The notes beneath the pieces were generated by a model that did no database searches, had not been told where the DNA came from, and saw only the letters and a program-made list of their open reading frames with translations. A DNA stretch of 64,000 bases from Euryarchaeota archaeon UBA182. GTDB taxonomy: Archaea; Thermoplasmatota; Poseidoniia; Poseidoniales; Thalassarchaeaceae. The position numbers and the translations under genes are program-made. Position 1 is the stretch's first letter. Each line of letters opens with the position of its first letter. This document shows positions 1 to 64,000 of this stretch, in pieces. Location of the stretch: NCBI GenBank assembly GCA_002495675.1, contig DAGH01000021.1, positions 8,318 through 72,317 of the forward strand. Direction: 5' to 3'.

Positions 1-3000
1 CGCTATTTTCATGGTCACTTGCACTGGGTGGGATCTTCCTCTCTTGGATTGCCGACATGCCTCTCGCTGAATCAGTTTGGTGGTCAGTAGAAGCCCAACC
101 TGCCATTTGGGGCGCATTGATCGTACTCCCTGTAGCATCAATGGCCAAAAGGTTCCATTCCCCCTTGGCGGGCATTGCTGCTGCTTGGCTCATCGCATTC
201 ATGCCGGGCCACATTACACACTCAACTTTTGGCCTCGCAGACCACGACTCATTCGCTATGTTCTTCCTGACACTTGGCTTCTATTGGTGGGTTAGGTCGA
301 TGTTGGACATCAAACAAGAGAGGCTCTTCTCAAGAACCTCGTGGAATCCGCTATACATCCTCGCGGGAATAAGGGTAATGTGGCGCAATCATCGAACAAC
401 CATGATACACTCAACCCTAGCAGGAATATCGTTCGCGACTGCTGGTCTTGCATGGAAGGGTTATGTCTACGCCCCTGGAATCCTCTTCCTTGGATATTCA
501 GGCATCGTTTTCTTGAACCTATTCAGGGGTAGGGACACCTTACCAATCACCGCTACAATGCTCCAGATGCTGTTTGCTGCGATCCTAATTCCCCTGCCAT
601 TCTACATTTGGCCGGGTATGAACCTATTGACAAACCCAAGTGGCATGGCCCCCCTCCTGTACATGCTTGGATTCACGCTTGGCCTCGGCTACGTTATTTC
701 TGCCTCTCGGGACAAGCCATGGCTCATGGTCTTTACAACTACTGCGACGTTGTCCCTCTTCGTACTTGGTGGCCTGTATATCCTTCAGACCCTTGACTTG
801 TATGCAGGATGGGACATACTGGTCACTGGTGGGTTTTACTTCTCCAAGAACAAGGTTTTCTCAACAATAGGGGAAGCTCAGGCACCCGACAGAGGAATCC
901 TGTTTGCCTCATTCGGTCCTATCGTCACCATTGCCGCTATCGGATACGGCCTCATTCTGATATGGAGGGGGGGAAGGAAGGAGAACCTAGCCTCATTTAC
1001 ATTGGGAACATGGATCGTAGTTGCATCTTACATGTCATGGACCGCAGGGCGTTTCATATTCAATGCAGGACCGCCGATGGCCGTAGTTGGCGGCGTGGGT
1101 CTAACTGCAATGTGGGCGTACGCGAACCCCGCAGAATTCGTAAAACACTGGAAGAAAACCGGAATCGGATCGCCAAGGGCCAGATTCAACAGCACATTCT
1201 CTGCGAGCAGGTCCAGACCAGGGGTTCCTGCGGCTCTTATGGTCCTCCTCATCGTCTTCTCCCAACACGCGACCTACGGCATCGACTCAGGAATACCCAG
1301 GGGAGACTCATCAGCGGGAGATGTCGATCAGGCAATTCAAGGGATCATGCCCGACGTGCTCCGATACGAAGTTCTGGGTTTTTCGGTATTGAACTCCAAC
1401 CAATACTCCCCTGACGATCGTTGCTCCAGTGGCTGCTGGTATCTGGGAACCTTCGGCCCAGGTTTCAATGGGGGGGGATGGAATATGGCATATGAGTGGC
1501 TATCCGAACAGGATGCCGAATCATCCTTCACTGAACGGCCTGCTTTCCTTTCATGGTGGGACTACGGGTTCCAAGCCTTGTCTCATGGACAGCATCCCAC
1601 CGTCGCAGACAACTTCCAATCCGGGATACCCATATCAGGAAACATCCTACTTAGTTCGGGGCAGGCGGATGTGCTCTCCCTGCTGGCAATGAACGCACTA
1701 AGAATGGGCGGTGTTTCAGATGCTGACAACAGAGCCGTCCTGGAACAATACTTCGAGGAGAACCAGATCCGGGAGCTGGAGCGAATTCACAGTATGTCCT
1801 CCGAAGACGTCGAGGCTCGTGCACTTGCTTTGGTTCACGAGGATGATGAGGTACAACTGGTCAAGGGAGCTTTCCTAGCCAAATCAGGTTTGCCATCGAA
1901 GTATGGCTGGTACGTCATCGATGGAGGGGAGATAGTTCAAGACCGCATTGACGACTCTAGTGAGGCGATGAAGCTTTACAACACAACCAGATCATCCTCC
2001 AGCTACTTCTCTGAGAGCCCCACGCACTATATCATTGGCGAGTACAGATACACTTCAGACCTCATAGAGGACTACAATGACCTATCCACGGGAATCCACA
2101 GGAACAACGCCAAGTTGGCAGTTGGCCGAGCATTCATAACCCATGTTTTGGATCTCGATCAAATCGTAGGTTTGGTCTCCGATCTCAGTGAGATACAACA
2201 TGATGTACAAACCTTTGAGGGAAGATTGGGGGAAACAGCCCAAAGGAACTCTGATGTCAGATATTTCGCAATTGACGACAGACTCTACCCCTTGGGCGGG
2301 TTGTTTTACGAGGGCTACAATTATCACGGCGGCCAAACCACTGGTATTTTCTACGCTCCAACGACACTGGCGGGCCTTGATCCAGAAGACTACATCTCCA
2401 GCAGTTACCTCACCAGAAGGGGGGATGGCCCCATAATCCCAAGAACAGCTGGCGAATATGAGCAAGAATATCTGGATGACATAGTCCGGCAACAATCAGG
2501 CGCCATAACAGATCAAAGCCAGATAATTAGCCTTGAAGACATCGACTACATCCAGCAACCCGAATTCTTCGAAACTTTCCTGGCCAGAATATACGTAGGG
2601 TATGGCACTACGTCTCTGGGATTAGACCCCGATAACACCGGACAACCTGGGCCCACATGGGCTAAATCCGGAACGCCCACGACCCCCCTAAGGAACGCTT
2701 ATGCCCTCCCGGGCGCCATGATGAACCACTTTGTTCTTGCAAATTACCACGACGACGGATCCGACTACACGGACTCGGACTCCGATGGTACACCTGACAT
2801 ATACAATTGGAGCGACCCGAGCGAAGAACCAAGCGGCTACTACAACGCCATAGGCATCGCCAACTCCAATGTTAAGATACTCAAGTACTACAGTGGTGCA
2901 ACATTGAATGGGCAAGTGACGCTAGAAACTGGTGAACCCGTCCCCAATGCTAAGATTCTGATTGAGAGAGACGCCTTCAGTTATGAAGAAGGTACCGACA

Positions 3001-6000
3001 CAGACCCAAGGACCTACTGGATACCCATTGGCTCAGAAACAACCGATGATGAAGGTCACTTCACCTCTACGATTCCCTCTGGGAAAATACGAGTCAGCGC
3101 CTTCTACGGAGCAGTGGATGAAACAGGGCCAAGATCCCAAATCGAATCGGGTGCTTTTGACATGCTTTCCGACATAACCAGAGAGCAGCTTGATGGGGAA
3201 GATCGCACCATCAATCCCATCACAGCTATTTTGGGTGGAGTAGCTGGAACAACATACCTCGGAGCCGAGGTCTTGATGGTAACAGGAGAGGAAGGACACA
3301 GTAACGGGGCCTCAGTACTGACAGTCGACGTCAGGGTACCTGCAGTCACCTCGACGGGGCAGGTCCAATGGACTGGTGACGAATCCTTTTCTGGCAACCC
3401 AATACAGGATGCCACAGTAATTCTTACACCATCAGATCCTGATGCCACCCACCAAGGATATGCAGTCCCAACGTCTTCGGGCTCAATAGAGGGTCAGGGC
3501 CTTTACTTCGCAGGCGAGGGTACCGCAATCTTCGACGGCTCAGGCCAATTTGACTCATCGAGCCCGGCCAAAGCAGAGGAATTCACAGGAAGGTTGAGTC
3601 AGACTATTAGAAACAACCAGTCAGTCATCGGCACTGGAACTTTCGTTGGAAACGGGATACTCACAGGCACACTCTCTGATGGCTCCCTGCCATCAACTTG
3701 TGACGCCAATGACACAATGCCAGACAACATGGAAGTCTGCACGTCTCAGAACGGAGAGATAATTGTCTCTGGTTCAGTCAATGCAACGGGAAGATTCGTA
3801 TCAGCAGGCCAATCGGAATTTATCCGAGACTATGAGAATGCGTCTTTCACTGCCGCAGGCAGATTCGTGGTAGAGGAAGGTAACTCTGGGACCATAACAG
3901 GCGACGGAGTATTCCAAGGCGACGGAGTATTCAGCGGGCTAATGGTTAGGGAGGGTACTTTCCATATCTCCAATGCCATACCTGGGGAATACAGCGTACG
4001 AATCGTGATGGATACCGGTCAGGAAATTCAGGTTGATGAGAAATTCCAAATTCTCAGAACCCCCTCAGCAGAAACAAGACTCGTGCAAGTGGAGGGCCTA
4101 TCCGTCAACGCCCTCCTGTCGCAGGAGGATGGATCTCAAACCACGGGGAATGTGATACTAACGGACACCGAATTGCAAGGAGACTCTGCGGCACAGCCAT
4201 GTTCTGACAGACTGACATCTCCATGTTCAATACCCATCGGGGAGGGTGGAGCAATCTCAATCGGACCAATACCAGCCAGATCGCACACGATATCTTATGA
4301 CTCTGATTTGGATGGCTTCTACGACCTAGTAGCAAGCGTGTTGCCAGAGGATGCCACTACAGGATCCATAGATCTAGATCTCATTGTCCCGTTGACTTCG
4401 GACCTTGAGATCACCCTATTGTCTGAGTCGGGTGTTATTGTTCCTGACCTAGACCTGACGATCAGAGGCGCAACAGGACTAGGGATCTACGAGATGAACT
4501 ACGATTCTGAGACGGAGACCTACAAAGCGGAGTTGATACCTGGTGAATATCATCTGAACTACACCTATGGAGACACACAGATCTGGGAGTTGATAACCCT
4601 CGACGAGGACCTATCCATGACCGCCCAGTTCAGGACAAGCTCTCTACTTACTGGAACCGTCTACACATCAGATGATGACAGTACCCCGGAGCCGGATGAC
4701 TACGTCCAATTTGCCGAAGTTGTGGCCAGATGGTCCGGCTTCGAGATTTCTACGGTTGCAGATGGCGAGGGGAATTTTGAGTTCACACTTCCGGTGGGCG
4801 AGAATGTCACACTCACATCTACCGTCGGATTGGGTAATCTTGTCGATGGGTTGGTCGTGTTTACATCCGAGGAAAACGGCCCAATCGATCTAGTCACGAG
4901 AAAAGGAGTTGTCTACGAGGGCTTTGTTTCAGTTAACCGCGGTGACTACCTGTACGACAGTTCCATCGTGGGGTGGGAGCCACTGAGAGTTATCGCAACC
5001 AACACAACATCTGATGTAACCTGGACCTCTGATGTAAATGAAGTCGGCAACTTCGAGATTGCCCTTCCAAGCGGGGAATGGGATATCTCATTGTTGGAAA
5101 GTGCCTTTGAACACACCACAACAACAACCGAACCAGACACTACGATCGAATTAACCATATTCCCCGACAACAGCACGCTGAATCTATTCGCATTCATCGA
5201 CTCTTCCAGGGACGGTAATGCCACGAACGGCACAGGGGTTATTGCCGATTTCAGAGTCGTGCCCCTAGGTCAAAGTGGAATCCAAGAGAACTTTACCACT
5301 CTGGCCACAGGAATCGCCAGTGTGCAACTCGAGCCAGGAAATTACTTGATCGAAACCAGCATACTCAACCCTGGTGAGACACTTCATGGGACTAGGATCC
5401 TCACGGGTTCCACTAACATTCAGATCCCTCTTGAGGCAACAACGTTGCACAGAGATATTGGATTCGACCCTGAGGGCGTCGTGAATATTACATTCATAGA
5501 TCAACTACTTGCCCCGGTTGCCGATCTGGAGGTTAAGTTCAGAAATGTTGACCGAGAGCCTGTAATCGTCACATCTCTATCAACCGATGACGACGGCAAC
5601 ATACTCGCATTACTGCCCGAGGGGAGAACTATAATCGAGATAGATGGTTATGAGCCAGGTGATGAAACTGTCTTAGGCGCGAGGTCGACAATTGACGTGA
5701 TCGCTGGCGACCAATCATCACCGATAATGGTTGAACTAACGGAGATGGCCACGTTGAATCTCACAATTTCGGACTCTGAAACCTCTGACGGAATCCCAGA
5801 CCAGAAAATTATCCTACAATCGTTGGATGGGCTTGGAACAATCAAGATGCCCGCAACAAGTGAAACTGGATTCACATCGACATTGCTCGTACCCGGTAAT
5901 TGGAGCGTAAGCCATGACGCGGAGACCAGCGGTGTTAGAATTCTGGTTCAAGAAACCCACATAGACCGAATTCTAGCAGGTGAACATCGAGATGTCCTCC

Positions 6001-8120
6001 TAGATGCTCGCAAGGAAGTCACACTCTCCGGAAAGGTCTTCTGGGATTTCGACAAAGATGACCAGGCTGATGTTGCAGAGGGCGTTTCCAATGCTAGTGT
6101 GACACTTGAATACGGCCAAACCGTTATCGAGCTGAAAACCGATGAAACAGGAACATACTCCACCTTGGTCCCATCGAATACTTCCCTGAGCATCACAGTT
6201 TCCAAGGATGGATTTGCGACCATGCAGGACAACTCTTCAATCCATGGAGAGCCAATTGACCTAGACATCGAGCTAACTGCAGGCACAGTCACAGCCTCGG
6301 GCACTGTAACATACCTAGGCCAATCGATAGATTCTCTGTGGTCTGATGATGTCGAAATTCTCCTAGTCCCCAGAGAGGGCTTTGCTATGCCACAAGTAAC
6401 CGCCGAAAAGGGTGGGGACAGTGAATGGGACGGAACTTGGACTGTTGACCTTGAACCTGGAAGATATGTGCTTCAGGTTCGAGACACAACCAGGAACTTA
6501 GTTGCCTTTACCCAAATATTCGCCGATCTAGTGAATGGCGGACAAGCTGACGTAGATCTTGTGCCAGGGGGTTGGCTCCTGATGAATGGTTCATGGCTCG
6601 ACTACGAGGGTACCCTGCATTCAATCTCAACAGAAGACAGGGACATAGAGGGATCAGACATTATAGATGAGGAATTAACACTCCTGATAGAATCCGGGCC
6701 GTCATTGGATTGGAGACTCGCGGTACCCAATGACGGGGACCTTAGAATCCTCTTACCATCTGGGCCACTAACGATCTCTGGAGACTTCGCAGTAGAACAA
6801 CAGGACAGGACAATGACATACGAGGCAGGCCAGTCCATTAGTATCCCATCGTCAACGATTTCAGACGCGTTTGAGACCGCGCCGTTAGACCTCAGGTTCA
6901 ACAGAATATCCAACAGCGAAATCTCAGCATTATTGGCCTCCACATCATCTGCCACTGTTAACGAGGACGGCATCCTGTTCGCCAATAGCGACGGAGAGGG
7001 CGGCTACGACCCCATGTTCTTGGATATCGAAGTTGACTATGAAGGACATGAGACATCCGATGTGTTCAATCTAAGGGCTACAGTCCCGGGAACTGATGGA
7101 TCTGATTGGACTGTTTTGTTTGACAATGGATCAGGGGAATATTCAGTCTCACCGACACTCTTGATGTCCATCGAAGACGATCAAAAGACGGTCAAAGTGC
7201 AGATAACACCTCCCAATTCTACAGTGGCACGCCATTTCTCAAATGGAAGAACCGTGACAGTCCAGATATTCTCAGACAATGGCGTCAATGAAGATGTTGA
7301 GGTGAAAGTCAACGTCCCAAAAACAACTGGTTGGAGCCTCGCACAGGCCCCTGATGACATCTACGCTGTCAGGCCTGGTTCTCAGGAGACCATCCAACTC
7401 ACTTTCCAAAATGACGGCAACTCGGATGAGGTCTACTCAGTCTCATTCGATGACGATGCATTGCCCCCGGGTTGGACGAGAACTGGGGCCCAATCCGTGA
7501 CCATTGGAGCATTTGAGAGTCAAGCATTCTCAGTCATTCTTGGTGCACCGGAGAACGCGACTGTTGATCCATACAAACTCACCATGTACGTAATAGGCAA
7601 TGACCAAACGGAATACGACCCCGTGGAAATTGACGTATCCGCCCAGTATGCCATCCTGTCCATTGACAGGGATAGTGTCTCATGGTTAGGTGGTGGTAAG
7701 GATCCCGTTTACGGATCAGTCCAGACGGTAGTTCTAACGATCGAAAATCAAGGTCTCGTCGGGGCAGAGGAAGTAATCGTTAGGGCGGACCACCAGACAT
7801 CCGCACTATCAGACCCCTCTGGCATCAACGCCAGCGCTGTTCTTTCAGTACCTGCGGGAATGGAAGGCACGGCTTATTTGGATCTAAATTTCACCACCCT
7901 GACACAAGGTGATGCTTGGATAGTATTCTCCATTGAGTCAGTAGATGGAAAAGAGTCTTCAGAGGAGCCATACACCAAAAAATACAATCTACAGTCTCCA
8001 AGCGTCGAAGAGGCAGGGGATGCGACTCAGGTATTGATGATAGTACTCATTATCATACTCGGGGGCCTGTTGATCGTCCTTACAAGAAGGCCAGGTAGGA
8101 AACCCAAAGCTCCTTTCTAA
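1..8120 (+). CDS. aglB: Oligosaccharyltransferase AglB/STT3 catalytic module fused to a ~1,800-aa array of Ig-like/carboxypeptidase-regulatory-like beta-sandwich and CARDB-like domains, ending in a TM anchor (5' end probably outside the window)
   Basis: ORF track gives 57..8120 (2687 aa). The same frame has no stop back to nt 3, so the N-terminus is likely cut by the window edge. The first ~450 aa are multi-pass hydrophobic, with a GLADHDSF acidic loop. The hallmark STT3/AglB WWDYG motif is present (LSWWDYGFQ, nt 1554-1568), followed by TVADNFQSG. From about aa 950 there are repeated units of the form G.V...G.P..nA.V......TD..G.F....P.G.Y (e.g. NAKILIERD...TDDEGHFTSTIPSGKIRVSA; GKVFWDFD...TDETGTYSTLVPSNTSLSITV). 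The C-terminus has CARDB-like segments and then VLMIVLIIILGGLLIVL plus a basic RRPGRKPK tail. Confidence 0.8.
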   Translation, partial: LFSWSLALGGIFLSWIADMPLAESVWWSVEAQPAIWGALIVLPVASMAKRFHSPLAGIAAAWLIAFMPGHITHSTFGLADHDSFAMFFLTLGFYWWVRSMLDIKQERLFSRTSWNPLYILAGIRVMWRNHRTTMIHSTLAGISFATAGLAWKGYVYAPGILFLGYSGIVFLNLFRGRDTLPITATMLQMLFAAILIPLPFYIWPGMNLLTNPSGMAPLLYMLGFTLGLGYVISASRDKPWLMVFTTTATLSLFVLGGLYILQTLDLYAGWDILVTGGFYFSKNKVFSTIGEAQAPDRGILFASFGPIVTIAAIGYGLILIWRGGRKENLASFTLGTWIVVASYMSWTAGRFIFNAGPPMAVVGGVGLTAMWAYANPAEFVKHWKKTGIGSPRARFNSTFSASRSRPGVPAALMVLLIVFSQHATYGIDSGIPRGDSSAGDVDQAIQGIMPDVLRYEVLGFSVLNSNQYSPDDRCSSGCWYLGTFGPGFNGGGWNMAYEWLSEQDAESSFTERPAFLSWWDYGFQALSHGQHPTVADNFQSGIPISGNILLSSGQADVLSLLAMNALRMGGVSDADNRAVLEQYFEENQIRELERIHSMSSEDVEARALALVHEDDEVQLVKGAFLAKSGLPSKYGWYVIDGGEIVQDRIDDSSEAMKLYNTTRSSSSYFSESPTHYIIGEYRYTSDLIEDYNDLSTGIHRNNAKLAVGRAFITHVLDLDQIVGLVSDLSEIQHDVQTFEGRLGETAQRNSDVRYFAIDDRLYPLGGLFYEGYNYHGGQTTGIFYAPTTLAGLDPEDYISSSYLTRRGDGPIIPRTAGEYEQEYLDDIVRQQSGAITDQSQIISLEDIDYIQQPEFFETFLARIYVGYGTTSLGLDPDNTGQPGPTWAKSGTPTTPLRNAYALPGAMMNHFVLANYHDDGSDYTDSDSDGTPDIYNWSDPSEEPSGYYNAIGIANSNVKILKYYSGATLNGQVTLETGEPVPNAKILIERDAFSYEEGTDTDPRTYWIPIGSETTDDEGHFTSTIPSGKIRVSAFYGAVDETGPRSQIESGAFDMLSDITREQLDGEDRTINPITAILGGVAGTTYLGAEVLMVTGEEGHSNGASVLTVDVRVPAVTSTGQVQWTGDESFSGNPIQDATVILTPSDPDATHQGYAVPTSSGSIEGQGLYFAGEGTAIFDGSGQFDSSSPAKAEEFTGRLSQTIRNNQSVIGTGTFVGNGILTGTLSDGSLPSTCDANDTMPDNMEVCTSQNGEIIVSGSVNATGRFVSAGQSEFIRDYENASFTAAGRFVVEEGNSGTITGDGVFQGDGVFSGLMVREGTFHISNAIPGEYSVRIVMDTGQEIQVDEKFQILRTPSAETRLVQVEGLSVNALLSQEDGSQTTGNVILTDTELQGDSAAQPCSDRLTSPCSIPIGEGGAISIGPIPARSHTISYDSDLDGFYDLVASVLPEDATTGSIDLDLIVPLTSDLEITLLSESGVIVPDLDLTIRGATGLGIYEMNYDSETETYKAELIPGEYHLNYTYGDTQIWELITLDEDLSMTAQFRTSSLLTGTVYTSDDDSTPEPDDYVQFAEVVARWSGFEISTVADGEGNFEFTLPVGENVTLTSTVGLGNLVDGLVVFTSEENGPIDLVTRKGVVYEGFVSVNRGDYLYDSSIVGWEPLRVIATNTTSDVTWTSDVNEVGNFEIALPSGEWDISLLESAFEHTTTTTEPDTTIELTIFPDNSTLNLFAFIDSSRDGNATNGTGVIADFRVVPLGQSGIQENFTTLATGIASVQLEPGNYLIETSILNPGETLHGTRILTGSTNIQIPLEATTLHRDIGFDPEGVVNITFIDQLLAPVADLEVKFRNVDREPVIVTSLSTDDDGNILALLPEGRTIIEIDGYEPGDETVLGARSTIDVIAGDQSSPIMVELTEMATLNLTISDSETSDGIPDQKIILQSLDGLGTIKMPATSETGFTSTLLVPGNWSVSHDAETSGVRILVQETHIDRILAGEHRDVLLDARKEVTLSGKVFWDFDKDDQADVAEGVSNASVTLEYGQTVIELKTDETGTYSTLVPSNTSLSITVSKDGFATMQDNSSIHGEPIDLDIELTAGTVTASGTVTYLGQSIDSLWSDDVEILLVPREGFAMPQVTAEKGGDSEWDGTWTVDLEPGRYVLQVRDTTRNLVAFTQIFADLVNGGQADVDLVPGGWLLMNGSWLDYEGTLHSISTEDRDIEGSDIIDEELTLLIESGPSLDWRLAVPNDGDLRILLPSGPLTISGDFAVEQQDRTMTYEAGQSISIPSSTISDAFETAPLDLRFNRISNSEISALLASTSSATVNEDGILFANSDGEGGYDPMFLDIEVDYEGHETSDVFNLRATVPGTDGSDWTVLFDNGSGEYSVSPTLLMSIEDDQKTVKVQITPPNSTVARHFSNGRTVTVQIFSDNGVNEDVEVKVNVPKTTGWSLAQAPDDIYAVRPGSQETIQLTFQNDGNSDEVYSVSFDDDALPPGWTRTGAQSVTIGAFESQAFSVILGAPENATVDPYKLTMYVIGNDQTEYDPVEIDVSAQYAILSIDRDSVSWLGGGKDPVYGSVQTVVLTIENQGLVGAEEVIVRADHQTSALSDPSGINASAVLSVPAGMEGTAYLDLNFTTLTQGDAWIVFSIESVDGKESSEEPYTKKYNLQSPSVEEAGDATQVLMIVLIIILGGLLIVLTRRPGRKPKAPF

Positions 8121-8140
8121 CCGAGAATGGGTGACTAACA

Positions 8141-9373
8141 ATGCCCAAAGACGGCGTAGAGTTAATGCCTGAGCCCGAGGATAGGGCGATTCTCACCGCG
8201 GTCGACAGGGGTGCCGAGGGATACACTGGGGAAGATTACGGGCTTTCCGACAAAGAAGCGAGAGACCTGAGAAGGCCAATGTACACCATGGTACCATTCG
8301 TATGGCCATACGGAGCAGTCGGTGGAGCTGCCAGCATCGTCGTAATGATGTTGCTATGGCCGATGATTCAGCCACTCATCACGCCATACCTCCCCGCCTC
8401 CGAGTGGGCCTACGAGTCATCTGGTGTGCGACTGCTCGGCGACGAAGGTCTAGATGGCAGTGGGGTTAAGGTCTGCATTGTCGATACAGGTATAGATCCC
8501 TTTCACCCTGATTTTAGAAACATGAACTTAGATGGATTCAGGGACTTCTACGCCTTTCAGCATGAGGAGGTGAGGGATGTAAGCCAATCCCACCATGGGA
8601 CTTCAATGGCAGGTCTGCTTATCGCTAATGGCTCAGGACCCTTGCAAGGAATGGCTCCTAAGGTGACACTCAGCGTGGCCGTCGGATTGGGCCCTGAGGG
8701 AACTACCGGAAACAGCGTCAGGGTCGCTGATGCGATACAATGGTGTAGGATTTCTCAGCGATCCGATATAATCAGCCTATCACTAGGTGGGCCATTCGAA
8801 GCCTCATCCCAACAAGCCTCTAGGTCTGTCTCAGGTGCTGTTCAAGATGCCTTGGATAGTGGGATTTTTGTTGTAGCGGCGGCGGGGAATGCGGGACCAA
8901 ATAATATTGATGTCTCGACACCCGCAAATGTGGAAGGCGTCATAAGCGTCGGTGCATATGATAGGTTCCTTACGCCTTGGTCAAACAGTTCGATCGGCTC
9001 AAACTTAGATCCCTATAACCAGTTGGACAGAGTCTGGCCAAATCAGAAACCCGAGATACTTGCACCAGGCTCGTATATCCTCTCCACCGTATCCAGCCAG
9101 AAATCCCCCCCATATGCATATTCAACTGGTACAAGCGACGCAGCAATCTTCGTCACTGCAACATTGGCATTGATTTTGCAGGATCTGACTGAAAAGGGCC
9201 TCATAGACCTCACGATTGAGGGGGATGATCGTATATTCCATGTCAAGAAGGCCCTTGCGGAGAGTGCCCGACCAATTAAAAACCAGATGGGGCATGATAT
9301 TCGATCGGGGTATGGCATGCTAGATGCAGTGGCATGGCGGGACGCAGTGGAGGCCTCTGCTTACAATTGGTGA
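8141..9373 (+). CDS. Membrane-anchored subtilisin-like serine protease (peptidase family S8)
   Basis: 410 aa. Catalytic motifs occur in the canonical D-H-S order: VCIVDTGID, SHHGTSMAGL, STGTSDAA. There is one N-terminal TM helix (GAVGGAASIVVMMLLWPMI). A Shine-Dalgarno-like GGGTGA lies at 8129-8134, and the start is only 20 nt after the aglB-fusion stop. Confidence 0.9.
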   Translation: MPKDGVELMPEPEDRAILTAVDRGAEGYTGEDYGLSDKEARDLRRPMYTMVPFVWPYGAVGGAASIVVMMLLWPMIQPLITPYLPASEWAYESSGVRLLGDEGLDGSGVKVCIVDTGIDPFHPDFRNMNLDGFRDFYAFQHEEVRDVSQSHHGTSMAGLLIANGSGPLQGMAPKVTLSVAVGLGPEGTTGNSVRVADAIQWCRISQRSDIISLSLGGPFEASSQQASRSVSGAVQDALDSGIFVVAAAGNAGPNNIDVSTPANVEGVISVGAYDRFLTPWSNSSIGSNLDPYNQLDRVWPNQKPEILAPGSYILSTVSSQKSPPYAYSTGTSDAAIFVTATLALILQDLTEKGLIDLTIEGDDRIFHVKKALAESARPIKNQMGHDIRSGYGMLDAVAWRDAVEASAYNW

Positions 9374-9422
9374 CGCCCATATTCCGCCTAGGGTTATATC
9401 TATTGACGGCCCCAGTAGAACC

Positions 9423-12400
9423 ATGAGCGACCGACCCGCGATGAAGAGCAAAGCATTGGTACTCATCCTGATACTCTCGACGATGGCCGCTCTGGTGGCA
9501 CCGGCTTCCACCGTATCTGCTCAGAATACTACTAGCTCAGGCTACATCGACTCAATCGAGACATGGTCTGGGACACATACTGTTAGTGGAGACATAATCA
9601 TATCACCGGGTGCCAAGCTAATTATCGAGCCCTCAACTCAAATCACCTTCTCAAATGGTACATCGTTGGAGGCACGTGGGAACCTATGCGTCGGCGCGGC
9701 ATCCTGCGGCGCCTCTCAAGATGCAACTTCTTCCAGTCGCATAACAATGACATGGCTCGAGCCGTCAAACGCCTCTGCAAAGGGCGATTGCAGGGGTATG
9801 ACCTTTGGAACATCCACGCTCAGCATAGACGACCCCTCTTGTGGCGAAGGTATCGTCATCCGCAGTACAATAGACCTCTCAGAGACTGCTCTACGTCAAC
9901 TGGATATAGACTCAGCATGGGGCGTGCCGTTTCCAGTCCCGACTGTGAATCAATTTCGATATGGTGCTTTGGTATTGCAAGGAGCATCCCCCGAATTAGT
10001 CGAATTGGAGTTCACTGATACGAACACATCCAGCGTACTTGCGACAGAATTGGCCCAACCTAGGTTCGTCGGGGGTCTTTACACCGTTGGAAATGACCAG
10101 CAGAGCGGCGTGACAGGAAACGCTGTACAGATATATGGAGGAGGTACAGGGAGTATCCCTATCCTCTTTGAGAATTCAGATTTTGTTTCAACCGAAAGGG
10201 GATGTCGAAATCAGGACAACGGTCGATCCGCTGTATGGGTCGAGGAGTCATTTGCAGAGTTCGTCAACATTAATGTCATCAGTGGGGATTTTGGATTGAG
10301 TTACAGATCCTCTGCTGGAAAAGTTTCCAACTCATCATTGAGTGTAAATTGCAATGGTGTGGACATCAACGGCATGATTACGGTGGGGGCCAAAGAATAT
10401 CCAACCAATATTTCAAACAATATCATCTCCACTGTTGAAGGAACCCCGATAACCGCTTACGCAGGGTCACTGGCTGAGATCCATAACAACGACTTGAGCG
10501 GAGCATCGGGAGGATCTGGCATCGCCGTTCAATCAAGCCGAGCGATAATCCACGGCAATAACATAGGCCCCATAGGTGGTTGGAACGGACTGTGGCTCAT
10601 CGGTTCCTTCGATGTCGATGCCCAGAATAATACGATCAGTGACATAGCTAGGGAGCCCGTGATCGCAGGAGATTACTGGGCTGGAGACAACCCTGACGTC
10701 AGGAGGCTTTACTTCGCAAACAACCAGGTTTCAACCCCCGGTACTGGCAGCTGCCAAAGCAACACACATTGGGGCGGGGAGTTTACTTGCCCAGTAGTCA
10801 TGGTTCACAGGGCTGGGGCAACACTGGTGGACAACGTTTTCACAGCAGGAGGCACGGCGGATGGTATCAGGGCAACTGGGGCCCTTCTGAATGTCCAAAG
10901 GAATACTTGGAACCTGAACGCAGCTGGAGCCGTAATACAAAATTTTGACACTGGGGCTGCTGGAGCCCAACAATATGGATCATTAGCCTTCTTCACCGAT
11001 AATCAGTGGAATGGAGTCACGAGCACCTACGATGTGACGAAATCCTCGGTCACAGTACAATCTGAAACTATCCCGAATGCGGCGGATGGTGAAGTACCAG
11101 TTAGACTTGCTTGGGATGACCAAGAGGCATGGCCAGGGGTAGTCGACAATGACAATGACGGAATCCCCGATGGTGATTGGGACACAAATATCGTGCCACA
11201 TCAGACGAAAAGCTGCGCTATATGCCCAGACTACACCCCTCGCGATTTTCCCCTGGCATTGAACATGGACAACAATTCCACAGTCTTCACATTCTCGAAC
11301 GTATTGAATCTGAATCTATCGAAAATCCAAATAGCGACGCAGCCGACGTTTTACTCCGTTCAAGTTAAGCGGGCCGAAATGGTAAGGTTCCAAGCGATAG
11401 CCAAAGGTTCAGCGGTTCCAGGTGCGAATATCCTGATCGAAGACGGCGTCGGTAACGATCTTTACTCCCTCGAGACTCTCGACGATGGCCGCACACCATG
11501 GATCGCGCTTCCATCAAATTCACACTTAGACTTCAGGGGGCTTCAGGGTGGTGACAATCCAGATGGCTTCGCAGATGACGAGTACGAGGACTCTTGCTCA
11601 GATGGGGTAGACAACGACGGCGATCTACTTTATGATACGCAAGATGACTCATGTGACTATTCAATTGGCTCCCGAGAAATGTCGAAATATTTCGTCACTG
11701 GGTACAAATTTGGTTCAGGATACTATCATTATGACTTCCTGCTTCAGGAGTCAACATACGAGGGTACGGTGGTCCTGGAGAACGACGCACCCTCAATTGG
11801 CGTCGATGAGTCAAGCGATACCTCATTCAAGAGAACTGTCACAATCACAGGTTCAGCATGGGATGGGGAATGGATAGGAGTCTACCCGTCCGCAGAGGAG
11901 TCCATGTGGGCTCAGAAGGGATACGTTCACAGAGTTGAGGTCAAGGACCCATTCACTGGCTCTTGGGATGACGCTGGAGTAGCTACCGATACCTCTGGAA
12001 TGGCTGCTGGAGAAGTCACGGGGACAAATCATCCATTCAGAACATGGGAGTACTCTTTGGACATGTCCTCATACCCTGAGGATGACTACGTCTTCGAGAT
12101 ACGATCATTCGACGGACTCGACTACAGTGAAATCATTACCAAGACAGTCAAACTCAACACACAACCCCCATTGGTCTCCATTTCAGAACCAGCAGATTCG
12201 ACCACCCACAGGAATGATGACAAGAAAATAATATTCTCTGGGACAGCAAACGATGACTATGGATGCCCAACTAATTGCGGCGCTGACATACAGGACGTAT
12301 TTTTCGTTATCGAGGGATCGGAATATTACAGCGATACGCCTGCTGACGCCACTTGGTCCGGGGATACTTGGACCTATGAGTGGAGCTACGCTGCACTTCC

Positions 12401-13670
12401 TAGAATCTCGGACGATTACACTTTCACCATATGGGCTTCTGACTCAGATTTCTGCGTAGGAGTCGTGGGAGAGTGTAATCCTGTAACTTTAACGCTGACA
12501 ATTGACAACGAGAACCGAAACCCACTGATACAGTTGTCCCAGCCCGTAGATGGAACGTACGTAGAGGCATCAGAGAACACAGTGATATCGGGAGTGGCTC
12601 AGGATCCCGATGGCTTAGTGAATAGAATAGACATCGAGATTCGAGACCCAATTGATAGTATCGTCATCGACACAATCACCCTCACAGGCTCAGAAATCGA
12701 TGGTAATTACTGGTCCACCCAATGGGACTCTGGGAACTTACAACATGATCGACCATACACTATCTTCGCTCGTAGCTTTGATGGCATAGGGTACTCACAA
12801 TGGGACCAAATAGAGTTCATTGCGGACAACCCGCCAAACAAAGACAACAATCGGCCAGTATTCGACAACACAGATTGGAAACAGGAGTTTACCCTATATT
12901 GCGATGCTGAGAACCTGGACCTCCTGGATCGGTGTACATTCGCCACAATCAACCTCAATGACCATTTTTCAGACCCCGATGTTGACCAGGACATTATCCT
13001 TGCAGTTGTCGATGACCAACATGCCATCGGCATTAGGATAGACTCCTCAGGAATCGCTACCTATGATCCTGATGTGATGGCCTTCTACACTACGGATATG
13101 TCAGAGTGGACCATGGAGAATGTTGTGTTTATCGCACAAGACGTCTTTGGTTCAAAGGTCCAGTCCGACCCGGTAGACTTCATCGTAATCCCAACAGTAT
13201 TTTCTGTCAATGCCCCGGACCAAACATCTCTTGGATCGGGTGATAAAGGAATATTATTCGACGGAACTGGCATTCCGGGTAGGGCCGTCACTGCGTACAT
13301 CGATTCCAATCCCGCTAATTCGACGGTAGTCAAAGATGACAGCACATGGGAACTCCTCATACCATCCAATAGGATAATCGGAGCCGTGACTCCCCAATTT
13401 ACGATGGGCGTAGGCACGCCAATCGATGGCTCGACGATATCAGATGGTTCAGGTGATGGTGATGGGCTCCCGCTGGGATTGATTGGAGGACTAGTCTTGT
13501 TGATTGCAATTCTAGTTGCCACTGGCGCGAGATTTATCGAGTTTGGTGAAGAAGAGGGGATCCAGGATGACGATCAGACTGAAGGTCAGAGGTATGTCAA
13601 AGACCCAGACAACCCGGGATGGCTGTGGGATGTAGAGGCTGGAGAATGGGTCATTGAGGGCAAAAATTGA
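9423..13670 (+). CDS. Giant secreted, C-terminally anchored surface protein with right-handed parallel beta-helix (PbH1/NosD-like) repeats and Ig/cadherin-like domains
   Basis: ORF track gives 9324..13670. I place the start at ATG 9423 because MSDRPAMKSKALVLILILSTMAALVAPASTVSAQ reads as a signal peptide and this removes the overlap with the S8 gene. Recurrent NISNNIIS, IHNNDLSG, IHGNNIGP, AQNNTISD and FANNQVS turns are typical of PbH1 repeats. DNDNDGIPDGD and CSDGVDNDGDLLYDTQDDSC are Ca-binding-like motifs. The C-terminal TM LIGGLVLLIAILVATG is followed by a ~45-aa acidic tail. The protein has many N-x-S/T sequons. Confidence 0.75.
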   Translation: MSDRPAMKSKALVLILILSTMAALVAPASTVSAQNTTSSGYIDSIETWSGTHTVSGDIIISPGAKLIIEPSTQITFSNGTSLEARGNLCVGAASCGASQDATSSSRITMTWLEPSNASAKGDCRGMTFGTSTLSIDDPSCGEGIVIRSTIDLSETALRQLDIDSAWGVPFPVPTVNQFRYGALVLQGASPELVELEFTDTNTSSVLATELAQPRFVGGLYTVGNDQQSGVTGNAVQIYGGGTGSIPILFENSDFVSTERGCRNQDNGRSAVWVEESFAEFVNINVISGDFGLSYRSSAGKVSNSSLSVNCNGVDINGMITVGAKEYPTNISNNIISTVEGTPITAYAGSLAEIHNNDLSGASGGSGIAVQSSRAIIHGNNIGPIGGWNGLWLIGSFDVDAQNNTISDIAREPVIAGDYWAGDNPDVRRLYFANNQVSTPGTGSCQSNTHWGGEFTCPVVMVHRAGATLVDNVFTAGGTADGIRATGALLNVQRNTWNLNAAGAVIQNFDTGAAGAQQYGSLAFFTDNQWNGVTSTYDVTKSSVTVQSETIPNAADGEVPVRLAWDDQEAWPGVVDNDNDGIPDGDWDTNIVPHQTKSCAICPDYTPRDFPLALNMDNNSTVFTFSNVLNLNLSKIQIATQPTFYSVQVKRAEMVRFQAIAKGSAVPGANILIEDGVGNDLYSLETLDDGRTPWIALPSNSHLDFRGLQGGDNPDGFADDEYEDSCSDGVDNDGDLLYDTQDDSCDYSIGSREMSKYFVTGYKFGSGYYHYDFLLQESTYEGTVVLENDAPSIGVDESSDTSFKRTVTITGSAWDGEWIGVYPSAEESMWAQKGYVHRVEVKDPFTGSWDDAGVATDTSGMAAGEVTGTNHPFRTWEYSLDMSSYPEDDYVFEIRSFDGLDYSEIITKTVKLNTQPPLVSISEPADSTTHRNDDKKIIFSGTANDDYGCPTNCGADIQDVFFVIEGSEYYSDTPADATWSGDTWTYEWSYAALPRISDDYTFTIWASDSDFCVGVVGECNPVTLTLTIDNENRNPLIQLSQPVDGTYVEASENTVISGVAQDPDGLVNRIDIEIRDPIDSIVIDTITLTGSEIDGNYWSTQWDSGNLQHDRPYTIFARSFDGIGYSQWDQIEFIADNPPNKDNNRPVFDNTDWKQEFTLYCDAENLDLLDRCTFATINLNDHFSDPDVDQDIILAVVDDQHAIGIRIDSSGIATYDPDVMAFYTTDMSEWTMENVVFIAQDVFGSKVQSDPVDFIVIPTVFSVNAPDQTSLGSGDKGILFDGTGIPGRAVTAYIDSNPANSTVVKDDSTWELLIPSNRIIGAVTPQFTMGVGTPIDGSTISDGSGDGDGLPLGLIGGLVLLIAILVATGARFIEFGEEEGIQDDDQTEGQRYVKDPDNPGWLWDVEAGEWVIEGKN

Positions 13671-13734
13671 GTATTCCCCGATTACGATCATCTGTAAACA
13701 ATCCTTTTCATTGAGAAGGACGTAGGGTAAGATC

Positions 13735-16260
13735 GTGTCTCGTCATAATACCGCCCGGCCTGGTGTGCAAATACGCATACTGCTCCATCTTAGGGACTAC
13801 GCTGATTTCCGGGATAGGGTCGAGGTACCCTTTGCATTATCTCAGATGGGTATAGCGAATGCGGTATCAATCGCTAGGTCAAACGTACCTAGGGCGATTG
13901 GCTCTTTGAAGGAATCCGGTTATGTAATCGAAAGACAGGCACATATCACAGGGGTCACAAGGAAAAGAAAGGCATACTTCTTGACCGACGAAGGGGTATC
14001 GCTTTCGGACGAAGTATGGGAATCAGTGTCGGAAAAATTAGTGAAAACTATCCAATCAGGAGGGGTTATTGAAGAACTTTCAATAGCGGATTTGGTTTCA
14101 AAATCGGAGATTGAGCTACGGCATGTTGACATTCTGAGGTATATGGATGATGATGCGACAATCGATCTAACAAGCCTGAACCCCGGACTCATTGAGAGGG
14201 ACTTGACCAAACACATTGAACGACAATTCGTCTCATCTCTGGCAGACATGCCTCGTGTCAGGCAATTTTATGGTAGGGACGAGGAGTTGGATCAAATTGC
14301 AACCCTCCTTGAGGAATCATCAACATCGGTGATTGTCCCAGGAATTGCTGGAATAGGCAAAACAGCCCTTGCAGTTAAGGTGATCGAACGGTTCACTCAC
14401 AGGAGGAATCTGCTGTTCCACAGATGCCAGGAGTGGGATGGATCACGCGCCTTTCTGGAGGCTATCGGGGAGTGGCAGGGCCTCCTGGGTCAAACAGAGT
14501 TGTCAGATTATCTCCAAGGCGCCCAAACCCCCAATCCCTCTATTTGCTCCAACTTAATCATAGAGGGGTTGAATAGGACACCTTCTCTGATAGTTGTCGA
14601 TGACGTTCATAAAATAAGCGATGAGGCACTAGCATCCATCCTAGTCTCTGTTTCTGAAAGGATAGATGAATGTAAGGAATCAGGAATAGTCCTCTTCACG
14701 AGATCATTCAGGAGGATGATTCCAGAGTTCGACACTAGGGGCAGAAGGGTCTCCACCTATCTGAGGCTCGATGGCCTGGATCGCGATGCAAGCAGGCAAC
14801 TCCTTAGTTCCATGCCCGCCATACAAGACCCCGACTTCTCTCACATTTACGCCTTATCTAGAGGGCACCCACTAGTACTGGAACTGATCAACAGAGGAAA
14901 TCTGGCTCATTCGGTACACACAACTCTTGAGGCATTCATAGAGAAGGAGATATTCAGCAGGCTCACCTCAGACGAAAAGAACATTCTGGGCGCAATCTCT
15001 GTGTTCAGAGAGCCCATCCCTGTGGAGGCACTCCCCAAGAAGACAACCTCAGACTCCATTGAGAGCCTGATCAATAGAGGCTTAGCACGGAGGGCAAACC
15101 AAGATGAGTTAGATGTGCATGATTTGGTCAGGGAATTCTCATCTAGGTCGATGGATGAGCAAATACAACGAGACTTGCATAAACATGCTGCTGAATGGTA
15201 TGGAAAACAGTCAATGACAACCGGAGATCGAATAGAACACCTTCATCATCTGAATATGGCCAATGATCTCGATGCCCTTGCAGGAGTACTGAAAAGCCAT
15301 GGCCAGGATTTGGTGAAAGGCGGTCATACAGAACTGCTCGGAATTCTCAGGGCCATAGACGATGACGGACTTGACCCTGATACACAGTCAATGGTGCATG
15401 AGCTCTCCGGTGAAATTTTACTCATTCAAGGAATATGGGACGAGGCAGAAAAGGAGCTCGACTCCGCAGCATCCATTGCAAAGCGCATGAAGAATCCACG
15501 AAGAATGTCGAGAATCCTCTCAACGCAGGCCGATCTCGAGGTCAAGCGTGGCGCCCTAGACGATGCTCTTGAGACGCTGCGGCAAGCACTCGGCCTTCAA
15601 ATCAAGACAAATGACGCCAAGGGAGCTGCAGACTCATACATTAGCATGGGTGCAATATTCAGGCAAAGAAGGGACGATCGTAGGGCAAGAGAGGTTTATC
15701 AGAACGTTGAGGAAATGCTAGAGGTCGAAGATGCAGGAGTACTGATATCGGCACGGTTGAGACTAGCCGATGGCTTCCTCGAGATCGGGGAGTCTGAGAA
15801 AGCAAGGGAACATGCCATGAGCGTTCATGATTTGTCTCTGGAATTGAATGAGCACCAACTACACGCACGATCGAGGGTAATTCTTGGAAGATATTATGCG
15901 AAGACCAAAGACTCGGAGCTTTCCTTACTACACTATAACGCGGCACTTGAGACGTTCTCAGAAGAAGCCAATCCGACCAATGCTGTTGAGACAGAGATGC
16001 TGCTGGGTCAGGTTCTGGTTGATGTTGGCAGAACTTCTGAGGCTTCAGAACACTACTTGGATGCCCTCTCCATTGCCGAAGCGAACGACTTCAGGCTACT
16101 GCAAGCGGAAATTCTAGCTCGATTGGGGACAATCAGAGGTGACAGATCCGAGAGGGTCGCATACCTCCAAAGATCCCTGTCCGTATTCAAAGACCTAGGG
16201 GCCCATACAAGGATGAAGGAAATTCAAAATTCAGTGCATAGGGCATTAATGGGAAGGTAA
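13735..16260 (+). CDS. STAND-class P-loop NTPase with N-terminal winged-helix DNA-binding domain and C-terminal TPR repeats (putative signal-sensing regulator)
   Basis: 841 aa with a GTG start. The N-terminal wHTH-like segment is LSQMGIANAVSIARSNVPRAIGSLKESGYVIERQ...RKAYFLTDEG. Walker A is VPGIAGIGKTALAV and Walker B is SLIVVDDVHKI. The C-terminal ~300 aa has TPR-like periodicity (AKGAADSYISMGAIFRQRRDDRRAREVYQ; LLGQVLVDVGRTSEASEHYLDALSIAE). Confidence 0.7.
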   Translation: MSRHNTARPGVQIRILLHLRDYADFRDRVEVPFALSQMGIANAVSIARSNVPRAIGSLKESGYVIERQAHITGVTRKRKAYFLTDEGVSLSDEVWESVSEKLVKTIQSGGVIEELSIADLVSKSEIELRHVDILRYMDDDATIDLTSLNPGLIERDLTKHIERQFVSSLADMPRVRQFYGRDEELDQIATLLEESSTSVIVPGIAGIGKTALAVKVIERFTHRRNLLFHRCQEWDGSRAFLEAIGEWQGLLGQTELSDYLQGAQTPNPSICSNLIIEGLNRTPSLIVVDDVHKISDEALASILVSVSERIDECKESGIVLFTRSFRRMIPEFDTRGRRVSTYLRLDGLDRDASRQLLSSMPAIQDPDFSHIYALSRGHPLVLELINRGNLAHSVHTTLEAFIEKEIFSRLTSDEKNILGAISVFREPIPVEALPKKTTSDSIESLINRGLARRANQDELDVHDLVREFSSRSMDEQIQRDLHKHAAEWYGKQSMTTGDRIEHLHHLNMANDLDALAGVLKSHGQDLVKGGHTELLGILRAIDDDGLDPDTQSMVHELSGEILLIQGIWDEAEKELDSAASIAKRMKNPRRMSRILSTQADLEVKRGALDDALETLRQALGLQIKTNDAKGAADSYISMGAIFRQRRDDRRAREVYQNVEEMLEVEDAGVLISARLRLADGFLEIGESEKAREHAMSVHDLSLELNEHQLHARSRVILGRYYAKTKDSELSLLHYNAALETFSEEANPTNAVETEMLLGQVLVDVGRTSEASEHYLDALSIAEANDFRLLQAEILARLGTIRGDRSERVAYLQRSLSVFKDLGAHTRMKEIQNSVHRALMGR

Positions 16261-17169
16261 TCAGTGATCTATCGAAATTCTCCTGCTGGCATTTTCTCCT
16301 ATTCTGTGTGTAAATTCAGGACCTATCTTCCCGGAGATTGATAGGTCACCATCGAAGGAATCGTGAATTTTCATCAAGGCTTCGCTTTCTGCTATGTGAG
16401 GGGCGTTGTTTTTCTCAGAAAGGTGGCAGAGCACAATAGATTTCGTTGATGCAGTGACTACATCTCGCAGGATGTTTGCGGTTTGGAGATTGGACAAGTG
16501 GCCACCACGCCCAGAAATCCTTCTTTTCAGTGAGTCGGGGTAAGGGCCGTTGAGAAGCCTATTATGATCATAATTTGCCTCTATGGAGATATGGGAACAT
16601 CCCATTAGATGCTTCTTCAACTCATCTGTGGCTTCACCCAAATCAGTGACGTAAGCAGCCCTTTCCCCTCCGGTGAAAATAATGAAAGCAACATTGTCTG
16701 CGTCATCGTGGGGCACTGGAATCGGCATGACGCTAACGTTATGATTGATCTCAATTCGATCTAGATCCGAAAAGGTTCGGACCTCCGACATAGGCTGCCA
16801 ACCCAACCTAATCGCGGTTTCCAAGTTAGAATGTAATCTTGCACCCCATTTTTTCGAAGATTTCAATGCGGATTTAGAGTGATCTGCATGATGATGAGTG
16901 ATGAGGATATGGTCAACCTGGCTCGGATTTATTCCTGCTAAAAAAAGCCTTTTTTCCATCTGCCTTGTTGATAGCCCGCAATCTATCAAAAATACCGTGT
17001 CCTCGTTTTTGTACACCACTGAATTGCCTGAGCTACCAGAGCCTAGGTGTGTAATCTCGAGGGGCACAACACCAGCGTGCGTAAGTCGATCAATGAATGA
17101 ATCTGTCCTAGGATTGCGAGCATAGGCATTGCCAGAATTATGGCCGTCGTACGAACACCGCTCCATCAT
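16261..17169 (-). CDS. Metallo-beta-lactamase-fold hydrolase (YycJ/PhnP-like)
   Basis: ORF track gives 16261..17226. The MBL signature ILITHHHADHSK (HxHxDH) is present, along with N-terminal THLGSGSSGNS, FLIDCG, and C-terminal GGHLSN. The start is uncertain; I chose the internal MMERCSY methionine to limit overlap with the divergent gene. Confidence 0.75.
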   Translation of the reverse strand: MMERCSYDGHNSGNAYARNPRTDSFIDRLTHAGVVPLEITHLGSGSSGNSVVYKNEDTVFLIDCGLSTRQMEKRLFLAGINPSQVDHILITHHHADHSKSALKSSKKWGARLHSNLETAIRLGWQPMSEVRTFSDLDRIEINHNVSVMPIPVPHDDADNVAFIIFTGGERAAYVTDLGEATDELKKHLMGCSHISIEANYDHNRLLNGPYPDSLKRRISGRGGHLSNLQTANILRDVVTASTKSIVLCHLSEKNNAPHIAESEALMKIHDSFDGDLSISGKIGPEFTHRIGENASRRISIDH

Positions 17170-17211
17170 GGTGATATATGGTCTGAGAATCAACGGAGGG
17201 CGGGGACCCAC

Positions 17212-20200
17212 ATGAGGAGGAAACAAACAGCTGCTTTCCTCGCTATAATCATGCTTTCAAGCGTCCTCTTCCTTTCCCAGACTAGGCCACAGAGCCCTGT
17301 CGGAACCACTAACCCAGAAGAGGCAATCGGAGGAGCACCAATCGCCGTCGACACAGACGAGGATCTAATCCCAGATGTCCATGAGAGCGCCTTTTCTGAA
17401 CCTCTTCGTATTGCTACATTGGAGGGTGACTTCACTGTGACAGGGTTAGATCCACTGGACTCCACGGACAACCTCAGCGATTATGACAGAGATGGCGCAA
17501 GTGCCCTGCAGGAATTCTGCTGGCCATACAGCCTAGAGTCCTGTTTTACTACCAGATTATCCTTAACAGGAAAATCCCCTGAGGAAACAGAGAGCGGATT
17601 CAGGGAGTATCTGGATCCAAGGCGGTCAGACACTGATGGGGATGGCCTTCCAGATGGCTTTGAGATCAGCATGTGCACAGATGGAGGAGCCGGATACATT
17701 GATCAGGCATCTACCGCTTGGGTGTGCCTCCACTTTGACCCACTGGACCCCCGGGATGCAATCGAGGATCCAGATCAATGCCTGGGCCTACTTGAATGGG
17801 GCTGCGGAGATGGATATGATTTCGACAGAGACGGAATACTAGAACCCGGGGAGCGTTTCACGAGCTCGGAAGAATACAGGTATGCTCAGCCTGATGGTTG
17901 GATCGATGAGAGAGACGGACTCTGGTGCCAGGGTCCTATACCAGGGATAACCGAAGGAGCATGCCAATCTATGATGGAGTCAGAAACTGGATTGCCCGGT
18001 TGGCTGGGTAGCGACCCAAGGTACCCAGATTCCGACACATTCGCCATCGTTGACGGAGTTCCTACGCCACTAGCAGTGAGTGGCGATGGAATAACTGATG
18101 GCTGGGAACATCACTACGGCCTAGATCCCAGGAATGCATCAGATGCGATCCTTGACTCTGATCAGGATGGGTGGGATTCAAACAGAGACGGAATCGTAGC
18201 CCCTGACAACTCAATCGCCACGTCGATGTGGGGCGAGGCACTTAGTAACTATGAGGAGTTCAAGATATCACAAGACGATGGATACTCAGTTCGGCCCGGT
18301 TTGTATCTCAGCTCGGTGGAGCGACCGCTGGATGCAGATTTTTTGACCGAGACGTCACAACCGAGAATTTCGGACTCGGCGATAGTCGGCACCCACGTAT
18401 CGGAAAACCAAGGAATTGTCGTAATCGCCTCTAAAAACGGAGTGACAATCCTAGATCCATTATCCTACACGACCCAAATCTTCGACCAACCTGTGCCTGG
18501 AACAATATCTGATTCCTTGCTAATATCTCTGGCGGACAACTCTGTCGCCCTCGTACTAACATCTAATCTCGGTATCGGAGCATTTCAACTCACGCAAGAA
18601 GGTCTTAACCTCGACTCGTCCATCTTCCTTCAATCAGACCCAATATTGTCCGCTAACCCATTGTCAACATCAATGGGGCCAGGGGCCCTCCTCATTTTCG
18701 GAAAAGATGGGAATGTGCACACAACAAGGGTCAATGTTGACCAAGGGGCTATTTCAATCGAGAATCCCACAACCGTGGAGGTGCTTGAACAGACTCTCAG
18801 ATCTAGAAACGCTACGGGGTCCATTTCTCTACATGTCGACAGACCGGGCGACACACCCCTTCTTTTGGTCGGTACGGACGCAGGGTTGATCCGCTGGACG
18901 ACCAATGATCTCTCAGATACCTTCGGATCACCTATCTGGGTATACACCAGGGACAATGCAGAGACCTTTGTTGGAATTGCAGACTTACTTAATTCATCTA
19001 AATCGGCTGTTGTGAACCTGCTTGAGCCTGCGGGCATACTTACCAGCAATGGGCAGATTGGGCAGGTGACAGGTGTGTGGCTAGGAACTCCCTCGGGCAT
19101 TCATTTCATCGATCTTGAGGATCTAATATTTGACCCACTTTTCGCCATATCAAACGACAGAATGTTCAATCCTGAAGCATGGTTGTCCGGTGGGAATGAC
19201 GTACTATCTATCGAACAAATCCCGGGCATGCTCCTCGTTGGCTCAAGGGATGGTTTGTGGGCATTAGAAGGCGATGGTAGTGGAATATTGGGCATGATCG
19301 AACCCCCCGTCACTATGCAAGGTCCAATTTCGGATGTTGTCTCCTGGATTTCCGATGGCGAACAGTGGATAGCCTCTGGGGTTGAATCTGGACAATACAT
19401 GAATATCCACCCAATTGATCCGACATCTCCTGACTCTGATTACGACGGCATGCCCGATGGATGGGAGTTCTATCATGGCCTTGATCCAACGGACCCATTC
19501 GATGCACCGCGCGACGAGGATACCGATGGATTCGATGTTGATGGGCCATTCGGATTTGAAGCTCCGTGGACAAACTTAGACGAATTTCGCTACATCTCCA
19601 TATCCGAAAACGGATCGAATGGAACTGACCCTCGATTAGTAGACTCTGATGGAGATGGCCTATCCGATGGGGAGGAGTATTGGGGATGGTTTTACGACTC
19701 TACTTTATTTCAGTGCCACTATCTGTCAACCGGTGGACCTGGTACACCACAACAGATATGCGATGAATCGGACGGCATTCTCGCCAGGCAGGTCCATTTG
19801 GCAGGTTGGCTTAATTCCGGATCAGGAGGCGGGACAGACGTTCCAACAGACCCAACGAACCCAGATACTGACGGGGATGGGATGCCAGATGGATGGGAGG
19901 TCAAAAACAGACGCTGGATAGGTGTTGACTATACGGGAGGAAATCTTTGGACGCTAGACCCCCTTGACCCATCAGATGCAAACAAAGATGCAGATGGTGA
20001 TGGCCTAACTAATGCGTGTGAGTATCGTTGGTCGGTTTTGTTGGAGACCGTCAGGGAGAATGGCCTGACAACACACGGAGAGTCGGCCCAAAGCGCTGCA
20101 TCGTGGGTCGCGACTGATCCAAACCTCATTGACTCCGACGGCGACTCCTTGCCTGATGGTTGGGAAGCTCGCTACGCATGCTCATGGAATCTAAACAATA

Positions 20201-22956
20201 GGGGAATCAACCCTCTGAATGGATCTGATGCATTCCAAAATCCAGATGGCGATGGCTATGATGTAAATGGAGACGGAAACCTCTCGATCGAAGAGCAATT
20301 TGTCAATTGGTTCGAGTATCACCTGAGAACGGAGATTCTGGTTGGGGGAGCGTGGTCTTTCTCTGAGATCCTCCCAGAAAATTTGGTGACATGGCTATTC
20401 AATTCTTCAGATGAAATAAGCGATCCACAAGGTTCATTTGGTGATTTAGCAAGCACCGAGGTGATCAGCCTTTTGACAGGAATTACCGAACTTGATGTTG
20501 GCTCCTCAGATCCAGTTTCTTCGGACACTGACTCAGATGGCATGCCAGATGGGTGGGAGGCTTACCATGCAAGATGGTCTGTTTTTGAGGATAAATGGAC
20601 ACTCAATCCTGTTAACGGTGATGATGATGTAGGTGATCCAGATGGAGATGGTTTGACTAATTGGGAGGAGTACAACTCAATCCAAGGTAACATGAGCGAA
20701 ATTGACCCACTCATCACAGCGCCCCAATTCTATCTCCTGAACAGCGGGGGAGATTGGCTCCCAACACCTTGGTTGACCGCAGACTCAACGGCGTCCTTTG
20801 GAGAATCGGCGAGACTGTTGCACCCAGACAGCCCGATTACAGCGGATCCAAATAATCCCGACACTGATGGTGACGGGTTGCTAGATGGGGTTGAGATGAT
20901 TTTTACAAAGTGGAATTATGAGGAGGAAACATGGACATTGAACCCACTGGTACCATCTGACGGATACTACGACTCAGATCGCGATGGCCTCACTGACTTG
21001 ATCGAATTGAACTTGACTAATACAAATCCCGAGAACGGTGCCCTAGCCCCTCCTGACGCTCCAAGGTTCCATGAAGAGGCATCGTCATTGGACGCACTTG
21101 AGTCAATGAATAGGGTGTACAGAGTCTTGTTTACCAAACAAGGCAGGGCACATATCGCAATTTCGCAATTCAACGAATGGCAGTCAGATGGCTTCATGAG
21201 GCCCTTATTGGCATCACTTGTTGGGGTATCCGATCCAAGTGAACAAGATACTGATCGCGATGGAATGAGTGATGGGTACGAATACTGGTTTACTGAGTGG
21301 GATCTAGAGGCAAATGAGTGGACCATCAATCCTCTGACTTCTACTGACATATATCGTGACTCTGATAGAGATTCATGGGATTGCAATGGGGATGGTACGA
21401 TCTCTCCCTCAGAGTCTTTCACTAATCTGGCGGAATATGAATCTCGAATCTATGGCAAGCTCCTCGCTGTCGACACCATACCTTCAGGATTGGGTACAGT
21501 CTCGTATGGCAATGATGCCATCAATGCTCTCAGGTTTGAGGGCGAGCTTTCAGAGGATGAGGCAATAGAAAGCCTCTATGACACCTTCTCTAGTAAGTCA
21601 GATCAATCCCTAGAAAGGATGGGCCTCATCAATCAATTTGATCCAGATAGCTTTAACCGAACCCTCCTTGGAATAAGCGACCCAACTAACGACGATTCTG
21701 ACATGGACGGCCTCCCGGATGGTTGGGAATATTGTTATTCTATCTTTGGACATTGGTTGCCCTTGCCAGAAACGCAATTGAGATGGTCATTAAACCCATT
21801 GAACCCGCTGGATGGCTCATACGATCCCGATTCAGATGGATGGTATGACAGGACGACCTCAGACGTAGCTGCTACTCAGGGAACTTGGGATAATCGAGTT
21901 TTCCAACCCTCAAATCTATCAGATCAGATCGACGCGGGCCCAACACCATTACTATTCACAAATCTGATGGAATACAGAAATGGTACATTGCCTCTATCTA
22001 ACGACACTGATCGAGATTCTCTCCTCATGGAACCAGAATTTTCTGTGACTGGTTCCGTAATCTCTTACAACAAAAACTACAATCTTTCAGATGGAAGAGA
22101 GATCCTGAAATACGGGACAAACCCGTTGGACAATGACACCGACGGCGATATGTTGCCTGATTTCTATGAGTATCATCTTGGTTGGAATGAAATGAATGAC
22201 AACTGGTCCTCATTGATGCAAATTGAGGTTGTCTGGCAACAAATCTCCTCCAACAGTTGGAAACCTGTAAACATAAATGGTGGCTCAATCATGAGGCCAA
22301 TCCTGAATTGGACATGGTTCACCCTAGATCCAACTGATCCTACCGACGTAGGTGGCGATGCTGACAAGGATGGCGATTATGAGTGTAATTTGGGGGGCTG
22401 TCAATACATCCCATATACGAATTTTCAAGAGTATTTTGGCATAGTAAATGCAACGCTGTCTTCACCGGCACTCGTAAGAGCGGCTCCCCTCGTTGATTGC
22501 AGAGGAAATGAAGTCGAGGAAGGATGGCAATTTAGAGAAGTAATCCTGGGTCTTTGTGGAAATGGCGGATCATTATCCACAAATTATCTCCGAATGAACA
22601 GGATAAGTCAGACCGACAACTTGTATGCGTTAATCATAGATGATAACGACCAAGACTACACTCAGATAGACACCTCTAATGACAATGTGATCATGAGTGG
22701 AAATTGGACCGACTCGTTCCAGAGATTTGCTGGCGATCAGTTCCATCTTCCGAACACCGGACTAGGCGAGTATCCATATGGTTGGTGGCTACTTGATCAC
22801 GATGGGGATTCAATCGCTGAGGGCACTAGCCCAACAAACTGGGACACTGATGGAGATTGGTTGAATGACAGGTTCGAAATTGCCGATGATCTCCTCGATG
22901 GCATACGAGGCAATTCAGGCTCGCCCATAAGATATGACGATAGAACAGTACCCTGA
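17212..22956 (+). CDS. Giant secreted protein with multiple thrombospondin-type-3-like calcium-binding repeats flanking a central repeat-free (possibly beta-propeller) region
   Basis: ORF track gives 17140..22956. I place the start at ATG 17212 because MRRKQTAAFLAIIMLSSVLFLSQ reads as a signal peptide. By eye there are about 13 close matches to D-x-D-x-D-G-x-x-D-x-x-E (DTDGDGLPDGFE, DSDYDGMPDGWE, DSDGDGLSDGEE, DTDGDGMPDGWE, DTDSDGMPDGWE, DTDGDGLLDGVE, DSDMDGLPDGWE, DTDGDWLNDRFE and others) plus roughly 10 degenerate copies. No C-terminal TM is visible. Confidence 0.75.
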   Translation: MRRKQTAAFLAIIMLSSVLFLSQTRPQSPVGTTNPEEAIGGAPIAVDTDEDLIPDVHESAFSEPLRIATLEGDFTVTGLDPLDSTDNLSDYDRDGASALQEFCWPYSLESCFTTRLSLTGKSPEETESGFREYLDPRRSDTDGDGLPDGFEISMCTDGGAGYIDQASTAWVCLHFDPLDPRDAIEDPDQCLGLLEWGCGDGYDFDRDGILEPGERFTSSEEYRYAQPDGWIDERDGLWCQGPIPGITEGACQSMMESETGLPGWLGSDPRYPDSDTFAIVDGVPTPLAVSGDGITDGWEHHYGLDPRNASDAILDSDQDGWDSNRDGIVAPDNSIATSMWGEALSNYEEFKISQDDGYSVRPGLYLSSVERPLDADFLTETSQPRISDSAIVGTHVSENQGIVVIASKNGVTILDPLSYTTQIFDQPVPGTISDSLLISLADNSVALVLTSNLGIGAFQLTQEGLNLDSSIFLQSDPILSANPLSTSMGPGALLIFGKDGNVHTTRVNVDQGAISIENPTTVEVLEQTLRSRNATGSISLHVDRPGDTPLLLVGTDAGLIRWTTNDLSDTFGSPIWVYTRDNAETFVGIADLLNSSKSAVVNLLEPAGILTSNGQIGQVTGVWLGTPSGIHFIDLEDLIFDPLFAISNDRMFNPEAWLSGGNDVLSIEQIPGMLLVGSRDGLWALEGDGSGILGMIEPPVTMQGPISDVVSWISDGEQWIASGVESGQYMNIHPIDPTSPDSDYDGMPDGWEFYHGLDPTDPFDAPRDEDTDGFDVDGPFGFEAPWTNLDEFRYISISENGSNGTDPRLVDSDGDGLSDGEEYWGWFYDSTLFQCHYLSTGGPGTPQQICDESDGILARQVHLAGWLNSGSGGGTDVPTDPTNPDTDGDGMPDGWEVKNRRWIGVDYTGGNLWTLDPLDPSDANKDADGDGLTNACEYRWSVLLETVRENGLTTHGESAQSAASWVATDPNLIDSDGDSLPDGWEARYACSWNLNNRGINPLNGSDAFQNPDGDGYDVNGDGNLSIEEQFVNWFEYHLRTEILVGGAWSFSEILPENLVTWLFNSSDEISDPQGSFGDLASTEVISLLTGITELDVGSSDPVSSDTDSDGMPDGWEAYHARWSVFEDKWTLNPVNGDDDVGDPDGDGLTNWEEYNSIQGNMSEIDPLITAPQFYLLNSGGDWLPTPWLTADSTASFGESARLLHPDSPITADPNNPDTDGDGLLDGVEMIFTKWNYEEETWTLNPLVPSDGYYDSDRDGLTDLIELNLTNTNPENGALAPPDAPRFHEEASSLDALESMNRVYRVLFTKQGRAHIAISQFNEWQSDGFMRPLLASLVGVSDPSEQDTDRDGMSDGYEYWFTEWDLEANEWTINPLTSTDIYRDSDRDSWDCNGDGTISPSESFTNLAEYESRIYGKLLAVDTIPSGLGTVSYGNDAINALRFEGELSEDEAIESLYDTFSSKSDQSLERMGLINQFDPDSFNRTLLGISDPTNDDSDMDGLPDGWEYCYSIFGHWLPLPETQLRWSLNPLNPLDGSYDPDSDGWYDRTTSDVAATQGTWDNRVFQPSNLSDQIDAGPTPLLFTNLMEYRNGTLPLSNDTDRDSLLMEPEFSVTGSVISYNKNYNLSDGREILKYGTNPLDNDTDGDMLPDFYEYHLGWNEMNDNWSSLMQIEVVWQQISSNSWKPVNINGGSIMRPILNWTWFTLDPTDPTDVGGDADKDGDYECNLGGCQYIPYTNFQEYFGIVNATLSSPALVRAAPLVDCRGNEVEEGWQFREVILGLCGNGGSLSTNYLRMNRISQTDNLYALIIDDNDQDYTQIDTSNDNVIMSGNWTDSFQRFAGDQFHLPNTGLGEYPYGWWLLDHDGDSIAEGTSPTNWDTDGDWLNDRFEIADDLLDGIRGNSGSPIRYDDRTVP
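17629..22878 (+). repeat. Dispersed in-frame array of TSP3-like Asp-rich repeats (12-aa core, often followed by W/Y-x-LDP/LNP)
   Basis: The first copy is at 17629-17664 (DTDGDGLPDGFE). Further examples are at 19432-19467 (DSDYDGMPDGWE) and 22843-22878 (DTDGDWLNDRFE). DNA copies are only partly similar (e.g. gatggcatgccagatgggtgggag vs gatgggatgccagatggatgggag). Confidence 0.7.
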
Positions 22957-23437
22957 GGTGTCATTCTTGGACGATTCTGCTAAGATTCCAAGTCCCCAGC
23001 AACCGTTGGAGGAAAGAATCCTCTTCATACAGGAGAACATGGTCTCGTTCGTCAAACAATACAACATGCCCATCGTTGAAGTGGCATTGGTGATCTCAAA
23101 ATACATCAGGATCCTACTCGAGAAGCTACAGGAAATTGCAAATGATTCAGATGAGGAACTACCTTCGCATTTACTTTCCCCCACCCCATTCGACGGGGAC
23201 ATAAAGCCACCATTGATCGACTCATTTCCATTGGAAAGACTTCTGGATTCGCTGGATGAAGACAGGATGGACATCCTAGACACATTGATGAGAACCGCAA
23301 TCAACGCCGTAGAGGCCCCTTTTTCATCTGCACTAGCCCTATTTCGCGATTGGGAGATGCTAATCAGGACGCAGTTGTCAGAGTCTAGGAGCCCAGGGCA
23401 CTTATTCAGCCCAATGAAATTTCCTGAGGATTTCTGA
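22934..23437 (+). CDS. Hypothetical acidic protein
   Basis: 167-aa ORF overlapping the last 23 nt of the TSP3 giant gene. It is rich in D/E/L and has no recognisable motif. An alternative start is the MVSFVKQ methionine. Confidence 0.4.
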   Translation: MTIEQYPEVSFLDDSAKIPSPQQPLEERILFIQENMVSFVKQYNMPIVEVALVISKYIRILLEKLQEIANDSDEELPSHLLSPTPFDGDIKPPLIDSFPLERLLDSLDEDRMDILDTLMRTAINAVEAPFSSALALFRDWEMLIRTQLSESRSPGHLFSPMKFPEDF

Positions 23438-23439
23438 GG

Positions 23440-23775
23440 TCAATTCGACCGCCCAGAAACAATCCCGTTCGAGACCCACCAAGAATCAATGATGGACCAA
23501 GCGTAGATTAGTGGCCAAAGCACTATAGTCAGAAGAAGTGGGAGTTGGAGGATGAACCACCACGCTCCTTTTCTGTGCTGCCTGTTGAAATGTTGCCCGA
23601 GGTACAGGAAGGGCACGATCGCCAGCAAAATCGAGAACGCAGGCCGCAGGGCCCCCCATGGACCTATTCCCCCGCTGAGCTCATTCCAAATCGCTCTCAA
23701 AACACCTAAGGGGGTGGCCCTAGCAGGAGGCTTCGAGTCGACACTAACGGTGAGCTCGGTTGGGACCATGGTCAT
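23440..23775 (-). CDS. Hypothetical small membrane protein
   Basis: 111-aa ORF with two hydrophobic helices (PAFSILLAIVPFLYLG; FILQLPLLLTIVLWPLIYAW). It does not overlap any other gene. Confidence 0.45.
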   Translation of the reverse strand: MTMVPTELTVSVDSKPPARATPLGVLRAIWNELSGGIGPWGALRPAFSILLAIVPFLYLGQHFNRQHRKGAWWFILQLPLLLTIVLWPLIYAWSIIDSWWVSNGIVSGRSN

Positions 23776-23860
23776 CGAGAAGTCTCATTCAACAAATAAT
23801 TGATCCTATTTTTTTGCGGGAGGGACTATCCTGGACAACAACCAAAATGACAGAAAAATA

Positions 23861-24823
23861 TTGGTGACTGGATTTGAGCCCTTCGACGGAATGACCTCTA
23901 ATCACTCTTGGGATGTCGCCAAGGCCTCCGCAGCGGGGTCCATGGCCAACTTCTTGACCACCAAGATTCTATCTGTAGACGAAGCCGGCTCATTGCAACC
24001 AAGTAAGGAGATTCTATCGGGATCCTTCACCGGGGCACTACTGCTTGGTGTCGCGTACGAAAGATCTGATGTCTGTATCGAAATCCGAGCTGAGAACAAA
24101 TTGGATATGAAAAAAGAAGATAATTCTGGGAGGAAAATACACGGGATTGTTGAGGACGAGGCCCAGAATCACCTTGAAACGACTTACAGCAGGCATCTAT
24201 TGGATGAATTGGTAGAAGAGCATGATGATCTAAAAATAAGTCATGATTGCGGCAATTTTGTCTGCAATGAGACGTATTTTCGAACTTTATCGACGGAAAT
24301 AAAAAACAGGGAAGGAGGTGAGAAGATCCCCATCTTATTTGTCCATTTACCACCAATCGAGAGAATTTCGTTTGATAGACAGGTTATTTTGGTGAGAACA
24401 TTGTTGAAAAGTATGATTTCCATCCCCAAGATGGACGTCGTGGGGGCGTTGATCAGAGATGAACTGGGAAGAGTCCTAGCCTGCAGAAGACCCCCGAAGG
24501 ATCAATGGTCTGGATACTGGGAATTTCCTGGAGGGAAAATCGCTGAGGGCGAGTCTGAACGTGCCGCTGTGGAAAGAGAGATTCTAGAGGAGTTGAGCAT
24601 ATCTGTTTCTGCCATGGACGAAGTTGCCAGAATTTCCCACAGATATGAGGACAGGATAGTGGATCTGAGGATTATTGATTGTGGCGTCGTCGATCCAAAT
24701 TCGATAATTCTCATGGAACATGATATGTCAAGATGGTTGGAGAAGGATGAATTAGATGATGTGAACTGGCTGCCCGCAGATCTACCAATTATCACAGAAT
24801 GGATGAATGAAGGCATACCTTGA
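23861..24823 (+). CDS. Fusion protein: pyroglutamyl-peptidase I (C15)-like N-terminal domain plus NUDIX hydrolase (MutT-like) C-terminal domain
   Basis: 320 aa with a TTG/GTG start. The N-terminus VTGFEPFDG...NHSW matches the Pcp start. Candidate triad residues are IEIRAEN (Glu), CGNFVCNE (Cys codon 24263-24265) and LFVHLPP (His). The C-terminal Nudix box is GGKIAEGESERAAVEREILEELSI (24530-24601), preceded by YWEFPGG. Confidence 0.75.
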   Translation: MVTGFEPFDGMTSNHSWDVAKASAAGSMANFLTTKILSVDEAGSLQPSKEILSGSFTGALLLGVAYERSDVCIEIRAENKLDMKKEDNSGRKIHGIVEDEAQNHLETTYSRHLLDELVEEHDDLKISHDCGNFVCNETYFRTLSTEIKNREGGEKIPILFVHLPPIERISFDRQVILVRTLLKSMISIPKMDVVGALIRDELGRVLACRRPPKDQWSGYWEFPGGKIAEGESERAAVEREILEELSISVSAMDEVARISHRYEDRIVDLRIIDCGVVDPNSIILMEHDMSRWLEKDELDDVNWLPADLPIITEWMNEGIP

Positions 24824-24824
24824 G

Positions 24825-25313
24825 CTATTTCCTTCGTTTCGAGACCCAGACAGACGAGCTTCCATCCTCCTTCATAGAAGAGTCATCGTTCGGGTATCGA
24901 GGATATTCTTCTCTCCCTTGGTGATACGTGAGTTCAGTGAGGTAGAGATCCAGATTTTCATGTGTGACAGTCACATCAATGCATCCTCCCACTGGTGGTT
25001 CCTCTAAGACGAAGGAGCACCTTCCTACGCTTGCAGCTTGCCTTGATAGTGAAAAATGGGTTGTATTGCCCTCAGAGTGCAGCGTCATTGCATCCAACGC
25101 AGTGTCCAAAATTCTGTGCTTCCTACAATTTTCAATTATTCCATCGAGGCTCCCTACATCAGATATCATCCTAGTGGGGGTTGAATCTGAAGGGAATTTA
25201 TTCCTAGGTGGAATTTCCCCTGGATGCCAATCTGGAAAGAATTGTCGAGTCGCGACCACAACTAATTCTGGATGTTCGTGAGGAAGAAGAGTGGTTGCTA
25301 CGACGATCCTCAT
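24825..25313 (-). CDS. Hypothetical protein
   Basis: ORF track gives 24825..25427. I trimmed the start to MRIVVATTLL to avoid overlap with the divergent gene. I could not assign a family. Confidence 0.4.
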   Translation of the reverse strand: MRIVVATTLLPHEHPELVVVATRQFFPDWHPGEIPPRNKFPSDSTPTRMISDVGSLDGIIENCRKHRILDTALDAMTLHSEGNTTHFSLSRQAASVGRCSFVLEEPPVGGCIDVTVTHENLDLYLTELTYHQGREEYPRYPNDDSSMKEDGSSSVWVSKRRK

Positions 25314-25378
25314 GAAAACACCAGAGCACATGATGTACATCATATCTACCGTCAACAAGTCACATTCATTGCAATGAA

Positions 25379-26059
25379 GTGTCACGGATGACCATGGCCA
25401 ACAGATCCTTTCCGGTTTCAGTAGCATTGCTGTTCACACCCACAATTATTCTGCTGGCAATCAGAATGATATTGCCCACGGTCGATTCTATTTTAGATTC
25501 GGATAGAAATAGCACGATGATACTCCACGGAAGCGCATTTTTCATCGGAATTTTATTGCTGTTTAGGGGCAATAAAAGCAAGGACCATGAATATCTGAGA
25601 TCGAGTGCAATTAACAGACTCAACAAAATTTACAATCAGGAGGACGCAGGCTTATGGTCGAGAGCGGATGAAGCGTTGGCAAAGCTTGAGACAAGGAAAA
25701 CTAGGGGAAGGAAAATGAATATTCCCGCTAAAGTATCCAGCATCAACAAGGAATCTATCGAACTCGACATAGGAGAGAAAGAGCCAGTTGACATTAGGGT
25801 AGGCGGAGTGAATCTCGCTTTCGACGCAGGATACGGGAATAATGAGAAAGGGGCTCAACGAATCCCTGAGGAGCCGGCTAAAACACGGGGTTTATTCGGG
25901 TGGGTGGACAGGCGGGCAGAAAAAATAGCCACCAAGAGGGCCAAGAGAGGAAAAATCAAGGCTGAGGTGGATGCGAAGGTCCCTGGTGTGTGCAGAGTCT
26001 GTGGAATACCCCAGAATGAGAGTGGGGCTAATTGTGCATATTGTGGAGCAAGTAAGTAA
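25379..26059 (+). CDS. Hypothetical membrane protein with C-terminal zinc ribbon
   Basis: 226 aa with two N-terminal hydrophobic helices (FPVSVALLFTPTIILLAIRMIL; SAFFIGILLLF), a basic linker, and a C-terminal CRVCGIPQNESGANCAYCG (CxxC-x10-CxxC). Confidence 0.55.
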   Translation: MSRMTMANRSFPVSVALLFTPTIILLAIRMILPTVDSILDSDRNSTMILHGSAFFIGILLLFRGNKSKDHEYLRSSAINRLNKIYNQEDAGLWSRADEALAKLETRKTRGRKMNIPAKVSSINKESIELDIGEKEPVDIRVGGVNLAFDAGYGNNEKGAQRIPEEPAKTRGLFGWVDRRAEKIATKRAKRGKIKAEVDAKVPGVCRVCGIPQNESGANCAYCGASK

Positions 26060-26111
26060 AGCCTGCGTCGGATTGAAAGAGAACCCCCCTGAGCAATAGT
26101 ACGGGGTTCGC

Positions 26112-27245
26112 ATGGCAAAGAGGGACTACTACGAGGTTCTAGGACTTGATCGTAATGCGAGTTCAGATGATATAAAAAGAGCATTCCGATCATTAGCAAG
26201 AAAATTTCACCCGGATAAGAACCCTGACGATCCCGACTCGGAATCCAAATTCAAAGAAGTACAAGAAGCATATGCAATTCTATCCAATCCGGATGAGAAA
26301 TCGAAGTACGATAGATATGGTCACAACAGGCCAGGGGGGAACCCATTTGGCCCCGATGGCTTCCAAGGAGTTGACATCAACATCGAAGATCTATTCGGAG
26401 GAGGTTTTGAGAGTATCTTCGGAAGTATTTTCGGAGGACGCAGGTCTAGTCGGAGTGAGAGAGGTTCGGACCTTCTATACAGACACTCCATATCATTCGA
26501 AGAGGCCTTCTCGGGTTTAGATGCTGATATTGATATCGAAGTCATGTCTATTTGCGAGTCATGTGATGGCTCAGGGGCCCTGACTCCCGATGATGTAGAA
26601 GTCTGTGCTACCTGTGAGGGCCATGGCCGACTCAGAAGAATGCAAAGGGTGGGCCCATTTACACAGCAAGTCGTTTCAGATTGCCCTGCTTGCAATGGAA
26701 AAGGGAGCACAATCGCGAGGAGCTGCACATCCTGCAGGGGGAACGGCCGGGTAAACAAAAACAAGAAGGTTAGGTTCTCCATACCTCCGGGTATTGAGTC
26801 CGGGACCCGCTTGAGGATGAGCGGGTATGGTGAGGCTTCAAGGGATGCCAAGGGCCCCTCTGGCCACTTATACATCGAAATATCTCACAAGAGCCACAAG
26901 TGGTTTGAAAGGGATGGTAGCGACCTCTTGATGGCCCTACCAATCAACTTCGTTGATTTAACCCTTGGATGCGAACTTGAATTGCCCCACATAGACGGTG
27001 AAGATCTGAAAATCAGGGTCCCAAAAGGGTCAATGCCTGGAGACACTGTATCGATCAAAGGGAGGGGGTTCCCAAACAACCGTCGCACTGGTAGGGGGGA
27101 TGTCACTGTGGTTTTGAGGTTGAAATCCGCAGGGAAAATATCAAGGAAGGCTAAAAAGGTCCTTGAAGAGCTAAGAGAATTGATAGATGATGGTAAGGAA
27201 ACCCAGGAATCGGCAATAGATGAAGCAAAACGAAGACGGAGGTAA
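26112..27245 (+). CDS. dnaJ: Molecular chaperone DnaJ (Hsp40, type I)
   Basis: J domain KRDYYEVLGLDRNASSDDIKRAFRSLARKFHPDKNP with the HPD motif, a G/F-rich linker, and four CxxCxGxG repeats (CESCDGSG, CATCEGHG, CPACNGKG, CTSCRGNG). Confidence 0.95.
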   Translation: MAKRDYYEVLGLDRNASSDDIKRAFRSLARKFHPDKNPDDPDSESKFKEVQEAYAILSNPDEKSKYDRYGHNRPGGNPFGPDGFQGVDINIEDLFGGGFESIFGSIFGGRRSSRSERGSDLLYRHSISFEEAFSGLDADIDIEVMSICESCDGSGALTPDDVEVCATCEGHGRLRRMQRVGPFTQQVVSDCPACNGKGSTIARSCTSCRGNGRVNKNKKVRFSIPPGIESGTRLRMSGYGEASRDAKGPSGHLYIEISHKSHKWFERDGSDLLMALPINFVDLTLGCELELPHIDGEDLKIRVPKGSMPGDTVSIKGRGFPNNRRTGRGDVTVVLRLKSAGKISRKAKKVLEELRELIDDGKETQESAIDEAKRRRR

Positions 27246-29390
27246 TCATCTCCATGCCAATGCGTCTCTTGGCACAATCGCCACAGATTCACCCTTTACT
27301 CTCCCTGTGACCTCAATTTCTACAATTTCAGGAATTGGGTCCAATTTTAACTGGGACATAATGGTCTGCCCGTCTTTTAAGTCGCCCAACATAACTTCAT
27401 CATCGCTGAATATCGATTCCAATGATATCTCGACAATTTTGGATCGAGTACCGCCAGGGTACGATAACCTAAGGCATGCTAGTTTCCAATCAACTTTAGC
27501 ATGAATGCCGAATGTTAGTATCCCTTCCTTTGCATCATCGAGCCATATCCCAATGTCTCCCATAGGGTTTGAAACCGTGACATTGGTAGTATCCATGTCA
27601 GGCAGGCCCTTTTCAATGAGGAAACTCGCTCTCGATGTGGTTAAACCATGTCCATGAAAACTCTTTAGCGCACCCTCTACATCTCCTTCGGACTCTCTCC
27701 TCCTTAATTCATCCACTATACTCTCGATGGCATCTCTATCAAAAGGATCTACGGGGCCTCTACCGAATATTCTATTGATAATTTCCCTCCTCATGAAGAA
27801 TGCTACCAAGACAGAGGGCGCCAAGAGGAAAAGCCCTGCGAAAATGTAGTAGGGCGTAGCCTTCGAGGAAAGGTCTACAAAAACTCCAGAATCTATAGGC
27901 TGGGATTGGCTTGCAGAAATAAGAAATGAGTAAGCTCCCCCGTCTTGGGGAGACCCCTCAATCCTAATTGCATGGACTCCCATCGGAAGAAATAGTTGAG
28001 ATCCATTGCTTGAATTTTTAATATGGTAAGTCCCTGATTGGGTTAATTGTTGTATCTGTATACTTGCTGACCCAGATTCTGCTACAGCGCGGATTAGTGA
28101 TCCTGACTCGGAACTTATAGAAATTAGATAAGTATCTATCATGTCCATTCCAAACACATCTCCTTGAAGTCGATATGTCGATACATCGGGACCTGATTCA
28201 TTCAAATCAACAGCAATAATAGGCCAATAATCGATATCGGCATTATACGTTGGCAAGATATCAGGAGCGTCACCGAGGTATACTGAATCCCTGCCTGATA
28301 ACAATCCTGAGAAATCAGTTGAGTTTGATGTAAGCTCTATCTCTCCAGAATAGGTCATTGGGACCATCATATGGAATCTAATTTCCAGTGAAATGGCCCT
28401 TGAAGATGTAATTCCATTATTTTGACCGAGATCTTCCGAAACATCGCCGTTCAACAGGTGTTCGTGAATGGAAATGAATGAGTCATTATTTTCAGAGTTG
28501 AGAATCTGAATCTCATAGGTAAAACGACCGCCAGCAGGTATCAAAATAGAATCCACGTCACTTTGTTTATGACTAATTCCTACAAATTTGAAATTGGATT
28601 TAGGCTGATAAATTCTACCCGATGACTGTTTGTGCGTTGATGGGGCGTCTTTTTCATTGTGGGAGACAAATACACTCGCCATGTACACCGAATCTCTTCG
28701 ATCCAGCTCTACTGAAGAAACCACCATCCATATTTCCTCTTCAGAGCCGGCTACTACGGTCAGACCGCTAATTTCATGGATACCATCTTGGAGGGTGCTG
28801 GTTAACCTCTCGATCATTAATCGTGATCCATTGGATGCGATTTTCCAAAATTCAATTATAGCTGGGGCTTCTGATCGGAATTCTTCTATGTAGGTAGAGC
28901 TGTTCGCAGAAATTAACCAATAATCACTATCTCCTCCAGTGTTTAACCATCCAGACATTCTCTTGGTTGTAAGTTTCGACATGTCACATATTGAGTCAGT
29001 GCAACCATCTGTGATGGGCAGACTGTTGTTGAGGCTGGCCGTCGTCAACGAGCTCCCAATGTCCCCTGTCTCATGGATGTAGTCAGGGTCAGAAGTTAAT
29101 ACTCTCGCATGGGCGATTCCAGATGCACCGGGAGCCCTGACAACTCGGTAATCAAGTACCCCCTCTGCATTGCCAGACCACGAAAAACTATCTTCAAAGG
29201 TTGAATTGAATTCTGAAATAACCTCCAATGTATAACCTGAACAACTTCCCTGATCACAAACTAAAGTGATGTAGGTTGGGCCTGATACCAATGCGCTCTG
29301 AACATCAGAGTCTGGGTTTTGGGCGGATGAGATTGGACCGACTAACAATGAAATAACAACAATCACAACCATTGGGACCGCGCATCTCAT
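27246..29390 (-). CDS. Hypothetical type I membrane protein (signal peptide, ~510-aa ectodomain, one TM, ~190-aa cytoplasmic domain)
   Basis: 714 aa. The N-terminus MRCAVPMVVIVVISLLVGPISSAQ reads as a signal peptide. The TM is YYIFAGLFLLAPSVLVAFFM followed by RREI. The ectodomain has several N-x-S/T sequons. No family recognised. Confidence 0.6.
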   Translation of the reverse strand: MRCAVPMVVIVVISLLVGPISSAQNPDSDVQSALVSGPTYITLVCDQGSCSGYTLEVISEFNSTFEDSFSWSGNAEGVLDYRVVRAPGASGIAHARVLTSDPDYIHETGDIGSSLTTASLNNSLPITDGCTDSICDMSKLTTKRMSGWLNTGGDSDYWLISANSSTYIEEFRSEAPAIIEFWKIASNGSRLMIERLTSTLQDGIHEISGLTVVAGSEEEIWMVVSSVELDRRDSVYMASVFVSHNEKDAPSTHKQSSGRIYQPKSNFKFVGISHKQSDVDSILIPAGGRFTYEIQILNSENNDSFISIHEHLLNGDVSEDLGQNNGITSSRAISLEIRFHMMVPMTYSGEIELTSNSTDFSGLLSGRDSVYLGDAPDILPTYNADIDYWPIIAVDLNESGPDVSTYRLQGDVFGMDMIDTYLISISSESGSLIRAVAESGSASIQIQQLTQSGTYHIKNSSNGSQLFLPMGVHAIRIEGSPQDGGAYSFLISASQSQPIDSGVFVDLSSKATPYYIFAGLFLLAPSVLVAFFMRREIINRIFGRGPVDPFDRDAIESIVDELRRRESEGDVEGALKSFHGHGLTTSRASFLIEKGLPDMDTTNVTVSNPMGDIGIWLDDAKEGILTFGIHAKVDWKLACLRLSYPGGTRSKIVEISLESIFSDDEVMLGDLKDGQTIMSQLKLDPIPEIVEIEVTGRVKGESVAIVPRDALAWR

Positions 29391-31248
29391 GACGGTCCCA
29401 GATGCCCCTCACCTTAGAATCCTTCAAGCGATTGATTACCTTCCGTTGAACATGGTCACCATACCATCGTTGGGAAGGACTGTGACCTCGAGGGAGAGGT
29501 TTGCCAGAATCTTCGCAATTGGTGATAGATCCAATCCGAGTGCCTACACCCCCTCAATGGTCTTGATAGATGACGAGGACTCTCTGGAGGTGGCAGACGC
29601 ACCATTCCGTATGCTAAGAGACTCAAGTAAGGCTCCCGCCGAATTAAGAATGAAAACTCGAGCAAATTTATGTCCGCCGTTCGATGACCCAGTGGTATGG
29701 GAGGCAAGTGAAGGCCTTTCCCTCCCACCCAGCTTGATTGAATCAGACGCAGGAATCTTCCCCCATGGTGATGCTTTTCTTCCCGTAACCGCCCAATCTC
29801 TACTTCATGATTCAACTCTCTCTAACCTAGAAGTCGAACCCTCAATCATTTGCTTTGTAGACTCTCTTCAACTCGTAAATAATGATAGTTTATTGATCAA
29901 ATCCTTGGATTCTGTAAAACGGAGATTCCCCTCATCTTTAATCTGGATGCCGGGAATTTCAGGTCCCGATAATTGCTCACTCTTAGCCTGGATGGGTGTA
30001 GACCTAATGGATCTAATTAGAGTAAAAAGAGCATTCTCCAAAGGAATCCATATATCCGCATTCGGACCCAGGAAAATAGACATATCTTTGGATCAGACGC
30101 AGGCTTGGACCAAACAAATACGCTTTTGGAAAGACTCGATCAATGAAACAAGAGAGGCAATTCGTGATGGTAATCTAAGGCGGATTGTTGAAGCAAGCTG
30201 CCTATCAAGCCCACGTTCTGTTCAAAGATTGAGGAGACATGATAATTTCATGTCTGAAATTGCGATAAAAGATCCAGGTAATGCTGGACTTGCATCCTCA
30301 GTATCCCCCGGCACAGTACTCGAATGCAACTCACGAGATACGAGAGATGATCCATTAATTAGGTACTGGCAAGATCGGGTGACCGAGAATTGGAATCCAA
30401 ACCCACACCAATCTAAGATAGCGGTATTACTCCCTTGCTCCGCAGTCAAACCATACAGGAGGTCTCCCAGCCATTCTAGGTTCAGACATGCAATAAATTC
30501 ACGTTCAGTCAGTGAAATAATGATCACTGCCCCACTGGGTATCGTTCCTAGGGACCTAGAAGTGTTGTGGCCAGCCTCATCATACGACATTCCAGTTATT
30601 GGGGAGTGGGATTCTGATGAATTGTACACAATCAAGACCATGATGTCCAGAATAAACTCAAGAGTAGGCTTTGAGGTGGTAATTAATCACTCTGGAATTG
30701 AAATCGAACTAGAGGACACCGTGGTTATCGATACGAGGAAGCTCGATTCGGCAGGCTCTGAGAGTGCTCTGAATAGACTTTCCGAGGCAGTCCGTAAGAA
30801 TGTGGAATCCTATGGACTCAAAGAACCAAAAAGATCTACAGCACTTTTGGAATCTTTTAGGTCAATATCCAGACATTTACTAGGCGGAGATCAATGGCTT
30901 TTGAATGCAAAGATCACGGGTAAAGCACCCGACTACAGGATCATGATAGAATCCGAACAAATCGCATTATGGGATAGCAAAAGAGGTAGATTTGCGTTTT
31001 CAAAGGCTGCATTAGAGGTGCTCAGGCATACAAATCTCATCCCCAAGGTAGAGTTGACCGAGGGCTTCAAATGGTCAGGGGACTTATTTTCTACCAACAT
31101 ATCTAGCTACTCAGGGTCACCGAGAATAGGGGATGACATATTGGTGTACCAAGGGGGGAATTTAGTCGGGTCTGCAAGGGCTGTAGCCCCTGCATGGGAA
31201 TGGCCGACTGCCCCTGGCGCCCTTGCCAGGGCACGCCACAGGGTCTAA
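29389..31248 (+). CDS. arcS: Archaeosine synthase ArcS (TGT paralogue with C-terminal PUA domain)
   Basis: 619 aa. It contains the ArcS signature PC-x3-KPY-x2-S-x2-H as PCSAVKPYRRSPSH (nt 30433-30474). The C-terminal PUA-like segment is GDDILVYQGGNLVGSARAVAP. An alternative start is MVTIPSLG. Confidence 0.8.
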   Translation: MTVPDAPHLRILQAIDYLPLNMVTIPSLGRTVTSRERFARIFAIGDRSNPSAYTPSMVLIDDEDSLEVADAPFRMLRDSSKAPAELRMKTRANLCPPFDDPVVWEASEGLSLPPSLIESDAGIFPHGDAFLPVTAQSLLHDSTLSNLEVEPSIICFVDSLQLVNNDSLLIKSLDSVKRRFPSSLIWMPGISGPDNCSLLAWMGVDLMDLIRVKRAFSKGIHISAFGPRKIDISLDQTQAWTKQIRFWKDSINETREAIRDGNLRRIVEASCLSSPRSVQRLRRHDNFMSEIAIKDPGNAGLASSVSPGTVLECNSRDTRDDPLIRYWQDRVTENWNPNPHQSKIAVLLPCSAVKPYRRSPSHSRFRHAINSRSVSEIMITAPLGIVPRDLEVLWPASSYDIPVIGEWDSDELYTIKTMMSRINSRVGFEVVINHSGIEIELEDTVVIDTRKLDSAGSESALNRLSEAVRKNVESYGLKEPKRSTALLESFRSISRHLLGGDQWLLNAKITGKAPDYRIMIESEQIALWDSKRGRFAFSKAALEVLRHTNLIPKVELTEGFKWSGDLFSTNISSYSGSPRIGDDILVYQGGNLVGSARAVAPAWEWPTAPGALARARHRV

Positions 31249-31307
31249 ACCCCTGCGTAGCGGTTAAAGAGGGGCAGCAGATCGGCTGGAACCGGAGGAT
31301 ACCCATT

Positions 31308-31766
31308 ATGGCGAGGATGCACAGTGGTGGCAAGGGACAAAGCGGGTCAACAAGACCTTTTATCAGCACACCACCAAAATGGTCAGAAACCGACAAGGAT
31401 AACATCGAGTCATTGATTCTTAAGTATTCTAGTGAAGGCAAGTCGACCTCCGAAATCGGCATAATACTTAGAGATCAACATGCGGTTCCAGATGTCAAAT
31501 TAGCCACTGGAGAAAGAATATCCGCCATAATTGCTAGGAACGGCATGAATCCAAATTATCCCGAGGATATGATGAACCTCATGAGGCAAGCACAGAGAAT
31601 AATTGACCACCTAGAATCGGGCAACAGGAAAGATATCCACAACCGCCGCCAACTAGAGTTAACTGAATCTAGGCTTAGAAGACTGGCTAGGTACTACCGA
31701 GACAGCGGTAAAATTCCAGAGGATTGGACTTACAAAAGGGATCAACTGAGGTTGATGATCCAGTGA
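31308..31766 (+). CDS. rps15: 30S ribosomal protein uS15 (S13e type)
   Basis: ORF track starts at 31194, inside the arcS 3' end. The ATG at 31308 gives MARMHSGGKGQSGSTRPF..., the typical archaeal/eukaryotic uS15 N-terminus. The C-terminus has DIHNRRQLELTESRLRRLARYY. Confidence 0.9.
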   Translation: MARMHSGGKGQSGSTRPFISTPPKWSETDKDNIESLILKYSSEGKSTSEIGIILRDQHAVPDVKLATGERISAIIARNGMNPNYPEDMMNLMRQAQRIIDHLESGNRKDIHNRRQLELTESRLRRLARYYRDSGKIPEDWTYKRDQLRLMIQ

Positions 31767-33752
31767 TCAATCCAATCTCAGCGTCACGAAACAGCCTGAG
31801 CAGGTAGTTCGGAACGGTCTTTCAGAGCTGTGAACTACATTTGGCGTGCTGCAACTAGGGCATGTTATTGTGGGCAATGACCTAGCGCCAATACCCTTGT
31901 TTTTGCTGCGTGGCGAGACTAGTGCCACCGGGAAAACTCCAATCAGGCCGGCTGCGCCAACGCCGAACACCAGAGGCAAGTCGAATCCACCAACGTAGAC
32001 TATGAACGACATGAAACCAAACAGCGTCGCTGTGGCAACGGAGGGGGCCCTTATCCTTGTCTTGGTCAGATAAAGTGACAGACCGGCGGTTATCGACATC
32101 ACCAACACAAGTATCAGGGCAGAAACGAGTGGGCTACCTGCCGGAGAAGACGGGGGGTCGTAAGTCACTGAAAATATCAATTCAGGATCTAAATCAGGTT
32201 CATTAAAGGACAATGTCTCTAGGAATATCCACCTTCTATGCTCTACTTCCATGTCACCCGATGATACAGCCCCAAATCCCCCGAGTGCAGATCCCCTCAA
32301 TCCTGCACTCAGATCAATGTTGGTAAACCAGTCAGACTTACCAGGTTGAACGAATGTTCTGACTAGAAACTCTGTGCCTCCATCTATGCCCGGGGTGTAT
32401 CTTGCTTCGATCATTATGGTGACCGATTCCGAAGAGAAAGCCCTGGTTGCTCCGAAGTCTATTGAAACATCTCGCTGGGATAGATCAACGAGATCTGCCC
32501 CGAGAAGAGACTCGATATCCACTCCTAGGCCGTTGCTCATGAATGACCTGATGTTGGACGCTGAGGTCTGCAAGTGCTGGGTTAAAGCGGCACTCTCGGC
32601 ATCATCAACCCTTCCATTGTGTTCCTCGCCCATAGACAAAGAATCTTCGTACGAGTCTAGATTTTTCCACCAAGAGCTTCCACTGAGTGTGTTATTTCCA
32701 ATATTATCCAGCCCCCATCGAATCCATTGTGCCATAGCACCGTCAACAGTTATCTCGAGATCCTTATCGACAATCGATGCACTAGCCCTCCCTGAAATGT
32801 CTATTTCCAAGTTTGTACCTGAATCTCTTTTCGGCTCTTCCTCTGGATACCAATCCCCGGTCCCTCCGTCACCATCAATATCAACTTCATAGGTTCTAAT
32901 CGATTCCAGCGTTGCACCGGGGTGTGGACTCACTCTGAAGGTCACTTGGACCCCTGAGCCAGTGTAAGAGTCAGGCCATTGCCACACGAACACGATCCTG
33001 ACACCATCTTCTATTTCTGTGATTACAGGACTTGTCGACAGGAGTTCGGAACCGACAGTAGCGGAACCTGTACTACGCTTGTTCCAAAGGTCGATCCCGT
33101 AATTCGATCTTATTTCAATGGGGAAATAGGCGATTCCATCATTCGCCGATACATCACCCATTGTTGCCTCGCCAAAAGGAAATTTTGCCAACATACCGGC
33201 ATCTTCTGTATCCCCCCAATAAAATCTGATACCTGCGTTATCACCAGGTGCTGAGAACGACAAAGACTGGACCTCCAGTGTGAAGCGGATTTGGTCTCCC
33301 TCCGAAACCATGCCCGACGAAATCGATATGGGTACTGATAACACGCCATTAGTAACAAGTAGCCCTGGCCCTGACGACCCCGAGTAATAACTTCCCCCGA
33401 TGTTTATTCCTACAGTGGCATTGAATTGAAGACCAGTGGCCCCCTCTATCTCATAGGGAATCTCAAAGGTCCATTCGGAGGCAGGATAATCATCGTCAAT
33501 GGACCACACTGTACTCCACTTTCCTATTTCTATGGCCCCCAACACCGATGGGGTGACGACTGCAGAGTATCTCTGGTCTAGGTTTGAAGCAAAAGGGGTG
33601 AGTCCCCCGGATTGAGCTTCTCCTGTCAAGAACATCTTGAATCCGTCTTGCTCACAGCATGATCCATTATCTTCGGCATTAGAAATGCCTGTAAATGGTA
33701 CCAAAAAAAGCAAAACTAGCACAGCCATGGTCCCCGCGTGCTTCCTTCCCAT
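31767..33752 (-). CDS. Hypothetical secreted/membrane protein with C-terminal TM helices and cytoplasmic zinc ribbon
   Basis: 661 aa. The signal peptide is MGRKHAGTMAVLVLLFLVPFTGISNA. There are three hydrophobic helices near the C-terminus. The terminal CPSCSTPNVVHSSERPFRTTCSGC is CxxC-x16-CxxC. Confidence 0.6.
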   Translation of the reverse strand: MGRKHAGTMAVLVLLFLVPFTGISNAEDNGSCCEQDGFKMFLTGEAQSGGLTPFASNLDQRYSAVVTPSVLGAIEIGKWSTVWSIDDDYPASEWTFEIPYEIEGATGLQFNATVGINIGGSYYSGSSGPGLLVTNGVLSVPISISSGMVSEGDQIRFTLEVQSLSFSAPGDNAGIRFYWGDTEDAGMLAKFPFGEATMGDVSANDGIAYFPIEIRSNYGIDLWNKRSTGSATVGSELLSTSPVITEIEDGVRIVFVWQWPDSYTGSGVQVTFRVSPHPGATLESIRTYEVDIDGDGGTGDWYPEEEPKRDSGTNLEIDISGRASASIVDKDLEITVDGAMAQWIRWGLDNIGNNTLSGSSWWKNLDSYEDSLSMGEEHNGRVDDAESAALTQHLQTSASNIRSFMSNGLGVDIESLLGADLVDLSQRDVSIDFGATRAFSSESVTIMIEARYTPGIDGGTEFLVRTFVQPGKSDWFTNIDLSAGLRGSALGGFGAVSSGDMEVEHRRWIFLETLSFNEPDLDPELIFSVTYDPPSSPAGSPLVSALILVLVMSITAGLSLYLTKTRIRAPSVATATLFGFMSFIVYVGGFDLPLVFGVGAAGLIGVFPVALVSPRSKNKGIGARSLPTITCPSCSTPNVVHSSERPFRTTCSGCFVTLRLD

Positions 33753-33809
33753 GACCGGGCCCCGGCGGGATACTGCTTGAATCCGCCGCTTAAAATCTCT
33801 CAGAGAACG

Positions 33810-35510
33810 CTATCTGTGTAGCCAATGAAGAACTCGACTATCGTCAGACCATTCCATTACCTTTGCAAAGCCATTCCTTTCCATTTGAATGACCTCTCCA
33901 ACGAATAATTCAGTATCTTCGACAACACAGCCCTTACGGACTAGATCAACACCATCTGGCATTACAAGAGTGCAATCCTTTATTGAATCAGCACTTATCC
34001 AATTGATTATTTTTCTATCGTCGCTTTTCTTTGTTGAGATTATCTGGTAATTGTTTTCGACGTTTGAAATGTCGGCAAAATCCTTCAATCTTATTTCGTC
34101 TTCGAGATCTACTCTCTCAATTACCACCCGCCCCGTTTTTGTTGAATGATGCCTATTACCAAGTGATTGGTTATCGGGGTGGAATGGAAGCACGGCCTTT
34201 TCTGGAACATCGCCGGTAATATCTATTTCAACAGGGTCCATAATGACTGAAATACGACGTGATGTTGGATCGATCTTGGCAGAATTAACTGCATTGAGAG
34301 AGTCCAATGATATGGCCACGTCCTTCTGTGTTATCCCCATTTCAGTCCAGAACGATTTGATGGCGTTCGGATGATAACCCCTTTTCCTCATTGACATCAA
34401 TGTTGGAAGCCTTGGGTCATCCCAACCATCGTAAACACCCGAATCTATGCCTTCTCTCATCGTACTTGTTGAGAATGAACCTTGATCATGTATGCTTACT
34501 CGCCCCCAGTACAATGTCTCTGGGTAGGTCCACCCAAAGTGATCGTACAACAGAATTTGCTTTCTGGTCGAGTCCATCAAGTCTTTTCCCCGGATAATAT
34601 GGGTCACACCTTGCTCATGATCCTCAATTGCGCTCTGGAAGTCGAGTAATGGCCATACGTTGTATAAATCTCCGACTACAGGATGGATATTCTTCTGTAT
34701 TCTCCATGCAGGCCAATCCCGAAGGGCTGGATTAGGAAGAGTCATGTCTGTCTTGACTCTAATTATAGCATCACCAGGCTCCTTGCCCCCGTTGAGCATA
34801 ATGCTCCAAAGTTTCAAATTTTCTTCAACTGGCCTATTTCTGTGAGGGCAGGGCACCATCGACATCCTGTGTTTCTTGAACTCATCACTACTGCATTCGC
34901 AAACATATCCATAACCCTCCGAGAGAAGTTTCTCTGCGTACTTGAGGTAGATCGGCATTCTTTCACTAGCCTTGATTGAAATGTCTGGTTTTGAACCAGT
35001 CAACCATTCAAAATCCTCAATTATCCAATCATAAGCTTCGACCAGTGGAGGTTTCACAACTGTGTCAGTATCGTCGAATCTGAGTACTATCTTCCCGTCG
35101 TGATTTTCAACGTAGTGCTTGTTGATAACTACACCTCTGGAATGTCCCAAAGACAGGGGCCCATTCGGATTAGGTGCAAACCTGAGTACCACTCCCCCCT
35201 CGGTATTCTCTAGAGGTTTCAGTCCGGCGTTTTTCTCTTGGCGAACCCGATTAACCGCGCTGGGATCGATGTTTTCAATTTCTCTCCGTACATGATCTGC
35301 CCCGTTTTCATTCATGGATTTGTTTGCATCCATTACTTCTTTGGAAACCAAGGACATCAAATCTTTGGCCTTTGGTCGGAGGTCCTGCCGTTCCGATAAT
35401 AGCCGCCCCAATGTTGAGCCTACTTGCCCCTTTCCATCATATTCTAGAGCGTTTTGAAGAGCATATTTCCTCACTAAGGGTATCACATCATCATCCATTA
35501 GATCGCCCAT
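33810..35510 (-). CDS. gltX: Glutamyl-tRNA synthetase, archaeal/eukaryotic type
   Basis: 566 aa. Class I HIGH region RFAPNPNGPLSLGHSRG. Length and overall pattern match archaeal GluRS (IRGKDLMDSTRKQ, WDDPRLPT). Confidence 0.9.
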   Translation of the reverse strand: MGDLMDDDVIPLVRKYALQNALEYDGKGQVGSTLGRLLSERQDLRPKAKDLMSLVSKEVMDANKSMNENGADHVRREIENIDPSAVNRVRQEKNAGLKPLENTEGGVVLRFAPNPNGPLSLGHSRGVVINKHYVENHDGKIVLRFDDTDTVVKPPLVEAYDWIIEDFEWLTGSKPDISIKASERMPIYLKYAEKLLSEGYGYVCECSSDEFKKHRMSMVPCPHRNRPVEENLKLWSIMLNGGKEPGDAIIRVKTDMTLPNPALRDWPAWRIQKNIHPVVGDLYNVWPLLDFQSAIEDHEQGVTHIIRGKDLMDSTRKQILLYDHFGWTYPETLYWGRVSIHDQGSFSTSTMREGIDSGVYDGWDDPRLPTLMSMRKRGYHPNAIKSFWTEMGITQKDVAISLDSLNAVNSAKIDPTSRRISVIMDPVEIDITGDVPEKAVLPFHPDNQSLGNRHHSTKTGRVVIERVDLEDEIRLKDFADISNVENNYQIISTKKSDDRKIINWISADSIKDCTLVMPDGVDLVRKGCVVEDTELFVGEVIQMERNGFAKVMEWSDDSRVLHWLHR

Positions 35511-35513
35511 GAC

Positions 35514-36266
35514 TTAATCCACCCCCTTCGTCCAGAGAATTGGGTCCAACCCTCGCTGTAAAACAGTACCGTTTGTGGTTCTGATTGGTATAGGAACTGT
35601 ATGGTTTTTTTTCCAAGCGTTCGATGTAGTCGCCCAGGTCCAACGCAGTGAGACGTGCGGGAGATCCCCTCGAGTCAGCTGGTTCAATGCCTCTATCGTT
35701 GTAGGGTCAGATGGATAACCAGAGCCAAGATTAAACCCGAGATTATCGCTTAAGTCTGATATCACCCTATCTCTGTGTTGTTTGGCCACGATTGAGGCCG
35801 CACCTGTGACAACGCACTTGTCATCCATTCCCTTCCTGCTCTCAAAATGTAAGTTCGGTCTTCTGGAATGCAATTTGTTGTACACCTTCATTGCGAATAA
35901 TTTGGGATTATTACCAATCGGATCCAAGTTGACCTTTGCATTTGTGTCCGCCGAAGAGACACTTTTAATTGCCTCAATGAAAGCCTCTTCCTCAATCTCA
36001 TTCAACGACTTGATAGACCTAGATATGTCTATGGATTCTGGGCTGATCGGGATCACACAAACCTTCCAGTCACGTTCTTTCATCGTTTCGAAAATATCCT
36101 TCTCAATCATTTCTCTCTTGGTTTTTGATATTCTCTTTGAATCTCTCACGCCCATTTTGATTAATCTTTGAACATCTTCCTTGGGTATAGCAAGCGAGGC
36201 AACGACCAACGGCCCGATAGCCGGCCCTCTCCCGGCCTCATCCACACCTATCACATAAGAACTCAA
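35514..36266 (-). CDS. rnhB: Ribonuclease HII
   Basis: 250 aa. The N-terminal IGVDEAGRGPAIGPLVVA motif (DEAGRG) and later GAASIVAK and GSGYPSD are present. The start overlaps the upstream gene's stop by 4 nt. Confidence 0.9.
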   Translation of the reverse strand: MSSYVIGVDEAGRGPAIGPLVVASLAIPKEDVQRLIKMGVRDSKRISKTKREMIEKDIFETMKERDWKVCVIPISPESIDISRSIKSLNEIEEEAFIEAIKSVSSADTNAKVNLDPIGNNPKLFAMKVYNKLHSRRPNLHFESRKGMDDKCVVTGAASIVAKQHRDRVISDLSDNLGFNLGSGYPSDPTTIEALNQLTRGDLPHVSLRWTWATTSNAWKKNHTVPIPIRTTNGTVLQRGLDPILWTKGVD

Positions 36267-38863
36267 TCAATCAAATCCTTCAAAATGTCATTGAGATCTT
36301 CCCCTGACCGTTTTCTAACGGCTTTGTTATCGGGACCAAGTGAATTAGGCAATTCTTCAATATCATGAATTACGCTATCAAGCAATCCTGAATCAAGCGC
36401 CCTGTTCGACCGAGCAATCTCTTCGTTGTCGTGGGGTTTGATCTCACTTTTTGATCTCTTGAAACCCTCCGCGAACTCCTCCGCAGATATCGTGTCTGGC
36501 TCCTCTGTAGTGGCGTTGGAAATCTTCCTTCTTTTCAGGGAAGAATTGAACATCCAAAGACCACAAACACAAATGGCCAAACTAACTATGATGAGAAGAA
36601 CCTGAAACAAACCGAGATGCCCAACGCTGCCCTCATCAGACACCGAGTTTACTACATTGTTGAGTGTGCAGGCGCTTTCGACAGAGTTTCCTGGGTTGCT
36701 TAATGGCGTTGCTGTCACTGAGAGCCTTGTACTGTCCTGGGCGGCACTGGACCATGCCTGAATTTCTAGGGTCCCTTGGTACCCAATTGGGTCAAACCTG
36801 AGGAAACGATCTTGTGTGTATTCCCCATTGATAAGAAAGCCATGATCAACGTCTTTGTTGATATCCACAACTGCCTCAATAGAATCTGCCCTTCTACCTG
36901 TGTTGATCACAAATACCGACATCGTGATTCTACCGTCGGATAATACGTCACATACTACGTCTCCTTTGGTTTCCAACCTTGCCTCCGATGAGATTGTGAA
37001 ACTGATTTTCTCGATCCCGATGACCAAACCCTGCGTTCTCATACGAATCTCAATATCTGGTGTGACACCTAGTTGCGCTTCGCCGTCCACTGCAAGAGGC
37101 AACGGGATTTTGGTGGATTCTCCGCCATCCAGTTCTATCTCACCGGGCAACTCAATTTCCAACCATTCAGGAATTCCACGATATTCGATACTGTAGACAG
37201 TTGAGCCAATGCCATCATTGGTCACAATCAGGTCCAAAACACAGTCTTCACTGGGTTCGATATCTTCACAATCCCCCTCGTCGACGGAAAAAGATCCGGA
37301 TATTCTTGTCGATATGACGACGCTAGTGAATGAGATATCCTGATAGGGCAGTCCCACTGGACCAGCCCTTATTCCAAAATCAAGTGCCCCTGTCGAGTCA
37401 CTAGGTGCGGAGATCTGCATTCGTATTCGACCTGTGCTCCATGGATCAACACCCGTCGCCATAGATTCATCGAGAAGAATTACGCCCCAACCATCGATCG
37501 AGATTAGGCTTCCAATTCGCTCAACTCCGTCATTGCTTGAAAATAGCTCTACGCCGATGTCATCGATGCTGTTACCCGTGTTTCTTACCTCGATATCCAA
37601 TACCGAAATCGAATTCGGAGGCATCGACATAGAGCCTCCACCAGAGATAATCTGGATCGATCTTTGACGTCCTGTTTCCAATCTGAAATCCCAATTGTCC
37701 CTGATTCCAAATTGGTCCATTACCGATGCCTCAAAATGATGTGTTGAACCTGCGCTTGGAGACCCGGGAGCTGATTTAGGAGCATGAATTAGGAATTTGA
37801 GGGCAATTTCACGATCACTACCTATGGTAATCAATCTTGCACCAAGAGCCAAGGGGTCATCTTCCCACGACCAATTCCAGCCAGAAGAGTCAGTGAGATT
37901 CACGACCGCAACCCGATCTTCTTCTGCAAAATTCCTAACGAACAACGTGACACCAATCGAAGATCCGGGTTGAATTGTATATGTCCCACCTGCCAGATTC
38001 CTAAACCTCACCTTGGCCCTGTCATCTTCATAAGGTGTCATCAGGGAGCTTGGCAAATCGTTCACTGCCCTCCGAGCTACCTCGATAAGGTAAATTGAGG
38101 TATTCATATCAATGGAGTTAGGCCTAAGGTTGGGGGTACAGTCATCATTGAATAGTGATACAACAACGGTACAAGCAATCAGGAAAGCTCCAACCTCAGA
38201 TGCCTCCACTTCATTGGAATAAAGGCTTGAGAAGTTAGAACTTTGATCAAGTGGATTGACCCCTAAAGCCAAGTCATCCATGTAAACGATGTTGAATGCT
38301 GCTCCAGCCGGAATCACATAGCGAATACCAGATGAAAGACCATCAAGCAATGAGATTGTCGAATTCACAATGAGCGAGTCCATGCTTGTGAAATCACCCA
38401 TGGTTATCGGCCGATTAGAATCTCCGTTCTTGTGCGCCCATGGCATGAACAAAACAGGCTCGGCAGGCATGTCATCCGCAATTTCGGCAAGTTTTTCCAG
38501 TGTTGCAAGAATAGATCCATCCCCGCTAGAACCATCTTGGACAGCAATATCAATGGATTTGGGTTGCAGAATTAAAAAATCCGACTGATCGTCTAATGCA
38601 ACGGACCAAGGGGCCAGGCCTTCCTCGTAGAATCCCAGATGATCATCCAGACCAAGATTTTCTCCAGATATGGTCTGGGTAGATGAATTGGGGTATGATT
38701 CTTCTATGCCGATCTCCACCTTGCTCCCCACGCTGTCAATCATCCTGTCACCAACCAGGATTACATCCATGGTCGCACCGTCGGTAATACCTGCCACGGG
38801 TTGTGCCTCGTATGCAGGCACCATTGAAAACAGCAAAACAGCCATGATCAATTGTGGCCTCAT
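36263..38863 (-). CDS. Hypothetical large type I membrane surface protein
   Basis: 866 aa. The signal peptide is MRPQLIMAVLLFSMVPAYEA. The ectodomain has CARDB/NEW3-like beta-sandwich segments (VLDIEVRNTGNSIDDIGVEL; VLDLIVTNDGIGSTVYSIEY). The TM is LFQVLLIIVSLAICVCGLWMF, followed by a ~110-aa cytoplasmic tail. Confidence 0.6.
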   Translation of the reverse strand: MRPQLIMAVLLFSMVPAYEAQPVAGITDGATMDVILVGDRMIDSVGSKVEIGIEESYPNSSTQTISGENLGLDDHLGFYEEGLAPWSVALDDQSDFLILQPKSIDIAVQDGSSGDGSILATLEKLAEIADDMPAEPVLFMPWAHKNGDSNRPITMGDFTSMDSLIVNSTISLLDGLSSGIRYVIPAGAAFNIVYMDDLALGVNPLDQSSNFSSLYSNEVEASEVGAFLIACTVVVSLFNDDCTPNLRPNSIDMNTSIYLIEVARRAVNDLPSSLMTPYEDDRAKVRFRNLAGGTYTIQPGSSIGVTLFVRNFAEEDRVAVVNLTDSSGWNWSWEDDPLALGARLITIGSDREIALKFLIHAPKSAPGSPSAGSTHHFEASVMDQFGIRDNWDFRLETGRQRSIQIISGGGSMSMPPNSISVLDIEVRNTGNSIDDIGVELFSSNDGVERIGSLISIDGWGVILLDESMATGVDPWSTGRIRMQISAPSDSTGALDFGIRAGPVGLPYQDISFTSVVISTRISGSFSVDEGDCEDIEPSEDCVLDLIVTNDGIGSTVYSIEYRGIPEWLEIELPGEIELDGGESTKIPLPLAVDGEAQLGVTPDIEIRMRTQGLVIGIEKISFTISSEARLETKGDVVCDVLSDGRITMSVFVINTGRRADSIEAVVDINKDVDHGFLINGEYTQDRFLRFDPIGYQGTLEIQAWSSAAQDSTRLSVTATPLSNPGNSVESACTLNNVVNSVSDEGSVGHLGLFQVLLIIVSLAICVCGLWMFNSSLKRRKISNATTEEPDTISAEEFAEGFKRSKSEIKPHDNEEIARSNRALDSGLLDSVIHDIEELPNSLGPDNKAVRKRSGEDLNDILKDLID

Positions 38864-38919
38864 TGAATCAACCAGAGTGGAGGATTATTATGAGTATCAC
38901 CCGTAGTGTTTTATGGTAA

Positions 38920-40716
38920 TCAACGGAACAGAGGATCTGGTAATGTATCAAAGATTGCATTCACGTAAAATTCTCCTGCATGGATCGGCACTCTGAGACC
39001 AAATTTGAATGACACACTGGGATCTACTTCTCCAAAGGTTCCGATGTGAATATCTCCAATCATTACCTTTGCTACTCGTCCTGCTAACCATGGCCCCTCT
39101 TTTGGGGGCCCTTCAACCAATTTTACGTTGTTTTCATTGGCCCCTAAGTCCCTCAGTAGGGACATGCAAAACCCTTTGGCAGTACTGAATCCTCCATTGG
39201 CATCCGCACAAGCCCATGCAACTGAAGTTGAATTTTGGTGGTCGATCACAGTAGCCCCCAGTTCGAAAATTCGATGTGGTAATTCATGATGCCTGTTGGC
39301 TGCCAGTATTTCCAATAAGGACGGTAGTAGGTTTTGCCTGAGAATTCCATGCTCCTTTGTGATTGGGTTTCGGATTCGTGTTACGGCACCTCTGGGGTGC
39401 GTCCTGACGTCTTGGAACTCCTTGATATCATTGGTTAGGGTCAGAGTTTGGACCTCATGAGCCCCCAAGGCCCTGATTGATTGCCTGATCCGTCTTTCTG
39501 TGTAGGAGTCGATCAAGGGTGATCCCGGTAGGTTTACCTGTGATTTTTTCTCAGGAAGTGAATTCAACCCCATGCCTATAATTAAATCCTCAACAATGTC
39601 GACTGGATGGAGCAAATCACTTCTCCATGCTGGCATTTGGACAAGATATGCAAGATCATCTGACTCGGTCCCATCCCACTTGGAACCCATGGCTTCTTGA
39701 TCAACCCTGACCTTACCAACGATTTTGCCCCCCATCTTTGATATGGATTCCTCTAGAGTGCTGGAATCAATCTCAAATCCGAGAATCATCTTGATCAGAG
39801 ATTCAGGCACTTTGTATTCGACCGGATCGAAGTCAAGCCTCCATTGCGAACCATCCCATTGTCGCACGTCCACCGATTCTACAGTCCCTCCACGCTCATA
39901 CAATGATAGGGCTACTAGCCTTATAGCCGCAAGGCATGCCCTCCTGTCCCAGCCTGTAACATCGATTAGGAAGTCGGAGCTTTCAGTTGTCACCATTGTG
40001 TCTGTGCCATTAATTATTGGAGGAAATGAAAGTACCTTATCGTTGCAGTCGCGGATTAATGGATAACCCAATTCTGGCTCAATTAGATGAGCGTATTCAA
40101 CACCTTTGGGATGAAATTCTAGGATTTCAGTGAGTGCCATCTCCCTTTCTTCGCCCAGGGGAGTGAAAACTGAATCCCCTTCGTCGGCGGAGACTGAGAA
40201 TGGACCCTGGACACCCCGCAAGTCATGTACCCCGATTGAAACAGATTTCCTTCTCCTTCCAAGTGTCGTGTGTAGTTTTTCCTGATGGTCCATCAATGAT
40301 TGCACAAATAGATCCTTAGCCAGATCACTGTTGCCGGTGTAAACTCCTCTTACAATCGCAGCGAAAACGTGAGGCCTAACATATTCCATGGAAGGGTCAA
40401 CCACCATTTGTTCCGGTCCATGATTAACATCAATTCCACAAGGGGCTTCGACATTCTCTAGAAATGATCTCGCTGCCCTTGCAAGGTTCTCATGTGATAG
40501 TAGGTCGGGCCTGTCCGGAAAGACCTCAATTTCAATCTCGGAATCATTCGAATTCTCAATAACCACACCTATTTGAGATAGATCAGATATCCATCTCGAG
40601 GAATCATAAACATGCCCATTGAATTCATGAATATCGTTCAATTGAGTGTGTTGGAGTTTGATAGTGGGAATTTCAATCCCCCCTGGTCCATGTTGGTAGC
40701 GGCCGTTCCAAACCAA
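38920..40716 (-). CDS. pheT: Phenylalanyl-tRNA synthetase beta subunit, archaeal type
   Basis: 598-aa ORF with the archaeal PheT-like N-terminus (I)PTIKL... and B3/4- and B5-like regions. ATG 40716 overlaps the upstream gene by 44 nt. The true start may be nearer to IEIPTIKL at ~40671. Confidence 0.8.
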   Translation of the reverse strand: MVWNGRYQHGPGGIEIPTIKLQHTQLNDIHEFNGHVYDSSRWISDLSQIGVVIENSNDSEIEIEVFPDRPDLLSHENLARAARSFLENVEAPCGIDVNHGPEQMVVDPSMEYVRPHVFAAIVRGVYTGNSDLAKDLFVQSLMDHQEKLHTTLGRRRKSVSIGVHDLRGVQGPFSVSADEGDSVFTPLGEEREMALTEILEFHPKGVEYAHLIEPELGYPLIRDCNDKVLSFPPIINGTDTMVTTESSDFLIDVTGWDRRACLAAIRLVALSLYERGGTVESVDVRQWDGSQWRLDFDPVEYKVPESLIKMILGFEIDSSTLEESISKMGGKIVGKVRVDQEAMGSKWDGTESDDLAYLVQMPAWRSDLLHPVDIVEDLIIGMGLNSLPEKKSQVNLPGSPLIDSYTERRIRQSIRALGAHEVQTLTLTNDIKEFQDVRTHPRGAVTRIRNPITKEHGILRQNLLPSLLEILAANRHHELPHRIFELGATVIDHQNSTSVAWACADANGGFSTAKGFCMSLLRDLGANENNVKLVEGPPKEGPWLAGRVAKVMIGDIHIGTFGEVDPSVSFKFGLRVPIHAGEFYVNAIFDTLPDPLFR

Positions 40717-42172
40717 CCAGTCTTAAGCCGGTCTGCATGGCGATATTGTGATCTAGGGCCCTGATGTTTGATCTGTTCGTCGAGCTTATTGAGCTTAGCC
40801 CCATTTCGCGAAGTATACCTCTTAGCCGGGAGTCAAAATCTAACTCGGAGCCTTCCAATTCTGGGGAAACCACTGCATCGATACCTGCTGATTTAGCAAT
40901 GATCAACCTCTTTGGACTAGCCTTCCCATCAAGTCTAATCAGGACAAAACCCCCATTTTCAGAAATTCTATGCTTTTTATTTGCCATACCGATCCTTGGT
41001 AGGGCTACCGTTGGGCCTGCCGAATCGAGGGATATGGCGTCTACTAATATTCCGTCCAACTCCAATTCCTTGGACCTTCTAGCCAATTCATCTACTCTGT
41101 CAACCCTGTCTGAGAGTATCACCAGAGATCCGGGGGCCATTCTGCTCCTTATTGAGACAATCACGGCCTCAACCTCAGCATCATTTAATGTCGGGAGACT
41201 ATCAATGTCGAGAACAAAACCTAAGCAATTTAAGGAGCCCCTTCCTAACTTTCCAATGTTATGGCTACCGATGATCAATAGATCCTCGGGTTTTGGATCC
41301 GTCAAAACTATGGACGCCCCGTTTTTTGTACTTGTTTCTTGTATTTCCATCCAAGGCCTGGGAAGTAAAATTTCTCGGCCTTCCTCGCGCCTGCTTTTTA
41401 TTGTCACAGAAATATCGGGCGAAATGTGGGGATCATTCCTACCTGTCCCTGATGCAATGATACCGATTCCTGCAAAATTGTGTCCTCTTTCAAGAATTGG
41501 TAATTTGTCCTTTGGAGGATCCACTGCTTTTACGAGAACAGTTGCACCTGAGGGTATCTCGATGCCAAGGGATAATGCTAGATCAAGGGCTTCTTGGGGA
41601 ACATCCGTAATTTGACCGTACTTCATTTCGGAGTCGTCGAAATGATGGTGGTTCCCACACACAACAATAACCCCTCCCGTCATATGTGAGCCTAGTCCGA
41701 AATCTGCCGATCCCATCAAAATGATCGTTCCACCGACCATTGATGAGCCAAGGTTCGATCCAGCGTCCCCTCTTATCAGAAGAGTGCCTCCGGACATGTT
41801 TGACCCACCAAAATTACCCACTGAGCCATGAACGACTATCGAACCGCCGCTCATGTAAAATCCAGTGCGACTTCCTGCATCCTTCTCGATGACCAACCTT
41901 CCCGAGGACATCCATCCACCCGCAATCGATGAAACAGTTCCTTGAATCGTTGCAGTCCCACCCCGATTCAATAATCCAGCACCTTCCCCCAATTCCCCTA
42001 AAAGCAGTGACCTAGAATTCTCAGGGAGCATACTGAGGGCCCCAATCTCGCCATTCTTGGGCTTTTCATCACCTTCTCTCCCCCACCCAATCCTAACCAG
42101 TAGGTCTCTTTCTATCGCCTGAGCCAGCATCTTGTCCAGATCGCGATTTAATTTGATGCTCTTGTCTGACAC
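40673..42172 (-). CDS. GXGXG-repeat beta-helix domain protein (glutamate synthase alpha C-terminal/FwdC-like) fused to an uncharacterised ~300-aa C-terminal domain
   Basis: ORF track gives 40673..42322. I prefer GTG 42172 or ATG 42130, which leaves a divergent promoter region before gap. The repeats read GGTATIQGTVSSIAGGWMSSGRLVIEKDAGSRTGFYMSGGSIVVHGSVGNFGGSNMSGGTLLIRGDAGSNLGSSMVGGTIILMGSADFGLGSHMTGGVIVVCG. Confidence 0.65.
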   Translation of the reverse strand: MSDKSIKLNRDLDKMLAQAIERDLLVRIGWGREGDEKPKNGEIGALSMLPENSRSLLLGELGEGAGLLNRGGTATIQGTVSSIAGGWMSSGRLVIEKDAGSRTGFYMSGGSIVVHGSVGNFGGSNMSGGTLLIRGDAGSNLGSSMVGGTIILMGSADFGLGSHMTGGVIVVCGNHHHFDDSEMKYGQITDVPQEALDLALSLGIEIPSGATVLVKAVDPPKDKLPILERGHNFAGIGIIASGTGRNDPHISPDISVTIKSRREEGREILLPRPWMEIQETSTKNGASIVLTDPKPEDLLIIGSHNIGKLGRGSLNCLGFVLDIDSLPTLNDAEVEAVIVSIRSRMAPGSLVILSDRVDRVDELARRSKELELDGILVDAISLDSAGPTVALPRIGMANKKHRISENGGFVLIRLDGKASPKRLIIAKSAGIDAVVSPELEGSELDFDSRLRGILREMGLSSISSTNRSNIRALDHNIAMQTGLRLVGLERPLPTWTRGD

Positions 42173-42284
42173 TTGGCTACCTCGGGCTTCCGTCGAAGTG
42201 TAAACTATTGAGCATGACGGGATACAATGCCAACTTCCCCCCGTATTTGCCAATCTTGATATCCTTCCGAAGTTAGGTTGCCTC

Positions 42285-43322
42285 ATGACTGGCGTGAGGG
42301 TGGCAATAAATGGGTTCGGCACAATTGGAAAACGTGTTGCAAAAGCCGTTCAGGCCCAGCCCGACATGATCGTATCAGGTGTCACAAAAACAGGCCCCAG
42401 CCATGGCTGTGCCTTAGCAAACAGATATGGTATTCCACTGTATTGCACAGACGATAGTCCAGATCGAATTAGGTCATTTGATGGGAGCGAGTACTCTGTA
42501 TCGGGCGGTTTGAGTGACTTATTGTCTGTGTCGGATGTTGTCATAGATTGCGCGCCTGGAAAAGTGGGACAAAAGAACCATCATACATACCTAGAAGCAG
42601 GTATAAAACATATTTTCCAAGGAGGGGAAAAGCACGAATTGACTGGGATTAGCTACACATCCTGCTCTAACCATTCTCAGAATCTAGGCGTGATGGGAAC
42701 TAGAGTCGTTTCATGCAACACTACAGGTCTCGCTAGAACATTGGTCCCATTGAGGGAGGTAGTGGGTGAAATGAGGGTCGAATGTACCATGATAAGGAGA
42801 GCCGCTGACCCGGGGGACTCAAACAAAGGACCCGTCAATGCTATCAAACCAGTCTTGAAGGTGCCGAGTCATCACGGACCGGACTTAATGACTGTCGCAG
42901 AAAAAATAGATATCACTAGCCTAGCCGTTGCCGTGCCTACCACCATCATGCACGTCCATGCTATAGTAGCATACCTTCCGAGTGGCCATGGTTTGACCAC
43001 AGCTGACGTATTATCCATCTGGGAGAACACACCGAGGGTTATCTCGATGTCTGGATCATCAGATGGGATTCCCTCGACCGCAGAAGTGATGGAAATGGCG
43101 AGGGACATTGGGAGGCCTTGGGGCGATCTCCACGAAATTTTTGTGTGGTCTGATGGAGTTAGCCTTGACGGAAACGTCTTGAGATATTTCCAGGCCATCC
43201 ACCAAGAAAGTGACGTTGTCCCTGAAAATGTAGACGCTGTTAGGGCGCTAATGGACATAGAGCAAGATTGGAGAGTATCCGTAGACATCACGGATCGCTC
43301 GATCAAAGAATCATTCTCCTGA
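42285..43322 (+). CDS. gap: Glyceraldehyde-3-phosphate dehydrogenase, archaeal type II
   Basis: 345 aa. The N-terminal Rossmann motif is VAINGFGTIGKRVAKAV. The catalytic Cys context is VSCNTTGL, and HHGPD is present, as in archaeal GAPDH. Confidence 0.9.
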   Translation: MTGVRVAINGFGTIGKRVAKAVQAQPDMIVSGVTKTGPSHGCALANRYGIPLYCTDDSPDRIRSFDGSEYSVSGGLSDLLSVSDVVIDCAPGKVGQKNHHTYLEAGIKHIFQGGEKHELTGISYTSCSNHSQNLGVMGTRVVSCNTTGLARTLVPLREVVGEMRVECTMIRRAADPGDSNKGPVNAIKPVLKVPSHHGPDLMTVAEKIDITSLAVAVPTTIMHVHAIVAYLPSGHGLTTADVLSIWENTPRVISMSGSSDGIPSTAEVMEMARDIGRPWGDLHEIFVWSDGVSLDGNVLRYFQAIHQESDVVPENVDAVRALMDIEQDWRVSVDITDRSIKESFS

Positions 43323-43379
43323 GATCGCACGCCCATTGGTGGTGAAGGGTCAAAAGTCAGATTGACAGCGGATCGATCC

Positions 43380-46300
43380 ATGACTGGACACGGTGGGCGC
43401 AAAGCGATTTGCCTCGTCCTCCTAATTTTACTTCAAACCAGCATGTCAGCAGCATCTGAAAATCTCACCACAGACCATTTTGAACTTGAGCCCAATCGGC
43501 CCGATTATTCGATATTGAGCGGTCCTGGAATGTTTTCGGAAACAAACATCGATTTCACAAGTGGATTGATAAGAGGACCGTTTGGGCCCTTTGACCCACT
43601 TGAAGAACAGATCTGGAACCAAGACGAATTTTCTGACTGGTATGGCTATGGGGGGTTGATTATTGCCCAATCCGAGACTTCCGACCTAAGGAACATGATA
43701 GAATCCATGGAATCACGGGGAGCAATCTTTCAGGAGTTCTACCCAGACAACGCAGCAATATTCAGTGTGGATGCTGATCAATGGTTTAATCTGAGTTCGA
43801 TTTCGGGTAAATCAGATGACGAGAGCATACGCTGGATGTCCCCTCTGCCTGCCTCTTTCAGAATAGAACCTGAGTTGGTAACCCAATCCATTGGTCTAGT
43901 GAGTGTAGAATTGCATCTAATTAGAGATCTGAGTAGCGTCGATATCGGCCAGCTTGAATTTATGATCAAGGATTACTCTGGAGGTATGGGATCCAATGTA
44001 TGGTGCGACGATAGACTCTGCAGAGTCGAGGACATAAGTCCGATAACGTTGACTAGACTACTCGAAGATAACAGAGTTCTGTACATTTCAAATGCGGCTG
44101 ATCTAGAGTCGTTTGACTCAACATCCAGGTCAATAATTGGCCTATCCCCTACTGAAATAACTCCGCCCCTCGACTATGACGGCACTGGAGAGATAATCTC
44201 CATCACAGATACTGGTTTAGATGAAGATCACCAATCTCTGAGTGACAATATCCGAGCCGTTTACAATCAATTTGGCCCTGACAACTCGGCAGCAGACTCA
44301 AACTCTGGCCACGGAACCCACATAACCGGGATAATAGTCGGTAACGGCACGTTAGACAATCAAACACTGGGCATTGCTCCAGCCGCTGAGGTAAATTTCT
44401 ATCAAATCGAATACGACACATCCGGACTTCTCGCAAGATGGGGAACCCTCTACAGTATGTTTTCACATTCGCTGCAGAATCAAGCCAGGACACATAACAA
44501 TGCTTGGGGGAGTGTCAATCAACCTGGACAATACACCGCAGACTCCCATTCAGCAGACTCTTTCATTGTCGATCAGCCCTCTTACCTTGCTGTATTCTCT
44601 GGTGGTGACATCGGACATAACCAAGGCGCAACAACAACCCCGCCCGGAACCGCGAAGAACGTGTTGACAATAGGCGCTTCTACTACTGGATTGGGGGGCA
44701 CAGACCCGCAAGGCTCCGGATGGTTAAACAACTCTGGGGGAACTCTCGACGGTCGCATAAAGCCAGACTTGGTCGCACCAGGGGTTGAGATTTGTTCAGC
44801 ACGTGCAAGTGAAGCCACATCTGTGACAGGACAAGATTGTTCGACAGCAATTGACCAAGACGCCACACCACTGTACGTGACCGGCACAGGCTCAAGTATG
44901 GCAACCGCAGTTGCTAGCGGAGGAGCTTTGATTGTCAGGGAGTACCTTGGACAGGAATTAGGCCTCTCCGAACCTGACGCTTCACTAGTCAAAGCAATGT
45001 TGATAAACGGGGCAACTGATCTAGGGCAACCAGATATACCCAACCCAACAGAAGGCTGGGGGGAATTGAACGTCAAACAGTCCATAGATCCACATGACGC
45101 ATCAAAAAAATTGGACCTACTCATAGATGCTGGACGTGGCTTGGGGCCCGGGGACGCCCTTGTTCAGCAGATAGATGTCCAGGGGTCTAAACTTGACATT
45201 ACTCTAGTCTGGACTGATCAGGAAGGTTCTGTTTCTGCCTCAGATTCGGCGCCCCAACTAATTAATAATCTAGACCTCCTGGTGACAAGTCCATCTGGCT
45301 TGGTATACGCTGGCAACTCATTTTCCCAAGGGTACAGTACGATATCTACGTCCACTGATACTCTCAACAACGTTGAAAGAGTTCGCATCGGGGTACCAGA
45401 AGTAGGCATCTGGAAAGTCGAGGTCAGAAGCTCTGCTGGGGTATTCCAAGACGGTTATTCACTGGTCATCAGCGGGGATGCCCACTGGGTAGATCACAGT
45501 GATTTGACAACGTCGCCCGAATCATTGAGGATAACCAACGACGTAATTTTCGAGGGTGAGCAACTACTGATCCAAATGAAATGGAGGAATGAGGGAAACA
45601 CCGCCACGGGCAACTATGACGTCGAGATTTACGATGTGACAGAACAAGAGTCAATATCAACAATTACGATGCCACCTCTTGGATCTGGAGAGACGGAGAC
45701 TTGGTCCGTACAACACGCATTTACAACAGTCGGCAGCCACATTCTGGAGCTGAGGCTGGATACCCTTTCGAATGTCGTAGAATCGAATGATGAACTCGTA
45801 GGGATCGACAATAACATTGCCCAACTAGAGGTCATGATCAGTAAGCAGGGATTAGTTATCATCCCGCTCGATGCTAATGGGGATGAGGTACCTCCAGAAG
45901 ACCATATCAGCGCCTCCTCAAGGTTGTTTGAGGTGTTGAATACGACCACAGCAACGTTTGGTTTCAAGGTAAGAAACATTGGGACATCAGAGGCAACAAT
46001 TTCTGTGGTTTCAACTCCGGTCAAACAACTCATGGAAAATGGGGCTCTCAGCAACCCTTCAGACGAGTGGACTAGGGTTCTTTCAGACTCAGGACCAATA
46101 ACCCTTGCAGCGAGTGGTCAAATGAATGACAATGCCTCATTTTCTATTTCCATGATTGACGAAACCGCAGACCCCACATCTGATGAGGCTCCTGTGTATG
46201 CAGTTCCAGGAACTTTTGTCACCCGGGTTGTCGTCAGAGACATCCAAAACCCAACTATCTCAAATTCTAGAAGTTTCAGTGTTCTGGTACCCAGAGTCGA

Positions 46301-48074
46301 GGGAGTCCAAATTCTGGCAAGTGGCCTAGACGACTTCAGTGCATTACCGGGTGAATTTGCATCTTTCGACATGTCAGTACTCAACACAGGAAATGGACCA
46401 ACTGAGTATGTAGTAGACTGTCAATCTCAAAGCGGCTGGGCGACGAGGATCGACTCCATACTATCTGAGTCGGTCTCCCTTCCAGAATTGGCCAGGTTGG
46501 AGTATGTGACTATCCCCATTCAGGTGCTGGTTCCCCAAGCGTCCGCGGGTCTACCCGCTGCGGGACATGTAGAGTCAGTTGATTGTGTCATATCATCCCC
46601 AAATGAGGGCGGACCGACCGAATTGTTGTCCACAGTGTTGATCGTCAAAGAAAGTAGACGTTTCGAAACTGTGCTTTTAGACGGCGAACAATCGCCACTG
46701 CCGCCATTAGCCGCGGCTTTGGACAGGCAGGTGTTGAACATGGTAGCTACAGACACTTTGTTGAGAATTGAAAATATTGGGAATACTCACCAAACCATTT
46801 CAATGATGATCAGTCTATCAGATTCAACATGGGGCATGGAGGTCATCACCTCTCCTGGTTCAGCGAATCCCATCCCAGTAGAATCCTTTGATGGATCCTC
46901 ATCGTTTGAATTCGTCTTGCAGGGTGGAACATCCGAGATTATTCAGGTTTCAGTGACAGCTCCACCAACTGCCTCGATGGGTCAGAAGGCCCTTCTGTCG
47001 TTCCGAACAACCGAGGGAAACCAACTATCCGTTGTCGACAACACCAGGTTTGTGCTCGAGGCAACTCCAGATTTAAGGATCTCATCTCTGGACAGTGTTG
47101 AGTCACTTTCCGGGGAGTTGACAGAAATACCCTTGTCAATAATCAATACGGGCAATGTCGCACTGGATTTGTCTTGGAGTTTCTCAAATGAAGTGGACTC
47201 ATGGTCTACTGGCCTCCAGTCTATTACCCCAACTTCAATCCAGCCAAATCAGGAACTAGATGTCCTACTCGGGATCAATATCCCCGATAATTGGCCTGTG
47301 GACCCAGATGGGAAAATTGTCGCAGTCCAGATAGAGGCCACTAACCCAGAACTCGCTGCCTCTTCCATCCTTAAAATAAAGGAGATAACCGTGAGAGTCA
47401 TAGAAACTTGTAGTTTTGAGGTTAACACTGCAACTGGGATTTCAGTTGACTCGGGAGATTCCACCGAAGCGTCGATACGTGTCACAAACACGGGGAATTC
47501 GGCTTCTAAGTTCACAATTGAATTCTTTCAGGAGACAAACTCATTTAATTTCCAAACCACCTATGGTCATGATTCTGCACTACCCCCAGGTGAGTCAGTG
47601 CCAATTCCAATACTAATCTCAGCGTCTGAAACTTCGTCCGCGGGGAGAGAACTTATTGTCGCTGAGATACGACCACTTAGCGACGGTTGTTTTGTCGTTG
47701 AGTCTGAATGGGATGTCTATGTAGACATACTACCTGCATCTGATGACGGAATATCGAACTCACTGCCCCCATTTGTCTTGCCATTAGCATTCATTCTCTC
47801 GATTCTCGCCCTGTCGCTGGTAGTTGTGGCTCTGAGGAGAACATCACCCAAGCCAGATGACCCTGGTGAGGAACTAATACCACAAGGCTCAGCGCTCATG
47901 CAAGGGGAGGCCTCGAAAAGGAGAATGAACGCCTTGTCGACTGATGTGGCTGAAGAGACCTTGAGCACATCCGTGAGCCAATCTGATCTTGATTCGGTAT
48001 TGATGGATTCTCTTCCAAAATTAGATTTGCCCCCTCTACCTAAAACAAATCCAGAAGAGGAGAATTCTGATTAA
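43380..48074 (+). CDS. Giant membrane-anchored subtilisin-like serine protease (S8) with long array of CARDB/Ig-like domains
   Basis: ORF track gives 43362..48074 (TTG). ATG 43380 gives MTGHGGRKAICLVLLILLQTSMSAASE, a signal peptide. The triad motifs are ISITDTGLDEDH, SGHGTHITGIIVG and TGTGSSMATAVASGGA. The downstream ~1,000 aa has repeated NxGN beta-sandwich signatures (KWRNEGNTATGNYDVEI; VLNTGNGPTEYVV; IINTGNVALDLSW; VTNTGNSASKFTI). The TM is LPLAFILSILALSLVVVAL, followed by a ~90-aa tail. Confidence 0.85.
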   Translation: MTGHGGRKAICLVLLILLQTSMSAASENLTTDHFELEPNRPDYSILSGPGMFSETNIDFTSGLIRGPFGPFDPLEEQIWNQDEFSDWYGYGGLIIAQSETSDLRNMIESMESRGAIFQEFYPDNAAIFSVDADQWFNLSSISGKSDDESIRWMSPLPASFRIEPELVTQSIGLVSVELHLIRDLSSVDIGQLEFMIKDYSGGMGSNVWCDDRLCRVEDISPITLTRLLEDNRVLYISNAADLESFDSTSRSIIGLSPTEITPPLDYDGTGEIISITDTGLDEDHQSLSDNIRAVYNQFGPDNSAADSNSGHGTHITGIIVGNGTLDNQTLGIAPAAEVNFYQIEYDTSGLLARWGTLYSMFSHSLQNQARTHNNAWGSVNQPGQYTADSHSADSFIVDQPSYLAVFSGGDIGHNQGATTTPPGTAKNVLTIGASTTGLGGTDPQGSGWLNNSGGTLDGRIKPDLVAPGVEICSARASEATSVTGQDCSTAIDQDATPLYVTGTGSSMATAVASGGALIVREYLGQELGLSEPDASLVKAMLINGATDLGQPDIPNPTEGWGELNVKQSIDPHDASKKLDLLIDAGRGLGPGDALVQQIDVQGSKLDITLVWTDQEGSVSASDSAPQLINNLDLLVTSPSGLVYAGNSFSQGYSTISTSTDTLNNVERVRIGVPEVGIWKVEVRSSAGVFQDGYSLVISGDAHWVDHSDLTTSPESLRITNDVIFEGEQLLIQMKWRNEGNTATGNYDVEIYDVTEQESISTITMPPLGSGETETWSVQHAFTTVGSHILELRLDTLSNVVESNDELVGIDNNIAQLEVMISKQGLVIIPLDANGDEVPPEDHISASSRLFEVLNTTTATFGFKVRNIGTSEATISVVSTPVKQLMENGALSNPSDEWTRVLSDSGPITLAASGQMNDNASFSISMIDETADPTSDEAPVYAVPGTFVTRVVVRDIQNPTISNSRSFSVLVPRVEGVQILASGLDDFSALPGEFASFDMSVLNTGNGPTEYVVDCQSQSGWATRIDSILSESVSLPELARLEYVTIPIQVLVPQASAGLPAAGHVESVDCVISSPNEGGPTELLSTVLIVKESRRFETVLLDGEQSPLPPLAAALDRQVLNMVATDTLLRIENIGNTHQTISMMISLSDSTWGMEVITSPGSANPIPVESFDGSSSFEFVLQGGTSEIIQVSVTAPPTASMGQKALLSFRTTEGNQLSVVDNTRFVLEATPDLRISSLDSVESLSGELTEIPLSIINTGNVALDLSWSFSNEVDSWSTGLQSITPTSIQPNQELDVLLGINIPDNWPVDPDGKIVAVQIEATNPELAASSILKIKEITVRVIETCSFEVNTATGISVDSGDSTEASIRVTNTGNSASKFTIEFFQETNSFNFQTTYGHDSALPPGESVPIPILISASETSSAGRELIVAEIRPLSDGCFVVESEWDVYVDILPASDDGISNSLPPFVLPLAFILSILALSLVVVALRRTSPKPDDPGEELIPQGSALMQGEASKRRMNALSTDVAEETLSTSVSQSDLDSVLMDSLPKLDLPPLPKTNPEEENSD

Positions 48075-48097
48075 CTCATTTCGTCTCGAAACATACC

Positions 48098-48745
48098 GTG
48101 AACTCCATGGTCAACGGTGAATCAATCATTCTTTTTGGCCCTCCTGGTGCAGGAAAGGGAACACAATCTGGCTTGATATCAACTATTACGGGAAAACCAC
48201 AAGTTTCTACTGGTGACATGCTGCGCGAGGCCGTATCCGATAATAGCGAGGTTGGGGGGGAGGCTAAGTCCTACATGGACAAAGGACTGTTGGTTCCCGA
48301 CAAGATCATCATGGAGCTAATAAAAATCAGGCTTAGCAAGGATGACGCGAAAAATGGTTTGCTATTCGATGGTTTTCCACGTACGATTCCACAGGCCATG
48401 GCCCTTGAAAAGTTAACATCAGTCTCCATGGTTGTCTCACTAGTTGTGCAGGATGATGAGATTGTTTCCAGGATTGCGGGCAGGAGGACGGACCCAGAAA
48501 CCGGTGAAATATATCATGTGGAGTATAAACCAGCCCCACAGGATATCAGAAGCAGGCTCTTACAGAGGGACGATGACACCGAAGACACTGTGAGAAATAG
48601 ATTGTCAACCTTCCACAAGCAAACGGCACCACTGTCCGATTTTTATCGAGACAAGGGGATTCTTATCGAGGTAGACGGTTCAGGGGATATTGAGCAGGTG
48701 TCCTCATCCATTGAGGCTATTATCAAGAGGAACAGTTTGGGCTGA
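48098..48745 (+). CDS. adk: Adenylate kinase (bacterial/eukaryotic Adk family)
   Basis: P-loop ILFGPPGAGKGTQ, then VSTGDMLRE, FDGFPRT, and the LID segment GRRTDPETGEIYH without a Cys4 zinc site. The start is GTG 48098 or ATG 48107. Confidence 0.9.
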   Translation: MNSMVNGESIILFGPPGAGKGTQSGLISTITGKPQVSTGDMLREAVSDNSEVGGEAKSYMDKGLLVPDKIIMELIKIRLSKDDAKNGLLFDGFPRTIPQAMALEKLTSVSMVVSLVVQDDEIVSRIAGRRTDPETGEIYHVEYKPAPQDIRSRLLQRDDDTEDTVRNRLSTFHKQTAPLSDFYRDKGILIEVDGSGDIEQVSSSIEAIIKRNSLG

Positions 48746-48751
48746 TTTGTT

Positions 48752-49054
48752 ATGGGAAGAGGCCACTCCAGGAATAACATCCGACGGAGACATGCCAAAG
48801 CCGGTGTCGAGACCATGTCGAGGTTATGGTCAAATTCCGAATCTGATGAAATATCTCAAAATGCTGGCACAACACTCATTGCCATAGCTAAAAGAAATAG
48901 AGTAAGGATCTCTAGGAGAATGAGAATGAGGATTTGCAGGACATGCAAAAAGACGCTCAACTCAAAAAACAGCAAAACTAGGATAAAGATGAAGACCATT
49001 GTCGTCTCCTGCCTAGATTGCGGAAGAGTACACAAGTACCGTGGTGGTGCATGA
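48752..49054 (+). CDS. rnp4: RNase P protein component 4 (Rpp21/Rpr2 family)
   Basis: 100 aa, basic. The zinc ribbon is ICRTCKKTL...VSCLDCGRVHKYR, preceded by IAKRNRVRISRRMRMR, which matches the Rpr2 layout. Confidence 0.75.
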   Translation: MGRGHSRNNIRRRHAKAGVETMSRLWSNSESDEISQNAGTTLIAIAKRNRVRISRRMRMRICRTCKKTLNSKNSKTRIKMKTIVVSCLDCGRVHKYRGGA

Positions 49055-49057
49055 TCG

Positions 49058-49330
49058 ATGTCGCGAAGTATTCCCCAAAGAATCATTGATTCTTCAAAAT
49101 CCAACGAACTAAGGGTCACATTGAGGGTTGGAAAAGATGGCCTCAGTCAAGCAGTTATCATGGAATTGAAAGACCAACTAAAGTCGAGAGAGCTGGTGAA
49201 GTTGAAAATCAACAAGGGTGTTATTTCAGAAAGAAGGGGACGAGAATCCATCATATCTGAACTTGAGGCCTCTACTGGGTCAGTCTCTGTTTTCGCAAGA
49301 GGAAACATAGCAGTATTCTGGCGAGTGTGA
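49058..49330 (+). CDS. CRM/YhbY-family RNA-binding protein
   Basis: 90 aa. The YhbY signature is LRVGKDGLSQAVIMELKDQLKSRELVKLKI. The gene starts 3 nt after the Rpp21 stop. Confidence 0.7.
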   Translation: MSRSIPQRIIDSSKSNELRVTLRVGKDGLSQAVIMELKDQLKSRELVKLKINKGVISERRGRESIISELEASTGSVSVFARGNIAVFWRV

Positions 49331-49378
49331 CCCTCATCACAGGTAGGCTTCATATGGCCCGTTGGGAGCCAATCATCC

Positions 49379-51007
49379 ATGCTCCATGTTAGTTGGACAC
49401 CCAGAATGATGAAATTGTCGTTCATACTGGCTCTTTTCATTGGAGTTATTCCCATCGTATCCGCGGGAAGCCTCCCAACAGGCGGTTCATGGGCTCCCCC
49501 AGAACAAATGCCTAGCTGGGTGACCCCAGTTGCCTTTGTGATCCTCATAGCAGTGTACGCTTTGATCGTATTTGAATTGGTTCATCGTGCTCTGGCGGCA
49601 GCTCTGGGTGGGATCGCCGTAGTAGTGGCGCTGCACGTAGTCGGGGATGGGCCAGATCTGGGAACAGTAGTGACTTGGATTGATGAAGAAACCCTCGGCC
49701 TCCTGATAGGAATGATGGTCATTGTAGATGTACTTGCAAAAACCGGTCTCTTCGAGTGGGCCGCTGTACAAGCGTATGCGCTGAGCGGGGGTTCAATCTG
49801 GAGGCTCTCATTCATCCTCTGCACCATAACCGCTGTATTCTCTGCTTTCCTAGACAATGTTACTACGATTTTATTGATAGTCCCCGTGACGATCCAAATA
49901 TCAAAAGTTCTGGATCTAGAACCCGTGCCGCTGATAATCGCTGAGGTCATGTTTTCAAACATCGGTGGTGCTGCAACCCAAATTGGCGATCCACCAAACA
50001 TAATCATTGGCGCCCAACTTTCAGAACAAGCCCTAGCGGGGAATACAATGCTGATGGGTCAGGGGATATCATTCGTGGACTTCATAATCCATGTAGGACC
50101 TGCTGTTGTAATTGCCTTTGCTCCATCATTTTGGCTTCTTTCCAAATTAGAGTCCAAAGGCTTGTCCGGTGCTAGACACAGGAATGTGGACCTGCTCCGG
50201 CTCAGGTATGGCATAAAGGACATTGAGTTACTGAAACGGTCGGGCTTAATACTGGCGGGGGTCATTGCCGCATTCTTTGCGCATTCAGCATTTCATCATC
50301 CACTGTTGACCGTCGCGACGATTGCCTTGGGCGGAGCAGTCCTGATGCTCCTTGTTACCTCACCTCATCACGTAGAGGAGCAACTGGAGGCAGTTGAGTG
50401 GACAACTATAATCTTCTTTGCTGGTCTCTTCATAATGATTGGAGGGTTGCAATACATGGGTCTGATAGACACGATAGCGGATGGTATCTCTAACACTATC
50501 TCAAGGGCCACTCCCGAGAACAGGCTGATGATCGCAGTACTCTTGTTGTTGTGGGTCTCTGGTATAGCCTCGGCCTTCATAGATAATATTCCATACACAG
50601 CAACAATGGTACCTGTTGTGATCGAACTGGCAAGCGATCCCAGCCTTGGCTTGTCATTGGGGCCGTTGGCTTGGGCGCTAGCGCTTGGTGCTTGCCTGGG
50701 GGGTAATGGAACTATTATCGGAGCGTCCGCTAATGTTGTAGCGGCGGGTCTTGCTGAGGAATCAGGTAATGATATATCATTCAACAGGTTTTTCAGAACT
50801 GGTTTTCCTATCATGATTCTCACCCTCTTGACGTCTACCGTTTATGTTGTAGTTAGATATGCCATAAACTGGGAAAATTCCTTCAATCCACTAGGCAACT
50901 TGGCACCTGTGATCATCATAGGAACAATGATGATAGCATCATTATCGCTAACTCCCCACGTGTACGGGAAATTCTCTGGTTCAGTTGATGATACCGAGGT
51001 TGAGTGA
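49379..51007 (+). CDS. ArsB/NhaD-superfamily ion transporter (citrate-transporter-like permease)
   Basis: 542 aa with at least 10 hydrophobic helices. It carries duplicated SAFLDNVTT and SAFIDNIPYTATM motifs, which are characteristic of the ArsB/NhaD permease fold. An alternative start is MMKLSF at 49406. Confidence 0.75.
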   Translation: MLHVSWTPRMMKLSFILALFIGVIPIVSAGSLPTGGSWAPPEQMPSWVTPVAFVILIAVYALIVFELVHRALAAALGGIAVVVALHVVGDGPDLGTVVTWIDEETLGLLIGMMVIVDVLAKTGLFEWAAVQAYALSGGSIWRLSFILCTITAVFSAFLDNVTTILLIVPVTIQISKVLDLEPVPLIIAEVMFSNIGGAATQIGDPPNIIIGAQLSEQALAGNTMLMGQGISFVDFIIHVGPAVVIAFAPSFWLLSKLESKGLSGARHRNVDLLRLRYGIKDIELLKRSGLILAGVIAAFFAHSAFHHPLLTVATIALGGAVLMLLVTSPHHVEEQLEAVEWTTIIFFAGLFIMIGGLQYMGLIDTIADGISNTISRATPENRLMIAVLLLLWVSGIASAFIDNIPYTATMVPVVIELASDPSLGLSLGPLAWALALGACLGGNGTIIGASANVVAAGLAEESGNDISFNRFFRTGFPIMILTLLTSTVYVVVRYAINWENSFNPLGNLAPVIIIGTMMIASLSLTPHVYGKFSGSVDDTEVE

Positions 51008-51186
51008 TTGAGCCTTAGCAAAGCGTTATTGACAGACCAAATGGCGTTTGATCATCCATCTACTTGATATACCCAAGGCAAGTCGCAGGGCTGCTTTTAG
51101 TGCACCCCTGCAGTGATGCTGAAGGGGGAAGTGGATGAGGCTTCGCTGCCCTGCGGGGAGACAGTGTGGCCAAGGAATCCAACGAC

Positions 51187-51219
51187 GAATCGAGAAGCCT
51201 GGACACCAGAGGACTCACC
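51187..51219 (+). other. 5' strand of the pre-23S rRNA processing helix containing a bulge-helix-bulge (BHB) motif
   Basis: gaatcgagaagcct (51187-51200) is the exact reverse complement of aggcttctcgattc (54173-54186). Next, GGAC (51201-04) pairs with GTCC (54166-69). A 3-nt bulge ACC follows (51205-07). AGAGG (51208-12) then pairs with CCTCT (54161-65), and CTCACC pairs with GGTGGG. Confidence 0.8.
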
Positions 51220-51244
51220 AAAGGTGAGGAATCGAATGTACAAC

Positions 51245-54136
<2,892 letters not shown>

Positions 54137-54154
54137 TTATACATCCTAGCCAGA

Positions 54155-54186
54155 GGTGGGCCTCTGTCCAATAGGCTTCTCGATTC
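54155..54186 (+). other. 3' strand of the pre-23S rRNA processing helix (BHB motif partner)
   Basis: This strand reads ggtggg-cctct-gtcc-[aat bulge 54170-72]-aggcttctcgattc and pairs with 51187-51219. The two 3-nt bulges lie on opposite strands and are separated by a 4-bp helix. Confidence 0.8.
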
Positions 54187-54203
54187 ATCAAATTCGAAAA
54201 TGC

Positions 54204-54329
54204 GGTGTGCACGGCCACAGCGGAGGGGTAATACCCGGTCCCATCCCGAACCCGGAAGTCAAGCCCTCCTGCGTCGACTCCTGTACTGTGGTGCGAGAGC
54301 CCACGGGAACGTTCGTCGCTGTGCCACCC
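54204..54329 (+). rRNA. rrf: 5S ribosomal RNA
   Basis: The sequence ggtgtgcacggccacagcgg...cccatcccgaacccggaagtcaagcc...gtactgtggtgcgagagcccacgggaa...gtcgctgtgccacc has the conserved 5S loop/helix pattern. The terminal helix pairs GGTG/CACC and GCAC/GTGC. A TTTT tract follows at 54331-54334. Confidence 0.9.
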
Positions 54330-54386
54330 ATTTTCATCCCCGCAACACTCCATTCACATTATTCCGAAAGTTCCAGAGGAAAACAC

Positions 54387-55049
54387 ATGACTACCCTTAC
54401 TGGAGACATTCTGGGCCACCCACAAGTAGGAGTCCATGTTTCAATTATTGGTGACGTCCTATTCCATCCCGTATCTCTCGATAACGAATGCAAAGAGATG
54501 CTCTCGAATACGTTTGATTTGGAAATGGCCCCATTTTCGATTGGTGGGTCCAGCCTTTTGGGCAGTCTACTTCGTGGAAACAGAAACGGCATAGCCGTTG
54601 CTGACATAGCAACGGAGTCCGATCTCGACAAACTTACCTCATTTGGAGAGGTAGTCGTGATGGAATCAGGTGTCAATGCGGCTGGTAATCTAATCGCATG
54701 CAACAACCATGGAGCAGTGGTAGGTATGACCATACCCGGACCTGGATGTGAGATAATTTCTGACGTACTAGGAGTTCCGGCAACAAGAGTGAGGGTCGCT
54801 GGCCAGGACACAGTTGGGTCCTCATTGGTGGTGAATGATTCAGGTGTGCTCGCCCACCCTGATGTCACTGAACCAGAAGCATCCATAATTTCTAGCGCAC
54901 TTTCAGTGCCCTTGATGGTAGGTACGGTCTGTTTTGGATCACCATACGTAGGTGCTGGATGTCTTGCCTCGAACAAGTCGGTTCTTGCTGGAACAGGTAC
55001 TACCGGGCCCGAGCTCAATAGAATTGAAGATGCACTAGGACTAATATGA
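54387..55049 (+). CDS. eif6: Translation initiation factor 6 (aIF6)
   Basis: ORF track starts at 54156, inside the 5S rRNA. ATG 54387 gives a 220-aa protein with the aIF6 pattern (GHPQVGVHVS..., IGGSSLLGSLLRGNRNGIAV, NAAGNLIACNNHGAVV, VGSSLVVNDSGVLAHP, five pseudo-repeats). Confidence 0.88.
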   Translation: MTTLTGDILGHPQVGVHVSIIGDVLFHPVSLDNECKEMLSNTFDLEMAPFSIGGSSLLGSLLRGNRNGIAVADIATESDLDKLTSFGEVVVMESGVNAAGNLIACNNHGAVVGMTIPGPGCEIISDVLGVPATRVRVAGQDTVGSSLVVNDSGVLAHPDVTEPEASIISSALSVPLMVGTVCFGSPYVGAGCLASNKSVLAGTGTTGPELNRIEDALGLI

Positions 55050-55280
55050 TCAAATTGCGGTGGGTGCAACGTGATCGTCAGATTTATCGCCCTTTTCGTT
55101 AACCCTAGACCAGACCGATTTCATTAATTCATTATGGTGATGTGAACAATATCGAAATCTTTTGTAGGCCTCTCTGAAAGAATATGCCTTGTTCCCCGTA
55201 CCGACGAGGAAGCCTTCTGGGGAAAGCCTGCTAATCTTGTCAGCCTCTGCCTCGCACCCGTCCACGTCACATCTTTCCAT
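55050..55280 (-). CDS. Hypothetical small Cys/His-rich (putative zinc-binding) protein
   Basis: 76-aa ORF reading MERCDVDGCEAE...RYCSHHHNEL (C-x4-C ... C-x-HHH). It fills the gap between eif6 and the BCCP gene and does not overlap either. Confidence 0.45.
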   Translation of the reverse strand: MERCDVDGCEAEADKISRLSPEGFLVGTGNKAYSFREAYKRFRYCSHHHNELMKSVWSRVNEKGDKSDDHVAPTAI

Positions 55281-55304
55281 ATTGCAAAATACACACTCTG
55301 AGAT

Positions 55305-55715
55305 TTAACCGTGTGGTTCCGGTTCTATCCTGGCTAATAGAAAATTTGCCTCAACGCTGTCTCCTTCTGATACATTAACCTCGGCAACGGTACCATCAAT
55401 GCCAGAGGAAATTTCATTCTGCATTTTCATGGCCTCTAGAATAAGAATCGTCTGGCCGCTTTGTACGGTATCTCCTACGGCAACGTCTATGGATACCACT
55501 TTCCCAGGAATTGATGAAACAACCGAACCGCTGGCATTGTTTTTCGTCCCCCTGTTGAATTTCTTGGATTTGGCTGGTTTGGGTAAATCTGGTGCGCCTT
55601 CGATAAGAATATCATGCACCTTATTACCTATTTTTATCCGTAGAAATCCATTTAATCTCTCAATTTCAGCATTTATTTCTTCACCATTAATTGTGAATTT
55701 CCTAATTTCAGTCAT
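55305..55715 (-). CDS. Biotin carboxyl carrier / biotinyl-domain subunit (MmdC/1.3S-like)
   Basis: I place the start at MTEIRKF (55715, an ATGA overlap with the upstream small ORF). The biotinylation motif is LILEAMKMQNEI. The N-terminal KFTINGEEINAEIE segment and the Pro/Lys linker resemble decarboxylase/transcarboxylase carrier subunits. Confidence 0.85.
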   Translation of the reverse strand: MTEIRKFTINGEEINAEIERLNGFLRIKIGNKVHDILIEGAPDLPKPAKSKKFNRGTKNNASGSVVSSIPGKVVSIDVAVGDTVQSGQTILILEAMKMQNEISSGIDGTVAEVNVSEGDSVEANFLLARIEPEPHG

Positions 55716-55879
55716 CCTCTGTCGACCCCCTCGGACGATCTCATTCTGTGAGCGATGCCCCACGGTCGACCTTTTCTTCTGAATGCAGTCGGAGCCCTTG
55801 TTTTTCCTCGTTCCTCTTCCATGACGAGAGCCGCTATACAGATCGCAAATATCTCTTCCCTGGAAACCATTTTCACCAT
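55712..55879 (-). CDS. Small subunit-like ORF between carboxyltransferase and BCCP (acyl-CoA carboxylase epsilon- or decarboxylase delta-like)
   Basis: 55 aa from MVKMVSREEIFAICIAALVMEEE.... It starts 1 nt after the pccB stop and ends overlapping the BCCP start. The position and the EE-IAA-IAAL motif resemble small accessory subunits. Confidence 0.45.
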   Translation of the reverse strand: MVKMVSREEIFAICIAALVMEEERGKTRAPTAFRRKGRPWGIAHRMRSSEGVDRG

Positions 55880-55880
55880 C

Positions 55881-57458
55881 TCACAGTGGTAGATTTCCAT
55901 GTCTTCGTTTTGGTCGTTCTTCGATTTTTTCTAGGTTTGTCCTCAATGCTAAAATCAACTTTCTTCTTGTTTCTGATGGTTCAATAATATCATCTATGAA
56001 ACCCAAGGCTGCGGCTTGGTAAGGATTCGCGAAGGCTTCTTCATATTCTTCTATTAGCCGTGCTCTCTCCTCATCTGGGTTTCCTGCGTTGTCAATACGC
56101 CCCTTGTGTAGAATCTGTACTGCTCCGCTGGCACCCATGACAGCCAATCTTGCAGTGGGCCATGCAACATTGTAATCTCCTCGGATATGTTTTGAGGACA
56201 TAACGTCATATGCACCGCCATACGCTTTTCTCGTAATCACCGTCAACTTTGGAACAGTTGCTTCCGCATAGGCATACAACAACTTGGCACCGTGTCTAAT
56301 TATGCCTCCCCACTCTTGGCTTGCTCCGGGTAAGAATCCCGGGACATCGGTAAATGTCACTAGGGGGATACCAAAAGCGTCACAAAACCTCACAAATCTG
56401 GCACCTTTTACAGAGGCGTCGATGTCTAGGCAACCAGCAAGTACTTTCGGTTGATTAGCGATTACTCCGACCGATTCTCTGCCTAATCGTGCAAATCCGA
56501 CTATCAAATTCATCGCAAATTCCGATTGAACTTCCAAGAAGCTGTCTCTGTCGCATACCTCCTCTATGACATCTAGCATGTCATAAGGTATCGAGGGATC
56601 AGGAGGGACTATTTGGTCAAGATTCAAACAAATTCGATCTATGGGATCCAGTGCATTGCCCAAGGTGGCGCGTTCTAGATTGTTTGAGGGAAGCCTCCCG
56701 ACAAGATCTCTGACGAGCAATAATGCTTCAGAATCATTATCTGCGACAAAATGCGTCACACCAGACTTTTTTGCATGTGTGGAAGCCCCACCAAGGTCAT
56801 CAAAAGTGACATCCTCATTTGTGACCGTTTTAATCACCTCAGGTCCTGTGATGAACATATGCGATGTTCCATCGACCATCACAACAAAGTCGGTAATCGC
56901 AGGTGAGTAAACGGCACCACCAGCACAAGGGCCCATGATGACTGATATCTGGGGGATCACACCGCTCGCTCTAACATTCCTGAAGAAAATTTCTGCATAA
57001 CTTCCAAGGCTCGCAACTCCTTCTTGTATTCTGGCACCTCCACTGTCATTGAGGCCGATTACTGGAGTACCGGTCTTGACAGCAAGATCTAGTATTTTGC
57101 AGATTTTCAAGCCATGCATCTCACCCAGAGAACCGCCATATACGGTGAAATCCTGGGCAAAACAGTGGACTAATTTTCCATCAATAGTACCATGTCCAGT
57201 AACAACTCCATCTCCTGGTATGATGTTTTTGTCCATCCCAAAATCTCTACATCTGTGCTCAACCAAGGCATCTATCTCCACGAATGAACCTTCGTCCAAT
57301 AATTCTTCGAGCCTTTCTCTGGCTGTTAATTTCCCCTTGGCATGCTGGGCATTAGTCCTAGCGATGCCCCCTCCTGCCGCTGATCGAGACTTTCTAGACC
57401 TCAGATCTGCGATACGCGCATCGCTGTCATCCATATACCGCGATGTTGTACCATTCAT
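55881..57458 (-). CDS. pccB: Propionyl-CoA carboxylase beta chain / methylmalonyl-CoA carboxyltransferase (12S/MmdA family)
   Basis: 525 aa with the typical carboxyltransferase pattern: [90 protein letters not shown]. Confidence 0.92.
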
Positions 57459-57535
57459 AAAGTGAATTAGGGATTATATCATCAAGGAATGCGGTTCATT
57501 GAAATCGTTATTGTGTCCAGGCAATATAGGGAGAC

Positions 57536-57973
57536 ATGAGGGTAGTCATCGCGAAAGCTGGCCTTGATGGTCATGATAGAGGTGCAAAAATCATAGCTAG
57601 GGCCTTGAGGGATGGAGGCCACGAGGTAATCTACACTGGGCTTAGAAGGACACCAGAACAAATAGTTGCAATCGCGAGGGATGAAGATGCGAGTGCTGTC
57701 GGAATATCCACCTTGTCGGGCGCCCATGCTAGGCTTATACCCACAATTTGCGAGTTATTGAGAGCGGAAGGAATGGACGAGGTGACTGTTTTCGTTGGAG
57801 GAATCATCCCAGACACCGATAGAGAAGCTCTGTATGGCTGTGGAGTCAGGGCCATCTTCGGCCCTGGAACTAGTATTAATGAGCCCATAACCTTCTTAGA
57901 AAATGTCAATGAAAGGACTCAGCAGAATCTCCCGGTTGGAGTAGGTCATGGGGGCGACTGGAAGTGGAGTTAA
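57536..57973 (+). CDS. Methylmalonyl-CoA mutase small subunit (B12-binding domain)
   Basis: 145 aa. RVVIAKAGLDGHDRGAKIIARALRDGGHEVIYTG contains the DxHxxG cobalamin-binding motif. Confidence 0.9.
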   Translation: MRVVIAKAGLDGHDRGAKIIARALRDGGHEVIYTGLRRTPEQIVAIARDEDASAVGISTLSGAHARLIPTICELLRAEGMDEVTVFVGGIIPDTDREALYGCGVRAIFGPGTSINEPITFLENVNERTQQNLPVGVGHGGDWKWS

Positions 57974-58842
57974 ACTCTATTTTCTCCCTATTCGCAAACG
58001 CTAAACATGGCGATCGGAGATCTCTCGCCAAGCTTCTTACCAAGATAGAGAACGGCGAGGAAATCGATATTCCGACCACAAAAGCCGCTTGGGTTTTGGG
58101 TGTGACCGGCCCACCCGGCGCGGGTAAATCGACATTAATTGATAGACTGGCATCCTATTGGTCAGAAAACAGACAGAGGGTAGCAATTCTGGCCGTTGAC
58201 CCTTCATCTCCCATATCTGGTGGGGCCCTCTTGGGAGATAGGGCAAGGATGGTCCACTCCAACCCTGCTCAAGTCTTTTTCAGGTCTATTTCTGCTAGGG
58301 GAAATCACGGTGGGATACCAAATGGACTTGAACACATGATACAGACACTGTCGGAGTTGGGATGGGACAGGATCATAATCGAGACGGTTGGGGTGGGGCA
58401 AGGCGAGTTTGCAGTCATCTCCGTTGCGGACCGAATCCTGTTGGTCGATGGGCCAGATCGTGGTGATGTTTTACAAGCAGAAAAAGCTGGGATATTGGAG
58501 ATTGCTGACCTGATTGCCTGCAACAAATCTGATCTTCCGGGATCCTTGGCCGCGATGAAATCCATCGAAGATGGCCTATCTTATTCCGAGAACCCTCCAG
58601 CGGTCATTGGAGTATCATCACTCACAGGAGATGGTATCGAAAATCTAATTCATAGGATAGAGACCATGGAGCCTGACCTAGCAAAGAGCACCGCAAGAGC
58701 AAAAATTTCCCTCGAATGTTCTATGATATCTAGAATAAGAAAATCCCCATTGTATGATGACGTTGTGAATGACATATCGAAGAATAAGATCACCTCAAAA
58801 GAGGGGGCTGAAAGATTGGAGGAGTATTATGGAAGATTATAA
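57964..58842 (+). CDS. meaB: Methylmalonyl-CoA mutase-associated G-protein chaperone MeaB/ArgK
   Basis: 292 aa with a GTG start overlapping the mutase gene by 10 nt. P-loop GVTGPPGAGKSTLID, then SPISGGALLGDR, ETVGVGQGE and NKSD (NKxD). Confidence 0.88.
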   Translation: MELNSIFSLFANAKHGDRRSLAKLLTKIENGEEIDIPTTKAAWVLGVTGPPGAGKSTLIDRLASYWSENRQRVAILAVDPSSPISGGALLGDRARMVHSNPAQVFFRSISARGNHGGIPNGLEHMIQTLSELGWDRIIIETVGVGQGEFAVISVADRILLVDGPDRGDVLQAEKAGILEIADLIACNKSDLPGSLAAMKSIEDGLSYSENPPAVIGVSSLTGDGIENLIHRIETMEPDLAKSTARAKISLECSMISRIRKSPLYDDVVNDISKNKITSKEGAERLEEYYGRL

Positions 58843-59467
58843 TGTAAATGTGGATCACGCAAAACATTCCATTGGCGGGGATTTCGGACATGTGATACGA
58901 AGAATTACCCACGTATCGATGGTGATCATACCATTATTGTATTATTCCTATGGCAACACTATAGCAGCATTCCTCTCCCTGAACCCACAAGAATTTGTCA
59001 GTCTGGTATGCCTATCCATAATATTGGTCGAGGGAATAAGGTTGAAGATGGGTGTTGTCGTAATAGGACAACGCGAATACGAATCTAATCAGATCTCTGC
59101 GTTGGCATGGGGCACCTTGTCAGTATCCATAGCATTACTGATTTCTCCTACGATGGGCAATACCGGATTTGAAGCAGGTTTGTTCGGGACTCCCATCATC
59201 TTCGGACTATGCATCGTCGATCCTGTGATGGGAGAGGTGAAAAGAAGAACAGAGGGTTTGCGAACCGCTATTGTTTTTGGATTACTAGCCTCCTATGTTG
59301 TATGGTTTGGGTGTTGGCATTTAATTGGGACACCTTTGTTGGCTTCCGTTTTGTTGGCTCCCCTGACGGTTGTAGGTGAACTACCAAAGACCAAATCGAT
59401 AGATGATAATGCGACAATGGTGTTTTTCCCACTCATCGGCCTAATATTACTGCAACCTTGGCTTTGA
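58829..59467 (+). CDS. Hypothetical polytopic membrane protein (weak resemblance to polyprenol/dolichol-kinase-like CTP-dependent family)
   Basis: ORF track gives 58769..59467. ATG 58829 (MEDYNVN) overlaps the meaB end by 14 nt. It has about 6 hydrophobic helices. VDPVMGEVKRR and DDNATMVFFPL loosely recall kinase/cytidylyltransferase family motifs. The family assignment is speculative. Confidence 0.45.
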   Translation: MEDYNVNVDHAKHSIGGDFGHVIRRITHVSMVIIPLLYYSYGNTIAAFLSLNPQEFVSLVCLSIILVEGIRLKMGVVVIGQREYESNQISALAWGTLSVSIALLISPTMGNTGFEAGLFGTPIIFGLCIVDPVMGEVKRRTEGLRTAIVFGLLASYVVWFGCWHLIGTPLLASVLLAPLTVVGELPKTKSIDDNATMVFFPLIGLILLQPWL

Positions 59468-59558
59468 CTGAGGTTAGGTTTACATCTATGCCTCTCCCCC
59501 TTGGACTGATGACTGACGGATCGGCAAATGACGCTCCAAGGCCACTGTCTCAGAATAC

Positions 59559-60083
59559 TTACATCTTCGTCTGGATATTGGCATCAGTGTCATCCGTGGC
59601 GATCTTTATCAGGTTCTTTTGATCGTATTTGCCAAACTTTCCAATTTCCAAACCTTCCGATCGGAGAATTTTGGATTTAGTTTCAATCCCATTCAGTGAA
59701 TTATACTCGCCAATAAAGCCATTTTCTGGAACGACCCTATGACAAGGTACCAGTATCGGCCATGGGTTGTTCGACAATGCCGTGCCGACGGCCCTGGAAT
59801 AACCCTTGGATCCAAGTGATTTTGCAATTTCACCATATGTGATAATTGATCCCTGAGGAATCGTGCGCATCAGAAATCGGTACACACTCCATTTGAATTC
59901 AGATACTCTTGAGGAATCTAACTTACTCACATCAACATACTCATAGGGTGTTAAATCAGGTATGGAATCAAAATTATCGCCTCGAGATAATCTAGTTGAT
60001 ATGATCAATCCGGCACTGTATTGAATCTCTAACAGTAACCCGTTGTAGAGAACCGTCCTGATCGTGTCATTATTGTGAGGCAT
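59559..60083 (-). CDS. ogt: O6-alkylguanine-DNA alkyltransferase
   Basis: Active-site motif ILVPCHRVV (PCHR) preceded by TYGEIAKSLG...RAVGTALSNNP. The start is trimmed to MPHNNDT; the ORF track extends to 60188. Confidence 0.88.
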   Translation of the reverse strand: MPHNNDTIRTVLYNGLLLEIQYSAGLIISTRLSRGDNFDSIPDLTPYEYVDVSKLDSSRVSEFKWSVYRFLMRTIPQGSIITYGEIAKSLGSKGYSRAVGTALSNNPWPILVPCHRVVPENGFIGEYNSLNGIETKSKILRSEGLEIGKFGKYDQKNLIKIATDDTDANIQTKM

Positions 60084-60381
60084 CATCTGGTTCTTCCATT
60101 CCCACAATCTCATAATTGGATGGGAACAAGGCAATAATGACACCCGCAACAAGAGATCCGAGGCCAAAGTAGAATTGTTGCTTAACAATCATTAGTTCCA
60201 ATCCTATTGCGAATAATAAAAGCCCACCTAGATTGGAGACCCAAACCAGAGTTTTGAAGGTGGATAGACTAACTCCCGTAGAGTTTTGACTTCTTTTTGG
60301 ACCAAATTCGGCTCCGAAACGGACAGGGTCAGGTGATCGTTCTTCCACGATGGGCCCTGGGCAGGGGTTGCATTTTAACAT
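60070..60381 (-). CDS. Hypothetical small membrane protein
   Basis: 103-aa ORF with two hydrophobic helices (LVWVSNLGGLLLFAIGL; GLGSLVAGVIIALF), directly upstream of and slightly overlapping ogt. The start is uncertain. Confidence 0.35.
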   Translation of the reverse strand: MLKCNPCPGPIVEERSPDPVRFGAEFGPKRSQNSTGVSLSTFKTLVWVSNLGGLLLFAIGLELMIVKQQFYFGLGSLVAGVIIALFPSNYEIVGMEEPDDASQ

Positions 60382-60446
60382 TTGAATTACAAAACCACAA
60401 GACGATCAATTCAAGCGGTCTAGATGCAGCGGCATCATTAGGTCGA

Positions 60447-61694
60447 ATGCACATAGTGATGATATCTGCTGAATACCCCCCGCGTTGGGGTGGAATGGGG
60501 AGCACTGTCTATCACCTTTCAAGACATCTGGCACACAATGGGCATAAGGTGTCTGTCATCACAAGATCAAACAAAAAAAAGGCTAATGTGGGCCAACATG
60601 GTATTGACGTTTATGAGGTACCATGGGCAAAAATACCGATGTATTTCACAAGATCGTTCGCCCATCACTCTCTAAAGGCGTTAAATTCGATTGCAATCAA
60701 GCAACCTATCGATGTCATCCACCTACATCTTCCAATGGTTAGCCTCTCTGATAATCAAATGAAGAAATGCAGATCCATCGCACCGACTGTGGCATCGCTA
60801 CACGGGTCATGGCTAGGGGAGAGAGATGGTCTGATTACAGCAAGAAATGTCGGCGAACCTGCAGTTTTCAGAAACCCCAATGATCTGGCCATCTTATTAT
60901 CCGCCGTGCATTATGCTAAGTACGAAAAAACATCAGCTCTGAATGCTCATGTTTCCATTTCCAATTCGAAAGCCACTCAAGCAGATTTTATCGAGAGGTA
61001 CAAGATGCCGCCAGAGTGGAATTGTAAGACAATATACTGGGGTGTGGACACAGATCTCTTTTGTCCTGTAGAAGAAAATGGAACATCAAAGAGACCGAGA
61101 GAGCAAGTCCGCACTAATTATGGGTTCAATTATGACGATCCAGTTTTGTTGGCGGTCGGGAGGTTAGCTGCTAGAAAAGGATATAGCACGTTGCTCAGAG
61201 CATTCAGAATTGTAATCAAAGAGATACCGAATGCTAAGTTACTGATAGTAGGACGTGGCGGTATGAAAAAGAATTTATACAAATATGCGACAAAAGAAGG
61301 ATTCAAACCATCGATAAGAATCGAGAGCAGTCTGGATTTCAATGAGCTATCCAATGTCTACAACTCATGTGACCTTACCATATTTCCATCGTACTACGAG
61401 GGTCAAGGCCTCATACCACTAGAGTCCATGTCCTCTGGTGTCCCTGTGATTGCTACCAATAGCGGCCCAATCCCTGAGATGGTTGACGATGAGGTTGGCT
61501 CACTATTCGAATTAGGCGATGAAGCAGATCTCGCCAAGAAGATTGTCGACGAACTGAGTCAAAGAAACCGACTCATAGAAAAAGGGAAAAAGGGGAGGCA
61601 GAGAGTCGTTGACCGATTTTCATTCAAGGATTCGTGCAAAGCATTCGAGGGCATATATGAAGATCTTGCATCAGATGTCAACGATCTATCATGA
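60447..61694 (+). CDS. Glycosyltransferase, GT4 family (GT-B fold)
   Basis: The start at MHIVMISAEYPPRWGGMGS is a typical GT4 N-terminus. The C-terminal EX7E-type region is PSYYEGQGLIPLESMSSGVPVIAT. Confidence 0.85.
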   Translation: MHIVMISAEYPPRWGGMGSTVYHLSRHLAHNGHKVSVITRSNKKKANVGQHGIDVYEVPWAKIPMYFTRSFAHHSLKALNSIAIKQPIDVIHLHLPMVSLSDNQMKKCRSIAPTVASLHGSWLGERDGLITARNVGEPAVFRNPNDLAILLSAVHYAKYEKTSALNAHVSISNSKATQADFIERYKMPPEWNCKTIYWGVDTDLFCPVEENGTSKRPREQVRTNYGFNYDDPVLLAVGRLAARKGYSTLLRAFRIVIKEIPNAKLLIVGRGGMKKNLYKYATKEGFKPSIRIESSLDFNELSNVYNSCDLTIFPSYYEGQGLIPLESMSSGVPVIATNSGPIPEMVDDEVGSLFELGDEADLAKKIVDELSQRNRLIEKGKKGRQRVVDRFSFKDSCKAFEGIYEDLASDVNDLS

Positions 61695-62040
61695 CTATGG
61701 CATCTGTCGGGCAGGCAAGAACGCACAAGCCACATCCTGTGCAGGGCTCCCGAAGGATCCTAGCCTTCTTGTTGATATCGACATCTAGGATCGGACTTCT
61801 CAATTTCACTGGATAGACCTCTATCGCATCATCATCACAAACAATAGTACACTGATCGCACCCAATGCATAGTTCTTCTTTGACCCATGCTACGTGTTCT
61901 GGACCAATTTTTAATTTAGCTCTCTCGCCTGCCCTCTGAGCCGTCATTAAGGCTCGAATACGGCTCTGCTCTATAGCACGCCTCGATTCCAAGTCCGATA
62001 TTTTGGTCATGCTTGGCCTTACCAGTTGGGACACACTCAT
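61678..62040 (-). CDS. 2x[4Fe-4S] ferredoxin-domain protein
   Basis: 120 aa with CIGCDQCTIVCDDDAI and CTGCGLCVLACPTDAI cluster motifs. Its 3' end overlaps the convergent GT4 gene by 17 nt. Confidence 0.8.
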   Translation of the reverse strand: MSVSQLVRPSMTKISDLESRRAIEQSRIRALMTAQRAGERAKLKIGPEHVAWVKEELCIGCDQCTIVCDDDAIEVYPVKLRSPILDVDINKKARILREPCTGCGLCVLACPTDAIVMIDR

Positions 62041-62064
62041 GAAAGCATGGTTTTGGCCTAGGCC

Positions 62065-62328
62065 ATGGTTGATGCATCACCCGCAAGACCAATCCTCAGT
62101 GATTTCATAGCAATTTCGATACCCACATCTATCTGGGCTTGGGTTGTGATACAGTCTTCTTTCCAATCTGGCTGGTTCTCATTCATATGCTCTGGGATTG
62201 TTGGATTTTTCCTTTGGCTTACAAGCGTGGCTTATGGTGAAACCAGGTTCAGTAGGATGGTCATAGTGGGAGTTACATTATCCGCGATCCTGTCACTGTC
62301 ATCGGCAATATATACTGTCTCGAGTTAG
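62065..62328 (+). CDS. Hypothetical small membrane protein
   Basis: 87 aa with three hydrophobic helices. It does not overlap other genes and sits between the ferredoxin and the HdrD-like gene. Confidence 0.4.
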   Translation: MVDASPARPILSDFIAISIPTSIWAWVVIQSSFQSGWFSFICSGIVGFFLWLTSVAYGETRFSRMVIVGVTLSAILSLSSAIYTVSS

Positions 62329-62329
62329 G

Positions 62330-64000
62330 TCAGGCCCGCTTGGATTCTATCTGTCTTGCCAAAAAGGAGACAACATCAAGTATCTCGAAGTCGTGTCTCG
62401 GGTCTCCCTCAAACTTCAAGCATTCAAAGTGACTTACGCACTTGGGGCAGGAAGTGAGCATCACTTCGGCGCCCGTAGCTTTGACCTCGTCGAATCTTTG
62501 TAATCTGAGGGCCCTTGAATTCTCGTTGCATGACATCATGCTGGATACCCCGCAACAAAGCCCGTCTTCTCCGTGATGCTCCATCTCTACGAGGTTGACA
62601 CCATCCACTTGTTTGACAAGGTCCCTGGGCTCGTCATAGATATTCATCTGACGTCCCAATCTGCATGGATCGTGATATGTGACTGTCATGTCCTCTTCTA
62701 CAGCCATCTTGACATCGAATCCTTGTTGTGTAATGAACTCGGTCGTATGCATGACCTTCATTTCATCTAGTTCATAGTCAAGAGCGAATGTCCGGAAGCA
62801 TTCTGCACATGAAGTTACGAGGGTCTCAATCCCGCTGTCCTTGAGTTTCTTCTGGTTGTAGGATTTTAGCTTATCAAAGACCTCATTCATCCCTTGCCAC
62901 TTTTGATCATGACCGCAGCACTTCAGGAAGTCCCTTCCTAAGTATGACACGTCTAGCTCCATCTCATCGAAAATAGTGAAGGCTGCTGTAGTTGTCTCAC
63001 CAAGGTTCATCTCTCCTTCGTTTAGGTGGCTGAACACCATCTCCTGGTCGATATAGTCAACGCAACCTGGGTAGTAGCCGATAGTTGAGTCTAAGGGGTA
63101 TTCTTCGATCAGTGCGAAGTCATCATCCGCATCCTCTTCTGCCTCTGCAGCCAGGACGGCCTGAAGGACTGTGTGTGGTATTTCTGCTGCTGGAGGGCCT
63201 CCGACAATCATACTTCTCCTTATGTCGACGTATGAGTCATAGTCTACAAGCTGTGGACATGCGTTGGTGCAGGCTGTGCAAGTCAAGCACGAGTAAAGCG
63301 GGACGCCATCATCTTCATTGTTCCATGTATTGTATATGATGTTCAACTTGTCTCCTGCGTTGAATAGCCTCACGGGACATGCATCATCGCAAAGATCGCA
63401 TCCATAGCACTTGTTCATCTCCCATTCATAGCCTCTGGCCATGCCCCGGAGAGCCATGTAGACAAGGGCACCAAAGCCAGCGCATGGTATGAATAGAGAA
63501 TAGATTAATTTGGCATCTAGACTCTTTGGATTCTTCTCGAATGTTGGGTTTTCTACCAACATAGTTTGTAATTCGGTAATTGCTAAATCCGTATTGGACC
63601 TCAAGATCGCATTACCATTGTCTCCTAATATCAAAGGCTGGTATGCACTGAGCGTGTAGCTTAGGATTACTTCTACGGAAGTATCGATGTCAGTTGATGT
63701 GCTAATGAATTCTAAACGGTATGACTCCCCTGATCGGAGTTTTATGACACTTGATTCACACTCATCCTCCGATAGGGACCAGATAGCCACGTCGTTTGAG
63801 TCCAAAAGTGTCAGACTTTGTGTGTGGACTCCGGCCCCTCGGACAGTTGTCCTAAACGAACACCCCAAGTCGGTCACCACTTCATCCAGTCCCATGTTTT
63901 CGACGAAGAAAGTCTGGTTGTGTTGGTAGGTGTATGTAGTGTCGTCATCTGTACCGAGGTATCCACCAGAATGATACGCCCCGTTTAACTCATTATCTGC
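62330..64000 (-). CDS. HdrD/GlpC-like Fe-S oxidoreductase with two CCG domains, preceded by a TM helix and an N-terminal extension (5' end outside the window)
   Basis: ORF track gives 62330..63895. I translated 63896-64000 in the same frame and found no stop (...GAYHSGGYLGTDDDTTYTYQHNQTFFVEN-MGLDE), so the gene probably continues past the window. Motifs: CYGCDLCDDACPV and CLTCTACTNACPQ ([4Fe-4S] sites), and FLKCCGHDQ and DGLCCGVSS (CCG). The TM LIYSLFIPCAGFGALVYMAL lies just before the Fe-S domain. Confidence 0.75.
   Translation of the reverse strand, partial: ADNELNGAYHSGGYLGTDDDTTYTYQHNQTFFVENMGLDEVVTDLGCSFRTTVRGAGVHTQSLTLLDSNDVAIWSLSEDECESSVIKLRSGESYRLEFISTSTDIDTSVEVILSYTLSAYQPLILGDNGNAILRSNTDLAITELQTMLVENPTFEKNPKSLDAKLIYSLFIPCAGFGALVYMALRGMARGYEWEMNKCYGCDLCDDACPVRLFNAGDKLNIIYNTWNNEDDGVPLYSCLTCTACTNACPQLVDYDSYVDIRRSMIVGGPPAAEIPHTVLQAVLAAEAEEDADDDFALIEEYPLDSTIGYYPGCVDYIDQEMVFSHLNEGEMNLGETTTAAFTIFDEMELDVSYLGRDFLKCCGHDQKWQGMNEVFDKLKSYNQKKLKDSGIETLVTSCAECFRTFALDYELDEMKVMHTTEFITQQGFDVKMAVEEDMTVTYHDPCRLGRQMNIYDEPRDLVKQVDGVNLVEMEHHGEDGLCCGVSSMMSCNENSRALRLQRFDEVKATGAEVMLTSCPKCVSHFECLKFEGDPRHDFEILDVVSFLARQIESKRA

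What the first reader, a model, noticed from the sequence alone, without database searches (positions are those of the whole stretch)
1..8120. AglB oligosaccharyltransferase fused to ~1,800 residues of extracellular beta-sandwich repeats and a second C-terminal membrane anchor
The N-terminal third has the STT3/AglB hallmarks: a multi-pass membrane domain, an acidic DHD loop, and WWDYG at nt 1554-1568. Characterised AglB/STT3 proteins are roughly 600-1,000 aa. Here a single uninterrupted frame continues for about 1,800 more residues. These comprise carboxypeptidase-regulatory-like and CARDB-like repeats, then a TM helix with a basic tail. The catalytic C-terminal domain of STT3 faces outward, so the whole extension should be extracellular and tethered at both ends. 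That would place the N-glycosylation enzyme within a giant cell-surface scaffold. I do not know of a described OST with this architecture.
Basis: partly seen in the sequence, partly recalled or inferred. Interest (0 to 1): 0.8.

Follow-up and report, generated by a model that had tools for sequence, protein, structure and literature searches.

The report
Giant double-anchored archaeal N-glycosylation enzyme
This gene is real. It is the standard N-glycosylation enzyme (AglB) of the abundant ocean archaea Poseidoniales, a protein of about 3,100 residues in which the enzyme is fused to a long, probably sugar-coated stalk of Ig-like domains that is anchored back into the membrane; the form is common in sequence databases, but I found no paper that describes or explains it.

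Summary
One frame is open from nt 3 to the stop at 8118-8120. It encodes an STT3/AglB oligosaccharyltransferase: Pfam STT3 above cut-off, DHD, TIGE and WWDYG present, and the best solved-structure match is A. fulgidus AglB-L. About 1,700 residues of all-beta sandwich domains follow, then one TM helix and a basic tail.

Two corrections. The gene is cut by the window edge. Full-length orthologs are 3,124-3,338 aa, with about 340 extra polytopic N-terminal residues plus TM1 and the first catalytic Asp upstream of the window. The architecture is also not a one-off. It is conserved end to end in hundreds of Poseidoniales (marine group II) genomes, with dN/dS about 0.1 in the extension. Shorter giant relatives (2,100-2,800 aa) occur in other Thermoplasmata. 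Databases label these proteins "STT3 domain-containing"; I found no paper on them.

The extension carries twice the expected N-X-S/T sequons in 59 of 59 orthologs. A membrane-anchored subtilase follows the gene in 48 of 48 loci.

Best reading: an active AglB with a built-in, self-glycosylated, doubly anchored surface scaffold. Main rival: a precursor cleaved into enzyme plus surface glycoprotein. Verdict: a new variant of a known kind, of moderate interest.

The parts
1..8120 (+). 5'-truncated CDS of the giant AglB. Codons are read from nt 3 and the stop is at 8118-8120. It corresponds to residues 420-3124 of full-length ortholog P0001.
   Evidence: gapless alignment, 90.7% identity
3..1235 (+). 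STT3 polytopic membrane domain, from about TM2 to the last TM (window aa 1-411)
   Evidence: Pfam STT3 and TIGR04154; alignment to 3WAJ; hydropathy
240..248 (+). DHD, the second acidic (DxD-type) catalytic motif. It aligns with D161/H163 of A. fulgidus AglB-L and is invariant in 59 orthologs.
864..875 (+). TIGE, the TIXE motif of external loop 5; invariant
   Evidence: Assigning it as the TIXE motif rests on established STT3/AglB/PglB knowledge.
1236..2852 (+). Extracellular catalytic module (aa 412-950). It contains WWDYG, an inserted alpha/beta domain of about 170 aa (aa ~555-735), the conserved block VRYFAIDDRLYPLGG...TGIFYAP (nt 2256-2360) where the DK/MI motif is expected, and a variable acidic linker (aa ~915-955).
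1554..1568 (+). WWDYG catalytic motif; the only WWDxG in the 64-kb window
2853..8021 (+). Extracellular array of about 16-20 beta-sandwich domains (aa 951-2673). It is acidic (D+E 15.8%), has 23 N-X-S/T sequons, and shows dN/dS of about 0.09-0.10.
2901..3107 (+). First CarboxypepD_reg-like domain, directly after the enzyme module. It is also conserved in the shorter Thermoplasmata AglBs.
4299..4319 (+). Invariant DxDxDGF loop (DSDLDGF), of the Ca2+-binding type. The four Cys in the extension (aa 1233/1246 and 1400/1408) are also invariant.
   Evidence: The calcium-binding role is an inference.
6078..6275 (+). Best-scoring CarboxypepD_reg domain (aa 2026-2091)
7371..7586 (+). NEW3/NPCBM_assoc (CARDB-like) domain (aa 2457-2528). 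The C-terminal region is homologous to the CARDB-containing tail of the non-Poseidoniales giants.
8022..8081 (+). C-terminal transmembrane anchor
8082..8117 (+). Basic cytoplasmic tail TRRPGRKPKAPF. The last three residues are invariant, and the tail occurs only on this protein among 846 neighbouring ORFs.
8141..9373 (+). Membrane-anchored S8 subtilase with an N-terminal signal-anchor. It lies immediately downstream on the same strand in 48 of 48 Poseidoniales loci and may be a partner.

Best explanation
This is the conserved, probably housekeeping, AglB oligosaccharyltransferase of a marine group II archaeon (Poseidoniales).

The STT3 module transfers lipid-linked glycans to Asn in N-X-S/T sequons on the outer face of the membrane, as in other archaea.

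Attached to it in one polypeptide is an acidic, sequon-rich chain of about 16-20 Ig-like/transthyretin-like beta-sandwich domains, roughly 1,700 residues long. It projects from the cell surface and is tied back into the membrane by a C-terminal TM helix with a conserved basic cytoplasmic tail.

I propose that the extension is glycosylated by its own catalytic domain. I also propose that it acts as a built-in non-catalytic 'subunit': a fixed-length glycoprotein arch or spacer in the cell envelope or glycocalyx that places the enzyme within the surface layer, and that it does not change the chemistry.

Shown: the enzyme identity, the conservation, the domain type and the sequon enrichment. Inferred: the topology, the self-glycosylation and the scaffold/spacer role.
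For: - Catalytic identity. Pfam STT3 is above cut-off. A family profile hits AglB-L 3WAJ at 6e-14, AglB-S C-terminal domains and eukaryotic STT3. GGSDPWY, DHD, TIGE and WWDYG are all invariant in 59 orthologs.
- Lineage-wide single form. There are 484 clusters at 90% identity, and the top 120 are almost all 3,120-3,340 aa with about 100% coverage. At least 592 matching stretches occur in GTDB species genomes; the best 80 are all Poseidoniales and give 79 distinct loci on separate contigs. Synteny CarS-PurD-aglB-S8 is conserved.
- Selection. dN/dS is 0.04 for the enzyme, 0.09-0.10 for the extension and 0.05 for the TM and tail. Invariant residues occur along the whole length. Length stays within 3,124-3,338 aa at about 39% identity.
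- Extension structure. CarboxypepD_reg and NEW3 are detected. AlphaFold2 gives all-beta domains at pLDDT 70-90. Foldseek's best matches are stalk arrays of surface adhesins and pilins, alpha2-macroglobulin and a haloarchaeal S-layer protein.
- Surface glycoprotein character. Sequons number 36.8 observed against 17.5 expected in the extension, higher in 59 of 59 orthologs, with no enrichment in the enzyme module (6.1 against 5.3). D+E is 15.8%, and the only Cys are two invariant pairs.
- Old architecture. Thermoplasmata giants of 2,165-2,775 aa share the first CarboxypepD_reg domain, the C-terminal CARDB-like region (hhalign probability 98%) and a C-terminal TM with a basic tail.
Against: - No experiment or proteomic datum shows that the full-length protein exists, that it is glycosylated, or where it sits.
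- The scaffold/spacer role is an inference from anatomy.
- The AlphaFold2 model of the enzyme module was poor (pLDDT 50), so the GT-C fold and a DK/MI motif could not be verified.
- I could not test whether these genomes also hold a second, standard-length aglB.
- An oligosaccharyltransferase is usually a low-abundance enzyme, which fits poorly with a bulk envelope component.
- The conserved adjacent protease leaves processing open.
Confidence: 0.6

Rival explanations
1. Polyprotein precursor. The polypeptide is cleaved after translocation, for example at the variable acidic junction, by the co-encoded membrane-anchored subtilase or by another protease. This would yield a normal-sized AglB plus a separate, C-terminally anchored surface (S-layer-like or glycocalyx) glycoprotein that is glycosylated in cis while it is made.
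For: - An S8 subtilase with an N-terminal signal-anchor lies 23-404 nt downstream on the same strand in 48 of 48 loci.
- The junction between enzyme and extension is an acidic linker prone to insertions and deletions, with inserts of 70-90 aa in some orthologs.
- Non-Poseidoniales relatives end in Heimdall-CTERM, Loki-CTERM or PGF-CTERM-like sorting signals, which are typical of archaeal surface glycoproteins.
- Foldseek lists the H. volcanii S-layer protein 7PTP.
- Sequons are enriched in the extension.
Against: - The whole neighbourhood is syntenic (CarS, PurD, a large surface protein and a STAND NTPase are also conserved), so adjacency alone is weak evidence.
- I did not identify any conserved cleavage motif.
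- The first CarboxypepD_reg domain after the junction is the best conserved part of the extension and is also present in 1,100-1,200-aa AglBs that have no anchor.
- The window's own C-terminus matches no sorting-signal model.
Confidence: 0.2
2. Adhesin or ligand-binding module. The extension binds particles, algal polysaccharides or other cells, and the enzyme merely serves as its membrane anchor.
For: - The best structural matches are stalks of Gram-positive adhesins and pilins (TIE, PitA, Cna B, SdrD).
- NEW3/CARDB domains accompany glycosidases and surface proteins.
- The window encodes other giant secreted proteins.
Against: - Both ends are membrane-anchored.
- No recognisable ligand-binding head domain was found: there is no sequence match of the extension in the PDB and only stalk-type folds appear.
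- Length and domain order are fixed across the order, unlike fast-evolving adhesins.
- All catalytic residues are strictly conserved.
Confidence: 0.12
3. Catalytically dead STT3-like anchor (pseudo-enzyme), with a separate standard AglB doing the N-glycosylation.
For: - The score against the curated subfamily model TIGR04154 is far below its cut-off (106 against 450 bits).
- No canonical DxxK or MxxI motif is recognisable.
- I could not exclude a second aglB elsewhere in the genome.
Against: - GGSDPWY, DHD, TIGE and WWDYG are invariant in 59 orthologs, and dN/dS is 0.04 in the enzyme module.
- The genome scan gave 79 distinct loci on separate contigs among the best 80.
- An 'oligosaccharyltransferase' is among the genes differentially transcribed in situ in MGIIb (PMC9723583).
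Confidence: 0.04
4. Assembly chimera or missed frameshift joining an oligosaccharyltransferase gene to a surface-protein gene.
For: None. The only fragmented copy seen is on an error-rich long-read contig (L084).
Against: - The same uninterrupted architecture occurs on hundreds of independent contigs from many studies.
- The window aligns to P0001 without gaps.
- Composition is uniform along the gene.
- Purifying selection acts across the junction.
Confidence: 0.01

Closest known systems
Archaeal AglB, long type (A. fulgidus AglB-L, PDB 3WAJ/3WAK, 868 aa; P. furiosus AglB, 967 aa)
   Same: It has an STT3 membrane domain. The EL1 Asp (GGSDPWY against GGNDPWY), the DxD/DxH motif, TIXE and WWDYG are present. 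The catalytic domain faces outward and is followed by beta-rich peripheral domains. It is the best sequence and structure match.
   Different: - It is 3-4 times longer.
- It has an extra polytopic N-terminal domain of about 340 aa.
- It has an insert of about 170 aa after WWDYG.
- It has about 1,700 aa of additional beta-sandwich domains.
- It has a second membrane anchor with a conserved basic tail.
- It has no canonical DK motif.
- It scores below the TIGR04154 cut-off.
Eukaryotic OST complex (STT3 with ribophorin I/OST1, ribophorin II/SWP1 and OST48/WBP1)
   Same: Functional analogy only. A catalytic STT3 is accompanied by lumenal or extracellular beta-rich domains, each tied to the membrane by a C-terminal TM helix with a short basic cytosolic tail. 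This comparison rests on my own knowledge.
   Different: Here everything is one polypeptide. I detected no sequence or profile similarity to ribophorins or OST48, and the domain number is far larger. Whether the C-terminal helix packs against the STT3 domain could not be tested.
NOMO (BOS complex subunit of the ER multipass translocon)
   Same: A chain of transthyretin/CarboxypepD_reg-like beta sandwiches ends in one TM helix and a short tail. Pfam NOMO-domain models give hits in the relatives (NOMO_5th E=3e-10 in P0188; listed as faint).
   Different: The hit in the window protein itself is insignificant (E=0.18). The similarity is at clan level. NOMO is not fused to an enzyme.
Archaeal surface glycoproteins with PGF-CTERM-type sorting signals (e.g. 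the Haloferax volcanii S-layer glycoprotein)
   Same: Acidic, sequon-rich Ig-like domain arrays on the cell surface with a C-terminal TM and basic signal. Relatives of this protein match the Heimdall-CTERM, Loki-CTERM and PGF-CTERM models. 7PTP is among the Foldseek hits.
   Different: The window's C-terminus matches none of these models. The array is covalently joined to the enzyme. There is no evidence of lattice formation.
CnaB/SdrD-type stalks of Gram-positive adhesins and pilins (B. anthracis TIE 6FWV, PitA, Cna B repeats)
   Same: These are the best structural matches of the extension (E down to 1e-13): tandem beta-sandwich stalks.
   Different: There is no sortase signal, no adhesive head domain and no sequence similarity. 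The protein is archaeal and anchored at both ends.

Membership tests
STT3/AglB/PglB oligosaccharyltransferase (GT-C, CAZy GT66) | Match to the STT3 family profile above the curated threshold | tested here: met
   Pfam PF02516 scores 43.7 bits for the window and 50.5 bits for P0001, against a cut-off of 24.5. A family profile hits 3WAJ at 6e-14.
STT3/AglB/PglB oligosaccharyltransferase (GT-C, CAZy GT66) | First acidic residue in external loop 1 (D47 of AfAglB-L) | tested here: met
   GGSDPWYMKR aligns to GGNDPWYYYR of 3WAJ, and D383 is invariant. The residue lies upstream of the window, so this was shown in orthologs (91% identity), not in the window DNA.
STT3/AglB/PglB oligosaccharyltransferase (GT-C, CAZy GT66) | Second acidic DxD/DxH/DxE motif | tested here: met
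   DHD at nt 240-248 aligns with D161/H163 of 3WAJ and is invariant.
STT3/AglB/PglB oligosaccharyltransferase (GT-C, CAZy GT66) | TIXE (or SVSE) motif in external loop 5 | tested here: met
   TIGE at nt 864-875; T, I, G and E are invariant in 59 orthologs.
STT3/AglB/PglB oligosaccharyltransferase (GT-C, CAZy GT66) | WWDYG motif in the outward-facing domain | tested here: met
   nt 1554-1568; invariant; aligned to the WWDYG of 3WAJ, 3VU0 and 3VGP.
STT3/AglB/PglB oligosaccharyltransferase (GT-C, CAZy GT66) | DK (DxxK) or MI (MxxI) motif forming the Ser/Thr pocket | tested here: inconclusive
   The expected position holds a conserved block YFA[IV]DxRL[YF]P...TGIF[YH]AP (nt 2256-2360) with no canonical DxxK or MxxI. 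Without a reliable model it cannot be assigned.
STT3/AglB/PglB oligosaccharyltransferase (GT-C, CAZy GT66) | 13-TM GT-C fold | tested here: inconclusive
   The AlphaFold2 model was poor (pLDDT 50, pTM 0.35). Foldseek still ranks 3WAK, human STT3A and yeast STT3 first (E 6e-7 to 4e-4), but with TM-scores of about 0.2. Hydropathy is consistent with a polytopic domain.
NCBIfam TIGR04154 archaeo_STT3 (archaeosortase-A-associated subfamily) | Score at or above the curated subfamily cut-off | tested here: not met
   106.4 bits against a cut-off of 450. This is a divergent AglB, not a member of that subfamily as calibrated.
CarboxypepD_reg / transthyretin-like beta sandwich (PF13620) | Profile match above the gathering score | tested here: met
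   64.1 bits against 32.3, with further weaker copies along the extension.
CARDB / NEW3 (NPCBM_assoc) domains | Profile match above the gathering score | tested here: met
   NEW3 PF10633 scores 24.9 bits for the whole protein and 35.3 bits for the sub-sequence, against 24.4. CARDB PF07705 is hit only in relative P0188.
PGF-CTERM / Heimdall-CTERM / Loki-CTERM archaeosortase-type sorting signals | C-terminal motif, TM and basic cluster matching the curated model | tested here: not met
   The window C-terminus gives no hit at E<=1. Thermoplasmata relatives reach the cut-offs (Heimdall-CTERM 24.4-24.6 against 24; Loki-CTERM 25.1 against 19.9).
Eukaryotic OST accessory subunits / NOMO | Detectable homology of the extension to ribophorins, OST48 or NOMO | tested here: not met
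   There is no PDB sequence match for the extension. The NOMO1-like_9th hit is E=0.18 in the window. NOMO models hit only relatives, at clan level.

The most novel reading that the evidence does not exclude
The oligosaccharyltransferase is fused to its own main substrate. The extension would be the principal envelope (S-layer-like or glycocalyx) glycoprotein of Poseidoniales. It would be made as one polypeptide with the enzyme, glycosylated in cis as it emerges, and then either kept as a fixed-length, doubly anchored arch that sets the envelope spacing or released by the co-encoded membrane subtilase. Together with the extra N-terminal membrane domain, this would be a single-chain archaeal counterpart of the multi-subunit eukaryotic OST (catalytic STT3 plus lumenal beta-sandwich subunits with C-terminal TM anchors).
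Probability: 0.2. Interest if true: 0.8.

Novelty: new variant of a known kind. Interest (0 to 1): 0.55.

Why it matters
[quoted passage not shown] They are uncultured, and the one search I ran on their cell envelope found nothing. Their only recognisable N-glycosylation enzyme in this locus is 3-4 times the size of any characterised AglB or STT3. The same overall architecture and a narrow length range hold across the whole order.

If the extension is a self-glycosylated envelope scaffold, it would be a first molecular handle on the MGII cell surface, which bears on virus receptors, particle attachment and cell integrity. It would also show that a single-chain enzyme can carry the kind of membrane-tethered beta-sandwich accessory domains that eukaryotic OST has as separate subunits.

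For annotation, giant 'carboxypeptidase regulatory-like domain' proteins in Thermoplasmata MAGs should be recognised as AglB.

Tried and rejected
- Frame 1 translation of nt 1-8130 is full of stops; the gene is in frame 3.
- AlphaFold2 of the enzyme module with a 15-row alignment failed (pLDDT 50). The fold and DK-motif tests therefore stayed inconclusive.
- phmmer of the extension against PDB sequences found nothing.
- HMMs built from single repeats recover the other repeats only weakly. The domains are too divergent for a clean repeat count, so I give about 16-20 from secondary structure and length.
- The N-terminal extension profile found no standalone homolog. The one apparent 355-aa 'standalone' (P0288) sits on a frameshift-ridden long-read contig.
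- I looked for the C-terminal TM/RRPGRxPxAPF tail on other proteins. It is absent from the other large ORFs of the window and from 846 ORFs in 80 related loci, apart from two fragments that look like pieces of the same gene. It is therefore not a general sorting signal here.
- I tried to name the organisms that carry the 1,100-1,200-aa and 2,100-2,800-aa relatives. I obtained only generic labels such as 'Thermoplasmata' or 'Thermoplasmatota archaeon'.
- I could not determine whether a second, standard-length aglB exists in the same genomes.
- Literature searches found no description of this architecture. Nikolayev et al. 2020, a survey of AglB across Archaea, is not held in the library, so I cannot exclude a mention there.
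Full report
**What is in the sequence**

Frame 3 of the + strand is open from nt 3 to the stop at 8118-8120, which is 2,705 codons. The frame is already open at the window edge, so the gene is 5'-truncated.

The window is archaeal chromosomal DNA. It holds an archaeal 23S rRNA at 51249-54133 and a 5S rRNA at 54207-54327. It also carries housekeeping genes: DnaJ, GluRS/GlnRS-type and PheRS-beta tRNA synthetases, and a CitMHS transporter. GC content is about 45-52% with no break across the gene.

**Is it an oligosaccharyltransferase beyond the WWDYG string?**

Yes.
- Pfam STT3 scores 43.7 bits against a cut-off of 24.5, and TIGR04154 archaeo_STT3 aligns over aa 14-552.
- The full-length ortholog P0001 aligns to A. 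fulgidus AglB-L (PDB 3WAJ) from TM1 onward, with GGSDPWYMKR against GGNDPWYYYR and LADHD against FNDHH.
- A profile of 52 orthologs hits 3WAJ at 6e-14, the AglB-S C-terminal domains 3VU0 and 3VGP at about 1e-7, and eukaryotic STT3 proteins at about 1e-6.
- In the window, DHD is at nt 240-248, TIGE (the EL5 TIXE motif) at 864-875 and WWDYG at 1554-1568. All are invariant in 59 orthologs.
- The score is far below the curated TIGR04154 cut-off (106 against 450 bits). No canonical DK or MI motif is visible. A conserved block YFA[IV]DxRL[YF]P...TGIF[YH]AP occupies that position instead.
- My AlphaFold2 model of the module was poor (pLDDT 50). Foldseek still ranked AglB-L, human STT3A and yeast STT3 first, but with TM-scores of about 0.2, so I count the fold test as inconclusive.

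**The true size**

The closest homolog, P0001, is 90.7% identical and aligns without gaps over all 2,705 residues. It is 3,124 aa long. The missing 419 residues comprise STT3 TM1, the EL1 catalytic Asp, and an extra domain of about 340 aa with 8-10 hydrophobic helices. That extra domain has no Pfam match and no standalone homolog.

**The extension**

An acidic, insertion-prone linker (window aa ~915-955) is followed by about 1,700 residues.
- Pfam finds CarboxypepD_reg (64 bits, several weaker copies) and a NEW3/NPCBM_assoc domain near the end.
- AlphaFold2 models window aa 1310-2090 as about 9-10 consecutive beta sandwiches of 70-90 aa at pLDDT 70-90. The first 360 residues, which include a Gly-rich beta region, are uncertain.
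- Foldseek matches tandem stalk arrays: B. anthracis TIE at 1e-13, SpyCEP, the pilins PitA, SpaD, RrgB and BcpA, Cna B and SdrD repeats, alpha2-macroglobulin, and the H. volcanii S-layer protein 7PTP.
- There is no sequence match in the PDB.
- The extension is acidic (D+E 15.8%, K+R 4.6%). Its only four Cys are two invariant pairs, and it contains an invariant DxDxDGF loop.
- The protein ends in a TM helix (nt 8022-8081) and the tail TRRPGRKPKAPF. The last three residues are invariant.
- This tail is unique to this protein among 846 ORFs in related loci, and it matches no archaeosortase-type sorting model.

**Artefact excluded; the architecture is lineage-wide**

- The protein search returned 484 clusters at 90% identity. 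The top 120 are nearly all 3,120-3,340 aa with about 100% coverage at 38-91% identity. Where sources give a name, it is marine group II/III euryarchaeote, Poseidoniales, 'STT3 domain-containing protein' or 'dolichyl-phosphooligosaccharide-protein glycotransferase'.
- A scan of GTDB species genomes found at least 592 matching stretches. The best 80 are all Poseidoniales (Thalassarchaeaceae, Poseidoniaceae) and give 79 distinct loci on separate contigs.
- Between the window and P0001, dN/dS is 0.04 in the enzyme, 0.09-0.10 in the extension and 0.05 in the TM and tail.
- Between families, the enzyme keeps 57-64% identity and the extension 26-44%. Even so, total length stays within 3,124-3,338 aa.

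**Wider distribution**

An exhaustive search with the enzyme part found the Poseidoniales type and then a large second set of proteins of 2,000-2,775 aa. These share 29-36% identity in the STT3 core and lack the N-terminal extension. There are also forms of 1,100-1,200 aa.

Where named, the second set are 'Thermoplasmata archaeon' MAG proteins, often annotated only as 'carboxypeptidase regulatory-like domain-containing protein'. All 16 long ones I examined end in one TM helix and a basic tail. Several of these C-termini reach the Heimdall-CTERM or Loki-CTERM cut-offs and approach the PGF-CTERM cut-off.

Their first CarboxypepD_reg domain and their C-terminal CARDB-like region are homologous to those of the Poseidoniales protein (hhalign probability 98%). 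The layout enzyme, beta-sandwich array, CARDB-like domains, anchor is therefore old within Thermoplasmata. Poseidoniales added more domains and an N-terminal membrane domain.

**Clues to function**

- N-X-S/T sequons are enriched about two-fold in the extension: 23 in the window against 12.8 +/- 3.1 in shuffles, and a mean of 36.8 against 17.5 across 59 orthologs, higher in 59 of 59. They are not enriched in the enzyme module (6.1 against 5.3). The extension therefore looks like an N-glycoprotein, and its own catalytic domain is the obvious enzyme.
- A 410-aa S8 subtilase with an N-terminal signal-anchor follows the gene at 23-404 nt on the same strand in 48 of 48 loci that have enough downstream sequence. 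The whole neighbourhood (CarS, PurD upstream; a large surface protein and a STAND NTPase downstream) is also syntenic. Adjacency is suggestive, not proof.
- No agl glycosylation gene cluster flanks the gene.
- One paper lists an 'oligosaccharyltransferase' among the genes differentially transcribed in situ by an MGIIb genus, without comment on its size (PMC9723583).

**Most likely mechanism**

The protein is an active AglB working at the outer membrane face. This is shown as far as sequence can show it.

The C-terminal catalytic domain of STT3 enzymes faces outward (established knowledge), and the terminal tail is strongly basic. The extension should therefore be extracellular and tethered at both ends (inference).

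I propose that it is glycosylated in cis and forms a fixed-length, acidic, glycan-covered arch of Ig-like domains. This arch would be a built-in non-catalytic 'subunit' or spacer within the envelope or glycocalyx of these archaea. The conserved tail and the C-terminal helix would contact a cytoplasmic or intramembrane partner, possibly the STT3 bundle itself.

I put about 0.95 on 'genuine, conserved, catalytically competent giant AglB' and about 0.4 on the scaffold/spacer role.

The main rival, at about 0.2, is a polyprotein cleaved at the variable junction, perhaps by the neighbouring subtilase, into enzyme plus a separately anchored surface glycoprotein. Adhesin, pseudo-enzyme and artefact readings are less likely; the last is refuted.

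**Comparison with what is known, and novelty**

It works like, and passes most membership tests for, AglB/STT3. It fails the calibrated TIGR04154 subfamily threshold and lacks a recognisable DK/MI motif.

By analogy only, the membrane-tethered beta-sandwich chain recalls the ribophorins and OST48 of eukaryotic OST, and also NOMO. No homology to the OST subunits was detected, and the NOMO hits are at clan level and mostly in relatives.

None of my eight literature searches found a description of a giant AglB in Poseidoniales or Thermoplasmata. The main survey of AglB diversity, Nikolayev et al. 2020, could not be read.

The object is thus abundant and routinely, if vaguely, annotated in databases, but apparently undescribed. 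I rate it a new variant of a known kind, with interest 0.55.

Noticed in passing
L001:10001-11020 (upstream of window nt 1): Full-length orthologs carry an extra N-terminal domain of about 340 aa with 8-10 hydrophobic helices, placed before STT3 TM1. It is conserved across Poseidoniales, has no Pfam match and no standalone homolog. It is absent from the 2,100-2,800-aa Thermoplasmata giants.
   Followed up: partly
window 8141-9373 (+): An S8 subtilase with an N-terminal signal-anchor helix (aa ~50-80) lies directly downstream of the giant aglB in 48 of 48 Poseidoniales loci. It may be a processing partner. Its ORF overlaps the start of the next ORF (9324).
   Followed up: partly
window 51249-54327 (+): 23S and 5S rRNA genes with no 16S gene and no tRNA anywhere in the 64 kb, which suggests an unlinked rRNA arrangement. 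The ORFs listed at 54156-55049 (+) and 54359-55069 (-) lie at the 3' edge of the rRNA region; the first spans the 5S gene, so it is probably spurious.
   Followed up: no
window 9324-13670, 17140-22956, 43362-48074 (+): Three more very large predicted secreted proteins: 1,448 aa with beta-helix and Big_7; 1,938 aa with bacterial TSP3 repeats; 1,570 aa with an S8 protease and CARDB. None shares the C-terminal TM/RRPGRxPxAPF tail of the AglB.
   Followed up: partly
window 13735-16260 (+): A predicted regulator combining an HTH, a STAND NTPase (AAA_16/NB-ARC) and TPR repeats. It is conserved downstream of the aglB locus in 39 related loci.
   Followed up: no
window 23861-24823 (+): A single ORF combining a pyroglutamyl peptidase (Peptidase_C15, aa 1-169) with a NUDIX domain (aa 191-311), which is an unusual fusion.
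   Followed up: no
window 4299-4319; Cys codons at aa 1233, 1246, 1400, 1408: An invariant DxDxDGF loop (calcium-binding type) and two invariant Cys pairs, which are the only cysteines in the 1,700-aa extension.
   Followed up: no
window ~2745-2865 (aa ~915-955); orthologs P0095, P0105, P0112: The junction between the enzyme module and the first beta sandwich is an acidic linker. In one Poseidoniales subgroup it carries a Ser/Thr-rich insertion of 70-90 aa. It is a candidate flexible hinge or cleavage site.
   Followed up: partly
P0143, P0154, P0211, P0238 (C-termini); L082/L083: Giant AglBs of other Thermoplasmata end in signals matching the Heimdall-CTERM, Loki-CTERM or PGF-CTERM models. This implies archaeosortase-type processing of an oligosaccharyltransferase's own C-terminus. 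Others have a conserved 'NWRP' juxtamembrane motif.
   Followed up: partly
L084:8589-20666: On a long-read, pilon-polished contig, the same locus (PurD, aglB, S8) is broken into many small ORFs by frameshifts. This assembly-quality artefact could be mistaken for split genes.
   Followed up: yes
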